The notes under the pieces: model-generated
Database searches by the model: none
What the model saw: the letters and a program-made list of their open reading frames with translations, nothing else
What the model was told of the DNA's origin: nothing
Program-made: the position numbers and the translations under genes
Shown here: in pieces, positions 1 through 64,000 of the stretch
How the letters are laid out: each line of letters opens with the position of its first letter
How positions within the stretch are numbered: position 1 is the first letter of the stretch
DNA from: Candidatus Nomurabacteria bacterium
GTDB taxonomy: Bacteria > Patescibacteriota > Patescibacteriia > UBA1558 > GWA2-36-10
Direction of reading: 5' to 3'
DNA: 64,000 nucleotides
Assembly (NCBI GenBank): GCA_020632415.1
Contig: JACKFO010000002.1
Location: 450,732-514,731 of the forward strand

Positions 1-1088
1 TTACTTTCGACTCAGCAAAAAAAGCTGAATTAGAAATTAAAAAAGCTAACTTTGAATTATTAGCTGCCCAAAAAATGAGCGAAAATAACCTTGATTCTAC
101 AAAAATCCAAGAAAGATTTCAGCAAGTTTTAGAAAAATATAAAGATCAGATGGCTCAAGTAGAAGCCAGAGTCCAAAACTTAGCCAGTGATAAAAAAGAA
201 CTTCTTTTAGAAAAAATAGACGCCCAACATTTAAAACAACAGCAAATCTTGAGAGAATTAGAAAATAAACTTCCTGAACAAGTCAAAGAAAAAATAACTG
301 AAATTCGTAAAGAAAGAATTGAAGATTGGTACACAAAGCACAAAGAAAATTTAGAAAAACGTCTTGAAGCTAGTGTTGATAGCGATGCCGTCGGAACTAA
401 ATTCAAAACTTTGAATACCCTAGCCACTCTAGAAGATATGTCTGAGTTTTTACCGACAGAAGCTCAAGATGAATTAGAGACTATTGTTACAAAAACACAA
501 GAAAAACTACAAAACAATTTACAAAATTTATCTAGCGCAGAAAAAATTAGGCTGGAAAAATACTTAGAAAATATTAATTTAAGCGCAATCAAAAAAGTAC
601 AACTAATAGATAATCTAAAAGACGACACCCTCTTAGGCATTCGCGTCAAAGCAGAAGAGATCAAAAAACAAGAATTAGAAAAAATAGAATCTCGTTACCA
701 AGCTTTGGACGATGATGCTAAAGAATCATTTTTGAAAAATAATTTTACAAATAGCAACAATGGCGAAGCATCTAAAATTGAAATTCTTCGAAGATTACAA
801 CAAAATACTTCTCAAGAATTAAAAGATAAAATTCAAAAAATTAGCGCTGAAGAAGAATTAAAAATCAAAGAACAAATTCGTAATACAAGCAATCAAAAAA
901 CTTTAGATAATTTAGGAGAAAGCACTAAAGAACTGCCAGTAATACGCCGAGAAATCGAAGAACAAAAACTGGAATTACAAAAACAAGAACAAGAAAGATT
1001 AAGAGAAAGCGAAAAAAATAAACTAGAACTCTTTAAAAAACAACAAGAACAAGAAAGAGAACGCCTAAAGCAATCTCAAGAAGATTAA
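1..1088 (+). CDS. Coiled-coil E/K/Q-rich protein of unknown function, 5'-partial. The ORF-track ATG is at 75, but the frame is open back to the window start.
   Basis: 337-aa ORF dominated by charged heptad-like low-complexity sequence (EKxxLExK, QQEQER). The in-frame translation upstream of 75 has no stop. Confidence 0.5.
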   Translation, partial: TFDSAKKAELEIKKANFELLAAQKMSENNLDSTKIQERFQQVLEKYKDQMAQVEARVQNLASDKKELLLEKIDAQHLKQQQILRELENKLPEQVKEKITEIRKERIEDWYTKHKENLEKRLEASVDSDAVGTKFKTLNTLATLEDMSEFLPTEAQDELETIVTKTQEKLQNNLQNLSSAEKIRLEKYLENINLSAIKKVQLIDNLKDDTLLGIRVKAEEIKKQELEKIESRYQALDDDAKESFLKNNFTNSNNGEASKIEILRRLQQNTSQELKDKIQKISAEEELKIKEQIRNTSNQKTLDNLGESTKELPVIRREIEEQKLELQKQEQERLRESEKNKLELFKKQQEQERERLKQSQED

Positions 1089-1108
1089 TTTTAAACAAAA
1101 TATAAAAA

Positions 1109-1140
1109 ATCAACCACGTCAGACGCGGTTGATTTTTTTA
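1109..1140 (+). terminator. Rho-independent terminator after the coiled-coil gene
   Basis: Hairpin ATCAACCACGTC-AGA-CGCGGTTGAT followed by TTTTTTT. Confidence 0.6.
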
Positions 1141-1192
1141 ACAATCATTGTTAGAATAGCCAAAGTCATTTAAATATTATTATTTTTATATA

Positions 1193-2503
1193 ATGAGTAA
1201 TAAAAAATTTCACTTGATTATTTTTGGCTGTCAAATGAATCTATCAGATGCTGAAAGATTAGCAACTGCCCTAAAACAATTAGGTTACCAAGAAACAAAA
1301 TCCGAAGAAGAAGCTGACTTAATCGGCGTAGTTGCCTGCTCTGTCAAACAAACTGCTGTAGATAGAATCTATGGCAAAGTTCGTAACTGGCAACTAGTCA
1401 AAGAAAAAAGACCTTTGATCACTCTACTTTCTGGTTGTGTTTTAGAACATGATCGGGAAAAATTAAAAGACAAATTTGATATTTTTTTAGATATTAAAAA
1501 CCTTGACGGTCTAGCGGAAAGTATTCAAAAAGCTGCTCCAGAAGAAAAACTAGCTCTCCCAAGTTTTTTTGACATTCAACCAAGCTACTACTCCAAGTAT
1601 CGAGCCTACGTGCCGATCATGACTGGTTGTAATAAATTCTGTACTTATTGTGCTGTTCCATACACTCGTGGCAGAGAAGTTTCTAGAAACGGCGAAAGTA
1701 TTATTGAAGAAATAAAAAATTTAATTAACAACGGCTACAAAGAAATTGTCTTGCTAGGACAAAATGTAAATTCTTACGGTTTAGACAAAATAAAGGCCGG
1801 TGAAAAAGAACTAGATTTTCCTCAGCTATTAACAAAAATAGATCAATTGGGTGGACATTTTTGGCTAAAATTTTTAACTTCTCATCCTTATGACATGTCC
1901 GATCAGCTGATCGAAGTGATGAAAAATGGTCAGAATATTAATCCCTACTTGCACCTGCCCGTACAATCTGGCAGCGACGAAATCCTAAAAAAAATGAATC
2001 GTCACTATTCTGTCGAAAGCTACATAGAATTAATCAACAAGGTTCGTCAAGCCATTCCTCACATTGCTATTTCCACAGATATAATCGTTGGCTTCTCTGG
2101 TGAGACTGAAGAAGATTTTCAAGCCAGTAAAAAACTAGTGAGAGACCTAAAATTCAACCTATCTTTTACCTCTCAATACTCACAAAGAACTGGAACGGTT
2201 GCCGCAAAACTACATGCTGATGATATTTCGCAAGAAACTAAAAAGGAACGCTTCAATTTGATTAATAATCAAATTGGTGAAAATGCCAAGGCCTACAACC
2301 AAAAACTAATTGGCGAAACTCACGAAGTTTTAATTGACGCTGTCAACAAAAAAGAAAATAACTACATTAATATCGGCAAACTAGAAAACTACGTCGCTAT
2401 TCACCTTGCCAGTAAAGAGCCTTTGTCTATTGGTGAATTTTATCAAGTAAAAATCACACAAGCCGACTCTTGGGGTTGTCAGGCTGAAATTTTGCAAAAA
2501 TAA
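1193..2503 (+). CDS. miaB: tRNA methylthiotransferase MiaB (radical-SAM, MTTase family)
   Basis: Radical-SAM CxxxCxxC motif (CNKFCTYC), N-terminal MTTase Cys triad (GCQMN...ACSV) and a C-terminal TRAM-like domain. It lies adjacent to miaA. Confidence 0.8.
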   Translation: MSNKKFHLIIFGCQMNLSDAERLATALKQLGYQETKSEEEADLIGVVACSVKQTAVDRIYGKVRNWQLVKEKRPLITLLSGCVLEHDREKLKDKFDIFLDIKNLDGLAESIQKAAPEEKLALPSFFDIQPSYYSKYRAYVPIMTGCNKFCTYCAVPYTRGREVSRNGESIIEEIKNLINNGYKEIVLLGQNVNSYGLDKIKAGEKELDFPQLLTKIDQLGGHFWLKFLTSHPYDMSDQLIEVMKNGQNINPYLHLPVQSGSDEILKKMNRHYSVESYIELINKVRQAIPHIAISTDIIVGFSGETEEDFQASKKLVRDLKFNLSFTSQYSQRTGTVAAKLHADDISQETKKERFNLINNQIGENAKAYNQKLIGETHEVLIDAVNKKENNYINIGKLENYVAIHLASKEPLSIGEFYQVKITQADSWGCQAEILQK

Positions 2504-2556
2504 AAAAGGGCCGTCTTTGACAGACCCTTAGTGACCCACGGAAGAACAAGGCAAGC

Positions 2557-2973
2557 TCAACAAGCTCGCATCAAACGACTCGGCGCCTTCACAGACTGAC
2601 TGAGCATCGGCAAGCTCAGAGGCTTACTCAAAAATTGCACGCCAAGAGCAGCACAAGTCGTCTGTAATTCGAGTGATGGCATGCCAGTATTGAGAATCAA
2701 TACCTGAAAATGATAATCAAAATCTCGTTCTAATTTCACCAACTTGTGCAATAAGTCAATACCCAAGAACCCAGACATATTATTATCCGTGAGCACAGCA
2801 TTGATCCGCTTGACCAAAATCAACTTAATAACATCTTCTATATCATGCTGACCCCGAACCAAGACTTGATCACAATGATATACAGACTGAATCACTTCCG
2901 CGTACAATCCCAAGATAGTCGGATCATCATCCAGAACCAAAAACCTACGCGACTCTTCTATTTGCGTTGACAT
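2557..2973 (-). CDS. Stand-alone CheY-like response-regulator receiver domain protein in a GC-rich island
   Basis: Acidic pocket LVLDDDP, phospho-acceptor Asp in AVLTDNNM, conserved Thr (LNTGMP) and Lys (SKP). Strong SD (AGGAG) upstream. GC content is clearly above the flanks. Confidence 0.65.
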   Translation of the reverse strand: MSTQIEESRRFLVLDDDPTILGLYAEVIQSVYHCDQVLVRGQHDIEDVIKLILVKRINAVLTDNNMSGFLGIDLLHKLVKLERDFDYHFQVLILNTGMPSLELQTTCAALGVQFLSKPLSLPMLSQSVKAPSRLMRAC

Positions 2974-3072
2974 AAGTCGTCTCCTTCCCGCTTCCTTTTA
3001 AATGAGCTCATGCTAAACCCTAGTTAGACACTGGGGTTTACTTTTTTATTCTTATAACATACAATAGATTTA

Positions 3073-3984
3073 ATGTCAATCCAGAAAAAAGAAAAAATTA
3101 TCGTGATTTTAGGTCCAACTGCCTCTGGTAAGTCTGATTTTGCTGTAAAATTAGCCAAAAAATTTAATGGAGAAATTATTTCTGCCGACTCACGACAAAT
3201 TTATAAAAATTTAGACATTGGCTCTAACAAAATCAGCAAAGCCGAACAGCAAGGCATTAAGCATTATTTACTCGATCAAATCAAAATAGATCAAGAATTT
3301 AGTCTTTTTGACTGGCAACAAACAGCCTTTTTAGATATCAAAAAAATTATAAAAAATAAAAAACTACCGATTATTATCGGTGGTACCGGGCTCTATCTCT
3401 CCTCTATTTTACAAAACTACCAACTACCTGAAACCGACAAAGAATTAAGAGCTAAATTAAATACTTTGGAATTAAAAAAACTTAAGGCTAAGCTAGAAAA
3501 AATAGACCCTCTTGGAATTAAAAAAATCGATCTTAAAAATAAAGTCCATGTTGTTCGAGCGCTAGAATACATTATTGCTAATCAAAAAAACTTTCGCGAT
3601 GCTCAACAGACAAGCGACTGTCCTTATGATTATTTAATTTTTGGACTTACTTCAGAACGAGAAAATCTGTATCAAAAAATAAACCAACGCGTTGATCAAA
3701 TGATCGATTCCGGCTTGGTCGAAGAAGTAAAAAAAATTTATCAAAAATTCCCTAATAAAAATTTACCAGCCTTAAGCGGCATTGGTTATCAAGAAATTAT
3801 AAAATATTTAGAAAAAAAAATAAGCCTAGAAGAAGCAATAGACTTAATCAAAAAAAATACTAGACACTACGCTAAACGTCAAATGACTTGGTTTCGTCGG
3901 ATGGAAAAACAAGGACTAAAAATAATCTGGAATAAAAATTTAGAACAAGTCTCAAAATATATTGCTAAATTTTTAGAAAAATAA
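3073..3984 (+). CDS. miaA: tRNA dimethylallyltransferase MiaA
   Basis: P-loop GPTASGKS, ISADSRQIY motif, typical about 300 aa length. Confidence 0.85.
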   Translation: MSIQKKEKIIVILGPTASGKSDFAVKLAKKFNGEIISADSRQIYKNLDIGSNKISKAEQQGIKHYLLDQIKIDQEFSLFDWQQTAFLDIKKIIKNKKLPIIIGGTGLYLSSILQNYQLPETDKELRAKLNTLELKKLKAKLEKIDPLGIKKIDLKNKVHVVRALEYIIANQKNFRDAQQTSDCPYDYLIFGLTSERENLYQKINQRVDQMIDSGLVEEVKKIYQKFPNKNLPALSGIGYQEIIKYLEKKISLEEAIDLIKKNTRHYAKRQMTWFRRMEKQGLKIIWNKNLEQVSKYIAKFLEK

Positions 3985-4003
3985 AAATTTATAAACATCT
4001 CAA

Positions 4004-4031
4004 AAGACGCCGAATAATTATTCGGCGTCTT
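4004..4031. terminator. Bidirectional rho-independent terminator between the convergent miaA and gatB genes
   Basis: Perfect palindrome AAGACGCCGAATAATTATTCGGCGTCTT flanked by A/T runs. Confidence 0.7.
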
Positions 4032-4115
4032 AATTTTATCAAATCTATTTAAATGTCAAAATCGTAAACTCAGGACTCAGAATGACAGTTTAGGCCATCT
4101 TTTTTGGTGTCCAAT

Positions 4116-5609
4116 TTAAATCTTACCCTTGATAATCTCCTCTACTTTTTGTGGATTAGCCTTGCCTTTACTTTCGGCCATCACCTTACCAACAAAAAAC
4201 TTGAGGAGAGCTTCTTTTCCTTGTTTTAATTCTGCTAGCTGTTTTGGATAAAGCATTAAAACTTTAATCACCAAATCTTCTAAGGTAGCCACGTCATCTA
4301 TTTGAGCTAAATCTAATTTTTCTGCAATATTCGATGGATCTCCGCCGCTCTCAAACATGGCTTTTAAAATAGTTTGACCAGCGGAACTATTAATTTTATT
4401 TTGATAAACCAAACTGATCAACTCCGCCATATTTTCAGAACTGATTTTTAAATCAGAAAATTTAAAATTTACTGGCAATAAACCAAACAATTCATTGCTA
4501 ATCCAATTAAAAGCTAATTTAGCAAATTTTGCTTTGTGTTTTTCCCAAATAACCTCTGCCTGATCATTTCCTCCTTCAGACTTGAAAAGCCAAGAATTCA
4601 GCTCTGACATGACTTGCTCCCAAAACTCTGACCAATCTTTACTTTGAACTAAAATTTTAGCGTCACTAGCAGAGAGAGAATACTCGGTAATTAAACGAGC
4701 AATTTTTGCCTGTGGTAATTCCGGCAAAGAATTTACTATTCCTTGCAAATCCTGATCAGAAATAATAAGCGGTGGTAAATCTGGCTCCGGAAAATAACGA
4801 TAATCTGAAAATCCTTCTTTAGTTCTTTGCCCTACGGTTTCTTGTTTATCTTCATCCCAACCACGCGTCTCTGTTAAATGTGGCGGTGTATTTTTCTCCC
4901 ACAAAGCAGTTTGTCTTCTGACTTCAAATTGCAAAGCCTTTTCCACGGCTTTAAAAGAATTAAGATTTTTAACTTCTGTTTTTGGATAAAGTTTATCTTC
5001 GCCCACGGGCCGCAAAGAAATATTAGCATCACATCGCAAATGTCCTTTTTCCATTTCCGCCTCAGAAACTCCTAGATAGCGAGCAAGTAAACGTAAATTT
5101 TGCAAAAAGATTTTTGTTTCTTCTGGCTGACGAAAATCTGGACGAGTGACAATTTCAGCAAGCGGTGTTCCGGCACGATTAAAATCAACTAAAGTTTGAC
5201 CATTGAGGTGAATATTTTTACCAGCATCTTCTTCCAAATGCAAACGTTCAATGCCAATTCTTTTTGGTTGATTATTTTCCTCGATGACCAGATGTCCATC
5301 AACAGCTATCGGAATGTCAAATTGCGAAATTTGATAACCTTTTGGTAAATCTGGATAAAAATAATTTTTACGATCAAATTTTGATTTCTGATTAATCTGA
5401 CAATTCAAAGCCAAGGCCATTTTGACGCCTAAATTTACCGCTTGCTCATTGATAGTCGGTAAAGTTCCTGGATGACCCAAACAAACCGGACAAATTGTGG
5501 TATTTGGTTTTTGATTTTCTCCATCATTAGAGCAAGCACAAAACATCTTACTTTTTGTTTTGAGCTGTAAGTGTATTTCTAAACCAATAATTGTTTCCAA
5601 TTTTTGCAT
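4116..5609 (-). CDS. gatB: Asp/Glu-tRNA amidotransferase subunit B
   Basis: N-terminus IGLEIHLQL...CPVCLGHPGTLP...FDRKNYFYPDLPKGYQISQ, characteristic of GatB, with a C-terminal GatB/YqeY domain. Confidence 0.9.
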   Translation of the reverse strand: MQKLETIIGLEIHLQLKTKSKMFCACSNDGENQKPNTTICPVCLGHPGTLPTINEQAVNLGVKMALALNCQINQKSKFDRKNYFYPDLPKGYQISQFDIPIAVDGHLVIEENNQPKRIGIERLHLEEDAGKNIHLNGQTLVDFNRAGTPLAEIVTRPDFRQPEETKIFLQNLRLLARYLGVSEAEMEKGHLRCDANISLRPVGEDKLYPKTEVKNLNSFKAVEKALQFEVRRQTALWEKNTPPHLTETRGWDEDKQETVGQRTKEGFSDYRYFPEPDLPPLIISDQDLQGIVNSLPELPQAKIARLITEYSLSASDAKILVQSKDWSEFWEQVMSELNSWLFKSEGGNDQAEVIWEKHKAKFAKLAFNWISNELFGLLPVNFKFSDLKISSENMAELISLVYQNKINSSAGQTILKAMFESGGDPSNIAEKLDLAQIDDVATLEDLVIKVLMLYPKQLAELKQGKEALLKFFVGKVMAESKGKANPQKVEEIIKGKI

Positions 5610-5610
5610 T

Positions 5611-6237
5611 TTAAGAACTTAAAGTTAGACTGATTATTTTTTCAATGTTTTTAGCAACATCATCGATAGACTCCACGGCTGGAATAATATGCCAATTTCC
5701 ATTTTCTTTAACCTGCTTCAAATACCCTTCTCTCACTTTTTGATGGAATTCAGTTTTTTCTGCATCCAAACGATCTACTTTTTCAGATCTTATTCTTTCT
5801 GCTGCTTGCTCGGGCGTGATTTCAAAATAGATCACCGCGTCAGCTTCCAAATTATCTTTCGCCCAAGTATTCATTTTTTTAATCTCTTCCAAATCTAAAT
5901 TTCTAGCTGCACCCTGATAAGCAAAAGTGGATCCATCAAAACGATCACACAAGACTATTTTACCAAGCTCCAAAGCTGGCTTAACAACCTCTTCGATATG
6001 TTGAGCGCGCGCTGCCAAAAATAACAACAACTCTGTCCGTGGATGCATGGCAGTATTATTTTTATCCAAAATCAGATTACGAATTTTTTCGGCAATATCC
6101 GAACCCGTGCCCCCCGGCTCACGAGTCACTAATACCTCTAGGCCTCTATTTTCTAAAAAAATCTGCGCTTTTTCAATCTGCGTACTTTTTCCAGATTTTT
6201 CTCCGCCTTCAAAAACAATAAATTTTCCTGATTTCAT
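5611..6237 (-). CDS. tmk: Thymidylate kinase (start placed at the internal MKSGK rather than the ORF-track Met)
   Basis: FIVFEGGEKSGKST Walker A, TREPGGT motif, DRF/DR lid region. Confidence 0.85.
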   Translation of the reverse strand: MKSGKFIVFEGGEKSGKSTQIEKAQIFLENRGLEVLVTREPGGTGSDIAEKIRNLILDKNNTAMHPRTELLLFLAARAQHIEEVVKPALELGKIVLCDRFDGSTFAYQGAARNLDLEEIKKMNTWAKDNLEADAVIYFEITPEQAAERIRSEKVDRLDAEKTEFHQKVREGYLKQVKENGNWHIIPAVESIDDVAKNIEKIISLTLSS

Positions 6238-6265
6238 AGCTAAAATATAACACAATTAAAACCTT

Positions 6266-6844
6266 TTATCTATCTTTGTTAGCCTCTAAAAAACAATGCC
6301 GGCATAAGGCTTGATATTTATCTGCGCCACCAACTTCCACTGTGCCTTTGGCATCTGATAAACGATGTGTGCGAGAAGCAAGACCACCACAATTCATACA
6401 TATCGCATGTAATTTTTTCACTACCTCAGCTTCAGCTAAAAGTTCTGGTAAACCAGGAAATGGTACTGCTTCAAAGGTCTGATCTAGAGCTGCAATAATT
6501 ACCTTTTTGCCATCATTAGCCCAAATCTTTGCTAAACGCGTCAGTTCTGGCACATCAAAAAATTGCGCCTCATCAACGCCAATTATGTCCACGGAGTCAT
6601 AATCATTATCTTCTAAGTATTTAGCAATATCTGCTGAATCCTTTTTAACAATCGCCGCAATAGCATCACCATTATGACTAACTACCTTTTGATCATCATA
6701 GCGTTTATCAATCTCTGGTTTAAACAAAACCACTTTTTTCTTAGCAATCTCAAAGCGCCTTAAGGTTCTCATCAACTCTTCTGTTTTTCCAGAAAACATG
6801 CTACCGGTAATCAAAATAATAAAACCACTTTTAAAATTTTCCAT
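6266..6844 (-). CDS. tdk: Thymidine kinase
   Basis: ITGSMFSGKTEEL P-loop and a C-terminal CxxC...CxxC zinc ribbon. Confidence 0.85.
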   Translation of the reverse strand: MENFKSGFIILITGSMFSGKTEELMRTLRRFEIAKKKVVLFKPEIDKRYDDQKVVSHNGDAIAAIVKKDSADIAKYLEDNDYDSVDIIGVDEAQFFDVPELTRLAKIWANDGKKVIIAALDQTFEAVPFPGLPELLAEAEVVKKLHAICMNCGGLASRTHRLSDAKGTVEVGGADKYQALCRHCFLEANKDR

Positions 6845-6858
6845 GATTGTTTTTTAAA

Positions 6859-7281
6859 TTAATACCCCGAAGAATTAAAACCATTTTCTCCTCGATTTGT
6901 TTCTGATAATTCTTGAACTTCTTCAAAGTCTACTACTTCGATTTTTTGAATCAACATTTGTGCTACTCTATCTCCAATTTTAATCTGATAATCTTCTTTA
7001 CTCAAATTAACCATCACCACGCCAATCTCTCCGCGATAGTTACTGTCTATAATTCCAGCCAAAGTATGCAGACCGTGCTTTGCAGCCAGACCAGAACGAT
7101 CACGGATGTTGCCAACGTAATTCTCTGGGATTTCCAAAGCTAAACCAGTTGAAATAATTTTTGTTTCATTTGACTTAAGTAAAAAATTTTCACAAGATGA
7201 CAAATCAAAAGCTGCATCACCTTGACGCATCATTTGTGGTAAAACTGCCTGTTCTTTTAATTTTTTTACTTTTATTTTCAT
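6859..7281 (-). CDS. dut: dUTP diphosphatase
   Basis: Dut motifs RDRSGLAAKHGL and GIIDSNYRGEIGV. Confidence 0.85.
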   Translation of the reverse strand: MKIKVKKLKEQAVLPQMMRQGDAAFDLSSCENFLLKSNETKIISTGLALEIPENYVGNIRDRSGLAAKHGLHTLAGIIDSNYRGEIGVVMVNLSKEDYQIKIGDRVAQMLIQKIEVVDFEEVQELSETNRGENGFNSSGY

Positions 7282-7760
7282 TTTCTCATTAACTCTAAAA
7301 ATTTATAATTTAAATTTTCTTTTGTTTGATGTTTTTCTTCTCTAATTATTTTAAAATCTTGTTCATAATCTGGAAACCAAGTGTCTACTTGATATTCAGC
7401 ATCAATGATCGTTAAATAAAGTTTATCAACAATCTCAATCGCTTGTTTATAAATACTAGCTCCACCGATAAAAAATATCTCATCATCGTCCTGACTTTTT
7501 GCAAACTCCAAGGCTCGCTCTAAATCATTAAAAACTTCACAATCCTTGGCTTTAAAATTTAAATCTTTAGACAAAATAATATTCAAACGATTTGGCAACG
7601 CTTTGCCAATAGACAAAAATGTATTTTGTCCCATAATCACCGGATGTCCAGAAGTGATTTTTTTAAAATGAGCCAAGTCTTCAGGTAAATTTACTAAAAG
7701 TTTATTTTGATATCCCAAAGCTTTTTTGTTATCGATAACTGCAATTAAACTAATCATCAT
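7278..7760 (-). CDS. folA: Dihydrofolate reductase
   Basis: MISLIAVIDNKKALGYQNKLLVNLPEDLAHFKKITSGHPVIMGQNTF matches the DHFR N-terminal consensus. It overlaps dut and thyX by 4 nt. Confidence 0.85.
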   Translation of the reverse strand: MMISLIAVIDNKKALGYQNKLLVNLPEDLAHFKKITSGHPVIMGQNTFLSIGKALPNRLNIILSKDLNFKAKDCEVFNDLERALEFAKSQDDDEIFFIGGASIYKQAIEIVDKLYLTIIDAEYQVDTWFPDYEQDFKIIREEKHQTKENLNYKFLELMRK

Positions 7761-9109
7761 TTCATCACAATATCATGTTCACCACGTTTCACATCAAAAC
7801 GACCAGGGTCTTGATCTAAATGCAATTTTAAACCAAAGCTGCTAAATTCTTTTTCCAAAATTTTAGCCATTTCGATTGCTCGTTTCTGCAAAGTTGGATG
7901 AACAAAACGAGTGCCTCTCAATTCCACTAAATAAACCAAAGCTGCTAAATCCCCGGTCACTCTGTTTGGTAAATTATAACCCATTGCTAAATAATATTGA
8001 GCAAGTTCTTTGCTTAAATTTAAATTTTTGATTTTTTCTTCTTGACTTAAAACAAAGTCCTTAGCTTTTTGTCGTAAATTTTCCGGTAAAGAATTAAAAT
8101 AAAAATCCGCAAAACCATGTCGACTAGTCAAAAGCGGCATTCTTTGAATCACCGCTCGATGTCTTTGAATATCTCTAAAAGAACCAAAATCCAACATAAA
8201 GCCAAATTGCAAAGTTCCACATTCTGCAATAAATTTTGGTAACTCCGTTTTTTGCGGACGACTTTCCAAAACATTTTTATATGTTTTTAATAAGTCTTGG
8301 TTAATATTATTACACAACAAAGTGGTTTCTGGATAAGCATCGTGTTCAAAATAATAATCATTTTGCATCCAAGAATGATTATAATTTTCTGTAGTTTCAA
8401 ATAATTTGTGACTAAAAGAACTTGGATAGGCTTCTTCCAAAGCTTCTTGCATGACCGCAGCAATATTTTGCACCTCTGCTAAAGGATGGTGACGCAAAAG
8501 AGCTATTTTGTCAGCTGCTTGTCGCATATTGGTATGCCAAGCAATATTAGTCGAAGCACCGGCTGGTAAAAAACCACGCATAATATCAAAAGCTCTGGCT
8601 GCAATCGCTTTCTGATAAATTTTTTCTTCCTCGTCTTCGGCTTTAGGAAATTGCTGACGCAAATGAGTTTTTACTTCTTCCATTGAATCAAGATAAAAAC
8701 TACGCCAGCTTTCTAAAATCTCCTCTCCCTCTTTAGATTCCACTGGGTTTAAAAAAGTCTGTTGAGAGAAATCAACATAACGAGTTGACGCCTCTTGTCC
8801 ACTATACAAATGCCAATCTTGAATTGCTTTGGCTGCCAACATTGAGATTCCTTCGACAAATAAAGTGATTGTTCCGCAATCACCAATAGATTTGTGGCCA
8901 TAACCAACGTAAAAATTGGCCATAAAATTTTCAGCACCTTTTTTGGCTAAAATCTCCAAATGACTTTTAACTCCGCCAGTCGAACGAGAATGCAAAGCTT
9001 GAATCATTGCCTCTGACTCAGGATTGATTACAGCGCCAGTGTTTAAAACTAAAACCATTCCCCCGCTCTTCAAATTTTTTACCGTATGTTTTAAATCACC
9101 AATAGACAT
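7757..9109 (-). CDS. thyX: Flavin-dependent thymidylate synthase ThyX-like protein, apparently tandem-domain (about 450 aa). The first repeat has the RHR motif replaced by HLY; the second repeat has an intact QRHR...S motif.
   Basis: Repeat 1: GYGHKSIGD...QDWHLYSGQEASTRY parallels ThyX GHxSpFEH...QWxRHRxxSxxExSxRY. Repeat 2: FRDIQRHRAVIQRMPLLTSRHG plus downstream LP...LRGTR.H..Q.RA resembles the ThyX C-terminal region. It sits in a dTMP-synthesis operon. Confidence 0.55.
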   Translation of the reverse strand: MSIGDLKHTVKNLKSGGMVLVLNTGAVINPESEAMIQALHSRSTGGVKSHLEILAKKGAENFMANFYVGYGHKSIGDCGTITLFVEGISMLAAKAIQDWHLYSGQEASTRYVDFSQQTFLNPVESKEGEEILESWRSFYLDSMEEVKTHLRQQFPKAEDEEEKIYQKAIAARAFDIMRGFLPAGASTNIAWHTNMRQAADKIALLRHHPLAEVQNIAAVMQEALEEAYPSSFSHKLFETTENYNHSWMQNDYYFEHDAYPETTLLCNNINQDLLKTYKNVLESRPQKTELPKFIAECGTLQFGFMLDFGSFRDIQRHRAVIQRMPLLTSRHGFADFYFNSLPENLRQKAKDFVLSQEEKIKNLNLSKELAQYYLAMGYNLPNRVTGDLAALVYLVELRGTRFVHPTLQKRAIEMAKILEKEFSSFGLKLHLDQDPGRFDVKRGEHDIVMK

Positions 9110-9115
9110 AAAATT

Positions 9116-9658
9116 TTATTTTAATAATTGATCTAATTGTTTTTGAAACTCTTCCAAAGAACCATCGTTATTCACCACCACGTCCGCTACTTTCATTGCT
9201 GGCGGAATAGTAAGTTCTGTTTCTAAATTATGATCGGCTTGAAATTGTTCCCAAGTTTTGGTCTGATCATCAGGATTTTCACCACGTTCGAGTAAGCGTT
9301 GATAACGATTTTCCATTGTTGCTTCAATAGAGACTAATTTAAAATTAGGCAATTTTTTCAGATATTCAATATCCTCCATACGCCTAATTCCTTCTACTAC
9401 AACTAACTCCGCTTGAGAATTTTCAACATCTTTAGCCATTACTTCAGCCATCAGATCTTGCCCAAAAAATTCTCGCAAAACCGTAGAAATGCCAGACATG
9501 TTTTCACGAGTATGCTCTAAATACAAACGATCTAAAACATCTCTTAACATTGTTGAGAAACGAAAAGTTTCCGCTTGATATTTTTCTTTTAAATAACTAG
9601 CCGCCGTGCCCTTACCACAAGAGATGAGTCCGGTAAAACCTAAAATTTTTTTCTGCAT
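9116..9658 (-). CDS. P-loop nucleoside/nucleotide monophosphate kinase-like protein (CMP/dCMP-kinase-like Walker A)
   Basis: GLISCGKGTAA resembles the GxGKGT P-loop of cytidylate kinases. It is embedded between thyX and Nudix/dCMP deaminase genes. Confidence 0.4.
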   Translation of the reverse strand: MQKKILGFTGLISCGKGTAASYLKEKYQAETFRFSTMLRDVLDRLYLEHTRENMSGISTVLREFFGQDLMAEVMAKDVENSQAELVVVEGIRRMEDIEYLKKLPNFKLVSIEATMENRYQRLLERGENPDDQTKTWEQFQADHNLETELTIPPAMKVADVVVNNDGSLEEFQKQLDQLLK

Positions 9659-9661
9659 AAA

Positions 9662-10114
9662 TTACTTTACTAAATCAAGAGCCTTAATGGCCATTTGCTT
9701 AATACTATCTGGTAAATTAATTAAATTGTTTAACTCTTCTTTATTAAACCACCTAATATCACGACTTTCCAGATTCTTCGTAAAATTATCATCTTCGACT
9801 GTACCTAAATAAAACAAGCAATAATGATCGTGATCACCAACGTTATGGATATTAGCATGAAATGGAAGCGCTAATTTTTCTAGCTCATCCGGACCTTTTT
9901 CAATCTCCATGTCGCTGTATTGCAATAATTTTAAATCTAAGCCCGCCTCCTCTTTTACTTCTCGAATCACCGCCTGATCAGGAGATTCGTTTGGCTCAAT
10001 GTGCCCGCCTGGAAAAAGCCATTTATTTAATTTTGTATGTAACATCAAAAGAACTCTATTATCAAAAATTATACAAGCGCCAACTGTCAAATCTACTTTA
10101 TTTTTTTCTTCCAT
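9662..10114 (-). CDS. NUDIX hydrolase
   Basis: Canonical Nudix box GGHIEPNESPDQAVIREVKEEAGL (Gx5Ex7REUxEExGU). Confidence 0.85.
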   Translation of the reverse strand: MEEKNKVDLTVGACIIFDNRVLLMLHTKLNKWLFPGGHIEPNESPDQAVIREVKEEAGLDLKLLQYSDMEIEKGPDELEKLALPFHANIHNVGDHDHYCLFYLGTVEDDNFTKNLESRDIRWFNKEELNNLINLPDSIKQMAIKALDLVK

Positions 10115-10119
10115 TTATG

Positions 10120-10611
10120 TTATTGATTCTTATACTCCTCTACCTCTTCGTTAAAATATTCTAGTTCAATGCCAGCTTCTTTAAACATTTCCTCGCTTTC
10201 TCCTCCAGCATGGTATTTTTTCTGACAAAATACCTTTTCTATTCCACAATTAATAATCATCATTGCACAAGCACGACAAGGGGTCATTCGACAATACAAA
10301 GTAGCCCGATCCAAAGAAATCCCTAATCGCGCAGCCTGACAAATAGCATTTTGTTCAGCATGAACAGTCCTTAAACAATGTTGGCTTTGATGACCATCTT
10401 CGTGAGTGACTGTTTTCATCAAATGACCAACTTCGTCACAATGCGCAATACCACGTGGAGAACCAACGTAGCCAGTGACCAAAATTTGCTTATCTCTGGC
10501 TACTACACAACCCGAACGACCACGATCACAAGTAGCGCGCTTAGCCACAGTATCTGCTATTTCCATGAAATATTGATCCCAACTAGGACGAATGTATTTT
10601 TCTTCTACCAT
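10120..10611 (-). CDS. dCMP deaminase (ComEB-like cytidine/deoxycytidylate deaminase fold)
   Basis: Zinc-binding HAEQNAI and PCRAC motifs, about 160 aa. Confidence 0.8.
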   Translation of the reverse strand: MVEEKYIRPSWDQYFMEIADTVAKRATCDRGRSGCVVARDKQILVTGYVGSPRGIAHCDEVGHLMKTVTHEDGHQSQHCLRTVHAEQNAICQAARLGISLDRATLYCRMTPCRACAMMIINCGIEKVFCQKKYHAGGESEEMFKEAGIELEYFNEEVEEYKNQ

Positions 10612-10692
10612 AAGTTTAAAATTACTTCTCTTATTTTACCAATCTTTGGCCTCATCCGTAAACATTGACCACTACCAACAAAAATGTTCTAG

Positions 10693-11250
10693 CTAAACTT
10701 CTTTTAGTTTTTTCTCCCAAATTTTATAATCGGGTATGGTTTTAGCCACTAAAGCCCAAAATCTGACTGAATGATTCATTTCTCTTAAATGACACAATTC
10801 ATGAACTACCACGCAATCTGACAATTCCGCTGGTAATAAACAGAGGCGATAATTAAAATTAAGATTTTTTTGGCTAGAGCATGAGCCCCAACGGCTTTTT
10901 TGATTACGAATTGCCACTCGCTGATATTCAAAATTATAAAACTGATTAAAATATTTTAAACGTTCCTCTACTAATTTTCTGGTTTGTTGCTTGTATTTTT
11001 TTATTTCAGCTGCGCTGTGCTTTTCTTTAAAAATACTTTCTTTTTTCTCTAAAGCTTCGATATTTTTTTCTAGCCAATCTTTGCGACTCAACAAAAACTT
11101 TTTGATTAAAAAAAACGGATAACTTTTACCCGCTGTCACTTGCAAGCTACCATCCAAATCCAAACTCAAACGAATGTATTTAGCAAATTTTCGTCTTTTT
11201 AAAATAAACTGATATTCTTGTTGTCCGATTAGCAAAGTTTTAACTTCCAT
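10693..11250 (-). CDS. YgjP-like (DUF45/M48-related) metal-dependent hydrolase
   Basis: VVVHELCHLREMNHSVRFWALV matches the YgjP HELxHLxExNH signature. Confidence 0.65.
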   Translation of the reverse strand: MEVKTLLIGQQEYQFILKRRKFAKYIRLSLDLDGSLQVTAGKSYPFFLIKKFLLSRKDWLEKNIEALEKKESIFKEKHSAAEIKKYKQQTRKLVEERLKYFNQFYNFEYQRVAIRNQKSRWGSCSSQKNLNFNYRLCLLPAELSDCVVVHELCHLREMNHSVRFWALVAKTIPDYKIWEKKLKEV

Positions 11251-11255
11251 GAAAA

Positions 11256-11663
11256 TTAAAATTTCTGCAAATTATCTACTAAAACAGCTTGTGCGCTTTC
11301 GGTGTAGGCTCGCATCAAACCACCAACACCTAATTTTACACCGCCAAAATATCTAACTACCACAATTGCACAATCTATCGCTTCTTTTTTTTGTAATAAA
11401 AATAACAAAGGCTTTCCAGCAGAACCAGAAGGCTCTTTATCATCGGTATATTTTTCTCTTAACACACCGCTCTCCTGAAAACGATAAGCCCAAACAAAAT
11501 GTCGTGCATCTTTGTATTCTTTTTTTAAAAACGCTATTTTTTCTTTAAATTCTTCTTCTGATTTTATCACAAAACAAAAACCTAAAAATTTAGATTTTTT
11601 AATCTCTATTTTTGACTGCTTCTCGGTGATAATTTTCATGCCAAAATTATTGTTCGTCAACAA
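11256..11663 (-). CDS. yigZ: IMPACT/YigZ family protein (UPF0029 N-domain)
   Basis: TDDKEPSGSAGKPLL...VVVRYFGGVKLGVGGLMRAY signature. Confidence 0.75.
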   Translation of the reverse strand: MLTNNNFGMKIITEKQSKIEIKKSKFLGFCFVIKSEEEFKEKIAFLKKEYKDARHFVWAYRFQESGVLREKYTDDKEPSGSAGKPLLFLLQKKEAIDCAIVVVRYFGGVKLGVGGLMRAYTESAQAVLVDNLQKF

Positions 11664-11895
11664 CCTCTCTTTTTTTCTCGTTCTTTTTATCTAGACCATT
11701 CCAAAAAGAAAAACCCTTGCACCAGGCATTATGCTCATCACCACGGTTTAATAAATCCAAACCAAAAAGGATTAATAAAACCGGCAAAACATAACCCCAA
11801 AAACTACCGTTAATAATACCCATTTGTTGCAAAAGCCATAAGATGCCGATAATCACCAACATTAGGCCAACTGACATAAATTTCTTTTGTTTCAT
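11647..11895 (-). CDS. Small two-TM membrane protein, unknown function
   Basis: 82 aa with two hydrophobic helices. First gene of the minus-strand operon. Confidence 0.4.
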   Translation of the reverse strand: MKQKKFMSVGLMLVIIGILWLLQQMGIINGSFWGYVLPVLLILFGLDLLNRGDEHNAWCKGFSFWNGLDKKNEKKREVVDEQ

Positions 11896-11964
11896 ATGAT
11901 TAATTTAAATTTTAATGATTATAAAGATATTTTACTATTTAGCCTCACTTAAAGCAAGAAAAAA

Positions 11965-12071
11965 CCTGCCATCCACTGGGCTACCTGTCATGTTTGCATC
12001 TCACGGATCAATTAACAAGGAGGGGTGTTAATAATCTTAAAATGCAGACAGATAGCCCACTAAACAGCAGG
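11965..12071 (+). ncRNA. Candidate structured RNA or 5'-leader element: GC-enriched imperfect hairpin of about 107 nt (strand not established)
   Basis: 5' arm CCTGCCATCCACTGGGCTACCTGTC pairs with 3' arm GACAGATAGCCCACTAAACAGCAGG. An inner UGCAU/AUGCA pairing and an apical stem ATTAACA-[AGGAGGGG]-TGTTAAT are present. GC is well above the local intergenic background. Confidence 0.2.
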
Positions 12072-12100
12072 TCTTAGGGTCTCGTCAAAATTAAATATTT

Positions 12101-15100
12101 GTGCTAAACTCAGGAAAGTTTTCCGAAGTCTTGGGACACAAAATTATCATAAGCAAAATCGTTTGTCAAATGTGGAAAACTTACTTTGTAGCCACTCAAA
12201 CTGAGGCTACGCACCAAACTTTAGCAGCACTTTCAAGCCCCCTCAAAAATCAAAATGGGGTGACTTTGTGGTGCCTAGAAAACAATCAACAAATCAAAGC
12301 TCACGCCGATTTACTAAATTTTTGGAAAGATCTTGACCGTCATCAATTCAAAATCCTCACTTGGCCTGATCAAGAAGAGCCAAGCTTAAATCTCTTGCAA
12401 GCAATTTTTGAAAATCAAAAAGCCATTGTTTTGACTAGTATTCAAAATTTAGGCCTATCTGTTCCTGCTTGGGATTTTTTAAAAAGTAATCGCCTCAATT
12501 TAGAAACCAAAGAAAAAATCAATCTTTTTGAACTAAGTGAAAATTTAATCGCTTTGGGCCTAGAACGAACAGAAGAAGTTTGGCAAGAAAATAACTTTAG
12601 CATCAAAGGAAGCTTAATTAGTATTTATCAAAATCAAACTATTTATCGTTTCAATCTTTGGGAAGATAAAATTGAAGAAATTAATCAAATCAATCCTCAT
12701 GATCTAGATCAAGTCAAAAAAATAAATCAATTTTTTGTTTGGCCCCAAAAGATCAATAGAAAAGAACAACTTGATTTACACTTACCAAAAAATTGTCTTT
12801 TAATTACTAATGAAAAATACTCTTCAGAAATTAAAGAGCTAACTAATGACAAAATTATTTTTGATCCTTTCAAAAATAAAGCTGACTTAAATTTTGTCAC
12901 TGAAAATCTAAATTTTCAACATCTCGATACCAAGCAACGTTTAGAGTCATTAAAAGAAGAAAAAATTCAAAAAATTATCTGGTTTACTAAAAATAAAAAT
13001 TTAGCCAAAGAATTTTTAACAGAAGAAAAAATTAAGCCAAACTTTATCCAACTAGAAAAATCAGCTCCTTGGCCAGCTAGTTTTTATCTAGCAGCGGAAA
13101 AAACCATTTTGGTTAACGATAATTTATTTTTCTTAGAAAACACGGAAAAAAACTTAAGTCAACAACGACAAGCCTTCAGTCTAGACTTTCAACTTGGTGA
13201 TTTAGTGGTTCATCGTGACCATGGAATCGCACGCTTAGAAAAAACAACAACTTTAGAAGTTGATGGTTTAAATAAAGAATATTTTGTTTTAAAATATGCA
13301 CAAAATGATACTTTGTTTGTTCCTTTTGATTTGGCTGATAAACTAGAAAAATACATTGGTCCAAGCAACCCAAAAATCAATCGCCTTTCCAAAGATAACG
13401 CTTGGCCTCAAACTTTACGAAAAATAAAACAAGAAACCTGGGAGCTTGCCAATCAACTATTAATTATCGAGGCAACTAGAAAACTCCACCAAACCCCAAA
13501 AATTAAAAAATCTACTTTAACTGAAGCGGTAGCAAAAAACTTTCCTTATCAAGAAACCGCTAGCCAAAAACAAGCAATTGAAGATGTTTTTGCTGATCTT
13601 GACTCCCCTCTACCAGCCGATCGACTGATCTGTGGTGACGTTGGCTTTGGTAAAACTGAAATTGCCATTCGCGCTGCCGCGGCCACAGTTGATAATAATT
13701 TTCAAGTTGCTCTCTTGTGTCCAACGACAATTTTGGCTCAACAACACTATGATTTATTCGTCAAAAGATTAGAGAGCTTAGGAGTAAAAATAGCCTTGCT
13801 AAGTCGCTGGCAAAATGAAAAAGAAATTAAAAAAAATATTCAAGAAATCAAAGAAGGAAAGGTGGATATTATAATTGGTACGCATCGTATTTTGTCCAAA
13901 GATATTTTAATTCCGAAATTACAACTTTTGATTATCGATGAAGAACAAAATTTTGGTGTTGAAGACAAAGAAAAACTCAAAAAACACAAAAGTCAAATTA
14001 ATGTTTTAACCTTATCAGCTACACCAATTCCCCGTACCTTAAACATGGCACTGTCTTTAATTAAAGACATTTCTCTAATCACTGATCCGATTAATAACCG
14101 TCAAGACATTATTACTGAGGTCAAAATGCTTAGCGATGAAGTAATTAAAACAGCAATCGCCACAGAACTAAAGAGAAAAGGTCAGGTTTATTTTTTACAT
14201 AATCGCGTAGAGACAATTAGTCTAGCTTATAAAAAAATACAAAAACTATTCCCAAAAAATAAAATTGCCCTTGCTCATGGACAGCTAGATGATAAAACTT
14301 TAGCAACAACAATGCACGCTTTTGATTCGGGAGAAATAGACATTTTAGTTTGTTCAACGATCATTGCCAATGGCTTGGATATCGCTAACGCCAACACGCT
14401 GATTGTCACCGAAGCTGATCGCTTTGGCCTTTCTCAACTCCACCAACTACGTGGCCGAATCGGACGATCAAAACAACAAGCTTATGCTTATTTTCTTTAC
14501 AGCAAAGACAGATTAAGCGCTTTAAGCCAACAAAGACTAGCTCATCTCAAGTTAGCCAGCTCTTTAGGTGATGGCTTCAAGATTGCCAATAAAGATTTGG
14601 AATTACGTGGCGTTGGCCAAATTTTAGGTAAAGCGCAATCAGGAAAAGTAAAAAGTATCGGCTTGGGACTCTATCAACAATTAATTTCTGAAACCGTTGC
14701 CGAACTTAAAGGTCAAATTTTAAAACCATGGAAAGATTTGGAAATCAAGTTAAAAATTCCAACTGAACTACCGCGCAATTTCTTTAGTAATCCGGAAGAA
14801 AAAATATTTTTCTTTCAGAAAATCAGTCGTTTAAAAAATCTAGAAGACTTAAAAAAAGCCAAAAATAAATCAAGTGACCATCATTATCAAAATATTTTAT
14901 TTTTACAAAAATTAAAAATTTTATCTCAAGACACGAATATTATTAGCATTCAAGAGTATTCACAAAACCAAAAAGAATTCTTGAGCTTAAATTTCTTAGG
15001 AAAAATTGATCTCAAAAAAATCGTCGAATTACAAAAACAAAATTCTCATTGGCGATACAACGAGCAACAAATTAAAATCGAAAAAAATCAGCTTGGCGCC

Positions 15101-15148
15101 AATCTTCAACAAGCTTTAGAAGACTTAATCATTCTTTTAAAAAGGTAA
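12101..15148 (+). CDS. mfd: Transcription-repair coupling factor Mfd (start uncertain; the ORF track uses GTG)
   Basis: CarD/TRCF RNAP-interaction domain (LGDLVVHRDHGIARL), SF2 helicase motifs GDVGFGKTE, DEEQNFGV, LSATPIPRTL, QLRGRIGR, and a C-terminal TRCF domain. Confidence 0.8.
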   Translation: MLNSGKFSEVLGHKIIISKIVCQMWKTYFVATQTEATHQTLAALSSPLKNQNGVTLWCLENNQQIKAHADLLNFWKDLDRHQFKILTWPDQEEPSLNLLQAIFENQKAIVLTSIQNLGLSVPAWDFLKSNRLNLETKEKINLFELSENLIALGLERTEEVWQENNFSIKGSLISIYQNQTIYRFNLWEDKIEEINQINPHDLDQVKKINQFFVWPQKINRKEQLDLHLPKNCLLITNEKYSSEIKELTNDKIIFDPFKNKADLNFVTENLNFQHLDTKQRLESLKEEKIQKIIWFTKNKNLAKEFLTEEKIKPNFIQLEKSAPWPASFYLAAEKTILVNDNLFFLENTEKNLSQQRQAFSLDFQLGDLVVHRDHGIARLEKTTTLEVDGLNKEYFVLKYAQNDTLFVPFDLADKLEKYIGPSNPKINRLSKDNAWPQTLRKIKQETWELANQLLIIEATRKLHQTPKIKKSTLTEAVAKNFPYQETASQKQAIEDVFADLDSPLPADRLICGDVGFGKTEIAIRAAAATVDNNFQVALLCPTTILAQQHYDLFVKRLESLGVKIALLSRWQNEKEIKKNIQEIKEGKVDIIIGTHRILSKDILIPKLQLLIIDEEQNFGVEDKEKLKKHKSQINVLTLSATPIPRTLNMALSLIKDISLITDPINNRQDIITEVKMLSDEVIKTAIATELKRKGQVYFLHNRVETISLAYKKIQKLFPKNKIALAHGQLDDKTLATTMHAFDSGEIDILVCSTIIANGLDIANANTLIVTEADRFGLSQLHQLRGRIGRSKQQAYAYFLYSKDRLSALSQQRLAHLKLASSLGDGFKIANKDLELRGVGQILGKAQSGKVKSIGLGLYQQLISETVAELKGQILKPWKDLEIKLKIPTELPRNFFSNPEEKIFFFQKISRLKNLEDLKKAKNKSSDHHYQNILFLQKLKILSQDTNIISIQEYSQNQKEFLSLNFLGKIDLKKIVELQKQNSHWRYNEQQIKIEKNQLGANLQQALEDLIILLKR

Positions 15149-15172
15149 AGCCCGAGGTTCAGACCTCGAGCT

Positions 15173-15409
15173 TTAGTGAAACAGCGTGCCTTGAGAAGAC
15201 AAGATCTCTTCTTCAGGATCAGGAGTCCCTAACCTCTCGAAAAACAGACGACGGCTGTGGTAGTTCTGCAAAGCCTGCCAAGCAGAAAACAACACATCCG
15301 CTTTCTTTTCTCTTAGAAGAGCCTTGGTCACTCCCTTGATCCCGTGCAAACGACAGCAGTCAAGAACGTTCTGGATCAACTGATCCTTGTAAATGCCTCG
15401 ACGATACAT
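15173..15409 (-). CDS. Hypothetical 78-aa protein encoded in a GC-rich island (possible foreign fragment or non-coding)
   Basis: ORF with GC content far above the window average and use of CTG/CAG/GTG codons. No recognisable motifs. Confidence 0.3.
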   Translation of the reverse strand: MYRRGIYKDQLIQNVLDCCRLHGIKGVTKALLREKKADVLFSAWQALQNYHSRRLFFERLGTPDPEEEILSSQGTLFH

Positions 15410-15512
15410 CTGACTCCTCCGCTGTCTTGATGAACTTCTTACTCAAATCAAAACATATAACAGTCTTTTTGTCAATCTAAAAACAAAAAAGTCTTTAAAA
15501 AAAGCGTTAAAT

Positions 15513-15995
15513 GTGCTACATTACCAGTGTTCAATGAATAATATGCCAAATTTAGCTGACAACAAACAGGCCTTGTATGATTATCAAATTTTAGAAGAAT
15601 TTGAGGCTGGCTTGGTATTGTCTGGCCCAGAAGTAAAATCCGTTAAATTAGGACATTTAAGCCTCAAAGGCAGTTTTGTTTCTATTAAAGATGGCCGGGC
15701 ATACTTAAAAAACATGCATATTTCCAGCTACAAAAAGGCAAAATTAAGCCAAAGAGACTATCAAGCAGAACATGATCGTCAATTGCTGCTAAAAAAGAAA
15801 GAAGTCGATTATTTATTGGGCAAAAGCAAGGAAAAAGCCTTGACAATTGTGCCTATTTCGGTGTATACTACGCGAAGGTTAATCAAAGTAAAAATTGCCC
15901 TTGCTCGTGGCAAAAAGAAATTTGATAAACGCCAGGCGATTAAAACTCGTGATTTGAATCGAGAAATTGCTCGCAAATTGAAAACTTTATCTTAA
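15513..15995 (+). CDS. smpB: SsrA-binding protein SmpB (the true start may be an internal Met at about 15534-15543)
   Basis: ALYDYQILEEFEAGLVLSGPEVKSVK...GSFVSIKDGRAYL matches the SmpB core. The stop codon is 1 nt before the tmRNA 5' end. Confidence 0.85.
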   Translation: MLHYQCSMNNMPNLADNKQALYDYQILEEFEAGLVLSGPEVKSVKLGHLSLKGSFVSIKDGRAYLKNMHISSYKKAKLSQRDYQAEHDRQLLLKKKEVDYLLGKSKEKALTIVPISVYTTRRLIKVKIALARGKKKFDKRQAIKTRDLNREIARKLKTLS

Positions 15996-15996
15996 G

Positions 15997-16381
15997 GGGA
16001 TGTTTTATATTCGATGCTAAATGAAATAACGTGCCGCAGGTTGAGCTGATTAACTCACAAAACTGATCAAAACTAATAAGTGCAAAAAACTTATTTGCGA
16101 AAGCCAAAGAACTTTTCCAAGTTCCTCAACTTTCACCAGTTTTAGCCTAAACTGCTAAAACCGTCCTCGGCATTGAGCTTCAAGGGTGCCTAGAGGGCGT
16201 CATAAACTTGAAACTAGAAATATCTTGCGTTAGCCTAGATATTTCGAACCCAAAGCTAACTTAGGTCAATTGTTTTTTGTTGTTTTTTAAGCTTTTGATC
16301 GAATCAAAAAAAATAACTAAACTTGTAGACGTGTGTTAAGACATTTATCAGACAGGGGCGTGATTCCCCTCATCTCCACCA
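15997..16381 (+). ncRNA. ssrA: tmRNA (ssrA)
   Basis: The 5' GGGGAUG pairs with the 3' CAUCUCC-ACCA acceptor including the conserved G3:U70 wobble. T-arm-like GGGGCGUGAUUCCCCUC and a 3' CCA are present. Candidate tag reading frame ends ...LSPVLA-UAA at 16148-16150. The gene is immediately downstream of smpB. Confidence 0.85.
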
Positions 16382-16468
16382 AAAAATAAAAAATCACAGC
16401 AATAAAATTTTATCTTTACAACTTGTTAAATTCTCTAAAAGAAAAAACAAGACCAATTTTATTTAAAA

Positions 16469-17011
16469 ATTAAAAATACCGTCATTAGAACCAAAAGACA
16501 TTTCAACAAACCAAAGATAGCTGCCAAAAAATTTTGGATCAATGGCCAAATTCGTGCCGTTGAAGTGGTAGTAATTAATGAACAAGGAGATAACTTGGGG
16601 ACTTTTCCAACTCGCCAAGCAATCGACATGGCCAAAGAAAAAGACCTAGATTTAATCGAAGTCGCTCCTCTGGCCAAGCCACCGGTTTGTAAAATAATGG
16701 ATTACGGTAGATTCCAGTACCAACAAAGTCGTAGTCAACCAAAAGCTAAAAAAGTAGAAACTAAAGGTTTAAGATTATCTTTCAAGATCGGTCAACATGA
16801 CATGGAAGTTCGTCAAAAACAAACTGAAAAATTTTTTAGCCAAGGACACAAAGTAAAAATTGAACTACGCCTAAAAGGCCGTGAAAAAGCTTTTAAAGAC
16901 CGTGCCCGTGAAGTAATGGAACAATTCTTAGAAGGTTTAAGTAGCTATAAAATAGAAGCCCCCTTAAAACAACAAGGCGGAACATTAACCATAATTATCA
17001 GTAAAAAATAA
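16469..17011 (+). CDS. infC: Translation initiation factor IF-3, with non-canonical AUU start (the ORF track began at an internal GTG, 16565)
   Basis: Translation from ATT at 16469 gives IKNTVIRTKRHF...INGQIRAVEVVVINEQGDNLG...PPVCKIMDYGRF, colinear with E. coli IF-3, whose start is ATT AAA. The in-frame stop upstream is at 16436. Confidence 0.8.
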   Translation: MKNTVIRTKRHFNKPKIAAKKFWINGQIRAVEVVVINEQGDNLGTFPTRQAIDMAKEKDLDLIEVAPLAKPPVCKIMDYGRFQYQQSRSQPKAKKVETKGLRLSFKIGQHDMEVRQKQTEKFFSQGHKVKIELRLKGREKAFKDRAREVMEQFLEGLSSYKIEAPLKQQGGTLTIIISKK

Positions 17012-17015
17012 AGCA

Positions 17016-17210
17016 ATGAAGTTGAAGACTAAAAAAGCTTTAAAGAAAAGAGTAAAAATTACCGGAAGTAAAAAAGTAGTCATCCGTACTGGTGGCCAAG
17101 ATCATTTTAATTCCCGAGAAACTGGAAAGGTCAAACGTAACAAGCGCCGTGATAAAACCATATCAGAGGTCAATGTTAAAAATGTCAAACAACTTTTACC
17201 TTATTTATAA
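17016..17210 (+). CDS. rpmI: 50S ribosomal protein L35
   Basis: 64 aa, basic, MKLKTKKALKKRVKITGSKKV pattern, located between infC and rplT. Confidence 0.8.
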   Translation: MKLKTKKALKKRVKITGSKKVVIRTGGQDHFNSRETGKVKRNKRRDKTISEVNVKNVKQLLPYL

Positions 17211-17234
17211 ATTGTTAAGTAATAAACTAAAGCT

Positions 17235-17582
17235 ATGCCAAGAGTAAAAAGAGGCGTCACTCATGTCAAACATAGAAAGAATATCCTTAAAAAAACTAAG
17301 GGTTATAATTGGGGCCGTAAAAAATTAATCAAACTTGCTAAAACCGCCGTCAACAAAGCTGGTCAACATGCTTTAGCTGATCGTCGTAAAAAGAAAAGAG
17401 TTATGCGTAGATTATGGCAAACACAGCTTAATGCTGCTGTTAGAGAACTAGGCTTAAGCTACTCAAAATTCATTGATCTATTAAAGAAAAGTGGTTCAGA
17501 ATTAGACCGAAAAGTTTTGTCTCAACTAGCCCAAACAAACCCTAAGGCCTTTGCAAATCTAGTGAATGGCCTAAAGAAATAA
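17235..17582 (+). CDS. rplT: 50S ribosomal protein L20
   Basis: MPRVKRGV..HRK.ILK..KGY...R...AGQHA..DRR.KKR..R.LW matches the L20 consensus. Confidence 0.9.
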   Translation: MPRVKRGVTHVKHRKNILKKTKGYNWGRKKLIKLAKTAVNKAGQHALADRRKKKRVMRRLWQTQLNAAVRELGLSYSKFIDLLKKSGSELDRKVLSQLAQTNPKAFANLVNGLKK

Positions 17583-17600
17583 ATTTACTTTATAACACAA

Positions 17601-17628
17601 AACAGCCGAGCTAAGCTCGGCTGTTTTT
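17601..17628 (+). terminator. Rho-independent terminator after rplT
   Basis: AACAGCCGAGCT-AAGCTCGGCTGTTTTT hairpin plus T-run. Confidence 0.7.
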
Positions 17629-17640
17629 AGATTTAAAAAA

Positions 17641-18018
17641 CTAGTCAAATAAATTTTTCCGCTGCTTGATAAATAAAAATACTCCCAAAAATACTCCCAG
17701 AGAATCAATCAAAATATCAGTTGCTTGCCCTGAACGACCAATTACACTCATCTGATGAAACTCATCGGTAAAAGCATAGAAAATAATTGCAAGTACCACA
17801 AAAAGCAGGTAGTGCCTTTGCGTACTATTTAAACTTCTAGCCACCAAATAAGTCAAAATAGCAAAAACTGTCACATGAGCCAATTTACGTAAAATTAAAT
17901 CTTGCCAAGTTTCCAGGCCACTAGCTAAATTTGGTACTGACGATAAATAAAAAATGAACCCTCCCCAAATTGCTGCCGCCAATAAAAACAACAATCTTCT
18001 TTGATTAGCAGTTAACAT
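17641..18018 (-). CDS. VanZ-like family membrane protein. Start placed at the internal Met; the longer ORF-track N-terminus is just the translation of tRNA-Asp.
   Basis: Four TM helices with a conserved DEFHQ motif typical of the VanZ family. The upstream 48 codons of the track ORF overlap the tRNA gene. Confidence 0.6.
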   Translation of the reverse strand: MLTANQRRLLFLLAAAIWGGFIFYLSSVPNLASGLETWQDLILRKLAHVTVFAILTYLVARSLNSTQRHYLLFVVLAIIFYAFTDEFHQMSVIGRSGQATDILIDSLGVFLGVFLFIKQRKNLFD

Positions 18019-18076
18019 ATCATTTAGTATAACAAAAAATCGCCAAATTGGCGACTTGCTAAGTCTTATATTTGTC

Positions 18077-18153
18077 TGGCGGGATGGAAGGGACTCGAAC
18101 CCTCGACCTCCTGCGTGACAGGCAGGCGTTCTAACCAGCTGAACTACCACCCC
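18077..18153 (-). tRNA. tRNA-Asp (anticodon GUC)
   Basis: The reverse complement reads GGGGTGGTAGTTCAGCTGGTTAGAACGCCTGCCTGTCACGCAGGAGGTCGAGGGTTCGAGTCCCTTCCATCCCGCCA. It has a cloverleaf with anticodon loop CUGUCAC, a GGTTCGAGTCC T-arm and an encoded CCA. Confidence 0.9.
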
Positions 18154-18203
18154 AGCAGGCAAATATAAGACTTAAGTTATTAAAATAACAGAACTACTAT
18201 ACA

Positions 18204-19007
18204 CTATTTATTTAATTTTGGCAAGACTCTAGACTTCTTTAAAAATAAATAAAAAATAGCTACCAAAAATAAGACTAAACTAATTAGCTGCGGAAAACGC
18301 AAACCAAAAACTATTGGTGCTGGATCAATTCTTAAAAATTCCAAAGAAAAACGGATTAAACCGTAGCCAGCTAAATAAGCCCAGGTAATTACCGATCTTT
18401 GAGGTTTTTTCTTAATCAAATAAACTAAAACAAAGAACAAAAATAAATCTAAAATGGATTCATAAAAAAATGTTGGCTGAAAATGGGTAAAATTTTTAAA
18501 CCCCTCTACTCTGTTTACAGTAGCAATTGGGATGGCATACCAAGCGTCACTTGGTTTTCCAAATAATTCTTGATTAAAATAATTTCCCCAACGTCCCAAA
18601 AACTGTCCCAGAGACAAAGCTGGCGCTAACCAATCTGAAATCTGCCAAAAACTCATGTTGTTTTTCTTGGTCCAAAAGTAAACAGTCAAAACTCCGGCTA
18701 AAAGTGCTCCCTGAATCGCCAAACCTCCGTGCCAAACTTGAAATATCTCTAATAAATTATGCGAGAAATAAGTCCAAGAAAAAAAGAACACATGATACAA
18801 ACGAGCACCGAGTAAACCAAAAATTAATAAATAAAAAAATAACTCATCTAATTTATTTTGAGAAATTTGTGGTTTATTTTTTGCTTTTTTTAAAGCATAA
18901 AAAGCTGCCAACAAAATAGCTAAGACCATCAACAAACCATACCAACGAATGCTAACTGGCCCCCAAGAAAACAAAGTCGCTTGAGCTAAAAAATCTTGCC
19001 AAAACAT
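18204..19007 (-). CDS. lgt: Prolipoprotein diacylglyceryl transferase
   Basis: Polytopic membrane protein with the Lgt signature region (VWHGGLAIQGALLAGV, GARLYHVFF). Confidence 0.8.
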   Translation of the reverse strand: MFWQDFLAQATLFSWGPVSIRWYGLLMVLAILLAAFYALKKAKNKPQISQNKLDELFFYLLIFGLLGARLYHVFFFSWTYFSHNLLEIFQVWHGGLAIQGALLAGVLTVYFWTKKNNMSFWQISDWLAPALSLGQFLGRWGNYFNQELFGKPSDAWYAIPIATVNRVEGFKNFTHFQPTFFYESILDLFLFFVLVYLIKKKPQRSVITWAYLAGYGLIRFSLEFLRIDPAPIVFGLRFPQLISLVLFLVAIFYLFLKKSRVLPKLNK

Positions 19008-19012
19008 AAGCC

Positions 19013-19780
19013 TTATTGTTGCTTAATAATAAAGCCAATGATTTGCTCCCAAAGATCATAAGGAATCTCTCCGGGAACCATCTGACCATTAATAATATAA
19101 GTTGGAGTTCCTTGCGCTCCTAAATTAACGCCCTGAGCATAATCTTCTCTAATTTCTTGATTATGTTCTTCATTATCTAAACAAGCATTAAATGTATTGG
19201 TATCTAATCCGAGATTTTTAGCGTATTCTTTTAAGCTAGCCTTGGAAAAATCTCCTTGATTAGCAAACAATAGATCGTGATATTCCCAAAACTTATTTTG
19301 ATCTTGAGCGCAACCAGCTGCTAAATGAGCATCAAAAACATCGGTGTGCAAACCTTCGGTTGGAAAATCTTTAAAAACAAAACGAATAATGCTACTAAAT
19401 TTAGCTTCTAACTTTTTTAAATCCGCTTGATTACTTTGACAATACGGACAACCAAAAGATTCGTAAGCTACTATATAAACCAAAGGATCTTCAACTCCCC
19501 AAAAAGGATCATCTTCAGTCAATACTTGACTAACTTCTTTTTGATTTTCTTGATATTGTTCATAGCTAATCCAATTTGCCAATTCTGGATTAAAAATATC
19601 ACCGCGACTAATATGTAAAAAACTACTAGCAAAAATCCAAGAAAAATATAAAATAATCAAAACTACTAAAGCCAAAAAAACTAAAAATATTTTTCCACTA
19701 AGCCTTTTATACCATGGCTTAAAATAACTTTTAGCAACTGCGTTGCTGACTCTTTCTTTTATTTTTTGTTCTGTGCTCAT
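19013..19780 (-). CDS. Membrane-anchored DsbA-like thiol:disulfide oxidoreductase (thioredoxin fold)
   Basis: N-terminal TM segment, then a CPYC active site within a thioredoxin-like domain. Confidence 0.7.
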   Translation of the reverse strand: MSTEQKIKERVSNAVAKSYFKPWYKRLSGKIFLVFLALVVLIILYFSWIFASSFLHISRGDIFNPELANWISYEQYQENQKEVSQVLTEDDPFWGVEDPLVYIVAYESFGCPYCQSNQADLKKLEAKFSSIIRFVFKDFPTEGLHTDVFDAHLAAGCAQDQNKFWEYHDLLFANQGDFSKASLKEYAKNLGLDTNTFNACLDNEEHNQEIREDYAQGVNLGAQGTPTYIINGQMVPGEIPYDLWEQIIGFIIKQQ

Positions 19781-19793
19781 GATATTTAATTTG

Positions 19794-21227
19794 TTATTGA
19801 TTATTTTCTAAAAAATAGCCTAAACTTAATATTTTTTCTTCTTCAAAACTATTTGCTAAAAGCTGTAAACCAATCGGTAAATTATTTTTTGTTTTGGCAA
19901 TTGGTAGACTCAAACCACAAATGCCAGCTACGTTTGCTCCAACAGTAAAAATATCTGCTAAATACATTTGCAAAGGATCGTCAAGTTTTTCGCCTAGCTT
20001 AAAAGCTGGCGTTGGTGTAACTGGTGTTAACAAAACATCGACGTCTGCAAAAACTTTTTTAAAATCTTCTTTAATTAAAGTTCTGACTTTTTGAGCCTGT
20101 TTATAATAAGCATCATAATAACCAGCAGACAAAATATAAGTGCCAAGCATAATCCGACGTTTTACTTCGGCTGAAAAACCACCTGAACGGACTGTTTTGT
20201 ACCAATCGTCCAAGGCTAAATTTTCTTGATCAGCAAGACCATAAAGTAAACCGTCGAAACGAGCTAAATTAGAGCTCACTTCTGCTGGCATCAAAAGATA
20301 ATAAACAGCTAGAGCATATTTGGCGCTAGGCAAACTTACTTCTTTGATCTGAAAGTCATTGTTTTCTAAAAACTTTATTTTTTCCTCAATCGCTTTTTTA
20401 ATTTCTGGATCTATCTGATCAGAAAAATATTCTTTTGGTACACCAATTACCAGCTGACGAGGATCACTTTCTTTGATCAACTTTGGATAGTTTGGCACAG
20501 CTTTGTGACTGCTGGTAGCGTCTTTTTTATCAACCCCAGCCATTGCTTTTAATAAATAAGCTACATCTTCTACACTCTTAGCCATCGGGCCGATCTGATC
20601 TAGTGAAGAAGCCATGGCAATCGAGCCAAAACGAGAAATTCGACCATAACTAGGCTTTAAGCCAACAATGCCACAAAAAGCCGCTGGCTGACGAATAGAG
20701 CCTCCTGTATCGCTTCCCAAAGCAGCTGGGGCAAGACTTGCTGCCACTGCTACTGCCGAGCCACCAGAAGAACCACCAGAAACACGAGTTTGATCATGAG
20801 GATTTAGAACTGGTCCAAAGGCAGAATGCTCATTAGAAGCGCCCATGGCAAATTCATCGCAATTTGTTTTGCCAATAACCAACATCCCCTCTTTTTCCAA
20901 ACGCTCAACTACTGTTGCGGTATAAGGAGCAATATAATTTTTGAGCATCTGCGAAGCAGCGGTTGCTTTCAAATCTTTGACTAAAATAATATCTTTAACG
21001 GCCAAAGGTATGCCGTACAAAACATTATTTTTGGCCTCACCAATATTCTGATCAAGCTCTTCTGCCATTTTTAAAGCTTGCTTATTTACAGAAATAAAAG
21101 CATTTAAATTACTATGGTCAATCGCCTGCAAGTAACTCTCTGTAATCTCTTTAACTGAAAATTGCTTATTCTGCAGAGCGCGATTAATTTCGACAATATT
21201 TAATTTAGTCAATTCTTCTCTAAGCAT
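19794..21227 (-). CDS. gatA: Glu-tRNA(Gln) amidotransferase subunit A (start placed at MLREEL, 4 nt after the gatC stop)
   Basis: Amidase signature GGSSGGSAVAVAA, Ser-cisSer-Lys triad context, about 480 aa. Confidence 0.85.
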   Translation of the reverse strand: MLREELTKLNIVEINRALQNKQFSVKEITESYLQAIDHSNLNAFISVNKQALKMAEELDQNIGEAKNNVLYGIPLAVKDIILVKDLKATAASQMLKNYIAPYTATVVERLEKEGMLVIGKTNCDEFAMGASNEHSAFGPVLNPHDQTRVSGGSSGGSAVAVAASLAPAALGSDTGGSIRQPAAFCGIVGLKPSYGRISRFGSIAMASSLDQIGPMAKSVEDVAYLLKAMAGVDKKDATSSHKAVPNYPKLIKESDPRQLVIGVPKEYFSDQIDPEIKKAIEEKIKFLENNDFQIKEVSLPSAKYALAVYYLLMPAEVSSNLARFDGLLYGLADQENLALDDWYKTVRSGGFSAEVKRRIMLGTYILSAGYYDAYYKQAQKVRTLIKEDFKKVFADVDVLLTPVTPTPAFKLGEKLDDPLQMYLADIFTVGANVAGICGLSLPIAKTKNNLPIGLQLLANSFEEEKILSLGYFLENNQ

Positions 21228-21231
21228 TTTT

Positions 21232-21516
21232 TTATTTCTTGTTAAAAACCCCCGGACTGACCAAATAATCATCAGTCAACTGATAAGCCTGCCTGATGCT
21301 TTTTGGATCAGAATCTTCGACTTGATCTGTTCTCAAAACATGTTCTATCTCTTCTGCGCCGGAAATGCTCTCTGGTACTTGTTCTAAATTTAAATCTTTA
21401 ATCTGATCTAAATACGCTAAAATATCAGATAATTGTCTTAAAAAACTATCTTTTTCTGCGCTAGATAAATCTAGTTTGGCAAGATTGGCGATTTTTTTAA
21501 TTTCTTCTGCTTGCAT
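21232..21516 (-). CDS. gatC: Glu-tRNA(Gln) amidotransferase subunit C
   Basis: 94 aa with the GatC-like MQAEEIKKIANLAKLDLSSAEKDSF N-terminus, immediately upstream of gatA. Confidence 0.75.
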   Translation of the reverse strand: MQAEEIKKIANLAKLDLSSAEKDSFLRQLSDILAYLDQIKDLNLEQVPESISGAEEIEHVLRTDQVEDSDPKSIRQAYQLTDDYLVSPGVFNKK

Positions 21517-21558
21517 ATTTGATATTTTAACAACAAATCAATAAAAAAGGAACCCGGA

Positions 21559-23559
<2,001 letters not shown>

Positions 23560-23585
23560 TTAATGATTTTCTAGCGTAATAAATC

Positions 23586-24440
23586 TTAAAAACCTTTTTC
23601 TAAGTCTTGCTCTGAAAAAATTATGTAATTAAAAACATTGGAAGTCGGCGCATAAACCGGTAAACCAGCTGTAATGTGATAAATTGATTGTCGATAATGG
23701 CCACTAACTTTTACAGTTGCATAACCCGGTAAATAATCATCTCCATCTTTAGTTGGTGTAAATTTTAAGTAAGAAACATCAGAGTCTAAAGGACGGAAAG
23801 TAAAATAATAAAATTTATTATTATCAAGATCAGCGCTAACATGAGTATCGCAAGTATCCACGCCATTACTACAACCACAGGTAGTAAAAGTCTGTTTGGT
23901 ATTTGATTTTAAAGTACTACCAGACTTATACAAAGAAGTATAACTGATTTCTAAGCGATCTGAAGCATGTCCGCCTTGATAACAATCATCTATTGTCCAA
24001 TCTAATTTATAATCAGTGGGTAAATTTGTCGCTGCCGAAGGAATATCTGCTCCCGGTAAAGAAATTTCAGTTCTCACTGGGCTACTAGTAGCAATGTCAA
24101 AACTTTCAAAATAACTAGCCGTTGTTGTGGACAAAGTATTTATAAAACCTCTTTCATCGTCAATGACCACCGAATAACCATCATCAAGTTGATCAAAATA
24201 ATTAGTAAAATCTCCACTAATTTTAGAATATTTCAAATAATACAAAGCCTCTTCCATACCACTTTCCGTGACATAAAAAGCAACTATAGCATTATCAGAG
24301 TTGCGAGTCATTTTTACCTCACCAATAATCACCCTGCTTAAGGCAATCACCGAAACTGTCATTACCAGCAAAATCATTAAAGACATAAGCAAAACAACTC
24401 CTTGCTGATCTTTTAATTTTTCTTTTTCAAAAAAATACAT
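23586..24440 (-). CDS. PilX-like minor pilin or pilus-associated protein (PilX_N-type N-terminus)
   Basis: N-terminus QGVVLLMSLMILLVMTVSVIALSRVIIGEVKMTRNSDNAIVAFYVTESGMEEAL parallels the PilX N-domain consensus (membrane helix + ...R.S..EE.MAGN...). Confidence 0.5.
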   Translation of the reverse strand: MYFFEKEKLKDQQGVVLLMSLMILLVMTVSVIALSRVIIGEVKMTRNSDNAIVAFYVTESGMEEALYYLKYSKISGDFTNYFDQLDDGYSVVIDDERGFINTLSTTTASYFESFDIATSSPVRTEISLPGADIPSAATNLPTDYKLDWTIDDCYQGGHASDRLEISYTSLYKSGSTLKSNTKQTFTTCGCSNGVDTCDTHVSADLDNNKFYYFTFRPLDSDVSYLKFTPTKDGDDYLPGYATVKVSGHYRQSIYHITAGLPVYAPTSNVFNYIIFSEQDLEKGF

Positions 24441-24442
24441 TG

Positions 24443-25078
24443 TTATCTTTTATAAACTCGTGGTGAAACTGAAGTTTGCAAATTATAAGTCACTTGTTCA
24501 AAACTACGAGTGGCGTTCGTGCTTAGCTGCATTTCAATCGTTACTAATGGGTTTTGATTTCCACCGCCATCTTCTAGTGGATCAACTCCTGGTGCTGCTG
24601 GACTAACTAAAAAAAGGATGCTATCAATTACGCCTTGGTTTTGATTAATGTCAAAAATTACCCCACCCTTTGTCCAAACGCCAGCTTCTTTCACGAGATA
24701 ATTAATAACTTCTGGATTTCCACCGCCATCTGTTTCAACAGCAAAAGCCACGATAGTTCCGTCACTTTTTTCTAAAATTAAACACTGAGTAGTTTGAACA
24801 ACGGTAATCTCAGCATCACAATTAGAATAATTATAATAAACCTTATTACCCCTCACTTCCCTAGCCATACTTTCCAAAGCATACTGCGCGTCATTTAATA
24901 ACTTTTGCGCCACTTGCGTTCTGTCTTGGCTGTTTGAAAAAGCTAAATAAATACCACCGACCACTACCGACAACAATGAAAAAATAGCAACGGCGATCAA
25001 AACCTCCACCAAAGTCAAACCTGAGCTTTGATTTTTTAGTTTAAGTAATATTTTATTTTTAATCAATCTAGTTAACAT
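24443..25078 (-). CDS. Minor type IV pilin, PilW-like (class III signal, G|LTLVEVL)
   Basis: SGLTLVEVLIAVAIFSLL prepilin-type N-terminal helix with Glu at +5. Confidence 0.55.
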   Translation of the reverse strand: MLTRLIKNKILLKLKNQSSGLTLVEVLIAVAIFSLLSVVVGGIYLAFSNSQDRTQVAQKLLNDAQYALESMAREVRGNKVYYNYSNCDAEITVVQTTQCLILEKSDGTIVAFAVETDGGGNPEVINYLVKEAGVWTKGGVIFDINQNQGVIDSILFLVSPAAPGVDPLEDGGGNQNPLVTIEMQLSTNATRSFEQVTYNLQTSVSPRVYKR

Positions 25079-25691
25079 ACTCTCGCCAGTTATATAAATT
25101 TTCAATAACCTCTGTCAGGTGTCCTCTGCCTCTATCTTGCCAATAAACTTGAGAGCTAACTCTTAAACCAATCTTTTCTTCATAGTCTCCGCTACAAGTC
25201 AAAGAGCTAGAAATAAATGTCGCGCCTTGATCGTAAGAAGTAGCTACACTCTGATCAGCATCAAAACAAATTGCTTTCAAGACAATCATTCTGGCCAAAT
25301 CAAGTTCAATATCACCAGCAGCAGAATACACGGTTGGTTGACAAAGCTCATCGTCAAAACAATCCTCAATCGACATAGAACCAAAAAGTTGATTCAAGGA
25401 CGTATCATCATAATTAATAGTCGAGGTTCCATAACTCAAACCCTGGTCCCAAGTACAAGGTCCTGCGCCACAATCAATATTATTATCAATCTTTAGCCAA
25501 TTACTATCACGAATATTACGCACCAGCTCTACTCCTTCACGCGCTAAATTCGCCGCTAAAACACGATTGTAATTATCTCTAGCTGTATTTAAATTAGCCA
25601 AAGACAAAGTAAAAGCTCCCATAATTCCTATCGAAACCACAGCTAAAGCCAGAATCATCTCTAATAATGTAAATCCTTGATTATTTTTCAT
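25068..25691 (-). CDS. Minor type IV pilin, PilV-like
   Basis: MKNNQGFTLLEMILALAVVSIGIMGAF prepilin N-terminus. The helix+IGxxG pattern is typical of PilV. Confidence 0.6.
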   Translation of the reverse strand: MKNNQGFTLLEMILALAVVSIGIMGAFTLSLANLNTARDNYNRVLAANLAREGVELVRNIRDSNWLKIDNNIDCGAGPCTWDQGLSYGTSTINYDDTSLNQLFGSMSIEDCFDDELCQPTVYSAAGDIELDLARMIVLKAICFDADQSVATSYDQGATFISSSLTCSGDYEEKIGLRVSSQVYWQDRGRGHLTEVIENLYNWREYVN

Positions 25692-26339
25692 CTAATTATA
25701 TTGCACTCTAATATTCCCCCAAACATAGCCATCATCAGAAAGGTCTAAAATGTCTACCTGACTGGTCTGAAGATTGGCAGTATTTTTTAATATTATCTCT
25801 AAACTTTCATCAGCCGAATAACTAGTGGTAGCTGTATGTTCACTAGTAAAATTATAATAAAAAATATTTGTCCCTTCTCCTAAATCTTTTGGGTACACTG
25901 TAATATCATCATCGTAAAGATATTTTTTAATTTCTGCATCAGGAACAAAGTCCGGAGACGACTCACAATAGTTATTGCAATAAGCTGGACAGGTAGCAAT
26001 TAGCCCTTCGCAACCATAATCTTGATAACCAGCATGACCATTGTCAGCATAAATAGTATAAGAGCTCGGACTACTAGCATCATCAAAAAAAATACCATAA
26101 CCACCAATTGGAAAAGAATTGTTCTCATTGATTACTCGAGAGATTGTCAAATTCCTTAACTGCTTCAAATCAGCTGCGGTTTGTTCAGTTGCTTGATGTA
26201 ATTTTTCGGCATCGCTCAACCTGACTTGCACCACAAAAATACTAGTCATAATACCAATAATCGCAACAGCTACTAATAGCTCAATCAAAGTTGTGCCTAA
26301 ATGATTTCTTCTAAAGTCTACCATTTCCAAAAACTCCAA
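25692..26339 (-). CDS. Minor type IV pilin, FimT/FimU/GspH-like
   Basis: LGTTLIELLVAVAIIGIMTSIFVV prepilin-type N-terminus. First gene of the four-gene minor-pilin set. Confidence 0.5.
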   Translation of the reverse strand: MEFLEMVDFRRNHLGTTLIELLVAVAIIGIMTSIFVVQVRLSDAEKLHQATEQTAADLKQLRNLTISRVINENNSFPIGGYGIFFDDASSPSSYTIYADNGHAGYQDYGCEGLIATCPAYCNNYCESSPDFVPDAEIKKYLYDDDITVYPKDLGEGTNIFYYNFTSEHTATTSYSADESLEIILKNTANLQTSQVDILDLSDDGYVWGNIRVQYN

Positions 26340-27109
26340 TAAAAATTGATTAAAGTCTCTCCATAAAGCAAGACAATAAAAGTCGCTAAAGTCAAAAAAG
26401 TGCCAAAAGGCAATTTATCTCCCCAGTGTTTTTTCTTAAAAATTAACAAGCCAGAAGCAAACAGTCCGCCTAAAACATAAGCTAAAAATAAAGCAGTCAA
26501 CACCTGTGGCCAACCTAAAATCATGCCCATCAACAAACCAATGCGAACATCTCCTCCGCCAATCCATTTTCCATTTGACAAAACAAACTGTAACAAGAAA
26601 AATCCTCCACCAACTGCGGCAGCTAATAATAAATTTAACCAACTAAAACCAAAAAATAAATTTACCACAAAAGCAAAAGCAATGGCCGGTAAACTGACTT
26701 TATCTAAAATTAAATAATATTTTAAATCATAAACAAAAATTAACAACAAGAAAGCGAAGATAATCCACCAAAAAATTAAATGCGCAAAAATGCTTAGATT
26801 AGCCAGCTGAAAAATGGCAAGCTCATTGGTCTGAAAAATTTTCCAAAAGATCAAGACAAAGCCAATGGCTGTGGCTAGTTCTACCAAAAAATATTGCCAA
26901 GAAATTTTTGTCTTACAATAACGACATTTTCCTTTTAAAAAAACAAAACTAAACAACGGCACTAAATCTTGCGGAAAAAGACGATGTCCACAAAAAAGAC
27001 ATTTAGAAAATCCTTTAACAAAAGATTCAGCCCGATGAAGACGATAGATTACGACATTTAAAAAACTACCGACAAATAAGCCTAAAATAAAGACAAAAGC
27101 TACTAACAT
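26318..27109 (-). CDS. pilD: Prepilin leader peptidase / N-methyltransferase (A24 family)
   Basis: N-terminal tetracysteine motif (CLFCGH...CRYCKTKISWQY), eight TM segments, and GGGDVRIGLLMG containing the catalytic Asp. Confidence 0.85.
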   Translation of the reverse strand: MLVAFVFILGLFVGSFLNVVIYRLHRAESFVKGFSKCLFCGHRLFPQDLVPLFSFVFLKGKCRYCKTKISWQYFLVELATAIGFVLIFWKIFQTNELAIFQLANLSIFAHLIFWWIIFAFLLLIFVYDLKYYLILDKVSLPAIAFAFVVNLFFGFSWLNLLLAAAVGGGFFLLQFVLSNGKWIGGGDVRIGLLMGMILGWPQVLTALFLAYVLGGLFASGLLIFKKKHWGDKLPFGTFLTLATFIVLLYGETLINFYWSFWKW

Positions 27110-27157
27110 AGTAGCTTTATTATAACATTTTTAATAACAAAAGAAAAATAATCACAT

Positions 27158-27586
27158 CTAAACGCAACCGTCGATATTACAACTTATAATTTCCGAACCA
27201 TTAGTAGCCATTAAGGTCCAAGTATTTGTCTGAGGATTACTGGGATCACATTCTAAATAGCTAAAACCATTTTGCGCAATATTCGGCCAAGTGGTTACGC
27301 TACCATTACAAATAGCATGCCCAGACCATGGTATGTAATTATCATTACAATAACAAATACCTCCAGGACAAGCTCCAGTAAATCTAGCTGTCAACTCTTG
27401 ATCATCGTCATAGCACAAAAGAATCGCCGAAGATAAAGATGCTAAACTGTATTTAACAGCTGCTGTTTTAGCATTGTTTCTAGCTGAACTTAAATTAACT
27501 ACCGCCACTGACGATAAAATACCAATAATCGCAATTACGACTAACAACTCAACTAAAGTAAAACCTAAATTATTTATTTTTTTCAT
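27158..27586 (-). CDS. Type IV major pilin paralog 1
   Basis: MKKINNLG|FTLVELLVVIAIIGILSSVAVVNL class III signal, then a Cys-containing C-terminal globular region. Confidence 0.8.
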   Translation of the reverse strand: MKKINNLGFTLVELLVVIAIIGILSSVAVVNLSSARNNAKTAAVKYSLASLSSAILLCYDDDQELTARFTGACPGGICYCNDNYIPWSGHAICNGSVTTWPNIAQNGFSYLECDPSNPQTNTWTLMATNGSEIISCNIDGCV

Positions 27587-27598
27587 CGTAAATAATTA

Positions 27599-28039
27599 TT
27601 AAGACTGACAGCTCAGGGCTAAATTACTAAGCATGCGACATTCTCCTCCTCGCCAAGAATCCAGGCCCCACAATCCCCACTTATTTTTTAAATTAAACTT
27701 CAAAGTATAATGATTACCAGAACTCAAAAAACTGACTGGTCTTTTGAAATTTTCAACTTTCTGATAATAAGTCACCTCTCCTTTTTGGTTTAAGCCATTT
27801 TCTGTTAAAAAAGAAATAGTTTCTAAGTTTATTTCTTTGCTCTCTGGATAAATTTGAAATTTATCATAATATTTTTCCAAAGCTGTTGCAAAAACTTTGA
27901 CTTGTTCTACCAACTCTAAATCTTTAACTCGACTACGATCAAAAACTAATAAAGTGATTGTCGAAAAAACTAACAATAACAATATTGCCAATAAAATAAC
28001 TTTTACTTTTTTACTATAATTAAATAAGCTCATATTCAT
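27599..28039 (-). CDS. Bitopic membrane protein of unknown function, encoded between pilin paralogs
   Basis: N-terminal hydrophobic helix (ILLAILLLLVFSTITLLVF). No prepilin motif. Confidence 0.35.
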   Translation of the reverse strand: MNMSLFNYSKKVKVILLAILLLLVFSTITLLVFDRSRVKDLELVEQVKVFATALEKYYDKFQIYPESKEINLETISFLTENGLNQKGEVTYYQKVENFKRPVSFLSSGNHYTLKFNLKNKWGLWGLDSWRGGECRMLSNLALSCQS

Positions 28040-28053
28040 ATTATAGCAAAATT

Positions 28054-28083
28054 AAAAAACACCAGCTAGTGCTGGCGTTTTTA
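28054..28083 (-). terminator. Rho-independent terminator downstream of pilin paralog 2
   Basis: On the minus strand: ACGCCAGC-ACTA-GCTGGTGT followed by TTTTTT. Confidence 0.6.
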
Positions 28084-28094
28084 GGATACTCAAC

Positions 28095-28535
28095 TTAAGA
28101 AGTTGTACAACCAATTTGATCACAAATAATATTATTTGTTCCGTCAGTAGCCGCGTACTCCCAAACACCAGATATGTAATCAGAATTGCAATCTCCGGTA
28201 AAAGCCCAACCGCTAACTATATTTTCCAAAATTGGCCACCTAACATCTACACCACTTGCCTCGCAGACTAATTGACCACTAACCGGCGCTCCGCTTAATC
28301 CATCGCAATAAGTCGGACCAGATTCTTCAACGAGAAGATTATAATCTTCGTTAAAACACAATGAAACCAATGGCCTAAAAGAAGCCATGGTCTGTTCAAT
28401 TGCTGCTATTTTAGCCTTATCACGCGCAGAGTTTAAATTAACTACGGCAACTGATGATAAAATACCAATAATCGCAATAACGACCAGCAACTCAACTAAA
28501 GTAAAACCATTTTTTGTTAAATTTTTAATCTTCAT
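28095..28535 (-). CDS. Type IV major pilin paralog 2
   Basis: MKIKNLTKNG|FTLVELLVVIAIIGILSSVAVVNLNSAR. The N-terminus is near-identical to paralogs 1 and 3 at both protein and DNA level. Confidence 0.8.
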   Translation of the reverse strand: MKIKNLTKNGFTLVELLVVIAIIGILSSVAVVNLNSARDKAKIAAIEQTMASFRPLVSLCFNEDYNLLVEESGPTYCDGLSGAPVSGQLVCEASGVDVRWPILENIVSGWAFTGDCNSDYISGVWEYAATDGTNNIICDQIGCTTS

Positions 28536-28590
28536 TCTAAAATTTTAATTCTTACAAAATTATTATAACACAAAACTCCAAATTAGTTAA

Positions 28591-29151
28591 CTATTTTTTG
28601 GCAAATACAAAATTGTTACAAGCAAATTGAAAATAACTCACCTTTGCTTTGCTTAAATCAAAATGCGCAATTTTTAACATTTCCTTCAATTCTTTGTTCC
28701 AAAAATATCTTTGATGATCTTCTATTTCTCGTCGGTCAACAATTTTTAATCTGTAAGACAAAAATTCTAAAATAGGTTTTGCTACCCACGATGGCGTAGT
28801 CAACAACAAAATTCCCCCTGGCTTAAGCACTCTATAAGCTTCATTTAATAACTCTTGTGGTTTTAAGACGTGCTCTAAAACCGCCAAACAAATCACCACA
28901 TCAACACTATTATCCTCTAAATTTACACGCTGATTTAAATTTGCTTGTTGCAAAATTATTTTTTCTGAAATCTTTCTATTAGATACTCGGCCATCGAAGC
29001 CAATTGCTCGCTGATAATAATTAGCTAAATCTTGCAAAACTCCCGCTTCTTCACCACAACCAAAATCAACTAATAGCTCTACTTTTTTTGGTAAATTTTT
29101 TGTGATTCTAGAAATCCTCAATTTCCTTAAAATTGGCTCTAAAATATACAT
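28591..29151 (-). CDS. Class I SAM-dependent methyltransferase
   Basis: Motif I LVDFGCGEEAG and post-I/II motifs (VVICLAVLEHV, VLKPGGILLL). Confidence 0.7.
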   Translation of the reverse strand: MYILEPILRKLRISRITKNLPKKVELLVDFGCGEEAGVLQDLANYYQRAIGFDGRVSNRKISEKIILQQANLNQRVNLEDNSVDVVICLAVLEHVLKPQELLNEAYRVLKPGGILLLTTPSWVAKPILEFLSYRLKIVDRREIEDHQRYFWNKELKEMLKIAHFDLSKAKVSYFQFACNNFVFAKK

Positions 29152-29849
29152 TATGAAAATAAATTAAAACGTATTATGTGCCAAAAAGCAGCTAGACCAT
29201 CTTTCCAATTAATTTTCTTACCATCTTTATATGTTCTGCCATAATAAGAAATCCCAACCTCATAAATAACAATCTCTTTTTTGGCTATTCTCGCTGTAAT
29301 TTCTGGCTCAAAACCAAATCGGGTAGATTTTAACTTGGGGATAATATCAGCAATAACTTCTTTTTTAAAAAGCTTATAGCAAGTCTCCATATCTGTCAGA
29401 TTAATGTTGGTCAACATATTAGAAAACAAGGTTAAAATCCGATTTCCTAAAGAATGCCAAAAAAATAAAACTCGATGTGGACCTTTACCTAAAAAACGCG
29501 AACCATAAACAACGTCGGCCCCGTGCCTTAAAACTGGTTCCAAAAGAACTTGATAATCATTTGGATCGTATTCTAAATCAGCATCTTGGATTAACAAAAA
29601 ATCTCCGCTAGCCAGCTCCAATCCTTTTCTAACTGCTGCGCCTTTACCTTGATTTTTTTCTTGAATAAAAATCCTATATTTATCTTTTAAATTTTCTAAA
29701 ATTTCTCGAGTACCGTCAGTTGAGGCGTCGTCAATAATTAAAATTTCTTTTTCAATATCATCCAAAAAAACTGCCTCTATTTTTTCTAATAATAGTGGCA
29801 AAGTCTTAGCCTCATTAAAAACTGGAATAACAATTGATAATTTTTTCAT
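29151..29849 (-). CDS. Family 2 glycosyltransferase (dolichyl/polyprenyl-phosphate hexosyltransferase-like). Start placed at MKKLS; the longer track ORF runs into the upstream terminator.
   Basis: LSIVIPVFNE, IIDDASTDGT and the DADLEYDP DxD motif. Confidence 0.75.
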   Translation of the reverse strand: MKKLSIVIPVFNEAKTLPLLLEKIEAVFLDDIEKEILIIDDASTDGTREILENLKDKYRIFIQEKNQGKGAAVRKGLELASGDFLLIQDADLEYDPNDYQVLLEPVLRHGADVVYGSRFLGKGPHRVLFFWHSLGNRILTLFSNMLTNINLTDMETCYKLFKKEVIADIIPKLKSTRFGFEPEITARIAKKEIVIYEVGISYYGRTYKDGKKINWKDGLAAFWHIIRFNLFS

Positions 29850-29883
29850 CTCATAAATCATAGCAAAAAAGCAAATTTTAGAC

Positions 29884-29913
29884 AACAAAAAATCTCCCCA
29901 AATTGAGGAGATT
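29884..29913 (-). terminator. Rho-independent terminator downstream of pilin paralog 3
   Basis: On the minus strand: AAATCTCC-TCAATTTG-GGGAGATTT followed by TTTTTTG. Confidence 0.6.
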
Positions 29914-29934
29914 TTGTTTACATTATTTCTAAAA

Positions 29935-30336
29935 TTATGGACAAGCATTACCAGAAGCAGCGGTGCTACCAGAGCCTGTACTAGAAATACAATAATCATT
30001 ACCAGATTCTCCAGCATTATCAAGAGCAGCACTAACTGCCCAAGCATCAGCATTTCCGGTACAAGTGATATCAGCATTAACTAAACCACTTGTCGCCTGT
30101 GCTGAAGAAGTAGCACTAGAAACTGCTGAATCAGCGCAGAAACCAGTATAGTTGTTATGATCATTATAATAAATTTCACCAGCAGCAGCTAGTCCTGCCA
30201 AAGAGCCCTTTACGGCAGCAACCTTGGCCTTTGAACGAGCAGAGTTTAAATTAACTACGGCAACTGATGATAAAATACCAATAATAGCGATTACGACTAA
30301 CAACTCGACTAAAGTAAAACCTTTTTGATTTTTCAT
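29935..30336 (-). CDS. Type IV major pilin paralog 3 with a Ser/Thr/Ala/Gly-rich C-terminal region
   Basis: MKNQKG|FTLVELLVVIAIIGILSSVAVVNLNSAR. Strong SD GGAGGTG 6 nt upstream. The C-terminal half is low-complexity S/T/A/G-rich with a Cys pair. Confidence 0.8.
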   Translation of the reverse strand: MKNQKGFTLVELLVVIAIIGILSSVAVVNLNSARSKAKVAAVKGSLAGLAAAGEIYYNDHNNYTGFCADSAVSSATSSAQATSGLVNADITCTGNADAWAVSAALDNAGESGNDYCISSTGSGSTAASGNACP

Positions 30337-30372
30337 TGTTACACCTCCCCTCTTGGGTCAAACAATTAAAGT

Positions 30373-30406
30373 TTAAAGCTTGAGATCTCAAAGCTCTAAA
30401 GCTTTA
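30373..30406. promoter_or_regulatory. Imperfect palindrome/operator-like element upstream of pilin paralog 3, in the divergent intergenic region
   Basis: AAAGCTTGAGATCTCAAAGCTCTAAAGCTT: an inverted repeat centred on GAGATCTC, with three AAAGCT hexamers. Confidence 0.2.
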
Positions 30407-30473
30407 TTTAATTGTCTGGGATCTTAATTATTAAAGACAGAATTATTATAGCACTTTTTCTAAAAATTGACTA

Positions 30474-32741
30474 TTGTTGAAAAGGAAAAAATGCATTAAA
30501 CTAAGTATATCATATTTTATGACTCACATAAACACACTTATGAAAAAAATAATTTATCAAATTTTATTAATTATTTTTATTATTTTTCTTTTGCTTATTT
30601 CTTTTAGAAAAATATTTAGTAACGATTTTTGGTGGCACTTAAAGCTCGGCCAACTAGCCTGGGAAAACAAAGAATGGATCACTAAAGAAATGTTTTCTTT
30701 CACTAGATATAATATTGATTGGTTTAATAACACTCAAATATTTGATGTCAGTATTTGGCTAATCTATAAGCATTTTTCTTATTTAGGGCTCTTTATCTTT
30801 AAATTTTTATGTTATTTAACAACGTTTTTTCTACTCTGGAAAACGATAAAGTTAAAAAATAATAACTCTGGACTCTTATTTTTTGCATTTTTTTCAATCC
30901 TCTCTTTATTATTATTTAGGTCTCTCTATCGCCCAGAAATATTCACTTATCTTTATACGGCTTTTTATCTCTACGCTTTATACAAATATAAATATACTGG
31001 GGGAAAATTATTATACTTAATCCCATTAATTCAAATCCTCTGGGTCAACACTCATTTGAGTTTTGTCACCGGTCTAGCTTTGGTCGGTGTTTTCTTTGGT
31101 GGAGAATTAATCCGACATTTATTGAAAAATAAAAATTTAAAATTTTTAAAAAATAAATACCTTAAAACTTACTTTGTTATTTTAATTTTAACAATAATTG
31201 CAAATTTTATTAGTCCTTATGGCCTAAAAACTATTTCTTGGTTTTGGTGGATTTTTTCTTCGCAAGAAAGCTTAAAAAATGTCAGTGAGTGGAATACTCC
31301 AGCTAAAGATAGGCTTTTTAATTTGGCAGACATCGCTAGTCTACCATACATTATAATCACTTGGCTTACTTTATTTGTTTTAATCAAAAAAATAAAAAAT
31401 TTGATCAACAAAAAATACAGCTCCTTTTCAGCTTACCAAAATATTCCCTGGGAAGACCTTTTTTTGTTTCTGCTATTTTTATACCAAAGTCTAGTTGCCC
31501 TGCGATTTGCTTTGATTAGCACTATAATTTTTTCTATTATTTTAATCAAAAATTGGCCAAAAAATCAAAAAAATCATTGGCTAACAAAAATGCTCCCTGT
31601 TACAGCTTTGATTATTTTTATGCTCAATCTCAGTTATTTTGATCGAGCTCAATTTGGTTTAGGATACTTAGATCATCGATACCCAGAAAATGCTGTTAAA
31701 TTTATCAAAGAAAACAAAATTCCTGGAAATATGGCTAATGATTATAATAATGGCGGTTATTATATTTGGTCACTCTACCCTGAAAAAAAAATCTTCATGG
31801 ACGGCCGTACGCCAAATGTTTATGATGATTATTTTTACTGGCAATGGAGAAATCTTGCAAACGATAATCTTAGAACTCAAATAGTCGAAGACTACCAAAT
31901 TAATTTCTGGCTTTGGCCAAATAATACCTCTCTACCAACAACTTTATGGAATGATGAAAATTGGCAATTGATTTATTTTGATGATTTATCGACGATTTAT
32001 ATCAAAAATACGGAAGATAACCAAGAAATTATTGAAAAATTTTCTTACAAAAACTTCGCGCCTTATTTCAATGAAAAAAACATCACCGATATTTGCCAGG
32101 AAGAAAATCTCAAAGAAAATCCAGATCTAAAAAATAACTTAATCAGTGAATTAGAAAAAGGATTAACGATCAATCCTCAAAATTGGTTGCAATACAAAAA
32201 TTTAGCCCTAGTTTATCAAAACTGTCAATTTAACCCAGAAGATCAAACAAAAATCGTCGAAAACCTTAGCCAAGCTTTAAAAATAAATCCAAAAAATCAA
32301 CATTTATACTATTTATTAGGATTCTATTATTTGCAAAATAATCAAGATCAATTGGCTTTTGAAAATTTTAAAAAAGCTGGGAAAACTCAAGCACCGTACT
32401 TAATAGGCTTAGGGACAGCTCAATACAATTTAGGGCAAAACCGACAAGCTCTTAAAACTTTATTAAAAGCACGAAAAACTGCTGGACAAATAGACACTAA
32501 ATACTACCAAACTTTAGCTCGCGTTTACTACACCCTGGATAAATACAAGATGGCAATCGAATTTCACAATCGCTATCTTGACTTAAGTCAAGATTATTCA
32601 GCCGAAAGCTACACTGATTTAGCTCAAAGTTATTTTTATGATAATCAGACCGAAAAAGCACAGGAGTATCTAGATAAAGCTTTGGAACTCGATCCTGATT
32701 ATCCTTTGGCCTTAGAAATGCAAAAAGAATTAAACAAATAG
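30474..32741 (+). CDS. Polytopic membrane protein (about 12 TM) with a C-terminal TPR-repeat domain. Candidate GT-C-fold glycosyltransferase or O-oligosaccharyltransferase. The start is uncertain (possible Met at 30519 or 30540).
   Basis: N-terminal about 400 aa is highly hydrophobic with many predicted helices. The C-terminal about 250 aa has TPR-like repeats (LALVYQNCQ..., YYLLGFYYLQNNQDQLAFENFKKAG, YTDLAQSYFYDNQTEKAQEYLDKALELDPDY). It is encoded divergently from a pilin gene. Confidence 0.4.
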   Translation: MLKRKKCIKLSISYFMTHINTLMKKIIYQILLIIFIIFLLLISFRKIFSNDFWWHLKLGQLAWENKEWITKEMFSFTRYNIDWFNNTQIFDVSIWLIYKHFSYLGLFIFKFLCYLTTFFLLWKTIKLKNNNSGLLFFAFFSILSLLLFRSLYRPEIFTYLYTAFYLYALYKYKYTGGKLLYLIPLIQILWVNTHLSFVTGLALVGVFFGGELIRHLLKNKNLKFLKNKYLKTYFVILILTIIANFISPYGLKTISWFWWIFSSQESLKNVSEWNTPAKDRLFNLADIASLPYIIITWLTLFVLIKKIKNLINKKYSSFSAYQNIPWEDLFLFLLFLYQSLVALRFALISTIIFSIILIKNWPKNQKNHWLTKMLPVTALIIFMLNLSYFDRAQFGLGYLDHRYPENAVKFIKENKIPGNMANDYNNGGYYIWSLYPEKKIFMDGRTPNVYDDYFYWQWRNLANDNLRTQIVEDYQINFWLWPNNTSLPTTLWNDENWQLIYFDDLSTIYIKNTEDNQEIIEKFSYKNFAPYFNEKNITDICQEENLKENPDLKNNLISELEKGLTINPQNWLQYKNLALVYQNCQFNPEDQTKIVENLSQALKINPKNQHLYYLLGFYYLQNNQDQLAFENFKKAGKTQAPYLIGLGTAQYNLGQNRQALKTLLKARKTAGQIDTKYYQTLARVYYTLDKYKMAIEFHNRYLDLSQDYSAESYTDLAQSYFYDNQTEKAQEYLDKALELDPDYPLALEMQKELNK

Positions 32742-32745
32742 AACA

Positions 32746-32776
32746 AAAACCCCGTCAAAAGACGGGATTTTTATTT
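32746..32776. terminator. Bidirectional terminator between the convergent TPR-membrane gene and pilC
   Basis: AAAACCCCGTC-AAAA-GACGGGATTTTTATTT. Confidence 0.6.
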
Positions 32777-32791
32777 GGATAAATATTTATT

Positions 32792-34006
32792 TTAACTAAT
32801 ACTTTGAGCAACTTTAAACATCGGTAACATAATAGCTGCCACCATCCCACCAACGCCGACGCCCATGACCATCAAAATCATCGGCTCTATCAAGGCTGTT
32901 AAACCATTAACCAAACTATCAATTTCCCGAGTATAAAAATCAGAAAGTTTTTCTAAAATTGAGTCCAACTTACCGGTCTGCTCACCAATACTCATCATTT
33001 GAGACAACATTTTTGGCATTAAATCAGATTTAGAAAAAACAGTGACAACAGAATTTCCATCTTCTACTTCCTTGATTGTCCCTAAGATTAAAGCACGATA
33101 AGCTTCGTTATCCACCACTTCAGCAGTAATTCTCAAGGCAGCTGAAACTGGCACGCCACCTCTGATCAAAGTCGAAAAACCACGAGCAAAACGAACGATA
33201 TAAATTTTCTGAAACAATGGCCCAAAAATAGGAACTTTTACTTTGGCAGTATCCCAAGCAATCTTACCACCGCCAGTTTTAGTCCAAGCTTTGAAAGCAA
33301 CAAACAAACCTACTGCCGTCCCGACAATTAACCACCAAAAGCTTTGCATAAAACTAGAAACGCCAATTAAAATTCTAGTTAAAAAAGGTAATTCTGCTCC
33401 CGAATCAATTAACATCTGAGTCATGTTTGGCACCACAAAAATCATCATCAAAAATCCCACCAAAATCATACCAGAAATAATAAAAACTGGATAAATCATC
33501 GCACCTTTAATTCGAGAGACCAAATCATAATCTTTTTCCATCTGATCGGCTAAATATTGCAAAACCTCATCCAATTTACCAGATGTTTCACCAGATTTAA
33601 CCATCGCCACATAAAAACGACTAAAGACTTTTGGATGTTTACCAAGAGCTGATGATAATTTCATACCACCATCAACGTCATTGGCCATCTCCATGATGTC
33701 TTCAATAAAAATAGGATTGACAGTCTGCTGAGCTAAAATTTTTAAAGCCTGAACAATCGGGACAGTAGAAGAAACCATTACTGACAATTGACGAGAAAAA
33801 ATAACAATATCTTTATTTTTAACTCGACCAATATTGATATTAAAACCTTTTTTGGCCTTTGATCCTCCTTCTTGCAAAGACAAAACAATCAGACCCTTGT
33901 CTTCTAACAATTCAATTGCCGATGATTCTGAAACAGCCTCGACATTTCCAGTTGTCACCGAGCCAGATTGTCCTCTGGCTCGATATTTAAAAGTAGGCAT
34001 AGCCAA
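32792..34006 (-). CDS. pilC: Type IV pilus assembly platform protein PilC (GspF family)
   Basis: Two T2SS-F domains and three TM segments. Typical about 400 aa length. Confidence 0.85.
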   Translation of the reverse strand: MAMPTFKYRARGQSGSVTTGNVEAVSESSAIELLEDKGLIVLSLQEGGSKAKKGFNINIGRVKNKDIVIFSRQLSVMVSSTVPIVQALKILAQQTVNPIFIEDIMEMANDVDGGMKLSSALGKHPKVFSRFYVAMVKSGETSGKLDEVLQYLADQMEKDYDLVSRIKGAMIYPVFIISGMILVGFLMMIFVVPNMTQMLIDSGAELPFLTRILIGVSSFMQSFWWLIVGTAVGLFVAFKAWTKTGGGKIAWDTAKVKVPIFGPLFQKIYIVRFARGFSTLIRGGVPVSAALRITAEVVDNEAYRALILGTIKEVEDGNSVVTVFSKSDLMPKMLSQMMSIGEQTGKLDSILEKLSDFYTREIDSLVNGLTALIEPMILMVMGVGVGGMVAAIMLPMFKVAQSIS

Positions 34007-34035
34007 TTTTAAAGTTTAAAAATTATCTAAAAATT

Positions 34036-35106
34036 TTATTTAAAATTTCTTCTAAAACTATCTGCGTCTGATGCTTGTAAAATAGCATCATTAGCACTAA
34101 TTTCCCCAACTTTGACTAACTCTAGCAAAGATTTGTCTAAATTAATCATTCCTTCTTCTTTGGAAGTCTGCATAATACTATTTAGCTGATAGAGACGATT
34201 ATCTTTAATAATCGCTTGAACAGCTGAGGTCATAGTCAAAACTTCATAAGCCAAGCTCAAACCACCACCAATTTTTGGTAATAATCTTTGAGCTACTACT
34301 CCCAATAAAACTTGCGACAAAACATCTTGGCCCCAAATCTTTTTTTCTGGAGATAAATTACTAATAAATCTTTCTAAAGCTGAGATCACTGTGTCGGCAT
34401 CCATCACGGCAATTACTAATTTTCCACTCTCTGCTGTTTGTAACAACATTTCCTCTAAGCCATCTTCTGACAACATGCCAACTACCACAACATCAACGTC
34501 TTCATCTAAGGTATCTTCTAGGCCCTTTAAAAAGCTACCGGTATCTTTTCCGATCTCTCTTTGTTCAATAATGCATTGGTTATTAGCTAGTAAATACTCT
34601 ATTGGTTTTTCTAAAGTCTGAACATGCAAACCTTTGTTACGATTTAAAGTCTCTAGCAAGGAAGCAACCGAGGTTGTTCTTCCGCTCCCAAAAGGACCAG
34701 TGATAATTATCAAGCCTCTTTCTTTGGTAATTAGTTGTGTCAAAACTTGAGGCAAACCAAGATCTTTTGGCGAACGAATCAACTGAGGAATAATTCTTAA
34801 AGAAATAGCAACATAACCTTTTTGATAAAAAACCCTAGCTCTAAATCTAACTCGATTTGCCCAAGAATAAACAGTCACTACTTCTCGAGATGCTTCCAAA
34901 TTTTTTTTATCTGTTTCCGAAAGAAAACCATCTACCATGGCCAACAAAAAATCTGGTGTCAAAACCTGCTCTTCCGTTAAAGTAACCAATTTACCATCAA
35001 TACGCAAAACAGGATAATTACCAGCCGTTAAATGAACGTCAGTTGCTCGACGTTCAGCTGCTAAATTTAAAATTTTATTTACCAATAAAGTTTCAGTAGT
35101 AGACAT
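34036..35106 (-). CDS. PilT-family hexameric ATPase paralog with degenerate catalytic motifs (likely pseudo-ATPase)
   Basis: PilT-like N-domain (ATDVHLTAGNYPVLRIDG...) and core. Walker A is GPFGSGRTTS (Arg replaces the canonical Lys). The Asp box/Walker B is DVVVVGMLSED instead of DVILVGEMRD (catalytic Glu lost). The His box is VMDAD instead of TLHT. Confidence 0.7.
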   Translation of the reverse strand: MSTTETLLVNKILNLAAERRATDVHLTAGNYPVLRIDGKLVTLTEEQVLTPDFLLAMVDGFLSETDKKNLEASREVVTVYSWANRVRFRARVFYQKGYVAISLRIIPQLIRSPKDLGLPQVLTQLITKERGLIIITGPFGSGRTTSVASLLETLNRNKGLHVQTLEKPIEYLLANNQCIIEQREIGKDTGSFLKGLEDTLDEDVDVVVVGMLSEDGLEEMLLQTAESGKLVIAVMDADTVISALERFISNLSPEKKIWGQDVLSQVLLGVVAQRLLPKIGGGLSLAYEVLTMTSAVQAIIKDNRLYQLNSIMQTSKEEGMINLDKSLLELVKVGEISANDAILQASDADSFRRNFK

Positions 35107-35118
35107 TAAAAAAAATAA

Positions 35119-35493
35119 TTACTTACTTAAGATGCCTTTGATTTTAGCGACAACTTCACTCGGCACAAAATGAGCTTTGATTAAATAATCTTCCGCTCCA
35201 AGATCCAAACATTTATCAATATGTTCTTTTTGAGAAAAGTTAGTCAAAATCAAAACTGGAATATTTTTGGTTTTCTCATCGGCTTTTAGATTTCTCAAAA
35301 CCTCAAAACCGTCCATTTCTGGCAAATTTAAATCCAATAAAATAAAATCTGGTAACTCTTTTTGAGCTAACTTCAAACCAGCTGTGCCGGTCATGGCTGT
35401 CAAAACATTAAAATCTTCCAATTCTAATTTGGCAGCATACATTTGAGACAAAAAGTCATCATCCTCCACAATAAGTACTCTTACTTGATCCAT
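35119..35493 (-). CDS. Single-domain CheY/PilH-like response regulator embedded in the pilus ATPase operon
   Basis: VLIVEDDD, LLDLNLPEMDG (phospho-acceptor Asp), ILT (Thr) and KAHF (Lys) receiver signatures. 124 aa. Confidence 0.75.
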   Translation of the reverse strand: MDQVRVLIVEDDDFLSQMYAAKLELEDFNVLTAMTGTAGLKLAQKELPDFILLDLNLPEMDGFEVLRNLKADEKTKNIPVLILTNFSQKEHIDKCLDLGAEDYLIKAHFVPSEVVAKIKGILSK

Positions 35494-35497
35494 AATT

Positions 35498-37240
35498 TTA
35501 TCCTTTACTTACACGTAAAATTTCTTCTACCGTTGTTAAACCTAAGGCAGCTTTGATTACGCCATCTTGATCCATTGTGATAAAGTTTTGTTTGGCCAGC
35601 TCTGCCTCCACTGCTTGACGATCAAAACCCTTGGCGACAATGTCTTTCATTTCTTTGGTGATGTCAATGGCCTCAACAATCGCCAAACGACCCTTGTAGC
35701 CAGTTCCACCACACTGAGCGCAACCTTCGCCACGATAAAAAGTATATTTTCCTTTTTTGGAACCACCATAAAAAGAAGATTCTGGAATTGTTTCCATAGT
35801 TTGTTTAATCTCAGCTAAAACATTATCTGGTAATTTTTCTTCCTTTTTACATTTTTCACAAATTTTTCTTACTAAACGTTGAGCAATTACCACATTTAAA
35901 GTACTGGCCAACAAAAATGGCTCAATATGCATATCAAACATACGAGGAATAGCACCAAGAGCATCGTTGGTATGCAAAGTAGATAAAACAAAGTGACCAG
36001 TAAGACCAGCATGAATGGAAAGTTCCGCTGTTTCATTATCACGAATCTCTCCGACCATGATGATATCTGGGTCTTGTCGAAGTAATGCTCTTAAACCACT
36101 AGCAAAAGTAAATCCTACTTCTGGCCTAACTTGAGACTGGTTAACTCCCGGAACATAATACTCAACCGGATCTTCCAAAGTTGCAATATTAACCCCTTCT
36201 TGATTCAAAGAGCTTAAGGCCGCAAATAAAGTCGTTGATTTACCAGAACCAGTCGGGCCAGTTACCAAAAACATGCCATTTGGTTTTTGAATATTCTTCA
36301 TTGCCCTTTTGCCACTTTCACCCATAAAACCAAGCTCTTCAAAAGTTGGCGCTTTTTCTGGAGTTTCCAAAATACGCATTACCACCTTTTCGTTGCCCAT
36401 CAAAGGAATAGTGGAAATACGGAAATCGACGTCTTTGTTGTGAATTTTGATTCGAATACGACCATCCTGTGGAATACGAGTTTCATCAATTTTCAAATTA
36501 GACATAACCTTAATACGCGAAACCAAAGCTGAATGAACATAAATTGGTAAAACTATCGTTGTGTGCAAAACACCGTCAATACGATAACGAATTTTACTTT
36601 GGTTACCAACTGGCTCAATATGAATATCCGAGGCCCTTCCTTCAATCGCATGCCTTAAAACCACTGAAACAATCTTAGAAACTGGAGCAGATTTAATAAC
36701 TTCCGTAAAACCTTTTCCATCATCATCATCAATAGTTTCATCTTTGGGCGCAAAAATTGCCTCAGCAGTATCTAGAGCTGCTCCCACCTCTTCACCTAAA
36801 GTCTCGTATTGTTTTAAAGCTGCACGATAACTATCTTCAGAAATAATATAAAATTTTATATTGTACTGATTTTTTCTAGCCAAAAAATTTAAAGCTTCCA
36901 TGGCTTTTAAATTTCCTGGATCGACTAAACCAGCTTCGATTTTCTTACCATCTTTATTAAAAACGACCATGCGGTAATTTTCAGCTAAATCTTGTGGTAA
37001 GATATTTAAAATTTCTGAATTAATAACTTTACCAGAAAGATTGATATATTCCATATCAAAAAAAACCGCCTTGGCTTGCGTCCAATCTTCATCAGAAACT
37101 AAAATTTTGCGCCTCAAATCTTTTTCTAATTCAGAAAAAGAACTGGCTTTGTTATTTAATAATTCTTGATATTGTTGGTCATTAATGAGTCTTTTTTCTT
37201 GTAAAAAACTCAATAATTTAAGTATTTCTTTTTTTGTCAT
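35498..37240 (-). CDS. pilB: Type IV pilus extension ATPase PilB (GspE family)
   Basis: N-terminal GSPII_E domain and canonical Walker A VTGPTGSGKSTT. Asp box DPDIIMVGEIRD, His box STLHTND, tetracysteine motif CEKC...CAQC. Confidence 0.9.
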   Translation of the reverse strand: MTKKEILKLLSFLQEKRLINDQQYQELLNNKASSFSELEKDLRRKILVSDEDWTQAKAVFFDMEYINLSGKVINSEILNILPQDLAENYRMVVFNKDGKKIEAGLVDPGNLKAMEALNFLARKNQYNIKFYIISEDSYRAALKQYETLGEEVGAALDTAEAIFAPKDETIDDDDGKGFTEVIKSAPVSKIVSVVLRHAIEGRASDIHIEPVGNQSKIRYRIDGVLHTTIVLPIYVHSALVSRIKVMSNLKIDETRIPQDGRIRIKIHNKDVDFRISTIPLMGNEKVVMRILETPEKAPTFEELGFMGESGKRAMKNIQKPNGMFLVTGPTGSGKSTTLFAALSSLNQEGVNIATLEDPVEYYVPGVNQSQVRPEVGFTFASGLRALLRQDPDIIMVGEIRDNETAELSIHAGLTGHFVLSTLHTNDALGAIPRMFDMHIEPFLLASTLNVVIAQRLVRKICEKCKKEEKLPDNVLAEIKQTMETIPESSFYGGSKKGKYTFYRGEGCAQCGGTGYKGRLAIVEAIDITKEMKDIVAKGFDRQAVEAELAKQNFITMDQDGVIKAALGLTTVEEILRVSKG

Positions 37241-37246
37241 AAAAAA

Positions 37247-37615
37247 TTATTTTTGCACCTCTGCCTCTGGATTAGCAAAAGGATAAGAATTACCCAAATT
37301 AGTTTTGGTGTTAATAAAAGTATTTATTTCTAAATCCAAACCCTGATATTGAGGATCATCTTTTACTTTTTCCAAAATACTTTTGGCTGTGCTCTCTAAA
37401 GGAAAGTACTCCAAATTTTTTTCAGCTAAAAGTTTGATTCTTCTTATTTTAGCTTCTTGAATAATTTCGTCATTGCTTAAGGGCGCTATTTCTTTATTAT
37501 TTAATAAAGAAAAAACAAACCATGCACCAAAAATCAAAAGCACAGCAATGATTATAACGATTAAAAGATTAGATTTTTTTTCACCTTTTTCCATAATAAA
37601 ATTATTTTGCGACAA
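37247..37615 (-). CDS. Bitopic membrane protein, unknown (possible pilus assembly accessory, PilP-position)
   Basis: N-terminal TM helix then a soluble domain, between pilO-like and pilB. Confidence 0.3.
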   Translation of the reverse strand: MSQNNFIMEKGEKKSNLLIVIIIAVLLIFGAWFVFSLLNNKEIAPLSNDEIIQEAKIRRIKLLAEKNLEYFPLESTAKSILEKVKDDPQYQGLDLEINTFINTKTNLGNSYPFANPEAEVQK

Positions 37616-38276
37616 AATAAGTTTTGATTGTAAAATCCATTGTCAAAGAAGATTCGCCTCCTTCGACTCCTGAGAAATTAACCGACTCTACATCCATCAA
37701 ACGTAAATTGCTCTCCAAATCATTTAAGTATTCTTTAAAAAGATCGTAAGGATTTTTGTTAGAAGTATCAATTAGCTCGCTATCTTGAGCAACGGACATG
37801 TTGATGCTAATCGAGTTCAAAGAGCTCCCGCTTTCTAAAGTACCTTCAGCTTCAGCCGAATCAGTTTTCGCTAGCGCCACTTCTTCTTGTGAAAAATCTA
37901 CTCCCTGCAAAATCAAACCTCGATTGATTGCCAAACGTTCTGCCAAAACAAAAAGCTCAGCGATCTCTGGATTTTGTGGAATAATTTTTTCTAGTCTTCT
38001 TAAGTCATTATTTCTTTGAGTTTTAACTGAATTAAATTGATATTCCAAGTCAGTCACTTTCTGAATCAAAGCCTTAACTTCAGCTTCTTTGGCTTGCACC
38101 TCTTCGACGCCTTGACTAGCCTCTGTAATCGCGCTAATCCGCGGTCTGAGTAGAAAAAAATAGCCAAAAGACAAGGTGGTCAAAACAATCAATAATAAAA
38201 CCAACCACAAATTTTTATTAGCCAATAACAAAGATGCTGATGGTTGCTCAAATTTTATTTCCGATTTTTCTGCCAT
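37602..38276 (-). CDS. PilO-like type IV pilus assembly protein
   Basis: Short N-terminus, TM helix, coiled-coil, then an alpha/beta domain. Position is immediately after pilN. Confidence 0.5.
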   Translation of the reverse strand: MAEKSEIKFEQPSASLLLANKNLWLVLLLIVLTTLSFGYFFLLRPRISAITEASQGVEEVQAKEAEVKALIQKVTDLEYQFNSVKTQRNNDLRRLEKIIPQNPEIAELFVLAERLAINRGLILQGVDFSQEEVALAKTDSAEAEGTLESGSSLNSISINMSVAQDSELIDTSNKNPYDLFKEYLNDLESNLRLMDVESVNFSGVEGGESSLTMDFTIKTYFVAK

Positions 38277-38279
38277 ATC

Positions 38280-39266
38280 TTATTTTGCTTGTTGATAATA
38301 AAATAAATTTGGATTCAAAGTTAAAGAAATGTTGAAACTAACACTAGCATCAGTCAAAGCTGCAGCAGAAATATCCACGTCTGTGACGAATTCTTGAGCC
38401 TGCTCTTCTTGCAAAACCTTAAGCTGTTTGGCGACTGTGTAATAGTCAGGAGCAACAGCGTCTAAGGTCAAAGCACCATTATTAACTGCCGCAAAACCAG
38501 TATAAGACACGTCATTTAAAGTGTATTTTTCTAACAAAGCAAAAAAGTTAGTCCAGTAAATATGCTGAGTCAAAGCCTCATAAACCAAGCTAATTTCTTT
38601 ACCAGTTTGGTTAATCTCTTTGCTAATATCTTCAAATTCTAACAATTTAGCTTCTATCTGAGCAATATTATTTGCTTTGTTGACTTGATTACTGCTCAAA
38701 TTAGTACTAGTTGCCAAAAGACCAAAGTAAAGAACCACCAAAATACCTAAAGAGGCAACAAAGGCTGTGATAACTAAAGTGCTAATTTGTTTCCAACTCT
38801 TAATCTTGGCTGAAGTAGGCACCAAATCAACACCTTCGGCTGAATCAATAAATCTTGCTCTGATATTTTTTTCTGGTTGATGAAATTTACCCTCTACTTT
38901 TTCCTCTGCTACTTCATTTAATTCAAAACCACTTGTTCTAATTGGTCTATCTTCTGAGCTTGAAATTTCTGGTTTCGGAGTATTATCAATTGGCGCTGGA
39001 ATAGTATTTTCTTGAGGTTTTTCTTCTACTGGCAAAGGCTTAAAATTATTTTCTTCAATTTCTGGTTTTTCTTTTTGCTTATTGTTCAAACGATTGGCAA
39101 AATTAGCCATCCATGATCCATGGCTACCACTTTCTTCTCCTGTGACAGTTGACTCTTGTTTTTTTGGAATATTTAAATCAGGCGCTTGTTCAGCGCTAAG
39201 ATTATTCGCCTTCATTTCTTTCTGGCGTAAATCTTCTGGCATTAAATTTATATTTTCTTCAGCCAT
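38280..39266 (-). CDS. PilN-like protein with a long low-complexity cytoplasmic insertion
   Basis: The extreme N-terminus MAEENINLMPED matches the conserved PilN INLLP PilM-binding motif. A single TM follows at about residue 175-197, then a periplasmic domain. Confidence 0.65.
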   Translation of the reverse strand: MAEENINLMPEDLRQKEMKANNLSAEQAPDLNIPKKQESTVTGEESGSHGSWMANFANRLNNKQKEKPEIEENNFKPLPVEEKPQENTIPAPIDNTPKPEISSSEDRPIRTSGFELNEVAEEKVEGKFHQPEKNIRARFIDSAEGVDLVPTSAKIKSWKQISTLVITAFVASLGILVVLYFGLLATSTNLSSNQVNKANNIAQIEAKLLEFEDISKEINQTGKEISLVYEALTQHIYWTNFFALLEKYTLNDVSYTGFAAVNNGALTLDAVAPDYYTVAKQLKVLQEEQAQEFVTDVDISAAALTDASVSFNISLTLNPNLFYYQQAK

Positions 39267-39276
39267 TTATTTTTGT

Positions 39277-40479
39277 TTAAATATCACGCATTGCTAGACC
39301 AATAGAAGCGGCCATTCTTGGCCCAATTTCTTGGAGCACTGGCTTTAAATCCAAAGGATAAACTATCCTGTCCCAAGGATCACCGATGATCACGGGTAAA
39401 CCTAATAACTCTGATAAATATTTTGGTAAATTTGGTAAAAAAGAACTGCCACCAGCTAGAATAATTTTTTCAATCTGTGACTCACCTTGTCTTTGATAAA
39501 GATCAAAAACGTACTTAATTTCATTAATAATTGGGTTTAAAGAATTTTGGATTGTATTTGGCACCGAACGATTTCCTACTGTTGTTAAGCCAAAATCTCT
39601 TTTGAATTGCTCTGCTCGATCGACATTAACATTCATGCTATTCATGATCGATTTAGTGATCAGATTTCCGCCAGTATCAATGCCCCTGTTTAAAATCGGC
39701 ACGCCCTCTTCAATGACACAAACATCGGTATTATTTGCGCCGATATCAACAATCATTACGCTAGACATGTCATTGCCCATCAAAGAACGAGAAAGGGCAA
39801 AGGCTTCGGTTTCCAAACTTAATAAATTTAAATTTGTACGTTTAAAAATATCTAGATATCTAGCCACTAAATTTTTTGGAGCAGCTGTTAACAAAATTCG
39901 ATAATTTTTTGCCCCTAAAACTCCACGATTAACCACTTCCTCTACTGGACCATTTTTTTCTGCTTCTTTTTTTGCTGTCTCTTCAGCCTCTGAATCTTCC
40001 TCTGAAGAATCTTCATCTTTTGTTTTTTTACTAAAAATGCTTCCTAATTTTCCAGTTAAATCAGCGCTTGCCTTTGGATCGTTAGCGACTTCTTTTTTAT
40101 TCAAAATTTTCCAGTCCAAAATCATTTCTTCAATTGGCAAAGGAATAAATTTTTTGGCTTCCCACTTGATCGCTGAAGACAGGTCTTTTTTTGGCATGGG
40201 TGGCAAAGAAATGATCGAAGTAAAAACAGAAAAAGTTGGCAAGGCAGCAATAGCTTGTCGTGATTCAATTCTAGCTTTTTTAACAATATGCTTAATATAA
40301 TCAGCAATTAACTGATTATTTTTCTCTGTTGCAGCGGATAAAATATTAGTATTAATATCAGCGTAGCCATAGGTCTTTAGCTTTGCTTGGCCTTTATAAC
40401 TTTCTAGCTCAACAATTTTAACACTGGTTGTCCCAATATCTACACCCAAATAGCTATTTACCGTAGAAAATAATTGCAT
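39277..40479 (-). CDS. pilM: Type IV pilus assembly ATPase-fold protein PilM (actin-like), with an acidic low-complexity insertion
   Basis: LGVDIGTTSVKIVEL phosphate-1 motif, actin-like fold motifs, and an inserted DEDSSEEDSEAEETAKKEAEK segment. Confidence 0.8.
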   Translation of the reverse strand: MQLFSTVNSYLGVDIGTTSVKIVELESYKGQAKLKTYGYADINTNILSAATEKNNQLIADYIKHIVKKARIESRQAIAALPTFSVFTSIISLPPMPKKDLSSAIKWEAKKFIPLPIEEMILDWKILNKKEVANDPKASADLTGKLGSIFSKKTKDEDSSEEDSEAEETAKKEAEKNGPVEEVVNRGVLGAKNYRILLTAAPKNLVARYLDIFKRTNLNLLSLETEAFALSRSLMGNDMSSVMIVDIGANNTDVCVIEEGVPILNRGIDTGGNLITKSIMNSMNVNVDRAEQFKRDFGLTTVGNRSVPNTIQNSLNPIINEIKYVFDLYQRQGESQIEKIILAGGSSFLPNLPKYLSELLGLPVIIGDPWDRIVYPLDLKPVLQEIGPRMAASIGLAMRDI

Positions 40480-40554
40480 AAAAAACTGTTTTCTTCTTTC
40501 AATAATCCTGTTCTTATTATAACATATTTTATTCTTCGCAACAAATACTTAAGC

Positions 40555-40586
40555 AACAAAAAATCCTCACCATTAAGGTGAGGATA
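40555..40586 (-). terminator. Rho-independent terminator between the Cys-rich secreted protein gene and pilM
   Basis: Perfect 9-bp stem ATCCTCACC-ATTA-GGTGAGGAT, followed on the minus strand by TTTTTTG. Confidence 0.65.
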
Positions 40587-40599
40587 AAAATTTAAAAAA

Positions 40600-42567
40600 T
40601 TAGTAAGGAGTATAATCAAATTGCGGTAAGGAATCCGCAAAATTCTGCAAACCAGCTGGTGGATTGACCTGCAAACGACCGTCGTTGATAAATTTTTCTG
40701 CTGGTTCATTGTCTGTGTTATAAGTTCTTTCTAAAACAAATTTTTTAGCAATTACTGTGCCGTTGATTTTTAACTGACTATCAATTGGCGAATCATAAGA
40801 AGAAATAAAACGACCACAATTCCATTCATCAACCGCGCAGTCTGTTCCGTCAGCTCCTAAAACAATAAATGTTCCGGAAATTTCACTTACATTACGATCA
40901 ACCCACAAATCTCCCTTGATAACCCAGACTACCGAGCCGATGTCTTTTAGTCTATCAATACTTGAAACGTCTGAAGAATAAACAATATTATTAGCAATCA
41001 ACACCGGGCCACCCCCAAAAACAACCACCCCAGAACCATTTTCTTTATTAACCGCATTATCAATTATTAAACTACTAGGAAAACCATTGAAAATCCTTGG
41101 CATGGGACTATAATAAACTGTATTATTTAATTCTATTTTACCACCATTATCAATCAAAGTACTCCAACCAGAAGACCCTGGTGGCAAAAGATCAAGTGTG
41201 GAACCATACTTATTTTTGCCAGTTGAACCAACTTCTGTAATCAAACCATCATAATCAATTTTACCCAAAGCATTGACGTATTTTCCAGCTCCATTGGAAC
41301 TTGGAAAATTAATCAAAGGACGATTTTGCAAATAACTCAAGCCATCTTTAGAGCTAGAAGCATTAAGCTGGAAAATATCACCACCTGCTTCAATAATGTA
41401 AGCATTGTAAATATCTGGTGCTAAAATATAATTTGATCTGATTTTGCCCTTAGAATAAATATCTCCTGCGTCTACTTGAAAATAAGGATTATTGCCAGCA
41501 GTAATCCTTGGCGAAAACTGAATCCACCCTACGCCATTACCAGAACCAGAGTCTTGATTCCAGGCCCAACCGCACATATAGCCAGCGCCGTCATTAGTTG
41601 CTGTCGCATAATCTACCAACAAACCTGGAATGTCATAATAATTTACGCAACTTGAACAAGTGTTTTGGTTATTTTGATAAGCATTTTCTGTACAACGAGT
41701 ATCCACGCCATCAGGACCATTAAATAAACAATCTGAACATTGATAGCCAGCAACAGAGCTAGCTAAACTACCGTCAACATTGTAAGTATATTCTAAACAA
41801 TTATCACAAGTGCGATTAACATCGCAAGTGCTGCCAGGAGACAAAGCATCACATTCTGCATCAGCAGTACAAGAAATCCCTGAATCATGGCTACAAGTTT
41901 TAGTTTCTTGACAATTAAAACAACTTTCTAAAGAGCCTGAAGGAGCTCCAATGGCGTCAATCGGAAAACCTAATTCATTTGTCCAATCTGTTTCTCCTTC
42001 CAAAATCACAATACTAGCATGACCGTTGCTATCTTGACTACCCCAAGTTCCTCCTCCATGATATAGAGCATTAGGAACTAAACTTGCTGCCGGACTCAAA
42101 CCGCTTGGCGAGTCATTTGGCCAATAATAATCATTTAAATAAACTCCATAATCAGGCGCTAAAGTACTGCCAGCTAAGCCAGGGTCATCAAAACAAATCC
42201 ACCAACCAACGCTATCAGCCCAAGCACAACCACCGACAGCGCGGACGCTTTCATCGGCTGATGCGTCTAAATATAAACCAAAATCTACTGCACCTAAGCC
42301 AGGATGCCCATCACGAACACTAGCGCAATAATTATCAGCCGCTGTTAACTCACCATCTCCATCAAAATCATTATAACAATTTAAGGTCAACCAACCGATG
42401 TTTGGCGACCAAGCCCAACCATGAAACTGAAAATCTTCTTGATTCAATCCTCCGCCTCCGGTATTTGCTTTGATTGTTTTTTGATAAATAAAGAAAACAA
42501 AAGAGATTGCCAAAATAGCAAATAAAAATATTCTGAGATAAAAATGAAAATGAAAATGCTTTTTCAT
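40600..42567 (-). CDS. Large secreted/membrane-anchored Cys-, Trp-, Asp- and Gly-rich protein with repeated GWAW...GW motifs (unknown function)
   Basis: N-terminal hydrophobic signal/anchor, Gly run, two GWAW(S/N)...GW(L/I) motifs, a roughly 100-aa region with over 20 Cys, and a C-terminal beta-rich segment. Confidence 0.45.
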   Translation of the reverse strand: MKKHFHFHFYLRIFLFAILAISFVFFIYQKTIKANTGGGGLNQEDFQFHGWAWSPNIGWLTLNCYNDFDGDGELTAADNYCASVRDGHPGLGAVDFGLYLDASADESVRAVGGCAWADSVGWWICFDDPGLAGSTLAPDYGVYLNDYYWPNDSPSGLSPAASLVPNALYHGGGTWGSQDSNGHASIVILEGETDWTNELGFPIDAIGAPSGSLESCFNCQETKTCSHDSGISCTADAECDALSPGSTCDVNRTCDNCLEYTYNVDGSLASSVAGYQCSDCLFNGPDGVDTRCTENAYQNNQNTCSSCVNYYDIPGLLVDYATATNDGAGYMCGWAWNQDSGSGNGVGWIQFSPRITAGNNPYFQVDAGDIYSKGKIRSNYILAPDIYNAYIIEAGGDIFQLNASSSKDGLSYLQNRPLINFPSSNGAGKYVNALGKIDYDGLITEVGSTGKNKYGSTLDLLPPGSSGWSTLIDNGGKIELNNTVYYSPMPRIFNGFPSSLIIDNAVNKENGSGVVVFGGGPVLIANNIVYSSDVSSIDRLKDIGSVVWVIKGDLWVDRNVSEISGTFIVLGADGTDCAVDEWNCGRFISSYDSPIDSQLKINGTVIAKKFVLERTYNTDNEPAEKFINDGRLQVNPPAGLQNFADSLPQFDYTPY

Positions 42568-42611
42568 TAAAAATAAATCTTAATTTGTTTTATTATAACA
42601 TGTTTGTTAAC

Positions 42612-42644
42612 AAAATAAAAACAACCGCGTCAGACGCGGTTGTT
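42612..42644 (-). terminator. Rho-independent terminator (palindrome CAACCGCGTCAGACGCGGTTG, also present at 1111-1131)
   Basis: ACAACCGCGTC-AGA-CGCGGTTGT flanked by an A-run (a U-run on the minus strand). Confidence 0.65.
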
Positions 42645-42658
42645 TAAATTAAGTAAAT

Positions 42659-44635
42659 TTATTTTGGAGTATACGTAATATTGGTGCAATAACCACTGTC
42701 TGTGACACTATTCATCAAAGACTGCCATCCAGTTCCATTACAGACACACAAAGCGTTATATAGAGAGAAATAATACACCATTCCTGTATTAGAAATACTA
42801 CAAGTAGGCCCCGCTGTACCGCCACCATCAAAATCTAATACTTTTGGACTACCCAAAACAACGTGACCAGAACTATTGATAGTTAAACGAGCTGCGCTAT
42901 TAGTAACCAAAGCAATATTATCATTGGCTGGAAAGTACATACCAGTATTTTCATCTGCTCGGTGAGCAAGTGAAGTATTGGCTAAAGTTCCGTCAGCTAA
43001 TTTTACAGTATTCGTAAATCTTGCTATGCCATTAACTACAAACAAATCTGTCGGCGCAGTTGTACCAACACCAACGCGATTATTAGCAGCGTCAACATAA
43101 AAATTATTAACTGTTAAATTACCGTCTTTGTCTAATTTTAATTTATCAGCTCCAGCTGTCTGTAATTTAAGTAAACTAGCACCGCTGACAGCAGAAGCAG
43201 CATTGGCATAAATCAAATTTTCTCCAGCTGCCGCTAAAGAATCATTGATCTGTACTGAACCGCCTTTAAGATAAACATCGCCAGCAAAAAAACCAGCATA
43301 GTTATTTTTGCCACCTGCATCCTGACAATAAAGATAATAATCTCCGCCCGCAAGATCTGCTTCTCTGGCTTTTTCACCAGACAAAGCACAAAGTCCTAAA
43401 CCAGCACGACCAAAACCACCACTATAAGTCCAGCCGCCAGCAGCAACTATTCCTAAAGGACCAGGGGTTTCTACCCCAGCTAAAGTTTTGTCTAGGCCAA
43501 ACAACTTACTAATCACAGTCCCGTCTGGAGGTATTTCGCCGCCAGCACCTTCTCCGCCAGGAGGAGGACTCCAACCAGTAGCGGTAGCACCTTTAAAAAT
43601 ACCCGCATAGCCAGGAGAATCAGCAAAAACACCCACTAAACTACCATTAGCGTATACTCCGGTTGTGCCAATGCCTTCAACGCCAGCATTGGTATCATAA
43701 TTTTCACCATCAGCAATTCCAACAATCGCGCTATAAAGGCTGACTGGCGAAGCATCAACTCTTAAAATTCCTTCAACGCTAGCACCATTGTCTATGGTGA
43801 CAAAACCTTCCATATAAGTAGTTCCAGTAACAATCAAATTACCAGTAAGTTCTTGATTAGCAGCATTTATATTCTGAGAAACGTTTAAATTTCCACCCGA
43901 GACGTTTAAATTTCCACCGGCAACAGTAAAGCTACTTCCAGTCACATCAGCTTCTACTCCACCCAAAACTCCCAAAGCTAAACCACCGCCAGAATTATCA
44001 AAATATCCCCCATAGCCATTAACATAAGCCGAAGACCCTCTAACACCAACAGCATTATCTGAAGCAGCGTATCCTAAAACACCAGTACCACCTTTATTGT
44101 TCGCTAAACCATAAACTCCGTAACTAGGATTAGTTTCTGAAGCAGCGTTAGTCTGTCCCCACAAACCAAAGGTATAAGCTTTATTAATGCTATTCTTTGC
44201 AGCAGTAGCCTCTACCCCTCCACACTGATCACCATCTTTAGTTGGTGCACAACTTTGTAACTCTATGACGCCATATTTACCATCTCCAGACAAATCAGCG
44301 GTCAAAGGGTTATCTAAACCTCCTCCGCCGGTCAAAAATTCTGCCACCGTATGTCCATCAATGGTATTTACATCCAAATTTCCAGAAAAGCTACCATTGG
44401 CTCCGCTAATCGTATTAACATTGATTACCGAGGCTGTAGAGCTAGAGTTACTTAAATTCCATCCATTTAAATCTAAGCTAGCACTAAGAGGATTTGTAAT
44501 TGGCGGATTAACACCGCTTGACCCCGGACCAGTGCCTGGGCCAATCCATTGGGCAAATACTTGTCTTTGTACAAAGGCAAAACCTAAAACTAAAATTAGC
44601 ACAGCCAATAGATAAAGTTGTTTCTTATTAAACAT
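42659..44635 (-). CDS. Secreted Gly/Asn/Ser-rich fibre/adhesin-like protein, paralog A (658 aa)
   Basis: Signal peptide, ...AQW, and an NP..x..DLNGWNLSN motif. Gly-rich repeats follow. A conserved block AGLGLCALSGEKA...YCQDAGGKNNYAGFFAGDVYLKGGS is shared with paralog B. The C-terminal module is CSISNTGMVYYFSLYNALCVCNGTGWQSL. Confidence 0.55.
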   Translation of the reverse strand: MFNKKQLYLLAVLILVLGFAFVQRQVFAQWIGPGTGPGSSGVNPPITNPLSASLDLNGWNLSNSSSTASVINVNTISGANGSFSGNLDVNTIDGHTVAEFLTGGGGLDNPLTADLSGDGKYGVIELQSCAPTKDGDQCGGVEATAAKNSINKAYTFGLWGQTNAASETNPSYGVYGLANNKGGTGVLGYAASDNAVGVRGSSAYVNGYGGYFDNSGGGLALGVLGGVEADVTGSSFTVAGGNLNVSGGNLNVSQNINAANQELTGNLIVTGTTYMEGFVTIDNGASVEGILRVDASPVSLYSAIVGIADGENYDTNAGVEGIGTTGVYANGSLVGVFADSPGYAGIFKGATATGWSPPPGGEGAGGEIPPDGTVISKLFGLDKTLAGVETPGPLGIVAAGGWTYSGGFGRAGLGLCALSGEKAREADLAGGDYYLYCQDAGGKNNYAGFFAGDVYLKGGSVQINDSLAAAGENLIYANAASAVSGASLLKLQTAGADKLKLDKDGNLTVNNFYVDAANNRVGVGTTAPTDLFVVNGIARFTNTVKLADGTLANTSLAHRADENTGMYFPANDNIALVTNSAARLTINSSGHVVLGSPKVLDFDGGGTAGPTCSISNTGMVYYFSLYNALCVCNGTGWQSLMNSVTDSGYCTNITYTPK

Positions 44636-44742
44636 ATTTTTTATTTTTCAATAATCTCTTTTTATTATACTAAAATTTAGCAAAAATAACAAATCCAGAC
44701 AAAATAAATTACCTGGATTGTTAAAAAAATTTAAAATTTTAT

Positions 44743-46266
44743 CTAGCTAGGAAAATAAGTGCCGTTGGTACACATGCCATTAGGAAGTCCAGGAACTAAA
44801 TTCGCCCAACCGCTAGCCCCTCGACACAGACATAAAGAATTATAATTACTAAAATAATAAACAATTCCCTCTTCTCCTGCTTTACAGGATGGCGCGGAAA
44901 TTCCTCCCCTAAAATCTATGTAACTAGCATCACTATTTAAAAACAAACTGCCATCAGCATTAAGATCACTAGCGCTAAGACTAGAAGCAAAGTACCCTGC
45001 ACCATCTTTAGATACTCTAAATTTATCAAGGCCATTATTTTGCAACTTAATCAAATGTGAACCAGCGGCAGCTGAAGAAGCGTTGCCATAAATCAAATTT
45101 TCATTAGCAGCTGTTAGGCTACCACGAATTTGCAAAGAACCGTCTTTAAGATAAACATCACCTGCAAAAAAACCAGCGTAGTTATTTTTACCATTTGTAT
45201 CCTGACAATAATTATAATAGTTTGGAGAATCTCCCAAAGCAAAATCTTTGGCTCCAGACAAAGCACACAAACCAAGTCCTGCGTGAGTCAAGGTACCACC
45301 GCCATTAGAGCCGCCAGCAGCAATCAAACCGATAGTATAGGGAGTGTAATTCCCAACCGCAGCTTGAACATGGTTTGCTCCAAGTAAACTAATCACCACC
45401 CCATTTTCTATTGGCTCCTCATTAAACTCACCTCCTGGTGGCGGAATAATTGAAATTGTTCTAGCTCCTTTTGCTAAGACTCCTTGTTCACCGTAGCCAT
45501 AGACCCCAACAACATCTCCTCCGCCATAAATACCAACGTTGCCATAGCCTTGTACTCCAGCATTAACGCCATCATAGCTTGCTACACCAACAATTGGACT
45601 TAAATCATTTTCAGTTTCCACATACAATTGACCACCATTTGCTAGTAACACCATGCCGTCAAAATACCCAGCATAATCACCTGTTCCGGCGTGTCCATAA
45701 ACACCAGCTCCGCCTGGTTTATTGCTCTGACCAAAAACACCATTGCTGCCCAAGCCAAAAACTCCAGGCGTACTCAAAGTATTTGCTGTTTCGCCATAGA
45801 CCGCATAACCATTGTTAGCTTTACCATAAACTGCAATTCCGCCAGCATTATTTGCTTCAGCAAAAACCGCATAGCTTGGATTGCTACCACTATTAGTAAT
45901 CGTCTTGGAATACAAGCCGTAAGTACGCGCATTCACAGACGAATTAACCTTGCTTGCTGTCGCGCCAAAAGCCCATTTGGTTTCATTGGCATTTGCCGGA
46001 GAGCTGGTAATATCCAAAGAACCAGCGTTCATAATCAAACGATTAGCATGAATATCATTAGCATTATTAAGATTAAAACCACTAAGATCCAAATCTTCAG
46101 TTAAAGGATTTTCTAAAAAATTTAAGTCGACATTGCCTCCTGGTGGTGGAGTATCCGGATCATTATAAGTCTGCGCTAAAACTCCGGTTGATACCGCCCA
46201 AATTGTTGTCATTAACACAAAAGCCAAGGCCAAAAACAAAGCGAATATTTTTTTATCTTTTAACAT
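44743..46266 (-). CDS. Secreted Gly-rich fibre/adhesin-like protein, paralog B (start placed at MLKDKK, the signal-peptide Met)
   Basis: Signal peptide, ...AQTY, DLSGFNLNNAN motif. HAGLGLCALSGAKD...YCQDTNGKNNYAGFFAGDVYLKDGS matches paralog A. The C-terminal module is CKAGEEGIVYYFSNYNSLCLCRGASGWANL. The hairpin at 46317-46346 would sit inside the longer track ORF. Confidence 0.55.
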   Translation of the reverse strand: MLKDKKIFALFLALAFVLMTTIWAVSTGVLAQTYNDPDTPPPGGNVDLNFLENPLTEDLDLSGFNLNNANDIHANRLIMNAGSLDITSSPANANETKWAFGATASKVNSSVNARTYGLYSKTITNSGSNPSYAVFAEANNAGGIAVYGKANNGYAVYGETANTLSTPGVFGLGSNGVFGQSNKPGGAGVYGHAGTGDYAGYFDGMVLLANGGQLYVETENDLSPIVGVASYDGVNAGVQGYGNVGIYGGGDVVGVYGYGEQGVLAKGARTISIIPPPGGEFNEEPIENGVVISLLGANHVQAAVGNYTPYTIGLIAAGGSNGGGTLTHAGLGLCALSGAKDFALGDSPNYYNYCQDTNGKNNYAGFFAGDVYLKDGSLQIRGSLTAANENLIYGNASSAAAGSHLIKLQNNGLDKFRVSKDGAGYFASSLSASDLNADGSLFLNSDASYIDFRGGISAPSCKAGEEGIVYYFSNYNSLCLCRGASGWANLVPGLPNGMCTNGTYFPS

Positions 46267-46310
46267 AATTTTATTTTTATTAACTATATTATAACACAAA
46301 ACTCTCTGAA

Positions 46311-46346
46311 TAAAAAACACCGCAACTTAAATCAGTTGCGGTGTTT
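46311..46346 (-). terminator. Rho-independent terminator downstream of fibre paralog C
   Basis: Perfect 12-bp stem AACACCGCAACT-TAAATC-AGTTGCGGTGTT with a flanking A-run. Confidence 0.65.
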
Positions 46347-46362
46347 TAAAATTTAAATTATT

Positions 46363-47772
46363 TTATTTTGATGCACAAAGAGAATCTGCTTTACCATTAA
46401 CCATCGAAATCCAAGATGAACCATCGCAATAACACAAAACTTTATTTGTCTCAAAATTATAAACAATTCCATCACTTCCTGATTTACAAGCTGGCGCCTT
46501 AGAATCATCGTCGTCATTAAAATCAAAATAACTACCGTTGCTACTGCTAAAAGTAACAGGGGCTCCGCTCTTCAAGGCAATACTACCTCCTGCTGTCAAA
46601 CCAGAATTAAAAGTACTAGCGCCAGCAACAACTCCTGAAGTAAATGTTCCTTGAGTTGCTGAAATTGTGCTAGCAAAAACACCAGCACCCAAAGCAGTCA
46701 CTCTAAATTTATCTGTGCCATTATTCTGTAATCTTAATAAATGCGCAGAGTTAGAGCTTCCTGAGGGAGCATTGGCATAAATGATATTTTCACTAGAAAG
46801 CAAAGCTGTCGTTGGCTGAATTTGCATCATTCCGTCTTGATAATAATCTCCAAGCAAATGTAATTTATAACTAGGATCAACGCCAATCCCAACATCACCG
46901 CCCATGATTGCCAAAACATTATTACCCCAAATCGACGAATTAACCGAATCAGACAAGCCAATTCCAACTGAATGACTACCAGCTACTGTTAACTTGTTAC
47001 CAAAGCCAGAAGAATAATCTCCTTCTACAACAACATCATCGCCGCCTAAGGCGACCGAATAAGCTCCAGTGCCCTTAGCAGCATAGCCAAAAGAAAAAGC
47101 ATAATCTCCATCAGCAGTAGCATTTTGACCACCAGCAAAAGAATAGGCACCATTAGCATTGTTATTATTACCGATTGCTAAAGCGCCAGCAATGCCAACA
47201 GGACCAGAAAAATAACCAGCCCAACCAGAATTTCCTAAGCCATAAATTGCAGTTCCTCCAGCGTTATTAGAAACTCCAGCTACAGCATAACTACTCGCTA
47301 CTCCGCTACCCGCCACAGTTGAGGCATAAAGCCCATAAGAAGCTTGTCCTGAACCAACTACTCCTGCTGTAAAAGTCCCAGCCGAACTAGAACCAAGCGG
47401 TCCGGTAATACTTAAAGTGCTATCATCCGCTGTAATATCGATCGTCCCGTATCCAACGCCAGGAGTATGTGGCATTGTCAATGTGTTTATTTCTACACCC
47501 GAAGCATTAAAAATTCCTAAAACCTCCAAAGAAGTCGTAGCGGTTAAAGTATTCACTCTTAAATCATCAACATTGATAATATTATTATCCTCTAAATCAA
47601 CATTACCAGTTTGATCAGGAATCAAAGGAGTATTAACTCCACTATTATCCCCTGGATCTGTTGAAGGAGCTTGCCAGGCAGCCAAAACATAATTTTGAAT
47701 TAAGATTAAACTCAAAACTGAAGCTGCTAAAACTAACAAACTTAAATGCCAATTGGCTAAAACTTTTTTCAT
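46363..47772 (-). CDS. Secreted fibre/adhesin-like protein, paralog C, with YadA-head-like (Hep_Hag-type) Gly/Ala/Ser repeats. Start placed at MKKVLANW.
   Basis: Signal peptide, ...AAWQAP, DLEDNNIINVDDL motif. Repeats of the form GAYSFAGGQNATADGDYAFSFGYAAKGTGAYSVALGG resemble trimeric-autotransporter/phage-fibre head repeats. The C-terminal module is CKSGSDGIVYNFETNKVLCYCDGSSWISM. Confidence 0.55.
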   Translation of the reverse strand: MKKVLANWHLSLLVLAASVLSLILIQNYVLAAWQAPSTDPGDNSGVNTPLIPDQTGNVDLEDNNIINVDDLRVNTLTATTSLEVLGIFNASGVEINTLTMPHTPGVGYGTIDITADDSTLSITGPLGSSSAGTFTAGVVGSGQASYGLYASTVAGSGVASSYAVAGVSNNAGGTAIYGLGNSGWAGYFSGPVGIAGALAIGNNNNANGAYSFAGGQNATADGDYAFSFGYAAKGTGAYSVALGGDDVVVEGDYSSGFGNKLTVAGSHSVGIGLSDSVNSSIWGNNVLAIMGGDVGIGVDPSYKLHLLGDYYQDGMMQIQPTTALLSSENIIYANAPSGSSNSAHLLRLQNNGTDKFRVTALGAGVFASTISATQGTFTSGVVAGASTFNSGLTAGGSIALKSGAPVTFSSSNGSYFDFNDDDDSKAPACKSGSDGIVYNFETNKVLCYCDGSSWISMVNGKADSLCASK

Positions 47773-47911
47773 AATATTTTTTATCGCTAATTTAAAAACA
47801 TTAATATTATAACATAAAATAAGAAAAACTAAAATCGTGTTGCTTTTAATTAAGAAATTCACTATAATTAAAGCAGAAAAAATATAGTAAATAGCATTTA
47901 AAAATAAAAAT

Positions 47912-48433
47912 ATGTATAAAAAGATACTTTTCATTACCCTTGCTTTAGTGATCATTTTTGCTGGCATCAGTGGAATTTTGGGTTATCTCTGGCAAAATGA
48001 AAATCGAATTACAGATAACGAAACTTTCAAACTACCACCTCGACCTGATTATCTAAATCAAAAAGGAGAAAATGAACTAAAAGTCCCCGCTCTTCCTCCG
48101 GTCCCAGAACAACAAATTATTAATAACTACAGTGGTCAAATCATTGAAATTGCCGCTAACAAACTCATTCTTTCCACAAACTACGGAAATAAAACCGTTA
48201 ACTTTGATGGTCAAACTATTTTTGAAAAATTATTTGCTCCCCGAGTCCCTCAGTTACCACCTTTGCCTGGACAAACAATAGTCGAGGAAAACTCCATTCC
48301 TAACCCAGAAAAAATTACTTTAAATGATTTGCAATCTGGACAAAAAATAGAAGTTTACTCTGAAGAAAATTTAAAAAACAAAGAAGAATTTGTTGCTGAC
48401 AAAATTAGTTTAGTCATTAAATTAAATAATTAA
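47912..48433 (+). CDS. Membrane-anchored Pro-rich protein with an internal duplicated about 35-aa segment (unknown)
   Basis: N-terminal TM helix, PPRP/PPVP/PPLP motifs, and repeats SGQIIEIAANKLIL... / SGQKIEVYSEENL.... Confidence 0.35.
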   Translation: MYKKILFITLALVIIFAGISGILGYLWQNENRITDNETFKLPPRPDYLNQKGENELKVPALPPVPEQQIINNYSGQIIEIAANKLILSTNYGNKTVNFDGQTIFEKLFAPRVPQLPPLPGQTIVEENSIPNPEKITLNDLQSGQKIEVYSEENLKNKEEFVADKISLVIKLNN

Positions 48434-48451
48434 TCCGCTAAAGATAAAAAT

Positions 48452-49006
48452 ATGAACTGGTACTACATTTTACTTATTGTTGTTGTCGTTATCATTGCTT
48501 GGCTAATTTCTGTTTATAACGGTTTGATCCGTTTAAAAAACAGGGTTTCCGAAGCTTGGTCCGACATCGATGTCCAACTAAAAAGACGTTATGACTTGAT
48601 TCCAAACTTAATGGAAACAGTCAAAGGCTACATGAAACATGAAGAAGGCGTTTTGACCAAAGTAACTCAAGCTCGTGCCAATGCTATGAACGCTACCGGT
48701 ACTGAAGCCAAGGCTAAAGCAGAAAATATGCTTTCTGAAACTTTAAAAAGTTTATTTGCTGTTGCTGAAAGCTATCCAGACTTAAAAGCCTCTCAAAACT
48801 TTTTACAATTACAAGACGAAATCTCTGACACTGAAAATAAAATTCAAGCCTCTCGCCGTTTCTACAACGGACAAGTTCGAGACTTTAATACCAAGACTCA
48901 AGTTTTCCCAAATAACATAATCGCTAACATGCTTGGCTTCAAAGACTTTGAATTCTTTGAAATTGGTGATGAAAAAGAAAGAGAAAACGTTCACGTCAAA
49001 TTTTAA
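48452..49006 (+). CDS. lemA: LemA family protein
   Basis: N-terminal TM helix then the LemA signature ([31 protein letters not shown]...). Confidence 0.8.
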
Positions 49007-49017
49007 ATTAAGCCCTT

Positions 49018-49048
49018 AAAAAGCCTCGGGTTTTCCCGAGGCTTTTTT
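49018..49048 (+). terminator. Rho-independent terminator after lemA
   Basis: AAAGCCTCGGG-TTTTC-CCGAGGCTTTTTT. Confidence 0.7.
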
Positions 49049-49122
49049 ATTTACTATCTTCCTAATTAGATTGACACAAAGGCCTAATTATTGTTATATT
49101 AAACTGAAATTAAATAAAAAAC

Positions 49123-49998
49123 ATGTATAAACAAATTACTCAAAATAAAAGAAAAAGCTTTTTATTAATGCTTATTTTTATTGCTGTTATTGCTGCCCTA
49201 GCTTGGATTTGGGGTCAATACGCCGGCAATAATTCTATCGTAGTAATTGCTATTGTTTTCGCCTCTTTAATGAGCTTATTTAGCTTTTATGCTGGTGACA
49301 AAATAGCTCTAAGTCAATCTGGGGCCAAAGAAATTAAAAAAGAAGACAATCCTTATGTTTGGCGCTTAGTTGAAAACTTGAGCATTACCGCTGGATTGCC
49401 AATGCCCAAAGTTTATCTCATTCAAGATAAAAATATGAATGCCTTTGCTACTGGTCGTGATCCAGAACACGCTTCCGTTGCCTTAACCACTGGCATTATC
49501 GAAGGCTTAGAGAATGAAGAATTAGAAGGCGTGATTGCTCACGAATTATCTCACGTCAAAAATTATGATATTCGTTTAATGATGGTGGTGATTATTTGTA
49601 TCGGCGTTATTACTTTGCTCTCTGATTGGCTTTTGCGCAGTTTTATCTGGCGGGGATCTTCTCGTGATGAAAACAAAGGCGGCGGTATTGTCATTATCAT
49701 TGGTTTAATCTTGGCCGTTCTTTCCCCTCTTTTTGCAAAATTGATTCAGCTAGCCGTATCTCGCAAAAGAGAATTTTTAGCCGACGCTTCTGGCGCCTTG
49801 CTAACTCGCTATCCAGAAGGGCTAGCCAAAGCTTTGGAAAAAATATCTAATAACAATCAAGAAAATCCTCTTCGTCGTGGCAATAAAGCCACTGCTCATT
49901 TATATTTTTCAAATCCTTTTGGAAATAAAAATGTCAAAAAATTATTTTCCACTCACCCACCGGTTGAAGAAAGAATCGCTGCTTTAAGAACAATGTAA
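49123..49998 (+). CDS. htpX: HtpX-like M48 zinc metalloprotease
   Basis: HELSHV HExxH motif, four TM segments, and the conserved C-terminal E...AD region. The LemA-HtpX pairing is a common conserved gene pair. Confidence 0.8.
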   Translation: MYKQITQNKRKSFLLMLIFIAVIAALAWIWGQYAGNNSIVVIAIVFASLMSLFSFYAGDKIALSQSGAKEIKKEDNPYVWRLVENLSITAGLPMPKVYLIQDKNMNAFATGRDPEHASVALTTGIIEGLENEELEGVIAHELSHVKNYDIRLMMVVIICIGVITLLSDWLLRSFIWRGSSRDENKGGGIVIIIGLILAVLSPLFAKLIQLAVSRKREFLADASGALLTRYPEGLAKALEKISNNNQENPLRRGNKATAHLYFSNPFGNKNVKKLFSTHPPVEERIAALRTM

Positions 49999-50002
49999 AA
50001 TT

Positions 50003-52468
50003 ATGGAAGAACTAGACAATATTTTAAATAAATTCACTTATCATTTTAAAAAAGTTTTGATTAGCTCTCAAAATTTAGCTTTTGCTAAAAAACATTCTGA
50101 AATTGAAGCTTTAGATCTTTTGATTTCTTTGGTTAGTACTAAAGGCGCTTTGGGTTCAGAAATTTTAAATAAAAAAAATATTCAAAAAATTATTAATGCT
50201 GAAAATAATTTAACAACAAATATTTTAAATCAAGACCCAAGCCTACTTCCTCAACCATCAGCTGATGTTCAAAAAATTATCGAAAAAGCCGTGGTTGCTG
50301 CTTTCAAACATCAACATAAATACGTCGGAACCGAACATTTGCTTTGGGGTTTATCTGAAAGTGAAAATCCAAAAATCAAAGAAATTTGGCAAAAAATAGA
50401 CAGCTCTTCAAAAAACATTCAACAACATTTAGAATTAGTTCTGAAAGGTACTTCCAAATTTGGCGATCTAGCTGAAAATATTGAAAAAAAAAACGAATTA
50501 GAATCAATCTTGGAAAATGAAAATCTTAATAGCTTTCTAGAAAGTTTTGCTATTGATTTGACGAACCAAGAAATTCAAAATGATATTGACCCCGTAATCG
50601 GTCGACAAAATGAGATCGATCGTTTGATCCAAATCTTATCTCGTCGAACAAAAAATAACCCCGTGCTCTTAGGTGACGCCGGCGTTGGCAAAACAGCGAT
50701 CATTGAAGGTCTAGCCAAAAGAATCACTCTTGGTCAAGTACCAGATATTTTATTAAACAAAAAAATCTTAAGCTTAGACTTGTCTAGCATCATCGCTGGT
50801 ACAATGTATCGAGGAGAATTTGAATCTCGCTTAAAACAAATCATTGATGAAGCAAAAAAAGACAAAAATATTATTATCTTCATCGATGAGTTACACAACA
50901 TCATGGGCGCTGGCTCAACTGGCGGCTCACTAGACGCAGCCAATATCTTAAAACCAGCTCTTGCTCGCGGACAATTACGCTGTATCGGCGCAACTACTTT
51001 TGAAGAATACAAAAAATACATCGAAAGCGACAAAGCCTTAGAAAGACGTTTTCAGGCCATTGCTATTAATGAACCAAGTGAAATAGAAACTTACCAAATT
51101 TTACAAGGACTAAAAGAAAATTATGAAAAATTCCATAAAGTCCAAATTAGCGAAGAAGCTTTGCAGGCTGCGATTGAATTAAGTCAAAAATTTTTGCCAG
51201 ACAAAAAACTTCCAGACAAAGCAATTGACCTAATAGATGAAGCAGCTGCTAAATTTAAACTAAAAACTACCAAGAATTCTTTGATCAAAAAAATCAAAGA
51301 TCTAGAAAGCGAAATAAATCTCTGCCAAAAAAATAAGCAAGAAGCAATTTATGATGAAAATTATCTACAGGCGATTGATTACAAAAATAAAGAAGAAATT
51401 TTGATAGACAAGCTATTAAAACTCAAAGCCGTAAGCGACAAAAGTAAATATCTTTTGCAAGGCGAAATCAATGCTCAGGAAATCAAAGAAGTTGTTGCCA
51501 AAATTACCGGCATTCCTCTGTCGACAGTTTCAACTTCTGATAAAAATAAATTAATCCAACTGGAGAATAATTTGGGCAAGACTATTTTTGGGCAAGAAAA
51601 AGCAACTACTATTATTGCCAGCACTATCCGCAAATCAAAGGCTGGACTACACGACGAAAATAAACCACTCGCCTCTTTTATGTTCTTGGGACCTAGTGGT
51701 GTCGGTAAAACTGAAATGGCCAAACAACTTGCCAAAAATATTTTTGGCAGTAGCCATAATCTTTTACGGATCGATATGTCTGAGTTTGCCGAGAGCTTTA
51801 ATATTTCCAAGCTGATCGGCGCTCCTGCTGGCTATGTTGGCTACAAAGAAAGCAACAAGCTAAGTGATGTAGTTAAAAATCGTCCACATACTTTGATTTT
51901 ATTTGATGAAATTGAAAAAGCTCACAGTGACGTCTTCAATCTTTTGCTACCAATTTTAGAAGAAGGCGAATTGACCGATGCTACTGGCCGCGTTGTTAAT
52001 TTTCGTAACTGCATTATTGTCATGACTTCCAATGTCGGCTTAAACGAGTTTAATCAGCAAGCAGAAATGGGGTTTGAATCCTCTGGCTCAAAACAAGAAG
52101 AAGACTTTGTTAAAACCAGTCAAAAAATCTTGGAAACCTTACCTGACTATTTTCCACCAGAATTTTTGAATCGAATTGATAACATTGTCGTCTTTGAACC
52201 GATCGATAAACTAGCCGCTCAGAAAATTATCAAAAGAGAAATTGAATCATTGCGTCAAAAGTTACTAGTTCAAAATATCAATCTAGAGCTTGATCCAAAA
52301 ATTATCAAATATTTATTAAGCAAACAAAATTCTCTAGAAGATGGTGCACGAGCTTTGAAAAAACTAGTTGACACCGAAGTGACCAATAATATCGCCTCGG
52401 CAATTCTCAAAGCCTCTCGTCGAAAATTAAGCGTCACGCTCAATCGAGATAAAATTGTCATCAAATAA
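50003..52468 (+). CDS. ClpC/ClpB-family class I AAA+ chaperone (two NBDs)
   Basis: Clp_N repeats ([10 protein letters not shown]), NBD1 Walker [11 protein letters not shown] and Walker [12 protein letters not shown]2 Walker [13 protein letters not shown] and [11 protein letters not shown], and a short middle domain (ClpC-like length, 821 aa). Confidence 0.8.
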
Positions 52469-52504
52469 ACTCTCAACAAGCAAAGCTTATGAAGAAAGCG
52501 ATTT

Positions 52505-53152
52505 ATGAAGATTTTAAAAAACATCCTAGATTATATCTGGCCACAATTTTGCCTACTTTGTAAAAAAGAAGGCTTTTTGTGTTGCCCTGATTGTCAAAAT
52601 AGTTTAAAATTTTTGCCTTTAGATTATCAGGCTTGGCCAGAAGAAGACTTTACTTTTGAGCATTGTTATGTTTGTTTAGATTATCATCAAGAATTAACAC
52701 AAAAATTAATCAAAACTTTTAAGTACCAATACCTCCAAAATATCTCCGAAATTTTAATCAAGATTTTAGCTCAGCAAATCAGTCGAATCCAGTTACCGAA
52801 AAATACCCTGATCACCAATGTCCCTTTGCATAAAAAGAAAAAGCGCCAACGTGGTTTTGATCAAACAGAAATTTTGGCTCAAGGTCTAGCTAAAAAAATA
52901 AATCTCCCCTATTTAAAATTATTAAAACGACAAAAATTTACTAGCCCCCAAGCGCAGTTATCTAAAACAGAAAGACAAAAAAACGTCAGTGACGCTTTTG
53001 TGATCAATAAAAATCTAAATTTTGAGACCAATAGCACTATAATATTAATCGATGATGTAGCCACAACCGGCGCTACTTTAAACCAAGCAGCGAAAGTGTT
53101 GAAAGATAATGGTTTTCAGAAAATTATTGCCCTGACTTTGGCAAAAAATTAA
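52505..53152 (+). CDS. comFC: ComF family protein (ComFC-like phosphoribosyltransferase-domain competence protein)
   Basis: N-terminal Cys4 zinc finger (CLLCKKEGFLCCPDCQ) and a C-terminal PRTase motif ILIDDVATTGATL. Confidence 0.8.
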   Translation: MKILKNILDYIWPQFCLLCKKEGFLCCPDCQNSLKFLPLDYQAWPEEDFTFEHCYVCLDYHQELTQKLIKTFKYQYLQNISEILIKILAQQISRIQLPKNTLITNVPLHKKKKRQRGFDQTEILAQGLAKKINLPYLKLLKRQKFTSPQAQLSKTERQKNVSDAFVINKNLNFETNSTIILIDDVATTGATLNQAAKVLKDNGFQKIIALTLAKN

Positions 53153-53177
53153 AAACACGACTAAATGTCGTGAATTC

Positions 53178-53269
<92 letters not shown>

Positions 53270-53283
53270 AAATATAAATTTTA

Positions 53284-53359
53284 TGGTGTCCCCGGCAGGA
53301 GTCGAACCTGCGACCTTTTGGACCGCAACCAAACGCTCTATCCACTGAGCTACGAGGAC
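53284..53359 (-). tRNA. tRNA-Arg; anticodon reads GCG by manual folding (needs tRNAscan confirmation)
   Basis: The reverse complement reads GTCCTCGTAGCTCAGTGGATAGAGCGTTTGGTTGCGGTCCAAAAGGTCGCAGGTTCGACTCCTGCCGGGGACACCA. Anticodon stem is TTTGG/CCAAA with loop UUGCGGU. Confidence 0.75.
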
Positions 53360-53368
53360 CTATTTATC

Positions 53369-53458
53369 TGGCGGAGAGTGAGGGATTCGAACCCCCGGTC
53401 CCTTGCAGGACAACAGTTTTCAAGACTGTCGCATTCGACCACTCTGCCAACTCTCCGC
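53369..53458 (-). tRNA. tRNA-Ser (anticodon UGA), long variable arm
   Basis: The reverse complement reads GCGGAGAGTTGGCAGAGTGGTCGAATGCGACAGTCTTGAAAACTGTTGTCCTGCAAGGGACCGGGGGTTCGAATCCCTCACTCTCCGCCA. Anticodon loop is CUUGAAA. Confidence 0.85.
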
Positions 53459-53474
53459 ATCGATAACAGGCTCT

Positions 53475-53503
53475 ATAATAGTATAATTTTCACTTTTTGA
53501 CAA
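53475..53503 (-). promoter_or_regulatory. Candidate sigma70-type promoter for the tRNA cluster
   Basis: On the minus strand: TTGTCA, a 17-nt spacer, then TATTAT, ending about 16 nt upstream of the first tRNA 5' end. Confidence 0.35.
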
Positions 53504-53590
53504 GGCTTGCTTGAAAATAATCGACTTTCTGCCAATATGTTCCTTTTTTTGGAAAAACATTGTATAATAAAGACATAAGCTGAAAAAAAT

Positions 53591-54127
53591 ATGGATAAAT
53601 CAAAAGAAAAATACGAGGATCAAGAATTAGAAAATTTACCAGAAGAAGGTTCTGATTTTGGTGAAATTTTAGCAACTTGGCAAATTCCTGAATTTAGCAA
53701 AACAGAAAAATCAAAAAAATGGTACATCTACTTCATTTTAATCTTGATCGCTTTATTGGTTTACTCTTATTTTGATAAAAATCCTCTTTTTGCTATTATC
53801 TTAGTCTTTTTTAGTTTGATCTATTGGCTAAATGAAAAAAGAGATCCTGAAAAACTTGACTTCGCAATCACCGAAGACGGTCTAATTATCGGAAAAAAAT
53901 TCATTGAATACAAAAATTTTAAAGATTTTTATCTGATCTATCAACCACCAAAAATCAAAAATCTTTATTTCCAACCACGCAATACTTTCAAACCACTGGT
54001 CACTATCCCCTTACTTGATCAAAATCCTGTAGAAATCCGTAAAATATTATTAGAATTTATGACTGAAGATTTAGAAAAAGAAGAAATTCCAGGTTTAGAA
54101 AGTATCGGCGAAATATTTAAATTATAG
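53591..54127 (+). CDS. Two-TM membrane protein of unknown function (acidic N-terminus)
   Basis: An extended -10 (TGTATAAT) lies about 25 nt upstream. Two hydrophobic helices at residues about 45-90. Confidence 0.4.
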   Translation: MDKSKEKYEDQELENLPEEGSDFGEILATWQIPEFSKTEKSKKWYIYFILILIALLVYSYFDKNPLFAIILVFFSLIYWLNEKRDPEKLDFAITEDGLIIGKKFIEYKNFKDFYLIYQPPKIKNLYFQPRNTFKPLVTIPLLDQNPVEIRKILLEFMTEDLEKEEIPGLESIGEIFKL

Positions 54128-54209
54128 ACTAAAGTTTTACAAAATATTCCAGAAAAACTGAACATTGCTTGTTCAGTTTTCTTATGCTAATTTTAAGGAA
54201 AACAAAGCC

Positions 54210-56306
54210 ATGTTGAAATTAGAAGACGAAGTCTCTATCTTGCATAAAATAGCCAAAGAAAAGAAAAAGGATTTGGCAAAAATGGACATCAAAACAATTG
54301 GTGATTTATTGTGGCACTTTCCTTTCCGCTACGATGATTTAAGTGAAGTCAAAAAAATCTCCGAGCTAGAAGCCGGCGTTTTAGCGACAGTCAAAGTGAC
54401 AGTGACCAAAATCAGAGTTTTGCGTTCTTGGAAGAAGAAAATGATGATTACCGAAATTAATGCCACAGACAACGAAGGAGAATTGCAGGCAATCTGGTTT
54501 CGTCAAAAATACGTCAGTCAGATCTTGAAAGTTGGCGATCAAATTTATCTCAATGGCAAGCCAGAAATAAAAAATAATACTTGGCTATTTAGTAGTCCAA
54601 ATTACGAAAAGGTAAAAGCCGTCAACATTCACAGCGCTCGTTTGGTGCCGATTTATCACACTAGCGGAAAATTGAGTCAAAAACAATTGAGATTTTTGAT
54701 TAATTTAGCTTTAAAACAAACCGGTGAAATTGACGATCCTCTGCCGGTCGATCTCTTAAATAAGGAAGACTATCCTTGGCTTTATCAAGCTTTGCAAAGC
54801 ATTCACTTTCCAGAAGACCAAAATGATTTCGCAATCGCTACTCAACGTCTAAAATTTCAAGAATTATTTTATTTGCAATGTAAGTATCAATTAGCCAAAA
54901 AATCATATGTGCAATATGATACTTGGCCAATGAATATTCAAGAAAAGACTTTGCAGCAGATTATGAAATCTTTACCCTTCAAACTCAGCAATGACCAAAT
55001 AAAAGTCTTGAAAGAAATTTTATTGGATCTAGAACGTGAACAGCCAATGAATCGTCTTGTTGAAGGAGATGTCGGTTCTGGTAAAACTATCGTCGCTATT
55101 TTAGCAGCTTTAAACACTATTTCCCAAAAAGAAAAACTCCAAGTTGCCTTCATGGCCCCTACCGAAATTTTAGCTTGGCAACATTTTGAAAATATTAAAA
55201 AATTACTCCCCGAAAAATATTTAGAAAAAATCGCCTTTTTAAGTAAAGACCGACAATATTTTGGCCATGACTTGATCACCAAACAAGAAGCTTTGGCAAA
55301 TATCAAATCTGCTAAGGCACAGATTGTCATCGGCACACATAGTTTGATTCAAGAAAAAATAAATTTTAAAAAATTAGCTTTGGTAATTATCGACGAACAA
55401 CACCGCTTTGGCGTCAAACAACGCCAAGCTTTAAAACAATCATCCACAGGCAGATCCGCCTCTGGCGGAAAAAATACTAGCCGGGTTCCACATCTTTTAT
55501 CTTTGACTGCTACGCCGATTCCTCGTACTTTAGCGCTAACTTTATATGGCGATTTAGACATTTCCTTGATTCAAGAAAAACCTCAAGGAAGAAAAGATGT
55601 AAAAACTTTGCTGGTTCCTGAAAGAAAACGTTTGGCTGCTTACAAATTTATTCAAGAAAAAATTGATCAAAAACAACAAGTTTTTATTATCTGTCCTTTG
55701 ATCGATGAAAGCGATAAACTTGGCTATAAGTCTGTTCAAGCTGAACACAAAAAACTAAACGAAAAAATTTTTCCTGACTTAGAGATCGGCTTATTACATG
55801 GCAAGCTAAAATCTGCTGAAAAAGAAGATCTAATGAAGCGCTTTAAAAATAACCAATTTCCAATCTTGGTTGCAACTTCAGTGATTGAAGTTGGCGTTGA
55901 TATTCCTAATGCCACGATTATGATGATCGAAAGCGCTGAACGTTTTGGTCTTTCTCAGTTACATCAATTTCGTGGTCGAGTTGGCCGAAACTCTTTGGCT
56001 AGCTGGTGCTTATTGTTTACTACTGATGACAGTCACTTAAACAAAGAAAGGCTCAAAGCTTTGGAGAAAACTAACAATGGCTTTGAGCTAGCTGAACTCG
56101 ATCTCCAATTACGCGGTAGTGGAGAAATTTTTGGCACTAAACAAACTGGCTTGTTAAAGCTAAAAATTGCTAATCTCCATGACACTAAGCTAATCAAAAA
56201 GGCCCAAGATTGGGCCAAAAAGATTGTTTATCAAGAAAAATATTTATCTAACCACCAACTCCAAAAACTACTCCTAGACTTAAAAACGGAAATGCATTTG
56301 GAATAA
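54210..56306 (+). CDS. recG: ATP-dependent DNA helicase RecG (start placed at MLKLEDE with AAGGA upstream)
   Basis: N-terminal wedge/OB region. Helicase motifs GDVGSGKTIVA, IIDEQHRFGV, LSLTATPIPRTL, QFRGRVGR. About 700 aa. Confidence 0.85.
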   Translation: MLKLEDEVSILHKIAKEKKKDLAKMDIKTIGDLLWHFPFRYDDLSEVKKISELEAGVLATVKVTVTKIRVLRSWKKKMMITEINATDNEGELQAIWFRQKYVSQILKVGDQIYLNGKPEIKNNTWLFSSPNYEKVKAVNIHSARLVPIYHTSGKLSQKQLRFLINLALKQTGEIDDPLPVDLLNKEDYPWLYQALQSIHFPEDQNDFAIATQRLKFQELFYLQCKYQLAKKSYVQYDTWPMNIQEKTLQQIMKSLPFKLSNDQIKVLKEILLDLEREQPMNRLVEGDVGSGKTIVAILAALNTISQKEKLQVAFMAPTEILAWQHFENIKKLLPEKYLEKIAFLSKDRQYFGHDLITKQEALANIKSAKAQIVIGTHSLIQEKINFKKLALVIIDEQHRFGVKQRQALKQSSTGRSASGGKNTSRVPHLLSLTATPIPRTLALTLYGDLDISLIQEKPQGRKDVKTLLVPERKRLAAYKFIQEKIDQKQQVFIICPLIDESDKLGYKSVQAEHKKLNEKIFPDLEIGLLHGKLKSAEKEDLMKRFKNNQFPILVATSVIEVGVDIPNATIMMIESAERFGLSQLHQFRGRVGRNSLASWCLLFTTDDSHLNKERLKALEKTNNGFELAELDLQLRGSGEIFGTKQTGLLKLKIANLHDTKLIKKAQDWAKKIVYQEKYLSNHQLQKLLLDLKTEMHLE

Positions 56307-56307
56307 A

Positions 56308-57327
56308 CTAATTATAACATCGATGACCATCATTTTCACTCACCCAGGTTTTTAGCTCGCACTCATCGACACCATAATCTTCATTATCGCAACAATACTC
56401 TGATACGCCATCACCATTTGTATCCAACAAACATTCGCTGTTACTGCTACAATTTTTACCCTCTAAATCTGAATTTGCTGCTGGCAAACAAACATTTGCT
56501 CGCGACAAACCACATATGCTACTAAAGGTTTCTCCATTGGCCATTACTCGATTATAACAACTATTAAGTGCGCAGGCTTCCTGATCTTGAAACCGATTAT
56601 ATTCAGAGCAATTATCCAGTGTCAACTCTTGACAAGGAATCTGTCTCGCACAACTACAAGTAACATTTTCGTTGATATCAATAGCGCTCGGGCACTCTCC
56701 TATTCTATTAGATCTTTCATCATACTCCCAACATTTTGATCCAGAGGGACAACTATTATCCACACATTGCACAAAGCCAACACTAGTACTAGTTGCGTAG
56801 ACAGAGCCACAACTGTCTACAGAGCCAAATTCATTATTATTCAATGCTGCGATACACATATCCTTAGCCATGTACTTTGTCCCAATTTCTGAAATATTTA
56901 ATTTTTCAAAATTAACTAAATTACTAGAAATGCTGTTCAAAAGCAAATAACCACCAAATAGCAAAGCTAAACCAATCAAAGCTCCTCTAATCGTATCTTT
57001 AGCATTATCGATTTTTCCAGCATTACCAGAAGCAATAATCCATTGCCAAGAAGCAAAAACGATCATAAACATTGCTACGGCTCCAGCAGCTGAAGCGCCA
57101 TAGTTATATAAAGCATTAACGTAATTTCCGACTGAGTAACCATTTATTTCATAACTAACAATTTCTTTGCCAGAAGCATCTAAAACTGTTGGTGTACATT
57201 TTTTAAAAAAAGCGCTCATTCCCGGGATCTCAATGCTCGGTTTAAAACAAATCGCCGCTGAAGCTGTCGAAACAAAACCAGTAAATAAGAAAGTGGCAAA
57301 GATAATGATAAAAATTTTCTTTTTCAT
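56308..57327 (-). CDS. Secreted protein with a pilin-like (VirB2/TrbC-like) two-helix topology fused to a C-terminal Cys-rich domain
   Basis: Signal peptide (MKKKIFIIIFATFLFTGFVSTASA). Two hydrophobic helices are separated by a short polar loop (AGAVAMFMIVFASWQWIIASGNAGKIDNAKDTIRGALIGLALLFGGYLLL), then a roughly 190-aa domain with about 28 Cys. It is the last gene of the T4SS-like cluster. Confidence 0.35.
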   Translation of the reverse strand: MKKKIFIIIFATFLFTGFVSTASAAICFKPSIEIPGMSAFFKKCTPTVLDASGKEIVSYEINGYSVGNYVNALYNYGASAAGAVAMFMIVFASWQWIIASGNAGKIDNAKDTIRGALIGLALLFGGYLLLNSISSNLVNFEKLNISEIGTKYMAKDMCIAALNNNEFGSVDSCGSVYATSTSVGFVQCVDNSCPSGSKCWEYDERSNRIGECPSAIDINENVTCSCARQIPCQELTLDNCSEYNRFQDQEACALNSCYNRVMANGETFSSICGLSRANVCLPAANSDLEGKNCSSNSECLLDTNGDGVSEYCCDNEDYGVDECELKTWVSENDGHRCYN

Positions 57328-57383
57328 AACCCTATTGGAAATTTAATTAATATATTTTTTATTTACCAAAAATTTAAATTAGT

Positions 57384-58610
57384 TTATTTTAAACGAATAC
57401 TTTGTAAACTGCCGGTGTTTTGATCTGTGAAATATAAAACCGAGCCATCGGCAGAAACCTGTAAATTATAAGCTGCATAGCCTCCACTTTCTCCAACCGG
57501 ACTTGCTAACAATGTTTTGGTCCCAGTGTTTAAATCAATGTAATAAAAATTATCGGTGTAGGTATCGGCAATTTCCGGATAAAGACCAACTCCCCTTGGT
57601 AATCCCTGAGGCACTGCGCAATATAGACTATTTTCTCCACCAAAAGAGCATTTGTCAGGCCAAGTAGCTAAATTCAAGGATACTTTCAAATCTCCTAAAG
57701 CGCTGGTTTTACCACCAGTAACCCACAAATTTGGCAAATAATCTGTAGTCTCGCTATAAACACTATAAAGTAAACTATTTCCTTCTGGAGACCAAGTACT
57801 TTCAAAACCGCTACCTTGAACCACAAAAGACCTTAAATTTTCTCCGTGTAAGCCAATTGGAAAAACTTCTTGTCTTTGTAAATCATAACTTTTACGATAT
57901 AAAGCTGCTACTTGTCCGTCTGGCGAAAAACCCACTTGGACATCAGCCACTTGATCGCCCAAAGGCTCTACTAGGCTCAATCCTGAACCATCGTCATTAG
58001 CAACAACTAGCCAATTATCCTCTGCTTGCGAACCGATCCAAGCGGCGGTAATTTCCTGTCCTGATGGAGAAAAACTAAATTTTTCTAGCTCAGCTGGCAA
58101 AGTCACTTGCTTGCCAGTTCTAAAATTATACAAAACATTCATGCCGTCAGGATATTCCAAAATCGCCTTGTCGTCATTTGGAGCCCACAAAACATTTTTG
58201 ACTTGAAAAAACTTTTTATCAGTAATCAGCTCTGGCTCACCTTGAGCGTTAACTCGAAAAAACTGCTGTTTAGTTTCGTCGTAATATTTAAGTCCCTTGT
58301 CAGTCAAGTCTAAACCACCGACACTTCCTGTGCTTAATTTAGTTACTTTGGTCAAACCACCATTGGCAACATCGGAAATTTTATCAGTAAAAATATCTTG
58401 CCAACCTAATCCTTGATTAGAGTTAGTGTTTTGATTAACGATATTTGGACCCTGTTGATTAGTACCTGGTATTACTCCTCCGTTATAGTTGGTATTGTCA
58501 TTCACTAATCCTGGATCATTTGTTTTGAAAAAAACAAAATACAAAGCAAAGCCCAAGAGCAAAACTAAGATCAAAAAACTAATGACTAATAATATTTTTT
58601 TAAAATTCAT
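57384..58610 (-). CDS. Membrane-anchored beta-propeller protein (TolB/PD40-like repeats)
   Basis: N-terminal TM helix and repeated SPDG/SPSG/SPEG blade motifs (FSPSGQEITAAW, GFSPDGQVAALY, WSPEGNSLLY, VSADGSVLYF). Confidence 0.5.
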   Translation of the reverse strand: MNFKKILLVISFLILVLLLGFALYFVFFKTNDPGLVNDNTNYNGGVIPGTNQQGPNIVNQNTNSNQGLGWQDIFTDKISDVANGGLTKVTKLSTGSVGGLDLTDKGLKYYDETKQQFFRVNAQGEPELITDKKFFQVKNVLWAPNDDKAILEYPDGMNVLYNFRTGKQVTLPAELEKFSFSPSGQEITAAWIGSQAEDNWLVVANDDGSGLSLVEPLGDQVADVQVGFSPDGQVAALYRKSYDLQRQEVFPIGLHGENLRSFVVQGSGFESTWSPEGNSLLYSVYSETTDYLPNLWVTGGKTSALGDLKVSLNLATWPDKCSFGGENSLYCAVPQGLPRGVGLYPEIADTYTDNFYYIDLNTGTKTLLASPVGESGGYAAYNLQVSADGSVLYFTDQNTGSLQSIRLK

Positions 58611-58637
58611 TCCGTTAAAAATTACACATAAAAATAT

Positions 58638-59045
58638 CTATTTACCGAATAACCAATTGCTAATCACTTCCCAGCCAGCCAAAGTTACTTGCCAAGGGTC
58701 TGACAAAAAAGCAATTAAGGTGAAGAAAATCAGCATGACCAAGATAAGTAAAATTGTCAAAAAGGCCCAAATCATCACTTCCCAGCTCTCTAGCTTGATT
58801 AGCTCATTGCCCATCAAATTACCGGCAAAAAGCTGAACGCTCATAATCAAATAAGCAACAATAATCCCTACTAAAGTAGCTGCAAAAGCTGCATTAATTG
58901 TTCTAAGAATGGCTTGCTTACTTTTTTTGATTACTTCTTTCTTCAATTTATCCTTTGCTTGAGCTGCTGCCTGGGCTTTCAAGCTTTGTAAACGATCATT
59001 TTGTAAGCTTCGACTATTTTGTTGTTCTAAAGCTAACTCCGCCAT
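58638..59045 (-). CDS. Small polytopic membrane protein (2-3 TM) in the T4SS-like cluster, unknown
   Basis: N-terminal basic/coiled region followed by two or three hydrophobic helices. Confidence 0.35.
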   Translation of the reverse strand: MAELALEQQNSRSLQNDRLQSLKAQAAAQAKDKLKKEVIKKSKQAILRTINAAFAATLVGIIVAYLIMSVQLFAGNLMGNELIKLESWEVMIWAFLTILLILVMLIFFTLIAFLSDPWQVTLAGWEVISNWLFGK

Positions 59046-59048
59046 AAG

Positions 59049-59627
59049 TTATTCTTGCCAATCAACTTGATTAACTAACCATTTTTGATTTGAATTAACT
59101 AAATAAACTAAAACATCCTGATAATAAATTTTTTCTACAAGATTATTATCTGTCTCCACTCTTTGAGTGTGGACCAAAATCTTTGCTTGGCCATTTTCCT
59201 CATCTAAACTTTCTACTTCTGCTGAAAGACTCTTGGTGCTAACACCATAAAAATCTTCTCTTTGATAATTTATCTCAATACTATTAATATAGTTTTTCAT
59301 GCTATTAGTAGCTAGGGATAATAGTTGTTGTAAATTTTCTCCTTGATTATCAGTTGACCAGCTACCAAAACGAGCAACAAAAGTTTTGGCCAAATTTGCT
59401 ACTGTAAATTCAGTACTTGCTTCTTGACTCGGCGAAATTAATTCTAATTTTGGACTATCGGATTCAAAAACTGGCTGATTGTCGACAGTGTATGGGTCGT
59501 TCTTAAGGTTTTGCTGACTTTTTTGTAAGCTAAAAATTAACCACAAAATTCCAATTAAAACCAAAACTATAATGCTAATTAAAATCAATTTTTGTTTTTT
59601 ACTCAGCGAGCTAAACTTATTATTCAT
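59049..59627 (-). CDS. Bitopic membrane protein, VirB8-like topology (N-in TM plus about 160-aa extracytoplasmic domain)
   Basis: Short cytoplasmic tail, one TM (LILISIIVLVLIGILWLIF), and a C-terminal soluble domain. It lies immediately downstream of the VirB4-like ATPase. Confidence 0.3.
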   Translation of the reverse strand: MNNKFSSLSKKQKLILISIIVLVLIGILWLIFSLQKSQQNLKNDPYTVDNQPVFESDSPKLELISPSQEASTEFTVANLAKTFVARFGSWSTDNQGENLQQLLSLATNSMKNYINSIEINYQREDFYGVSTKSLSAEVESLDEENGQAKILVHTQRVETDNNLVEKIYYQDVLVYLVNSNQKWLVNQVDWQE

Positions 59628-59636
59628 AAAATTTTA

Positions 59637-61505
59637 TTATAATTCTTTTTCTAACATTGCTTCTTCAAACTCTTTTTTAGCATCCTCAATCTCTAACAAC
59701 TGTCTTGGATCGGAAGTAATGATTTGATGCTCAGCATAAGAAGCTTGTACTTTGATCGCTGCGTGTTTTGAACCAGCGAAAAATATACCCTCTCCCACTC
59801 CCGATTCTAACAATAAATATTTCTCACCATCAGTCAACATAAAAGTTTGTTGGACTAGATTGATTGACGCTGGCGATTGTTTTAATAGCAACTGCAAAGA
59901 AGAGTTGGTCACAATCGCCGATCCATATGGAGAAGTCAAAAAGTCATTAACATCCTGTGTGATGGTCGTGATGCCCAAATAATATTTACGACAACGTTTA
60001 ACCAAAGCGTACATAAACTTAGCACTATCCTCATAACGCATCATGATCCAAGCTTCGTCAACAACCAAAATTCTCTTTTTCATTTCGCTCCGAATAATAT
60101 TCCAGATGTAATTCATGATCACATACATAGCAATCGGCCTTAACTCATCTTCCAAATCACGAATACTAAAAACGACTAATTGATTATTGAGCTTGATATT
60201 GGTCGGATTGTTAAATAAGCCAGCAAAAGTACCTTCGGTGTATTTCTTGATTCTAAGTGCCATATCTTCTCCGCCTTCCATGCCTAACAAAATTTCTTCC
60301 AAATCAGACATCAATGGTGGCTCAATGGTCGAAAGATCAGAGCTAGAAGTAATGTCTTTTTTAGCATAAGTTTCAAGTAATGCCCGATCTAACAAAGAAT
60401 CCTCCGCGTGAGTTAATTCGCCAATCATCAAACGAACTAAACCTTTTAGAGTAATCACAGCACTACGCAAAATATCCTCTGCCTTGCTATCTCCAGAAAT
60501 TCCTCGTGGTAAATCAAAAGGATTTAACTTGCTTTCAGAGTTCAAAGAAACATTGATATAAGTCCCGCCAACAGCTTCGGCTAAATGCTCATATTCATTT
60601 TCTGGATCAATAATAATCACATCAGTGCCAAGCATCAAAGATCTTAAAACCTCTAGTTTAATCGCATAACTTTTTCCCGCACCAGAGGTAGCAAAAACTA
60701 CCGCATTAGCATTTTGCAAACTAAAACGATCAAACAAGATCAAGCTATTGTTATGACGATTGATTCCAAATAAAATTCCCTGATCAGAAGTCAGCTCACT
60801 TGAGACAAAAGGGAAAGATGAAGCAATTGGTGAACTATTCATGTTCGTTGCAATCATTAATTCATCGTTGCCAAGTGGTAAAGTAGAATTAAATCCTTGC
60901 TCAGTTTGAAAAAATGCTTTTCGAGAATAAATCAATTGCGTACCAAGTAGATTTTCTACTCTGTCCGTTGCTAGTTCCAGCTCATCTTTGTCTTTGCCAT
61001 AAATTGTAATATACAAACCAAATTGGAAAAATTTTTCTGTACCTTGAGATAAGCCATCTCGCAAAGCTTCGATGTCTTGTAAAGCAGTTTCGACAATCGG
61101 ATCACGCGGGGCTCCTTTTTCATGATCAGCAACGATTTGCGCTTCCATTGTACCGACTTTATTACGAAGCTGTTTTAAAACCATCGGAATATCCATTGGG
61201 TAGAAAAACATCGAAATATCCAAAACCAAACTTTCATTGATAATCGGCGCAAACCAACCGACCGAAACATAACGAGGATAAGTCATCACAAACAGAGTTC
61301 GTAAATAAAGATTATTTAAGCGCAGCAAATTACTATCTATTTCCAAAGCAGCTGGCGCGATAATATCACGCACCGAAACAACGCCTTCACGAAAAACCTT
61401 TTCCGCTTCAAGCAAAGACTTGTCCTGGGCTACTATCTTTGGGTCAATTTCCTTTTTCTTTGGCTGAGTTTGGCTATTTTGTTTTATTTTGTTAGTTTCA
61501 AACAT
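59637..61505 (-). CDS. VirB4/TrbE/CagE-family type IV secretion ATPase
   Basis: Walker A FATSGAGKSYAI. Walker B is VirB4-specific, RILVVDEAWIMM (DEAW). TQ motif GITTITQDVNDF. 622 aa. Confidence 0.8.
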   Translation of the reverse strand: MFETNKIKQNSQTQPKKKEIDPKIVAQDKSLLEAEKVFREGVVSVRDIIAPAALEIDSNLLRLNNLYLRTLFVMTYPRYVSVGWFAPIINESLVLDISMFFYPMDIPMVLKQLRNKVGTMEAQIVADHEKGAPRDPIVETALQDIEALRDGLSQGTEKFFQFGLYITIYGKDKDELELATDRVENLLGTQLIYSRKAFFQTEQGFNSTLPLGNDELMIATNMNSSPIASSFPFVSSELTSDQGILFGINRHNNSLILFDRFSLQNANAVVFATSGAGKSYAIKLEVLRSLMLGTDVIIIDPENEYEHLAEAVGGTYINVSLNSESKLNPFDLPRGISGDSKAEDILRSAVITLKGLVRLMIGELTHAEDSLLDRALLETYAKKDITSSSDLSTIEPPLMSDLEEILLGMEGGEDMALRIKKYTEGTFAGLFNNPTNIKLNNQLVVFSIRDLEDELRPIAMYVIMNYIWNIIRSEMKKRILVVDEAWIMMRYEDSAKFMYALVKRCRKYYLGITTITQDVNDFLTSPYGSAIVTNSSLQLLLKQSPASINLVQQTFMLTDGEKYLLLESGVGEGIFFAGSKHAAIKVQASYAEHQIITSDPRQLLEIEDAKKEFEEAMLEKEL

Positions 61506-62184
61506 CAGTTTCCACTTTTAATTTATTTATATCCTCCAAAGGTTGTTTTTGAAACAAATCTGGATTGTAACTATTGTAATAAAGCTCAATCAAAGCCTGT
61601 GTGTCTAAACGTTGTGAACTAAGTCCCAGAGAAGAAAGTCCAGCTTCAATAAAACTACAACGTTTATCTAATTCTGCAGCTGACTCAGCAAATCTTTTGC
61701 GACTTAATTTAATCACTTTGGCTGTTGAAAATACTGAAGATAATCTGGTCGCAAAATTTTTCTTTTTATTTCCTGCTTCACTATAAGGAACGGTAATAAA
61801 AAATTTCTTACTCATGATTTTTTCCAAGGTCAACAATTCAGAAATAAACTGCTGATAATCAGCAATCTGCATTCTTAATAATTCGTTGGTCTGTTCTTTT
61901 TCTGATTTTTTTAATTTCTCTAAATAATCATCAATATTCAACGGTCGAGATTGAACTACGACTTGTAAAGGATAATCTAAAGTATTTAAAAACCCAACAT
62001 AAGCACCAATAATAGCTTTTTGTTCATCTTCTGATTTTAAGTCAAAATTAATCGAAGAAATCAACAAAACGCCCCTAACTGTACCATCGTTCAAAATCAC
62101 CACATCATCTTGAATAGCGGCAATATCTAGATACTTTTGACTAGAATTCGCTGGCTTTGAACCGGCTAATTTTTTATTCTTCAT
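61498..62184 (-). CDS. Hypothetical 228-aa soluble protein translationally coupled to the VirB4-like gene (8-nt overlap). Possibly a detached VirB4 N-terminal domain.
   Basis: The stop TGA overlaps the downstream ATG (ATGTTTGA). No TM segments and no identifiable motif. Confidence 0.4.
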   Translation of the reverse strand: MKNKKLAGSKPANSSQKYLDIAAIQDDVVILNDGTVRGVLLISSINFDLKSEDEQKAIIGAYVGFLNTLDYPLQVVVQSRPLNIDDYLEKLKKSEKEQTNELLRMQIADYQQFISELLTLEKIMSKKFFITVPYSEAGNKKKNFATRLSSVFSTAKVIKLSRKRFAESAAELDKRCSFIEAGLSSLGLSSQRLDTQALIELYYNSYNPDLFQKQPLEDINKLKVETDV

Positions 62185-62187
62185 AAA

Positions 62188-62646
62188 CTATTTATAATTA
62201 ACCTTATTTACTCGGTTAGCAAGCTTCTCACCTTTATAGACGCCTCCAGTATCAATAATCAAAGATAATTCTGAAAGTTTGCTACTAGGCAATAATCTTT
62301 TTGGTTTAATATAAACATCTCTTTGATTTTCATTTTTTGATTTGAACTCTTCAGTTCTGATGTTTTGTTTCTGCCAAATTCTAATTTTTGGTCTTAAGGC
62401 GCTGTTTAAAAAATTAACAAAAAATAAATGAAAAGGCGCGCCATTAACTTTGACAAAAGCAAACAACAAAGTGAAAGCGACGATTAAAAAAGCCTCTAAA
62501 ATAAATAAAGTAAAATCTGCTAATTTATAAGCTGCAAAAATAAACAAAGCGCCAACGACCACAATGATAAATTGCCTGACTGTTACTGGTCCAAAGATTT
62601 TATCTTCGGCGTCAATAAATTGTGGAACAATAAAACGCTGATCCAT
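62188..62646 (-). CDS. Small two-TM membrane protein with a basic C-terminus (VirB3-like position upstream of VirB4)
   Basis: 152 aa with two adjacent hydrophobic helices (FIIVVVGALFIFAAY..., FTLFILEAFLIVAFTLLFAF). Confidence 0.35.
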   Translation of the reverse strand: MDQRFIVPQFIDAEDKIFGPVTVRQFIIVVVGALFIFAAYKLADFTLFILEAFLIVAFTLLFAFVKVNGAPFHLFFVNFLNSALRPKIRIWQKQNIRTEEFKSKNENQRDVYIKPKRLLPSSKLSELSLIIDTGGVYKGEKLANRVNKVNYK

Positions 62647-62647
62647 A

Positions 62648-64000
62648 TTAAAACCTTAAATTCTTATTCAGATCAGAAATTGCTGAAAACTCTTCGACTG
62701 TTAATGTTTCTTGATTACTATCAAGTTTATTTTTGATAATTGAAGCTACTTCTTTTCCTTGAGCCAAACTCTCTTCTCCTAAAGATAAATAATGACCGTA
62801 AACAGGACTATTACGCCAAGCCTCTATCCCTTGAGCTTTCTTGGTCACCGAATCTTTTTCCAAAAGATTAATCTTAGAAAAAAGTTTAGCAATTTGCTCT
62901 GAAGGAGAATTTCCTAAATGACGAAAATTTTCTAAACTTAAATTTTGCAATTCTTCAATCGGTCCGGTTAAATTTACCTGGCGTTTTGGTGGAACAGGCA
63001 TTGACAAGTCTGCTTCGTTTGTTTGAGCATTTTCTTTGCTAGTCACATCGCTTAATTGTTTTTTGGCCAGATTTGCTTTTGGTCGAAAAACTTTTGGTAA
63101 AGACTCTAGTTCTACTGGTGCCTCTTCTTTTTCAATCGGCAAATCCTCTGCCTTCTGTTTTTCTGGCTCCTTTATTTCTTCTTCTGAGCTCTTATTTGCC
63201 TTGTCATCTTGAGCCTCACTAACAGGAGCTTCCATGTTTGGAGAAGCAATTTCTTCAGCTGAATCGTCTTCAACTTCATCTTTTTTTTCTTCTTGGCCTT
63301 GATTTAAATCAGACAAAATATTTTCAATTTCTCCTTGCGTTGCTTCAACGCCTATTTTTTCTTCCTCATCTTTTTCTGGATTTTCTTCTGAAATTTCTGC
63401 GTTTAACTCTTTTTCTAATTCTTCAACTGGACTAGTTGGTAAACCAGAATGTAAATCTGCAACCGCTTTTGATAGATCTTCAGCTAACTCTGGTTGTTCT
63501 GCTTGAACATCGTTATTTTTCTGCGCAGCTTTCAAATCCTCTGCTTTGACTACCAGACCGCCGGCTTGATCAATGTCATTTTTAATCGTCTTGATAATCG
63601 AAACTAGACTATTTACAGTTTCTTCTGACAAAACTTTTTCTCCTTCAAAAACATTTTCTGATAAATTTTCTCGAACAATAATAGCATTTTTACGATTCCT
63701 AAAAAAATCAAAAATAATCTGAGAAAACTTGGCCTTCATTGCTAAATCCAATTTTAACTTATGACCTGAGATTAATTTGTCAATAATTTTCTCCAAACTA
63801 TACTTTTTGCTATCGTCCTGTGGTAAATTTTTAGCCAAAAGCTCAACTTCTTTTTGGTCATCCGGATGAAAAGAAAAGTGAGCCAAATCTTGATCATTGT
63901 GATCAGAATTTTGCTCTGCGGCTAAAAAATGATCATCTTCGGGCACTTTTGCCTCTTGGGCCACCTGACTTGCTGGTTTAACTATCGAAGTATCAAAAAT
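62648..64000 (-). CDS. Acidic, E/K/D-rich low-complexity protein, N-terminally partial (frame open to the window end)
   Basis: The 438+ aa ORF continues without a stop to position 64000. It is highly charged and probably disordered or coiled. Confidence 0.4.
   Translation of the reverse strand: MFDTSIVKPASQVAQEAKVPEDDHFLAAEQNSDHNDQDLAHFSFHPDDQKEVELLAKNLPQDDSKKYSLEKIIDKLISGHKLKLDLAMKAKFSQIIFDFFRNRKNAIIVRENLSENVFEGEKVLSEETVNSLVSIIKTIKNDIDQAGGLVVKAEDLKAAQKNNDVQAEQPELAEDLSKAVADLHSGLPTSPVEELEKELNAEISEENPEKDEEEKIGVEATQGEIENILSDLNQGQEEKKDEVEDDSAEEIASPNMEAPVSEAQDDKANKSSEEEIKEPEKQKAEDLPIEKEEAPVELESLPKVFRPKANLAKKQLSDVTSKENAQTNEADLSMPVPPKRQVNLTGPIEELQNLSLENFRHLGNSPSEQIAKLFSKINLLEKDSVTKKAQGIEAWRNSPVYGHYLSLGEESLAQGKEVASIIKNKLDSNQETLTVEEFSAISDLNKNLRF

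What the first reader, a model, noticed from the sequence alone, without database searches (positions are those of the whole stretch)
40600..47772. Family of three paralogous secreted fibre/adhesin-like proteins, plus a fourth Cys-rich 'GWAW' protein, heading the type IV pilus locus
Three consecutive minus-strand genes (42659-44635, 44743-46266, 46363-47772) encode 470-660-aa secreted proteins built on one plan.
- Each has a signal peptide, an ...AQ(W/TY)/AAWQAP segment, and a DL(N/S/E)G(W/F/N)N(L/I)xN motif.
- Long Gly/Asn/Ser/Ala-rich repeats follow. In paralog C these look like YadA-head/Hep_Hag or phage-fibre repeats.
- Paralogs A and B share a strongly conserved internal block, AGLGLCALSG...YCQD.GGKNNYAGFFAGDVYLK.GS, followed by ENLIY.NA.S...L.KLQ..G.DK.
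- All three end in a shared roughly 50-aa module, ApxCxxGxxGiVY(Y/N)F(S/E)xxNxLCxCxGxxWxxL, with three invariant Cys.

Each gene has its own rho-independent terminator, so they are separately expressed paralogs. They sit directly upstream of pilMNO-pilB-pilT-pilC and downstream of another large secreted protein (40600-42567) with GWAW...GW motifs and a Cys-dense core.

There is no PilY1-like tip adhesin anywhere in the pilus locus. This family is therefore a candidate set of host-attachment fibres or alternative pilus-tip adhesins in what looks like an episymbiotic small-genome bacterium. I do not recognise the C-terminal Cys module as belonging to any described domain.
Basis: partly seen in the sequence, partly recalled or inferred. 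Interest (0 to 1): 0.8.

Follow-up and report, generated by a model that had tools for sequence, protein, structure and literature searches.

The report
Variable surface fibre genes beside pilus operon
Three neighbouring genes of an ultra-small (Patescibacteria) bacterium encode related, probably fibre-shaped secreted surface proteins with constant ends and rapidly changing middles, sitting in a conserved slot next to the type IV pilus genes, which makes them untested but good candidates for how these bacteria grip their hosts.

Summary
Four minus-strand genes (C 46363-47772, B 44743-46266, A 42659-44635, D 40600-42567) lie upstream of pilMNO-pilB-RR-pilT-pilC. Each has its own TGnTATAAT promoter-like element and hairpin terminator.

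A, B and C are paralogues (E 1e-25 to 9e-58) of an unannotated Patescibacteria family.
- All 62 members gathered share an N-terminal module starting at the predicted signal-peptidase site (VxA|QW..P...PG..NPL..DLDL).
- 53 of 62 end in a C-G-C-W motif. A, B and C carry a four-Cys version, not three.
- The middles are mosaic and turn over quickly.
- Relatives carry strong YadA-head repeats (7 of 62, best E 7e-63) or a tail-fibre S74 chaperone domain. This supports a trimeric-fibre reading.

In 40 of 44 related loci, D is immediately followed by pilM. One to three N-module genes lie between lemA and D in 25 of 27 loci with both borders visible.

The C-terminal Cys core is not unique: it recurs in tandem in giant proteins. 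Fibre shape, surface location and host binding remain inferred. This is a new variant of a known kind, the mosaic fibre adhesin.

The parts
46363..47772 (-). Paralogue C (469 aa): signal peptide, N-module, YadA-head-like Gly/Ser/Ala repeats, a VGIGxxPxxKL tail-fibre-type motif, the ENIIYANA..LLRLQNNGTDKF block and a 4-Cys C-terminal module.
44743..46266 (-). Paralogue B (507 aa; NCBI H6761_02515, annotated hypothetical): signal peptide, N-module, GxYG-type repeats, the AGLGLCALSG..YCQD block and a 4-Cys C-terminal module.
42659..44635 (-). Paralogue A (658 aa; H6761_02510): same plan as B, plus an inserted tail-fibre-like segment at aa 525-596.
   Evidence: (phrog_18345, E 1.2e-8)
40600..42567 (-). 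Gene D (655 aa; H6761_02505). It has an N-terminal hydrophobic helix with a conserved FHFHFY motif and three GWAW..GW hairpin motifs. A Cys-dense core holds four CxxC motifs. The C-terminal part is modelled as a beta-solenoid. D belongs to a separate conserved family that sits next to pilM in related loci.
47578..47772 (-). N-module of C (signal peptide plus AAWQAPSTDPG...VDLEDNNIIN).
46057..46266 (-). N-module of B (signal peptide plus AQTYNDPDTPPPGGN..NPLTEDLDLSGFNLNN).
44441..44635 (-). N-module of A (signal peptide plus AQWIGPGTGPG..NPLSASLDLNGWNLSN).
46363..46536 (-). C-terminal 4-Cys module of C (last 57 aa plus stop codon).
44743..44928 (-). C-terminal 4-Cys module of B (last 61 aa plus stop codon). 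It is the only confidently modelled part of B (pLDDT 67-86).
42659..42847 (-). C-terminal 4-Cys module of A (last 62 aa plus stop codon).
45139..45282 (-). The A/B-type internal block in B (AGLGLCALSG...YCQD..GKNNYAGFFAGDVYLKDGS), with two nearly invariant Cys.
43256..43405 (-). The same internal block in A.
46312..46346 (-). Terminator hairpin after C (AAACACCGCAAC..GTTGCGGTGTTT followed by a T run).
   Evidence: read directly; missed by the scan
44692..44719 (-). Terminator-like hairpin after B.
42619..42645 (-). Terminator hairpin after A (12-bp stem followed by a T run).
40563..40585 (-). Terminator hairpin after D, ahead of pilM.
47806..47814 (-). TGTTATAAT extended -10-like element upstream of C.
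46288..46296 (-). TGTTATAAT extended -10-like element upstream of B.
44664..44672 (-). TAGTATAAT -10-like element upstream of A.
42592..42600 (-). TGTTATAAT extended -10-like element upstream of D.
40516..40524 (-). TGTTATAAT extended -10-like element upstream of pilM.
32792..40479 (-). Context: the conserved type IV pilus machinery operon. Gene order is pilM, a pilN-like gene, pilO, a 122-aa ORF, pilB, a response regulator, pilT and pilC.
48452..52468 (+). Context: the divergent lemA - M48 peptidase - clpB genes that form the other border of the fibre-gene slot in related genomes.

Best explanation
A, B and C are three independently transcribed paralogues of a Patescibacteria-restricted family of Sec-exported, acidic, Gly/Asn/Ser/Ala/Thr-rich surface fibre proteins.

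Every member is built the same way:
- A Gram-positive-type signal peptide ends in an invariant Ala.
- A conserved module of about 35-45 residues would form the very N-terminus of the mature protein (QW..P...PG......NP(L/M)..DLDL.G..I).
- The middle is mosaic and rapidly replaced. It draws on beta-roll/YadA-head-like repeats, phage-tail-fibre-like segments and lineage-specific blocks.
- The C-terminus is short and probably disulfide-bonded (C-x-G-x-C-x-W; a four-Cys version in A, B and C).

The most likely mechanism is as follows. The chains assemble into trimeric fibres. The constant N-module holds them on a conserved element at the cell surface. The variable stalk and C-terminal end project outward and bind structures on the host cell. 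Carrying one to three different fibres broadens or retunes host recognition, as with phage receptor-binding proteins and the Bdellovibrio MAT fibres.

The genes occupy a fixed slot between lemA and gene D. D in turn always precedes pilMNO-pilB-RR-pilT-pilC. D is a separate conserved Cys-rich exported protein with GWAW hairpin repeats and a beta-solenoid like those of ice-binding proteins, ComZ and tapirin. It is the best candidate for the non-pilin protein that works directly with the pilus, as adhesin, tip or adaptor.

Shown:
- the family and its terminal modules;
- the turnover of the middle;
- independent promoter and terminator signals;
- conserved synteny with D and the pilus operon;
- bona fide fibre domains in relatives.

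Inferred:
- signal-peptide cleavage and trimerisation;
- surface anchoring through the N-module and disulfide bonding;
- host binding;
- any physical coupling to D or to the pilus.
For: Paralogy and family.

N-module:
- It is found only in A, B and C within the window, at E 1e-25 to 1e-31.
- It is conserved in 62 proteins from about 45 loci. A31 is invariant, and W34, P37, P41 and P54 are present in at least 90%.
- The N-terminal motif is found in 59 of 62.

C-terminal motif: C-G-C-W is present in 53 of 62 members and the 4-Cys form in 15 of 62.

Fibre character:
- GNSAT content is 49-52% and pI is 4.2-4.6. Cys numbers are even: 8, 6 and 4.
- Pfam YadA_head hits 7 of 62 members (best E 6.7e-63).
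- Peptidase_S74 is present in L006 7136-8494 and, independently, in a Saccharibacteria member, L055 12771-13364 (E 5.8e-18).
- A hits tail-fibre phrog_18345 at E 1.2e-8.

Turnover: where PilB, PilC and PilM stay 62-91% identical, D stays alignable over its full length at 30-53%. A, B and C keep only the 10-15% of their length that is the N-module.

Synteny:
- D is followed by pilM in 40 of 44 loci.
- The number of N-module genes between lemA/orf173 and D is 1 in 11 loci, 2 in 4, 3 in 10 and 0 in 2.

Separate transcription units.

Gene D:
- The model has pLDDT 75.
- ComZ is a proposed pilus-tip receptor whose solenoid is itself closest to ice-binding proteins (PMC6561018).
- Tapirins are adhesins encoded next to T4P loci (bioRxiv 10.1101/359786).
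- One D homologue has a Laminin_G_3 lectin domain.

Background: an MdbA-like disulfide oxidoreductase is enriched in CPR (PMC6744442). Surface adhesins and T4P are essential for epibiotic Saccharibacteria (PMC11665869).
Against: - There is no direct structural evidence for a fibre in A, B or C. The AF2 monomer of B is poor (pLDDT 45.5) and its Foldseek search found nothing significant.
- YadA_head in C is below Pfam's cut-off, and A and B have no Pfam hit at all.
- The S74 and strong YadA_head domains are in relatives, not in A, B or C.
- Conserved adjacency in tiny, syntenic genomes can be inherited gene order rather than functional coupling. Each gene also has its own promoter and terminator, so co-regulation with the pilus operon is not shown.
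- D's similarity to ComZ and tapirin is fold-level only. Foldseek found nothing significant (best E 0.24; ComZ at E 0.27, probability 0.51). Beta-solenoids resemble one another generically. D lacks a pilin domain.
- No expression, localisation or binding data exist.
Confidence: 0.55

Rival explanations
1. A, B and C are alternative type IV pilus tip adhesins. They would be incorporated at or bound to the pilus tip in place of a PilY1-type protein, so that the retractile filament itself presents them to the host.
For: - Fibre genes, D and the pilus operon are tightly adjacent and this is conserved in 40 of 44 loci.
- Pfam finds no PilY1/PilC domain in the window's pilus-locus ORFs that were scanned.
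- In Saccharibacteria, large accessory proteins without a PilD signal (PilX1, PilX2) are proposed tip adhesins (PMC11623550).
- The conserved N-module could be a docking peptide.
Against: - A, B and C lack the prepilin N_methyl motif. Pfam detects that motif in five other ORFs of the same window, and a sixth pilin-like ORF (29935-30336) shows it by eye.
- Their N-termini look like Sec signal peptides with an invariant Ala at -1.
- They are separate transcription units with terminators.
- In a Saccharibacteria locus, N-module genes occur with a GWAW protein and with no pilus gene detected in the 20 kb held.
- D is the more conserved and more ComZ-like candidate for a pilus-associated protein.
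Confidence: 0.1
2. A, B and C are S-layer or other cell-envelope structural proteins. A conserved N-terminal wall- or membrane-anchoring module would carry variable lattice-forming domains, as in Campylobacter fetus Sap or Lactobacillus Slp paralogue sets. Host attachment would be incidental.
For: - The proteins are acidic (pI 4.2-4.6) and about 50% Gly/Asn/Ser/Ala/Thr. They are exported, and each gene has its own strong-looking -10 element and terminator, typical of abundantly expressed envelope proteins.
- Paralogue sets with one constant end and a variable remainder are known for S-layer proteins (general knowledge, not tested here).
- CPR cells are reported to have S-layers whose proteins are unidentified (my recollection of Luef et al. 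2015, not checked here).
Against: - Pfam finds no SLH or other wall-binding domain.
- Family members carry domains diagnostic of trimeric fibres: YadA_head at E 6.7e-63 and the S74 tail-fibre chaperone.
- Conserved Cys pairs and a small C-terminal knob are atypical for S-layer proteins.
- Copy number varies from 1 to 3 and size from 295 to 1127 aa between close lineages.
Confidence: 0.15
3. The genes are remnants of a prophage or tailocin tail-fibre cassette that happens to lie next to the pilus operon.
For: - A matches a tail-fibre PHROG (E 1.2e-8).
- VGIGxxxPxxKL motifs are present in A and C.
- S74 chaperone domains occur in relatives.
- The weak best Foldseek hits of B are phage fibre or hyaluronidase trimers (E above 0.1).
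Against: - The region contains no other phage gene. The neighbours are clpB, M48, lemA and pilus genes.
- The arrangement is conserved in the same chromosomal slot across about 45 species-level genomes.
- All members have signal peptides, which virion tail fibres lack.
- GC content rises only slightly, from about 0.36 to 0.40, as expected from Gly/Ala-rich coding.
Confidence: 0.03
4. A, B and C are host-binding fibres as in the main explanation, but they have no functional tie to D or to the pilus. Adjacency would simply be frozen ancestral gene order in reduced genomes.
For: - The units have their own promoters and terminators.
- The flanking clpB-M48-lemA genes are equally syntenic although functionally unrelated.
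- Most GWAW-domain proteins elsewhere in CPR (about 25 of 27 loci) have no detectable N-module neighbour.
Against: - The slot keeps its position while its content is replaced many times. This suggests selection for location.
- The pairing of N-module genes with a GWAW-domain protein recurs in two other contexts, L055 (Saccharibacteria) and L076.
Confidence: 0.17

Closest known systems
Bdellovibrio bacteriovorus MAT (mosaic adhesive trimer) fibre superfamily (Caulton et al. 2024, PMC10769870)
   Same: Both are sets of paralogous, signal-peptide-bearing fibre proteins in a bacterium that lives on other bacteria. Both have a conserved N-terminal part directly after the signal peptide and exchangeable distal parts. 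Both have S74 and non-S74 subgroups and phage-tail-fibre-like segments. In both, a role in recognising diverse prey or host surfaces is proposed.
   Different: The conserved N-terminal part is about 130 aa and beta-rich in MATs, against about 35-45 aa and Pro-rich here. MAT tips are diverse, whereas most members here keep a common C-G-C-W end. MATs are dispersed in a diderm genome, whereas these sit in one slot beside D and the pilus operon of a monoderm-like CPR bacterium.
Trimeric autotransporter adhesins (YadA / Hep_Hag family)
   Same: Both have Gly/Asn/Ser/Ala-rich head-type repeats. YadA_head is strong in 7 of 62 family members and weak in C. Both are presumed obligate trimers with a role in surface adhesion.
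   Different: Pfam detects no YadA_anchor beta-barrel or stalk domain, and CPR lack an outer membrane to hold one. Polarity is probably reversed: here the constant, presumably cell-proximal, end is N-terminal.
Phage tail fibres and receptor-binding proteins with an S74 intramolecular chaperone
   Same: The N-terminus is constant and the distal part is variable and mosaic. The tail-fibre PHROG match in A and the VGIGxxPxxKL motifs in A and C point the same way. Peptidase_S74 is present at the C-terminus of two family members.
   Different: These proteins are chromosomal and Sec-exported, and they lie in a conserved non-phage locus. A, B and C themselves end in a Cys knob rather than S74.
ComZ of Thermus thermophilus (pilus-tip DNA receptor) and Caldicellulosiruptor tapirins, compared with gene D
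   Different: D has no pilin domain or prepilin signal, unlike ComZ. It has extra GWAW hairpin repeats and a 14-Cys core with four CxxC motifs. There is no sequence similarity. Foldseek does not reach significance.
PilY1, and Saccharibacteria PilX1/PilX2 (PMC11623550)
   Same: All are large non-canonical proteins encoded in T4P loci, lacking a PilD signal and proposed as host or glycan adhesins.
   Different: Those proteins have beta-propeller or L-type-lectin folds. Pfam finds no PilY1-type domain in A-D. D's best structural matches are beta-solenoids rather than propellers.

Membership tests
Trimeric autotransporter adhesin (YadA family) | C-terminal YadA_anchor beta-barrel translocator | tested here: not met
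   Pfam scans at E<=1 for A-C and at E<=1e-3 for 62 family members list no YadA_anchor.
Trimeric autotransporter adhesin (YadA family) | YadA_head / Hep_Hag repeats | tested here: inconclusive
   C scores E 4.9e-4 and 20.8 bits, below the gathering score of 25. A and B have no hit. Seven of 62 relatives match, best E 6.7e-63.
Phage tail-fibre / endosialidase-type fibres with S74 chaperone | C-terminal Peptidase_S74 intramolecular chaperone domain | tested here: not met
   It is absent from A, B and C. It is present in two N-module relatives: L006 7136-8494 (E 2.5e-16) and L055 12771-13364 (E 5.8e-18).
Phage tail-fibre / endosialidase-type fibres with S74 chaperone | Sequence similarity to phage tail-fibre families | tested here: inconclusive
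   A aa 525-596 matches phrog_18345 'tail fiber protein' at E 1.2e-8. B and C have only hits at E 0.0035 or weaker.
Bdellovibrio MAT fibre superfamily | Signal peptide followed by a conserved ~130-aa beta-rich N-terminal domain | not tested
The feature description comes from PMC10769870.
Bdellovibrio MAT fibre superfamily | Intertwined homotrimeric beta-helix or beta-prism stalk | not testable with these tools
   Only monomer AF2 was available. The B model has pLDDT 45.5.
Type IV pilin / minor pilin | Class III (prepilin) signal with the N-terminal methylation motif G|FTLxE | tested here: not met
   No N_methyl hit in A-D at E<=1. The motif is detected by Pfam in five other ORFs of the window, and a sixth pilin-like ORF shows it by eye.
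PilY1 / PilC tip adhesin | C-terminal PilY1/Neisseria_PilC beta-propeller domain | tested here: not met
   No such Pfam hit in A-D or in the other pilus-locus ORFs that were scanned. D's best structural matches are beta-solenoids, not propellers.
ComZ-like / ice-binding-protein (DUF3494) beta-solenoid proteins (for gene D) | Triangular right-handed beta-solenoid fold | tested here: inconclusive
ComZ-like / ice-binding-protein (DUF3494) beta-solenoid proteins (for gene D) | Pilin-like domain that hosts the solenoid (ComZ) | tested here: not met
   D has no N_methyl motif. Its N-terminus is MKKHFHFHFYLRIFLF..., with no Gly-1 or Glu+5.
S-layer proteins of monoderm bacteria | SLH, CWB2 or other recognised wall-anchoring domain | tested here: not met
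   No such Pfam or NCBIfam hit in A-C or in 62 relatives.

The most novel reading that the evidence does not exclude
The fibre genes, D and the pilus machine form one Patescibacteria-specific host-capture apparatus. In it D would be a non-pilin adaptor carried by, or positioned at, the type IV pilus. Its GWAW hairpin domain would dock the constant N-terminal peptide of interchangeable trimeric fibres. A retractile pilus would then display swappable, phage-like receptor-binding fibres: a modular tail-fibre system mounted on a pilus, whose cassette slot is refilled as hosts change.
Probability: 0.12. Interest if true: 0.85.

Novelty: new variant of a known kind. Interest (0 to 1): 0.6.

Why it matters
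How ultra-small Patescibacteria find and hold their hosts is a central open question. So far only Saccharibacteria pilins and a few adhesins have been touched experimentally (PMC11623550, PMC11665869).

This locus offers a concrete, widely conserved candidate set for the much larger, uncultivated Parcubacteria-type lineages:
- a fixed slot next to the pilus operon that holds one to three fibre genes with constant ends and fast-changing middles;
- a conserved, Cys-rich, beta-solenoid partner gene (D) that no database names.

If the fibres bind hosts, their variable parts could be used to predict or label host range directly from metagenomes. The constant N-module would point to the surface element that anchors them.

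The N-module, the C-G-C-W end and the D family could each be turned into profile models, which would annotate many currently 'hypothetical' CPR proteins.

Tried and rejected
1. Profile of the C-terminal module against PDB sequences. The only hits were designer beta-propellers (Cake, Bagel). Their whole-sequence E-values are inflated by summing 8-9 repeats, each insignificant on its own (i-E 1e2-1e3), and the Cys columns do not align. Rejected as spurious.

2. My recollection that the module resembles the T4 fibritin foldon. hhalign of A4 against the foldon gave probability 0.1%. Not supported.

3. AF2 monomer of B with 25 homologues. The model has pLDDT 45.5 and is unusable except for the last 60 residues. 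Foldseek against the PDB gave nothing at E<0.1. The top weak hits, phage HylP and T4 gp34, are noted but not used as evidence.

4. Profile-profile comparison of the A/B/C family against the D family. BLASTP of A against D gave one marginal match, NNYAGFFAGDVYLK versus NNPYFQVDAGDIYSK, at E 0.039. No relationship was found.

5. N-module profile against the 5.8-billion-protein index. Only 389 candidates were collected and one fragment was hit. The word index cannot seed such a short, divergent module, so the family's total size remains unknown.

6. The afdb50 fold library was unavailable.

7. D against the PDB by sequence profile, and against Pfam for all 35 members. Nothing was found except a lectin insertion in one homologue.

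8. PHROGs for D returned nothing.

9. Literature searches for a prior description of this locus architecture or these families in Patescibacteria found none. Only open-access text was searched.

10. Source names for the giant proteins that carry tandem C-modules. Mostly unnamed: one is from a Patescibacteria MAG, and a weaker hit is from Fulvitalea (Bacteroidota).

Full report
WHAT IS THERE

The window is AT-rich (GC about 0.35). Exact protein matches identify it as part of an 842-kb contig of a 'Candidatus Nomurabacteria bacterium'. B is H6761_02515, A is H6761_02510 and D is H6761_02505, all annotated as hypothetical.

Four consecutive minus-strand ORFs sit at the stated coordinates:
- C, 46363-47772, 469 aa
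- B, 44743-46266, 507 aa
- A, 42659-44635, 658 aa
- D, 40600-42567, 655 aa

The mechanical ORFs of B and C run further upstream. They match the starts of all homologues and the family consensus MxKxxxNWHLS. They also lie just downstream of TGTTATAAT elements.

Downstream, Pfam confirms PilM, PilO, PilB (MshEN + T2SSE), a response regulator, PilT and PilC; the unannotated ORF between PilM and PilO is called PilN-like from its position. Further on are a prepilin peptidase, N_methyl pilins or minor pilins and a PilX_N protein.

Upstream on the other strand are a 173-aa ORF, lemA, an M48 peptidase and clpB.

TRANSCRIPTION UNITS

Each intergenic gap contains a hairpin followed by a T run, and then a -10 element of the extended type.
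- Terminators lie after C at ~46312-46346 (read directly), after B at 44692-44719, after A at 42619-42645 and after D at 40563-40585.
- TGTTATAAT lies upstream of C, B, D and pilM, and TAGTATAAT upstream of A.

The four genes and the pilM operon therefore look like five separate units. These are consensus matches, not expression data.

THE A/B/C FAMILY

The three are clearly paralogous.
- B vs A: E 9.2e-58 on database scale.
- B vs C: E 1e-25 and 1e-12.
- A vs C: E 3e-13 and 6e-11.

There is one correction: the C-terminal module has four invariant Cys, not three.

The proteins are acidic (pI 4.2-4.6) and 49-52% Gly/Asn/Ser/Ala/Thr. They contain even numbers of Cys: 8, 6 and 4. That fits fully disulfide-bonded exported proteins. 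An MdbA-like disulfide oxidoreductase is one of the CPR-enriched families (PMC6744442).

No curated model covers them.
- Pfam and NCBIfam give nothing for A, B or D. For C, NCBIfam gives nothing and Pfam gives only a sub-threshold YadA_head hit.
- PDB sequence searches give nothing meaningful.
- PHROGs gives one solid hit: A aa 525-596 to a tail-fibre family at E 1.2e-8.

About 30 close relatives exist in the 5.8-billion-protein index. All are unnamed or 'hypothetical', and all come from Patescibacteria-type contigs.

THE LOCUS IN OTHER GENOMES

Look-ups of D homologues and a scan of one genome per GTDB species with a D profile gave 79 loci. I annotated these with HMMs built from the window's proteins.

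- Of 44 D homologues of at least 500 aa, 40 are immediately followed by pilM. Two of the other four are cut by contig ends and two are weak partial hits.
- The full order clpB-M48-lemA | fibre genes - D - pilM-pilN-pilO-(~115 aa)-pilB-RR-pilT-pilC recurs in MAGs labelled Parcubacteria, Komeilibacteria and Buchananbacteria. MAGs labelled Kuenenbacteria, Falkowbacteria and Uhrbacteria keep the D-pilM core with more divergent D genes.
- Where both borders of the slot are visible (27 loci), it holds 1 (11 loci), 2 (4), 3 (10) or 0 (2) genes with the same N-terminal module as A, B and C.

CONSTANT ENDS, CHANGING MIDDLE

I aligned 62 distinct slot proteins of 295-1127 aa.

The nearly invariant positions fall at the two ends.
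- At the N-terminus: A31 (invariant), W34, P37, P41 and P54.
- At the C-terminus: C461, G467, C481 and W487.

By pattern count, 59 of 62 have the N-terminal motif. 53 of 62 end in C-x-G-x-C-x-W, and 15 of 62 have the four-Cys elaboration seen in A, B and C.

The N-module starts at what looks like a signal-peptidase I site (V-x-A|Q-W), so it would be the extreme N-terminus of the mature protein. Even the hydrophobic leader is unusually conserved (NNWHLS...).

The middle is not conserved. Where PilB, PilC and PilM remain 62-91% identical to the window's proteins, D stays alignable over its full length at 30-53%. A, B and C retain only 10-15% of their length, which is the N-module.

Pfam on the 62 proteins finds YadA_head repeats in seven (best E 6.7e-63) and Peptidase_S74 in one. 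A further N-module protein in a Saccharibacteria locus also ends in S74 (E 5.8e-18).

YadA-head beta-rolls and the S74 tail-fibre chaperone are both hallmarks of obligate trimeric fibres (established knowledge; S74 is described in PMC10769870). On that basis I read the family as trimeric fibres. For A, B and C themselves this remains inference. The AF2 monomer of B is poor (pLDDT 45.5). Only the C-terminal module is confident (pLDDT 67-86; short beta strands). Foldseek finds nothing significant.

THE C-TERMINAL CYS MODULE IS NOT PRIVATE

A 62-position profile of the module was searched against 1.84 billion representative proteins. It found 141 proteins at E<=1e-3.

Besides family members, many hits are giant proteins of up to 6043 aa. 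They contain 2-10 tandem copies of the core C-x5-(E)G-x-(I)YY(N/D)-x6-8-L-x-(V/Y)C(N/D)G-x2-W. Some of these also carry C-type lectin or BclA_C domains.

No Pfam model covers the module. It is therefore undescribed in the curated libraries I could search, but it is a widespread small module rather than a novelty of this locus.

GENE D

D belongs to a different conserved family, with 46 or more relatives and no Pfam domain. It is not related to A, B or C.

Its sequence features are:
- a hydrophobic N-terminal helix preceded by a conserved FHFHFY motif;
- three GWAW...GW motifs;
- a core with 14 invariant Cys, including four CxxC motifs;
- a very conserved C-terminal AExFINDGRL motif.

An AF2 model built from 35 homologues is reasonable: pLDDT 75 and pTM 0.52, with residues 353-419 disordered.

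The ComZ paper itself reports ice-binding proteins as the closest relatives of its solenoid and proposes ComZ as a pilus-tip receptor (PMC6561018). Tapirins are cellulose adhesins encoded beside T4P loci. One D homologue carries an inserted ConA-like lectin domain.

There are caveats. Foldseek does not reach significance. Beta-solenoids resemble each other generically. D has no pilin domain.

I conclude that D, rather than A, B or C, is the best candidate for a non-pilin protein working directly with the pilus. Confidence in this is moderate to low.

MECHANISM AND RIVALS

The best-supported reading is that A, B and C are exported trimeric surface fibres.
- The constant N-module fixes them to a conserved element at the cell surface.
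- The variable stalk and C-terminal knob contact the host.
- One to three alternative fibres tune host recognition.

This is the logic of phage receptor-binding proteins and of the Bdellovibrio MAT fibres. MATs share the pattern of a signal peptide followed by a constant N-terminal domain, mosaic distal parts, and S74 and non-S74 subgroups (PMC10769870).

The link to D and the pilus rests on conserved position only. Weak extra support comes from two other contexts in which a GWAW-domain protein sits next to N-module genes (L055 and L076).

The rivals are:
- true pilus-tip adhesins (no pilin features; about 0.10);
- S-layer or envelope proteins (the composition fits, but the fibre domains and Cys argue against; about 0.15);
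- phage remnants (contradicted by synteny and signal peptides; about 0.03);
- fibres with no functional tie to the pilus (about 0.17).

NOVELTY

I found no description of this slot, of the N-module family or of the D family in the searchable literature. Curated libraries do not name them.

The kind of thing, mosaic trimeric fibre adhesins of a bacterium that lives on other cells, is known. The terminal modules, the fixed cassette slot beside a conserved solenoid protein and the pilus operon, and the phylogenetic setting are new. I therefore rate it a new variant of a known kind. It is of solid interest to CPR biology, but so far it rests entirely on sequence inference.

Noticed in passing
window 37247-37615 (-): A 122-aa ORF with no Pfam hit lies between pilO and pilB. 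An ORF of 112-122 aa occupies the same position in every related locus looked up. It may be an unnamed conserved component of the CPR pilus machine.
   Followed up: partly
window 35119-35493 (-): A stand-alone response-regulator receiver gene sits between pilB and pilT. It is conserved there in nearly all related loci. This suggests PilG/PilH-like control built into the operon.
   Followed up: partly
L055 9986-15924 (MAG labelled 'uncultured Candidatus Saccharibacteria'): A 333-aa protein made of GYAWSSNVGWI hairpin repeats, like the N-terminal domain of D, is followed by four small paralogues of 134-231 aa. These carry the motif AAWSAPQNNPPDGNTPAPIN, and one ends in Peptidase_S74 (E 5.8e-18). 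No pilus gene was detected in the 20 kb held. The pairing of a GWAW protein with N-module fibres therefore recurs outside the pilus locus.
   Followed up: partly
window 40600-42567 (-), D aa 216-332: The Cys-dense core contains four CxxC motifs (CFNC, CDNC, CSDC, CSSC) at the turns of long, confidently modelled beta-hairpins. All are invariant in 35 homologues. This could be a stack of disulfides or two metal sites. It is unexplained.
   Followed up: no
P0074 and other D homologues of 920-1135 aa (for example L020, L023, L037, L047): D homologues vary from about 515 to 1135 aa through insertions. One insertion is a Laminin_G_3 / ConA-like lectin domain (E 2e-18). Loci with long D genes usually have only one N-module gene.
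   Followed up: partly
P0009 (769 aa; L009 3998-6304): One B-type orthologue carries an internal duplication of the whole stalk plus the AGLGLCALSG...YCQD block. This is an example of the modular growth of these proteins.
   Followed up: no
L008 7937-9904, L031 6622-8349, P0029, P0030: Some N-module proteins end in a different short Cys motif, (G)SC(T)(L/M)TI(R/K)(G/N)GLVTATTCP, instead of the C-G-C-W module. This is a second alternative C-terminal cap.
   Followed up: no
L039, L044 (about 1145-aa ORF) and L040, L042 (about 578-aa ORF) upstream of D: In a few lineages, including loci labelled Kuenenbacteria and Falkowbacteria, the slot holds a large ORF in which my N-module HMM finds nothing at E<1e-3. 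In a later iterated search, L044's ORF did match weakly. These are probably very divergent members or replacements.
   Followed up: no
window 59637-61505 (-): An ORF of 622 aa contains a TraG/VirB4-like P-loop ATPase domain (TraG P-loop E 5.5e-29). It probably belongs to the Patescibacteria type IV secretion system described in PMC12102498.
   Followed up: no
window 29151-30077 and 29935-30336 (-): The mechanical ORF of the family-2 glycosyltransferase overlaps the 3' part of a pilin gene by about 140 nt. The GT2 domain starts only at aa 81, so its true start is probably downstream. A methyltransferase gene follows at 28591-29151. Possible pilin-modification genes are thus embedded among the pilin genes.
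   Followed up: no
L011, L012, L014, L017 and other loci: Several MAG records titled 'uncultured Gammaproteobacteria bacterium' carry the typical Patescibacteria locus, with 44-50% identity in D and the same synteny. The record titles are evidently generic or wrong.
   Followed up: no
window 40516-47814, five intergenic regions: The same extended -10-like sequence (A/T)TGTTATAAT precedes C, B, D and pilM, and TAGTATAAT precedes A. No good -35 was evident by eye. This may be the typical promoter form of this organism.
   Followed up: no

Follow-up and report, generated by a model that had tools for sequence, protein, structure and literature searches.

The VirB4 proteins of the Patescibacteria form a clade nested in the MPF-FATA type of T4SS, and they occur in the company of TrsD, PrgI, VirB6 and PF18895 pilins (PMC12102498). 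In the same survey VirB8 was found to be almost confined to class ABY1 and relaxase to be nearly absent; the genomic context of the T4SS was described as comF, recG and radA in ABY1, and as the vicinity of dnaA and dnaN in other classes (PMC12102498). S. epibionticum cannot do without its T4SS or the pilins belonging to it, and the genes for PrgI, the protein at the TrsD position and VirB4 follow each other in the same order as in the locus described here (PMC10633639). Genetics in Saccharibacteria demonstrated that the T4SS is needed for growth on the host. The role of the Patescibacteria T4SS has been called 'completely unknown', with import raised as a candidate role (PMC11665869).

The gene cluster at 56308-64000 of the window, i.e. 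of the whole 64,000-nucleotide stretch of DNA that was analysed, very probably encodes a chromosomal, relaxase-free T4SS of this Patescibacteria clade, which descends from the conjugation machinery of MPF-FATA, the mating-pair-formation class found in monoderm bacteria and in archaea, and is devoid of relaxase and coupling protein. Judged from its closest relatives and gene context, from which the class was taken, the arrangement appears typical of ABY1. The core of such systems has already been published, being regarded as near-universal in the ultra-small Patescibacteria (CPR), and the chromosomal, non-conjugative reading is supported rather than new (PMC10633639, PMC12102498). What goes beyond the earlier papers is the strong assignment of a VirB8 fold, a family of acidic proteins without structural relative in the PDB, and the linkage of a propeller/pilin-fusion module to type IV pilus (T4P) and ComF/RadA genes. 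The co-directional cluster outlined in an initial annotation was recovered in full, as eight tightly packed genes on the minus strand, each ORF having been checked at its coordinates. The intergenic gaps amount to 1, 3, -8, 9, 3, 27 and 56 nt, the two widest at the propeller/pilin-fusion end.

The ATPase is divided into two polypeptides. The VirB4 body (622 aa, 59637..61505) carries GAGKS, DEAW and TQD at residues 275, 483 and 516, which bears out the annotated motifs, and matches the NCBIfam model NF045971 (conju_CD1110) with 348.9 bits (cutoff 325) over model positions 178-730 of 752, as well as PF19044 (E 5.5e-29). The preceding gene (61498..62184) overlaps virB4 by 8 nt in the ATGTTTGA that had been reported. 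Its 228-aa product, formerly treated as an unassigned partner, is by alignment a TrsD-like N-terminal domain that has been detached from VirB4: its matches to full-length VirB4 models cover positions 13-124 and 91-255 and are N-terminal in three models, and it also aligns to NCBIfam TrsD/TraD NF041427 (E 7.9e-10, under the curated 200-bit cutoff), while its precomputed Pfam family is PF26593 (TraC-like). The separation is general, with a distinct TrsD-like ORF in 78-80 of 80 loci, usually at a TAATG overlap or at a spacing below 10 nt. VirB4 is 70-92% identical to hundreds of Patescibacteria homologues (70-90% within the 80 genomes that share the core block) and at most 37% identical to plasmid VirB4 in a comparison with 72,556 plasmids; the nearest plasmid proteins (28-37%) all belong to Firmicutes or Actinobacteria, one of them being annotated as CD1110 family. 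Going by identity alone, the protein would group with Patescibacteria VirB4, apart from the VirB4 of mobile elements. The similarity to the archaeal CedB model is weak (E 3.6e-13, 49 bits, cutoff 700), and the CedD model scores 20 (cutoff 600).

The protein in the VirB3 position (152 aa, 62188..62646) has two TM segments within residues 16-72, as claimed, and matches PF12666 (PrgI) above cutoff (40.3 bits, cutoff 27); it adjoins the VirB4 genes and occupies the same position in 79 of 80 loci. On the other side of virB4 lies the gene of a bitopic protein (192 aa, 59049..59627) with one N-terminal TM helix, a linker and an NTF2-like domain, for which structure prediction strongly favors a VirB8 fold, in keeping with the VirB8 topology assigned earlier. 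The next product (135 aa, 58638..59045), described as a small polytopic protein, is indeed a membrane protein with a charged N-terminus, but has only two, possibly three, TM segments. No family matched it above cutoff; clear homologues are confined to the closest clade (9-10 loci), and the protein in the same position of another clade is a remote relative (hhalign 94%). At the opposite end of the cluster, the frame of the acidic cytoplasmic protein (62648..64000) is open to position 64000, so that the window holds, as noted before, a partial gene: 450 C-terminal residues out of 489 aa (P0155), with 39 residues outside. The protein has 95 D+E and no TM segment, and its model shows a pair of helical domains with a disordered acidic linker between them. 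Relatives carry a paralogue as well, and a search of the PDB returned no structural relative of the family.

The outermost gene (339 aa, 56308..57327) encodes a signal peptide, a two-helix hairpin resembling PF18895 and a 189-aa Cys-rich domain. The signal peptide and the two hydrophobic helices bear out the initial annotation; its count of about 28 cysteines does not hold, the actual number being 22, of which 20 lie in the C-terminal 189 residues. The window copy narrowly misses the PF18895 cutoff (25.1 versus 26.6 bits) and matches the pilin-like model NF045849 with E 6.7e-4, and 26 of the 31 aligned family members match PF18895 at E ≤ 0.001 (best 1.6e-9). At the level of sequence the hairpin belongs to this VirB2-like family. 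The C-terminal domains of the relatives vary (VanY/M15, SLT, 3D, C39 or Cys-rich), and the Cys-rich domain is recognisable in three close relatives only. Between this gene and that of the 135-aa protein is found the membrane-anchored beta-propeller of PD40/TolB type (408 aa, 57384..58610), an assignment upheld by one N-terminal TM anchor and a PD40 signal: the window copy stays just under the PD40 cutoff (19.7 versus 20.9 bits), and 15 of 26 family members match (best E 3.8e-8). The family comprises ~201 clusters at E ≤ 1e-30, the 150 best of them being ~400-430 aa long, with few shorter; PDB searches, profile search included, gave no sequence match.

The membership of the propeller in the T4SS is uncertain. 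When loci are anchored on it, only 19 of the 35 informative ones have VirB4 at a distance of up to 8 kb, so that the propeller may be a mere neighbour rather than a subunit; conversely, it is present in 26 of 80 loci anchored on VirB4. Most of the inspected loci that lack VirB4 have the propeller in a divergent position beside a T4P operon (PilM, PilB, PilC), and it is followed there by ComF, or by DsbA, the pilin fusion and RadA. Linkage of the propeller/pilin-fusion module to T4P and ComF/RadA genes is about as frequent as its linkage to VirB4. It is conceivable, if somewhat doubtful, that the T4SS consists of the five core genes only, from the acidic to the VirB8-like protein, and that the 2-TM protein, the propeller and the pilin-Cys-rich fusion form an independent envelope module, e.g. 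of the T4P or of competence; the wider gaps at that end of the cluster point the same way. On the other hand, the hairpin is that of a T4SS-type pilin (PF18895/TrbC) and not of an N-methyl type IV pilin, and pilins of this type need a VirB4 machine. Furthermore, all sufficiently long loci of the window's clade show the three genes running in one direction and contiguous with the virB8-like gene.

A comparison of synteny, proposed at the outset, found the core block kept in 80 Patescibacteria genomes, the order acidic protein, PrgI, TrsD, VirB4 and VirB8-like protein being held in 74-80 of 80 loci, and in 63 of 67 informative genomes the block adjoins recG, radA and comF at a conserved chromosomal position. 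In the window these neighbours, which are no part of the T4SS, are a RecG helicase convergent with the cluster (54165..56306, plus strand) and a ComF-type phosphoribosyltransferase with PF00156 and a double zinc ribbon (52505..53152, plus strand). Downstream, the T4SS genes are followed first by radA on the same strand in 46 of 67 loci, by comF in 9 and by recG in 8. In the clade of the window the ribosomal operon rpsF-ssb-rpsR-efp lies within the T4SS block. RecG is present in 48 of 80 loci, and identity to the window has a median of 72% for VirB4 and of 45% for RecG, the two being correlated (Spearman 0.65), a pattern that would agree with vertical descent over a long time and under strong selection. 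No VirB6-like gene is found in the window; relatives carry upstream a protein of 800-1100 aa with a signal peptide and 6-7 TM segments (42 of 80 loci, where the upstream sequence suffices), which matches TrbL PF04610 weakly (E 0.035 for one member, E ≤ 0.01 for 3 of 36).

From this neighbourhood it might be argued that the machine is a nucleic-acid import device like H. pylori ComB or archaeal Ced, which, together with the nearby type IV pilus, would deliver DNA or RNA of the host or the medium to ComF, RadA and RecG, to be recombined or used for nucleotide salvage. The frequency of radA, comF and recG as downstream neighbours would fit such a device, as would the T4P cluster at 23.6-40.5 kb of the window, the flanking of the propeller/pilin-fusion module by the T4P operon and comF or radA even without nearby VirB4, the weak CedB similarity and the lack of relaxase and coupling protein; import is a candidate role in PMC11665869, and the same gene neighbourhood is reported in PMC12102498. 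However, all loci come from one class, such that the linkage may be inherited gene order, and the T4SS of other classes lie near dnaA and dnaN (PMC12102498). Moreover, the CedB score is far under those of the conjugative VirB4 families, and competence of S. epibionticum requires ComEC (PMC12857230). Since cells survive the deletion of comEC but cannot dispense with the T4SS, the essential role of the T4SS in that organism is not ComEC-mediated DNA uptake (PMC12857230). On the whole, import is an unlikely reading.

Finally, that the cluster is an integrative conjugative element or its remnant, with relaxase, VirD4 and integrase just outside the window, is highly improbable: VirB4 does come from the conjugative family CD1110, three tRNA genes do lie 2.8 kb from the cluster end, and the upstream boundary is beyond the window, but efp, rpsR, ssb and rpsF occupy the 2.6 kb past the edge, 80 genomes share position and gene order and have housekeeping genes within and around the block, cluster and flanks do not differ in G+C (0.34-0.37), VirB4 and RecG diverge in step, the tRNAs are separated from the cluster by recG and by a conserved gene of 178 aa, each of which keeps its synteny across genomes, and relaxases occur near virB4 in only 15 of ~2,400 genomes (PMC12102498). 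The absence of relaxase, VirD4 and integrase from the window, asserted from the start, was borne out for the 32 ORFs scanned, all those of at least 280 aa included; the inspected 2.6 kb past position 64000 and ten large unclustered ORFs within 10 kb in the loci of relatives yielded none either. As to a coupling protein of VirD4/TcpA type, the other secretion ATPases among the scanned ORFs of the window were of PilB and PilT type only. Fixed position, housekeeping genes inside, G+C and these scans all support the chromosomal, non-conjugative reading.

For the chromosomal T4SS favored here, a working model can be drawn by analogy. As in the R388 and pKM101 structures and in Gram-positive systems, PrgI and TrsD would tether VirB4 hexamers to the membrane, where the VirB8-like protein and an extended VirB6-like protein, whose gene is expected past the window edge from its presence in relatives, could form a channel. 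VirB4 might then pull pilin-hairpin proteins out of the membrane, leading to a surface filament or to the display of their extracellular domains. By analogy with the genetics of Saccharibacteria, a different class (Saccharimonadia), the machine may act at host-cell contact and move macromolecules. The acidic two-domain protein is, speculatively, probably a cytoplasmic adaptor or substrate-docking factor.

Among known systems, the periplasmic TolB/PD40 propellers share with the protein described here the PD40 repeats (in 15 of 26 family members) and an extracytoplasmic location; here, however, the propeller has an N-terminal TM anchor and resides in a monoderm without Tol-Pal partners. The machines of H. 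pylori (ComB) and of archaea (Ced) are likewise VirB4-based, devoid of relaxase and not engaged in conjugative export, and the present locus adds a genomic linkage to competence and recombination genes; ComB differs by its outer-membrane parts VirB7, VirB9 and VirB10, and Ced by the low CedB score quoted above. The Gram-positive MPF-FATA systems of pGO1/pSK41 (TrsC-TrsD-TrsE) and pIP501 (TraC-TraD-TraE) are related, but VirB4 identity reaches only 28-37%; they have no VirB2-like pilin, which is present here, whereas the window cluster is chromosomal and apparently vertically inherited and has no relaxase, T4CP, oriT context or VirB1-type hydrolase gene. Closest is the T4SS of the Patescibacteria clade (Wang et al. 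2023, Cell, S. epibionticum SEML1_0006-0019; Quinonero-Coronel et al. 2025, Microb Genom). Here a single pilin-like gene with a Cys-rich fusion replaces the array of six short pilins in S. epibionticum, lysozyme or peptidase genes are missing downstream, and a clear VirB8-fold protein directly follows VirB4, while VirB8 is rare outside ABY1 according to the survey and S. epibionticum can dispense with its NTF2-like protein. Text searches of both papers gave no hit for the propeller or for the pair of acidic two-domain proteins, the T4SS rows of S. epibionticum contain no propeller, and the pilin-like protein with its Cys-rich tail was not found in the literature searched on Patescibacteria T4SS. 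The order of PrgI, TrsD-like protein and VirB4 is nevertheless the same, and so are the VirB2-like pilins of PF18895, probably the extended VirB6-like protein upstream, for which relatives have a candidate, the chromosomal location without relaxase or nearby coupling protein, and the neighbourhood of comF, recG and radA as in class ABY1.

The eight minus-strand genes of the T4SS cluster (56308-64000) occupy the positions assigned to them in the initial annotation and are separated by intergenic gaps of 1, 3, -8, 9, 3, 27 and 56 nt. The ATGTTTGA overlap joining the VirB4 reading frame (59637-61505) to the upstream 228-aa frame is real, and the VirB4 motifs GAGKS, DEAW and TQD are all present. 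The gene of the acidic cytoplasmic protein (ACID) is indeed partial, its frame being open up to the window edge, which cuts 39 residues off a full form of 489 aa (P0155). The figure of about 28 cysteines in the Cys-rich protein had to be lowered to 22, 20 of them within the last 189 residues. At 0.34-0.37, the cluster does not differ in G+C content from the remainder of the window. Promoter and terminator scans were uninformative on operon borders; a perfect sigma-70 consensus (TTGACA, 18 nt, TATAAT) lies in the pilin-Cys-rich gene, toward its 3' end (56596-56625, minus strand), and a terminator-like hairpin (56201-56216, minus strand) stands about 90 nt past the stop codon of this gene, within the 3' end of recG, which converges on the cluster.

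The VirB4 protein scores 349 bits, against a curated cutoff of 325, with the NCBIfam CD1110 family (Gram-positive conjugative VirB4), the match spanning model positions 178-730 only. The 228-aa protein aligns to VirB4 models at 13-124 and 91-255, as well as to TrsD/TraD of pGO1-type plasmids; it is the N-terminus absent from the VirB4 frame, so that VirB4 is split. Of 80 relatives, 78-80 keep this split, the two frames in most cases being coupled by TAATG or the like. The 152-aa protein exceeds the Pfam cutoff for the PrgI/VirB3 family, and the 135-aa protein, with two to three transmembrane (TM) segments, found no assignment in family profile searches. Sequence profile searches of the PDB with the VirB8-like, ACID, propeller and VirB6-like families gave nothing meaningful, and VirB8 was recognized by fold comparison only; the VirB8 assignment is strong, applies to nearly every locus examined and goes beyond the published papers. 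A VirB6-like candidate of 800-1100 aa was found, where enough upstream sequence was available, in 42 of the 80 loci; it combines a signal peptide and 6-7 TM segments with a long, coiled C-terminal region and weakly resembles TrbL/VirB6. The VirB6 of the window genome presumably lies just outside the window. Except for VirB6, the inner-membrane T4SS core is complete in the cluster. In many of the remoter relatives (L013-L066), the VirB6-like gene is preceded by secreted Cys-rich proteins of very large size (families c14 and c31, 700-1150 aa), and in many by a family c13 protein of some 200 aa that has 2-3 TM segments; none of the three families has a Pfam match.

Upstream, the gene order in relatives is VirB6-like, a pair of ACID genes, then PrgI. 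The second ACID paralogue is found farther upstream wherever enough upstream sequence exists, and the N-terminal domain is common to both (hhalign 96%). ACID, which has no structural relative in the PDB, is a conserved, unannotated and apparently cytoplasmic component that goes beyond the published papers. In the window's own clade (L002, L004-L012, L081), rpsF-ssb-rpsR-efp and an opposite-strand methyltransferase gene separate the two ACID genes, so that housekeeping genes cut the T4SS cluster in two. Exactly this arrangement was encountered in the source organism in the 2.6 kb past position 64000.

At the other end of the cluster, the 339-aa protein scores 25.1 bits, slightly below the PF18895 T4SS_pilin cutoff of 26.6; among its 31 aligned relatives, 26 match PF18895 and one TrbC/VirB2. 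A pilin-type surface protein is part of the cluster. The hairpin is an N-terminal module with C-terminal heads that vary among relatives: five VanY/M15 peptidases, two SLT lytic transglycosylases, and 3D and C39 domains. Fusions of PF18895 to VanY/Peptidase_M15, SLT, 3D or Peptidase_C39_2 occur downstream of the virB8-like gene at eight loci (L006, L008, L009, L010, L048, L070, L077, L078), several of which carry two tandem paralogues, one headed by a hydrolase and the other by a Cys-rich domain. The window copy bears a fast-evolving Cys-rich domain recognizable by phmmer in three relatives only. Kinship of this domain with the giant secreted Cys-rich proteins that relatives encode upstream was considered and rejected, as phmmer returned only these three close orthologues. 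The fusions with variable heads may be a source of the VirB1 activity whose absence was noted in the survey by Quinonero-Coronel et al., with hydrolase- or Cys-rich-headed forms conceivably substituting for VirB1. In relatives, a DsbA-like thioredoxin gene often lies between the propeller and pilin-fusion genes; its homologue in the window (19013-19780, minus strand), 31% identical to the relatives' gene, is located 37 kb from the cluster.

The 408-aa propeller protein falls slightly below the PD40 cutoff; PD40 is matched by 15 of its 26 relatives (best E value 3.8e-8), and others match other propeller families. The family is compact: at E<=1e-30 it comprises about 201 clusters, of which the best 150 listed measure about 400-430 aa save a few shorter ones. 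When the search was anchored on the propeller, only 19 of 35 informative loci had VirB4 no farther than 8 kb away, and in most of the VirB4-less loci inspected the propeller gene is divergent from an adjoining type IV pilus (T4P) operon (PilM, PilB, PilC, N-methyl pilin) and is followed by ComF, or by DsbA, the pilin fusion and RadA. For this reason its standing as a T4SS subunit is uncertain; it is part of a wider neighborhood joining T4P, competence and recombination genes with the T4SS. In the window this neighborhood is stretched over 40 kb, with a minus-strand T4P cluster (23586-40479) that adjoins the propeller gene directly in some relatives. It encodes, interspersed with several small ORFs, PilM (39277-40479), a PilB-type ATPase (35498-37240), a PilT-like ATPase (34036-35106), PilC/T2SSF (32792-34006) and a PilX_N protein (23586-24440). 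Next to it, at 40600-47967 (minus strand), four large secreted ORFs of 655, 658, 525 and 534 aa, without a Pfam match at 1e-5, occupy the sole stretch of raised G+C in the window (0.40 vs 0.35). Three of the four have the C-terminal motif G(I/M)VYxF..N.LC.C.G..W in common, and they may be surface proteins or adhesins.

With regard to mechanism, VirB4 would be docked by PrgI and TrsD, the channel would be formed by the VirB8-like and VirB6-like proteins, and VirB4 would extract the hairpin proteins and feed them into a surface structure, while the machine would act where the cell touches its host. In reviews the function of these systems is called "completely unknown" (PMC11665869), with effector delivery or nucleic-acid import suggested as ideas, yet the T4SS is essential in the sole genetically tractable species. 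Import is favored to some degree by the linkage to radA, comF, recG and T4P genes: the first non-T4SS gene downstream of the block is a same-strand radA in 46 of 67 loci, comF in nine and recG in eight, and the window itself has recG and comF there. This linkage could equally reflect inherited gene order within one class, and the essential role that the system plays in Saccharibacteria does not depend on DNA uptake through ComEC (PMC12857230).

The order ACID, PrgI, TrsD, VirB4, VirB8-like is retained in 74-80 of 80 genome loci, and VirB4 shares 70-92% identity with hundreds of proteins of Komeili-, Falkow-, Veblen- and other Patescibacteria; the top plasmid VirB4 proteins, all from Firmicutes or Actinobacteria, reach 28-37%. 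Among 32 window ORFs scanned, including all of at least 280 aa, there was no relaxase, VirD4 or integrase, in agreement with the initial annotation; they comprise housekeeping proteins (Mfd, LigA, GatA/B, ThyX-like, MiaA, MiaB-like), the T4P cluster, TPR proteins, glycosyltransferases and several without assignment. In relatives, ten large unclustered ORFs lying no more than 10 kb from virB4 were ordinary chromosomal genes, again without relaxase or VirD4. The block is fixed at its chromosomal position, with no DNA-processing genes among the scanned ORFs. An integrative conjugative element is rejected, given the same place and gene order in 80 genomes, the housekeeping genes in and around the block and a G+C content like that of the flanks. 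A degenerate relic is rejected because VirB4 is conserved more than RecG (median identities 72% and 45%); the identities of the two proteins correlate (Spearman 0.65). Three tRNA genes (Ser-GCT, Arg-GCG, Ser-TGA; 53180-53456, minus strand) lie between comF and a 178-aa gene upstream of recG, with no sign of serving as an integration site. Elsewhere in the window are a tmRNA gene (15996-16381, plus strand) and a Thy1/ThyX-domain protein (7757-9109, minus strand) whose 450 aa are roughly double the 191 residues of the Thy1 Pfam profile.

It seems improbable that all of this combines into one portable pilin-hairpin surface module, common to the T4SS and a T4P/ComF/RadA super-locus, that imports nucleic acid with the ACID pair replacing the coupling protein. 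As to its parts, the ABY1 VirB2-type hairpin may be a portable export and anchoring module with interchangeable extracellular heads, be they M15/VanY peptidases, lytic transglycosylases, 3D, C39 or fast-evolving Cys-rich adhesin-like domains. Hairpin, membrane-anchored propeller and DsbA-like oxidoreductase may form a previously undescribed surface module, the super-locus may breach the wall of the host and take up nucleic acid, and the ACID pair may be a new cytoplasmic T4SS component in place of the missing coupling protein.

The locus is no new kind of system; it gives concrete handles on the ABY1 version. These are a subunit assigned with confidence to the VirB8 fold, although VirB8 had proved scarce in surveys, a conserved ACID pair whose genes lie, in relatives, between those of the VirB6-like protein and PrgI, hairpins whose fusion to cell-wall hydrolases or Cys-rich domains could account for the "missing" VirB1, and a propeller gene that adjoins the T4SS in some genomes and T4P and competence genes in others, which bears on a possible cooperation of the three in taking host material. 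The VirB8 fold, the ACID family, the hairpin with variable heads and the propeller's wider neighborhood go beyond the published papers. The interpretation as a chromosomal, non-conjugative T4SS was right but is not new: Wang et al. described the same system in 2023 (PMC10633639), and a survey of it by Quinonero-Coronel et al. followed in 2025 (PMC12102498). The survey placed a monophyletic Patescibacteria VirB4 clade within MPF-FATA, the mating-pair-formation class of monoderm bacteria and archaea, reported abundant TrsD and PrgI along with VirB6 and PF18895 VirB2-like pilins, and detected VirB8 almost exclusively in class ABY1, whose neighboring genes were comF, recG and radA; relaxases occurred in about 100 of 3,035 genomes, seldom near virB4, and coupling-protein homologues were mostly distant (PMC12102498). 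In S. epibionticum, the order PrgI (0010), 0009, VirB4 (0008) is identical to that in the window, and these genes are essential (PMC10633639). The locus belongs to an already known kind of system, and its accessory module is the part worth following.
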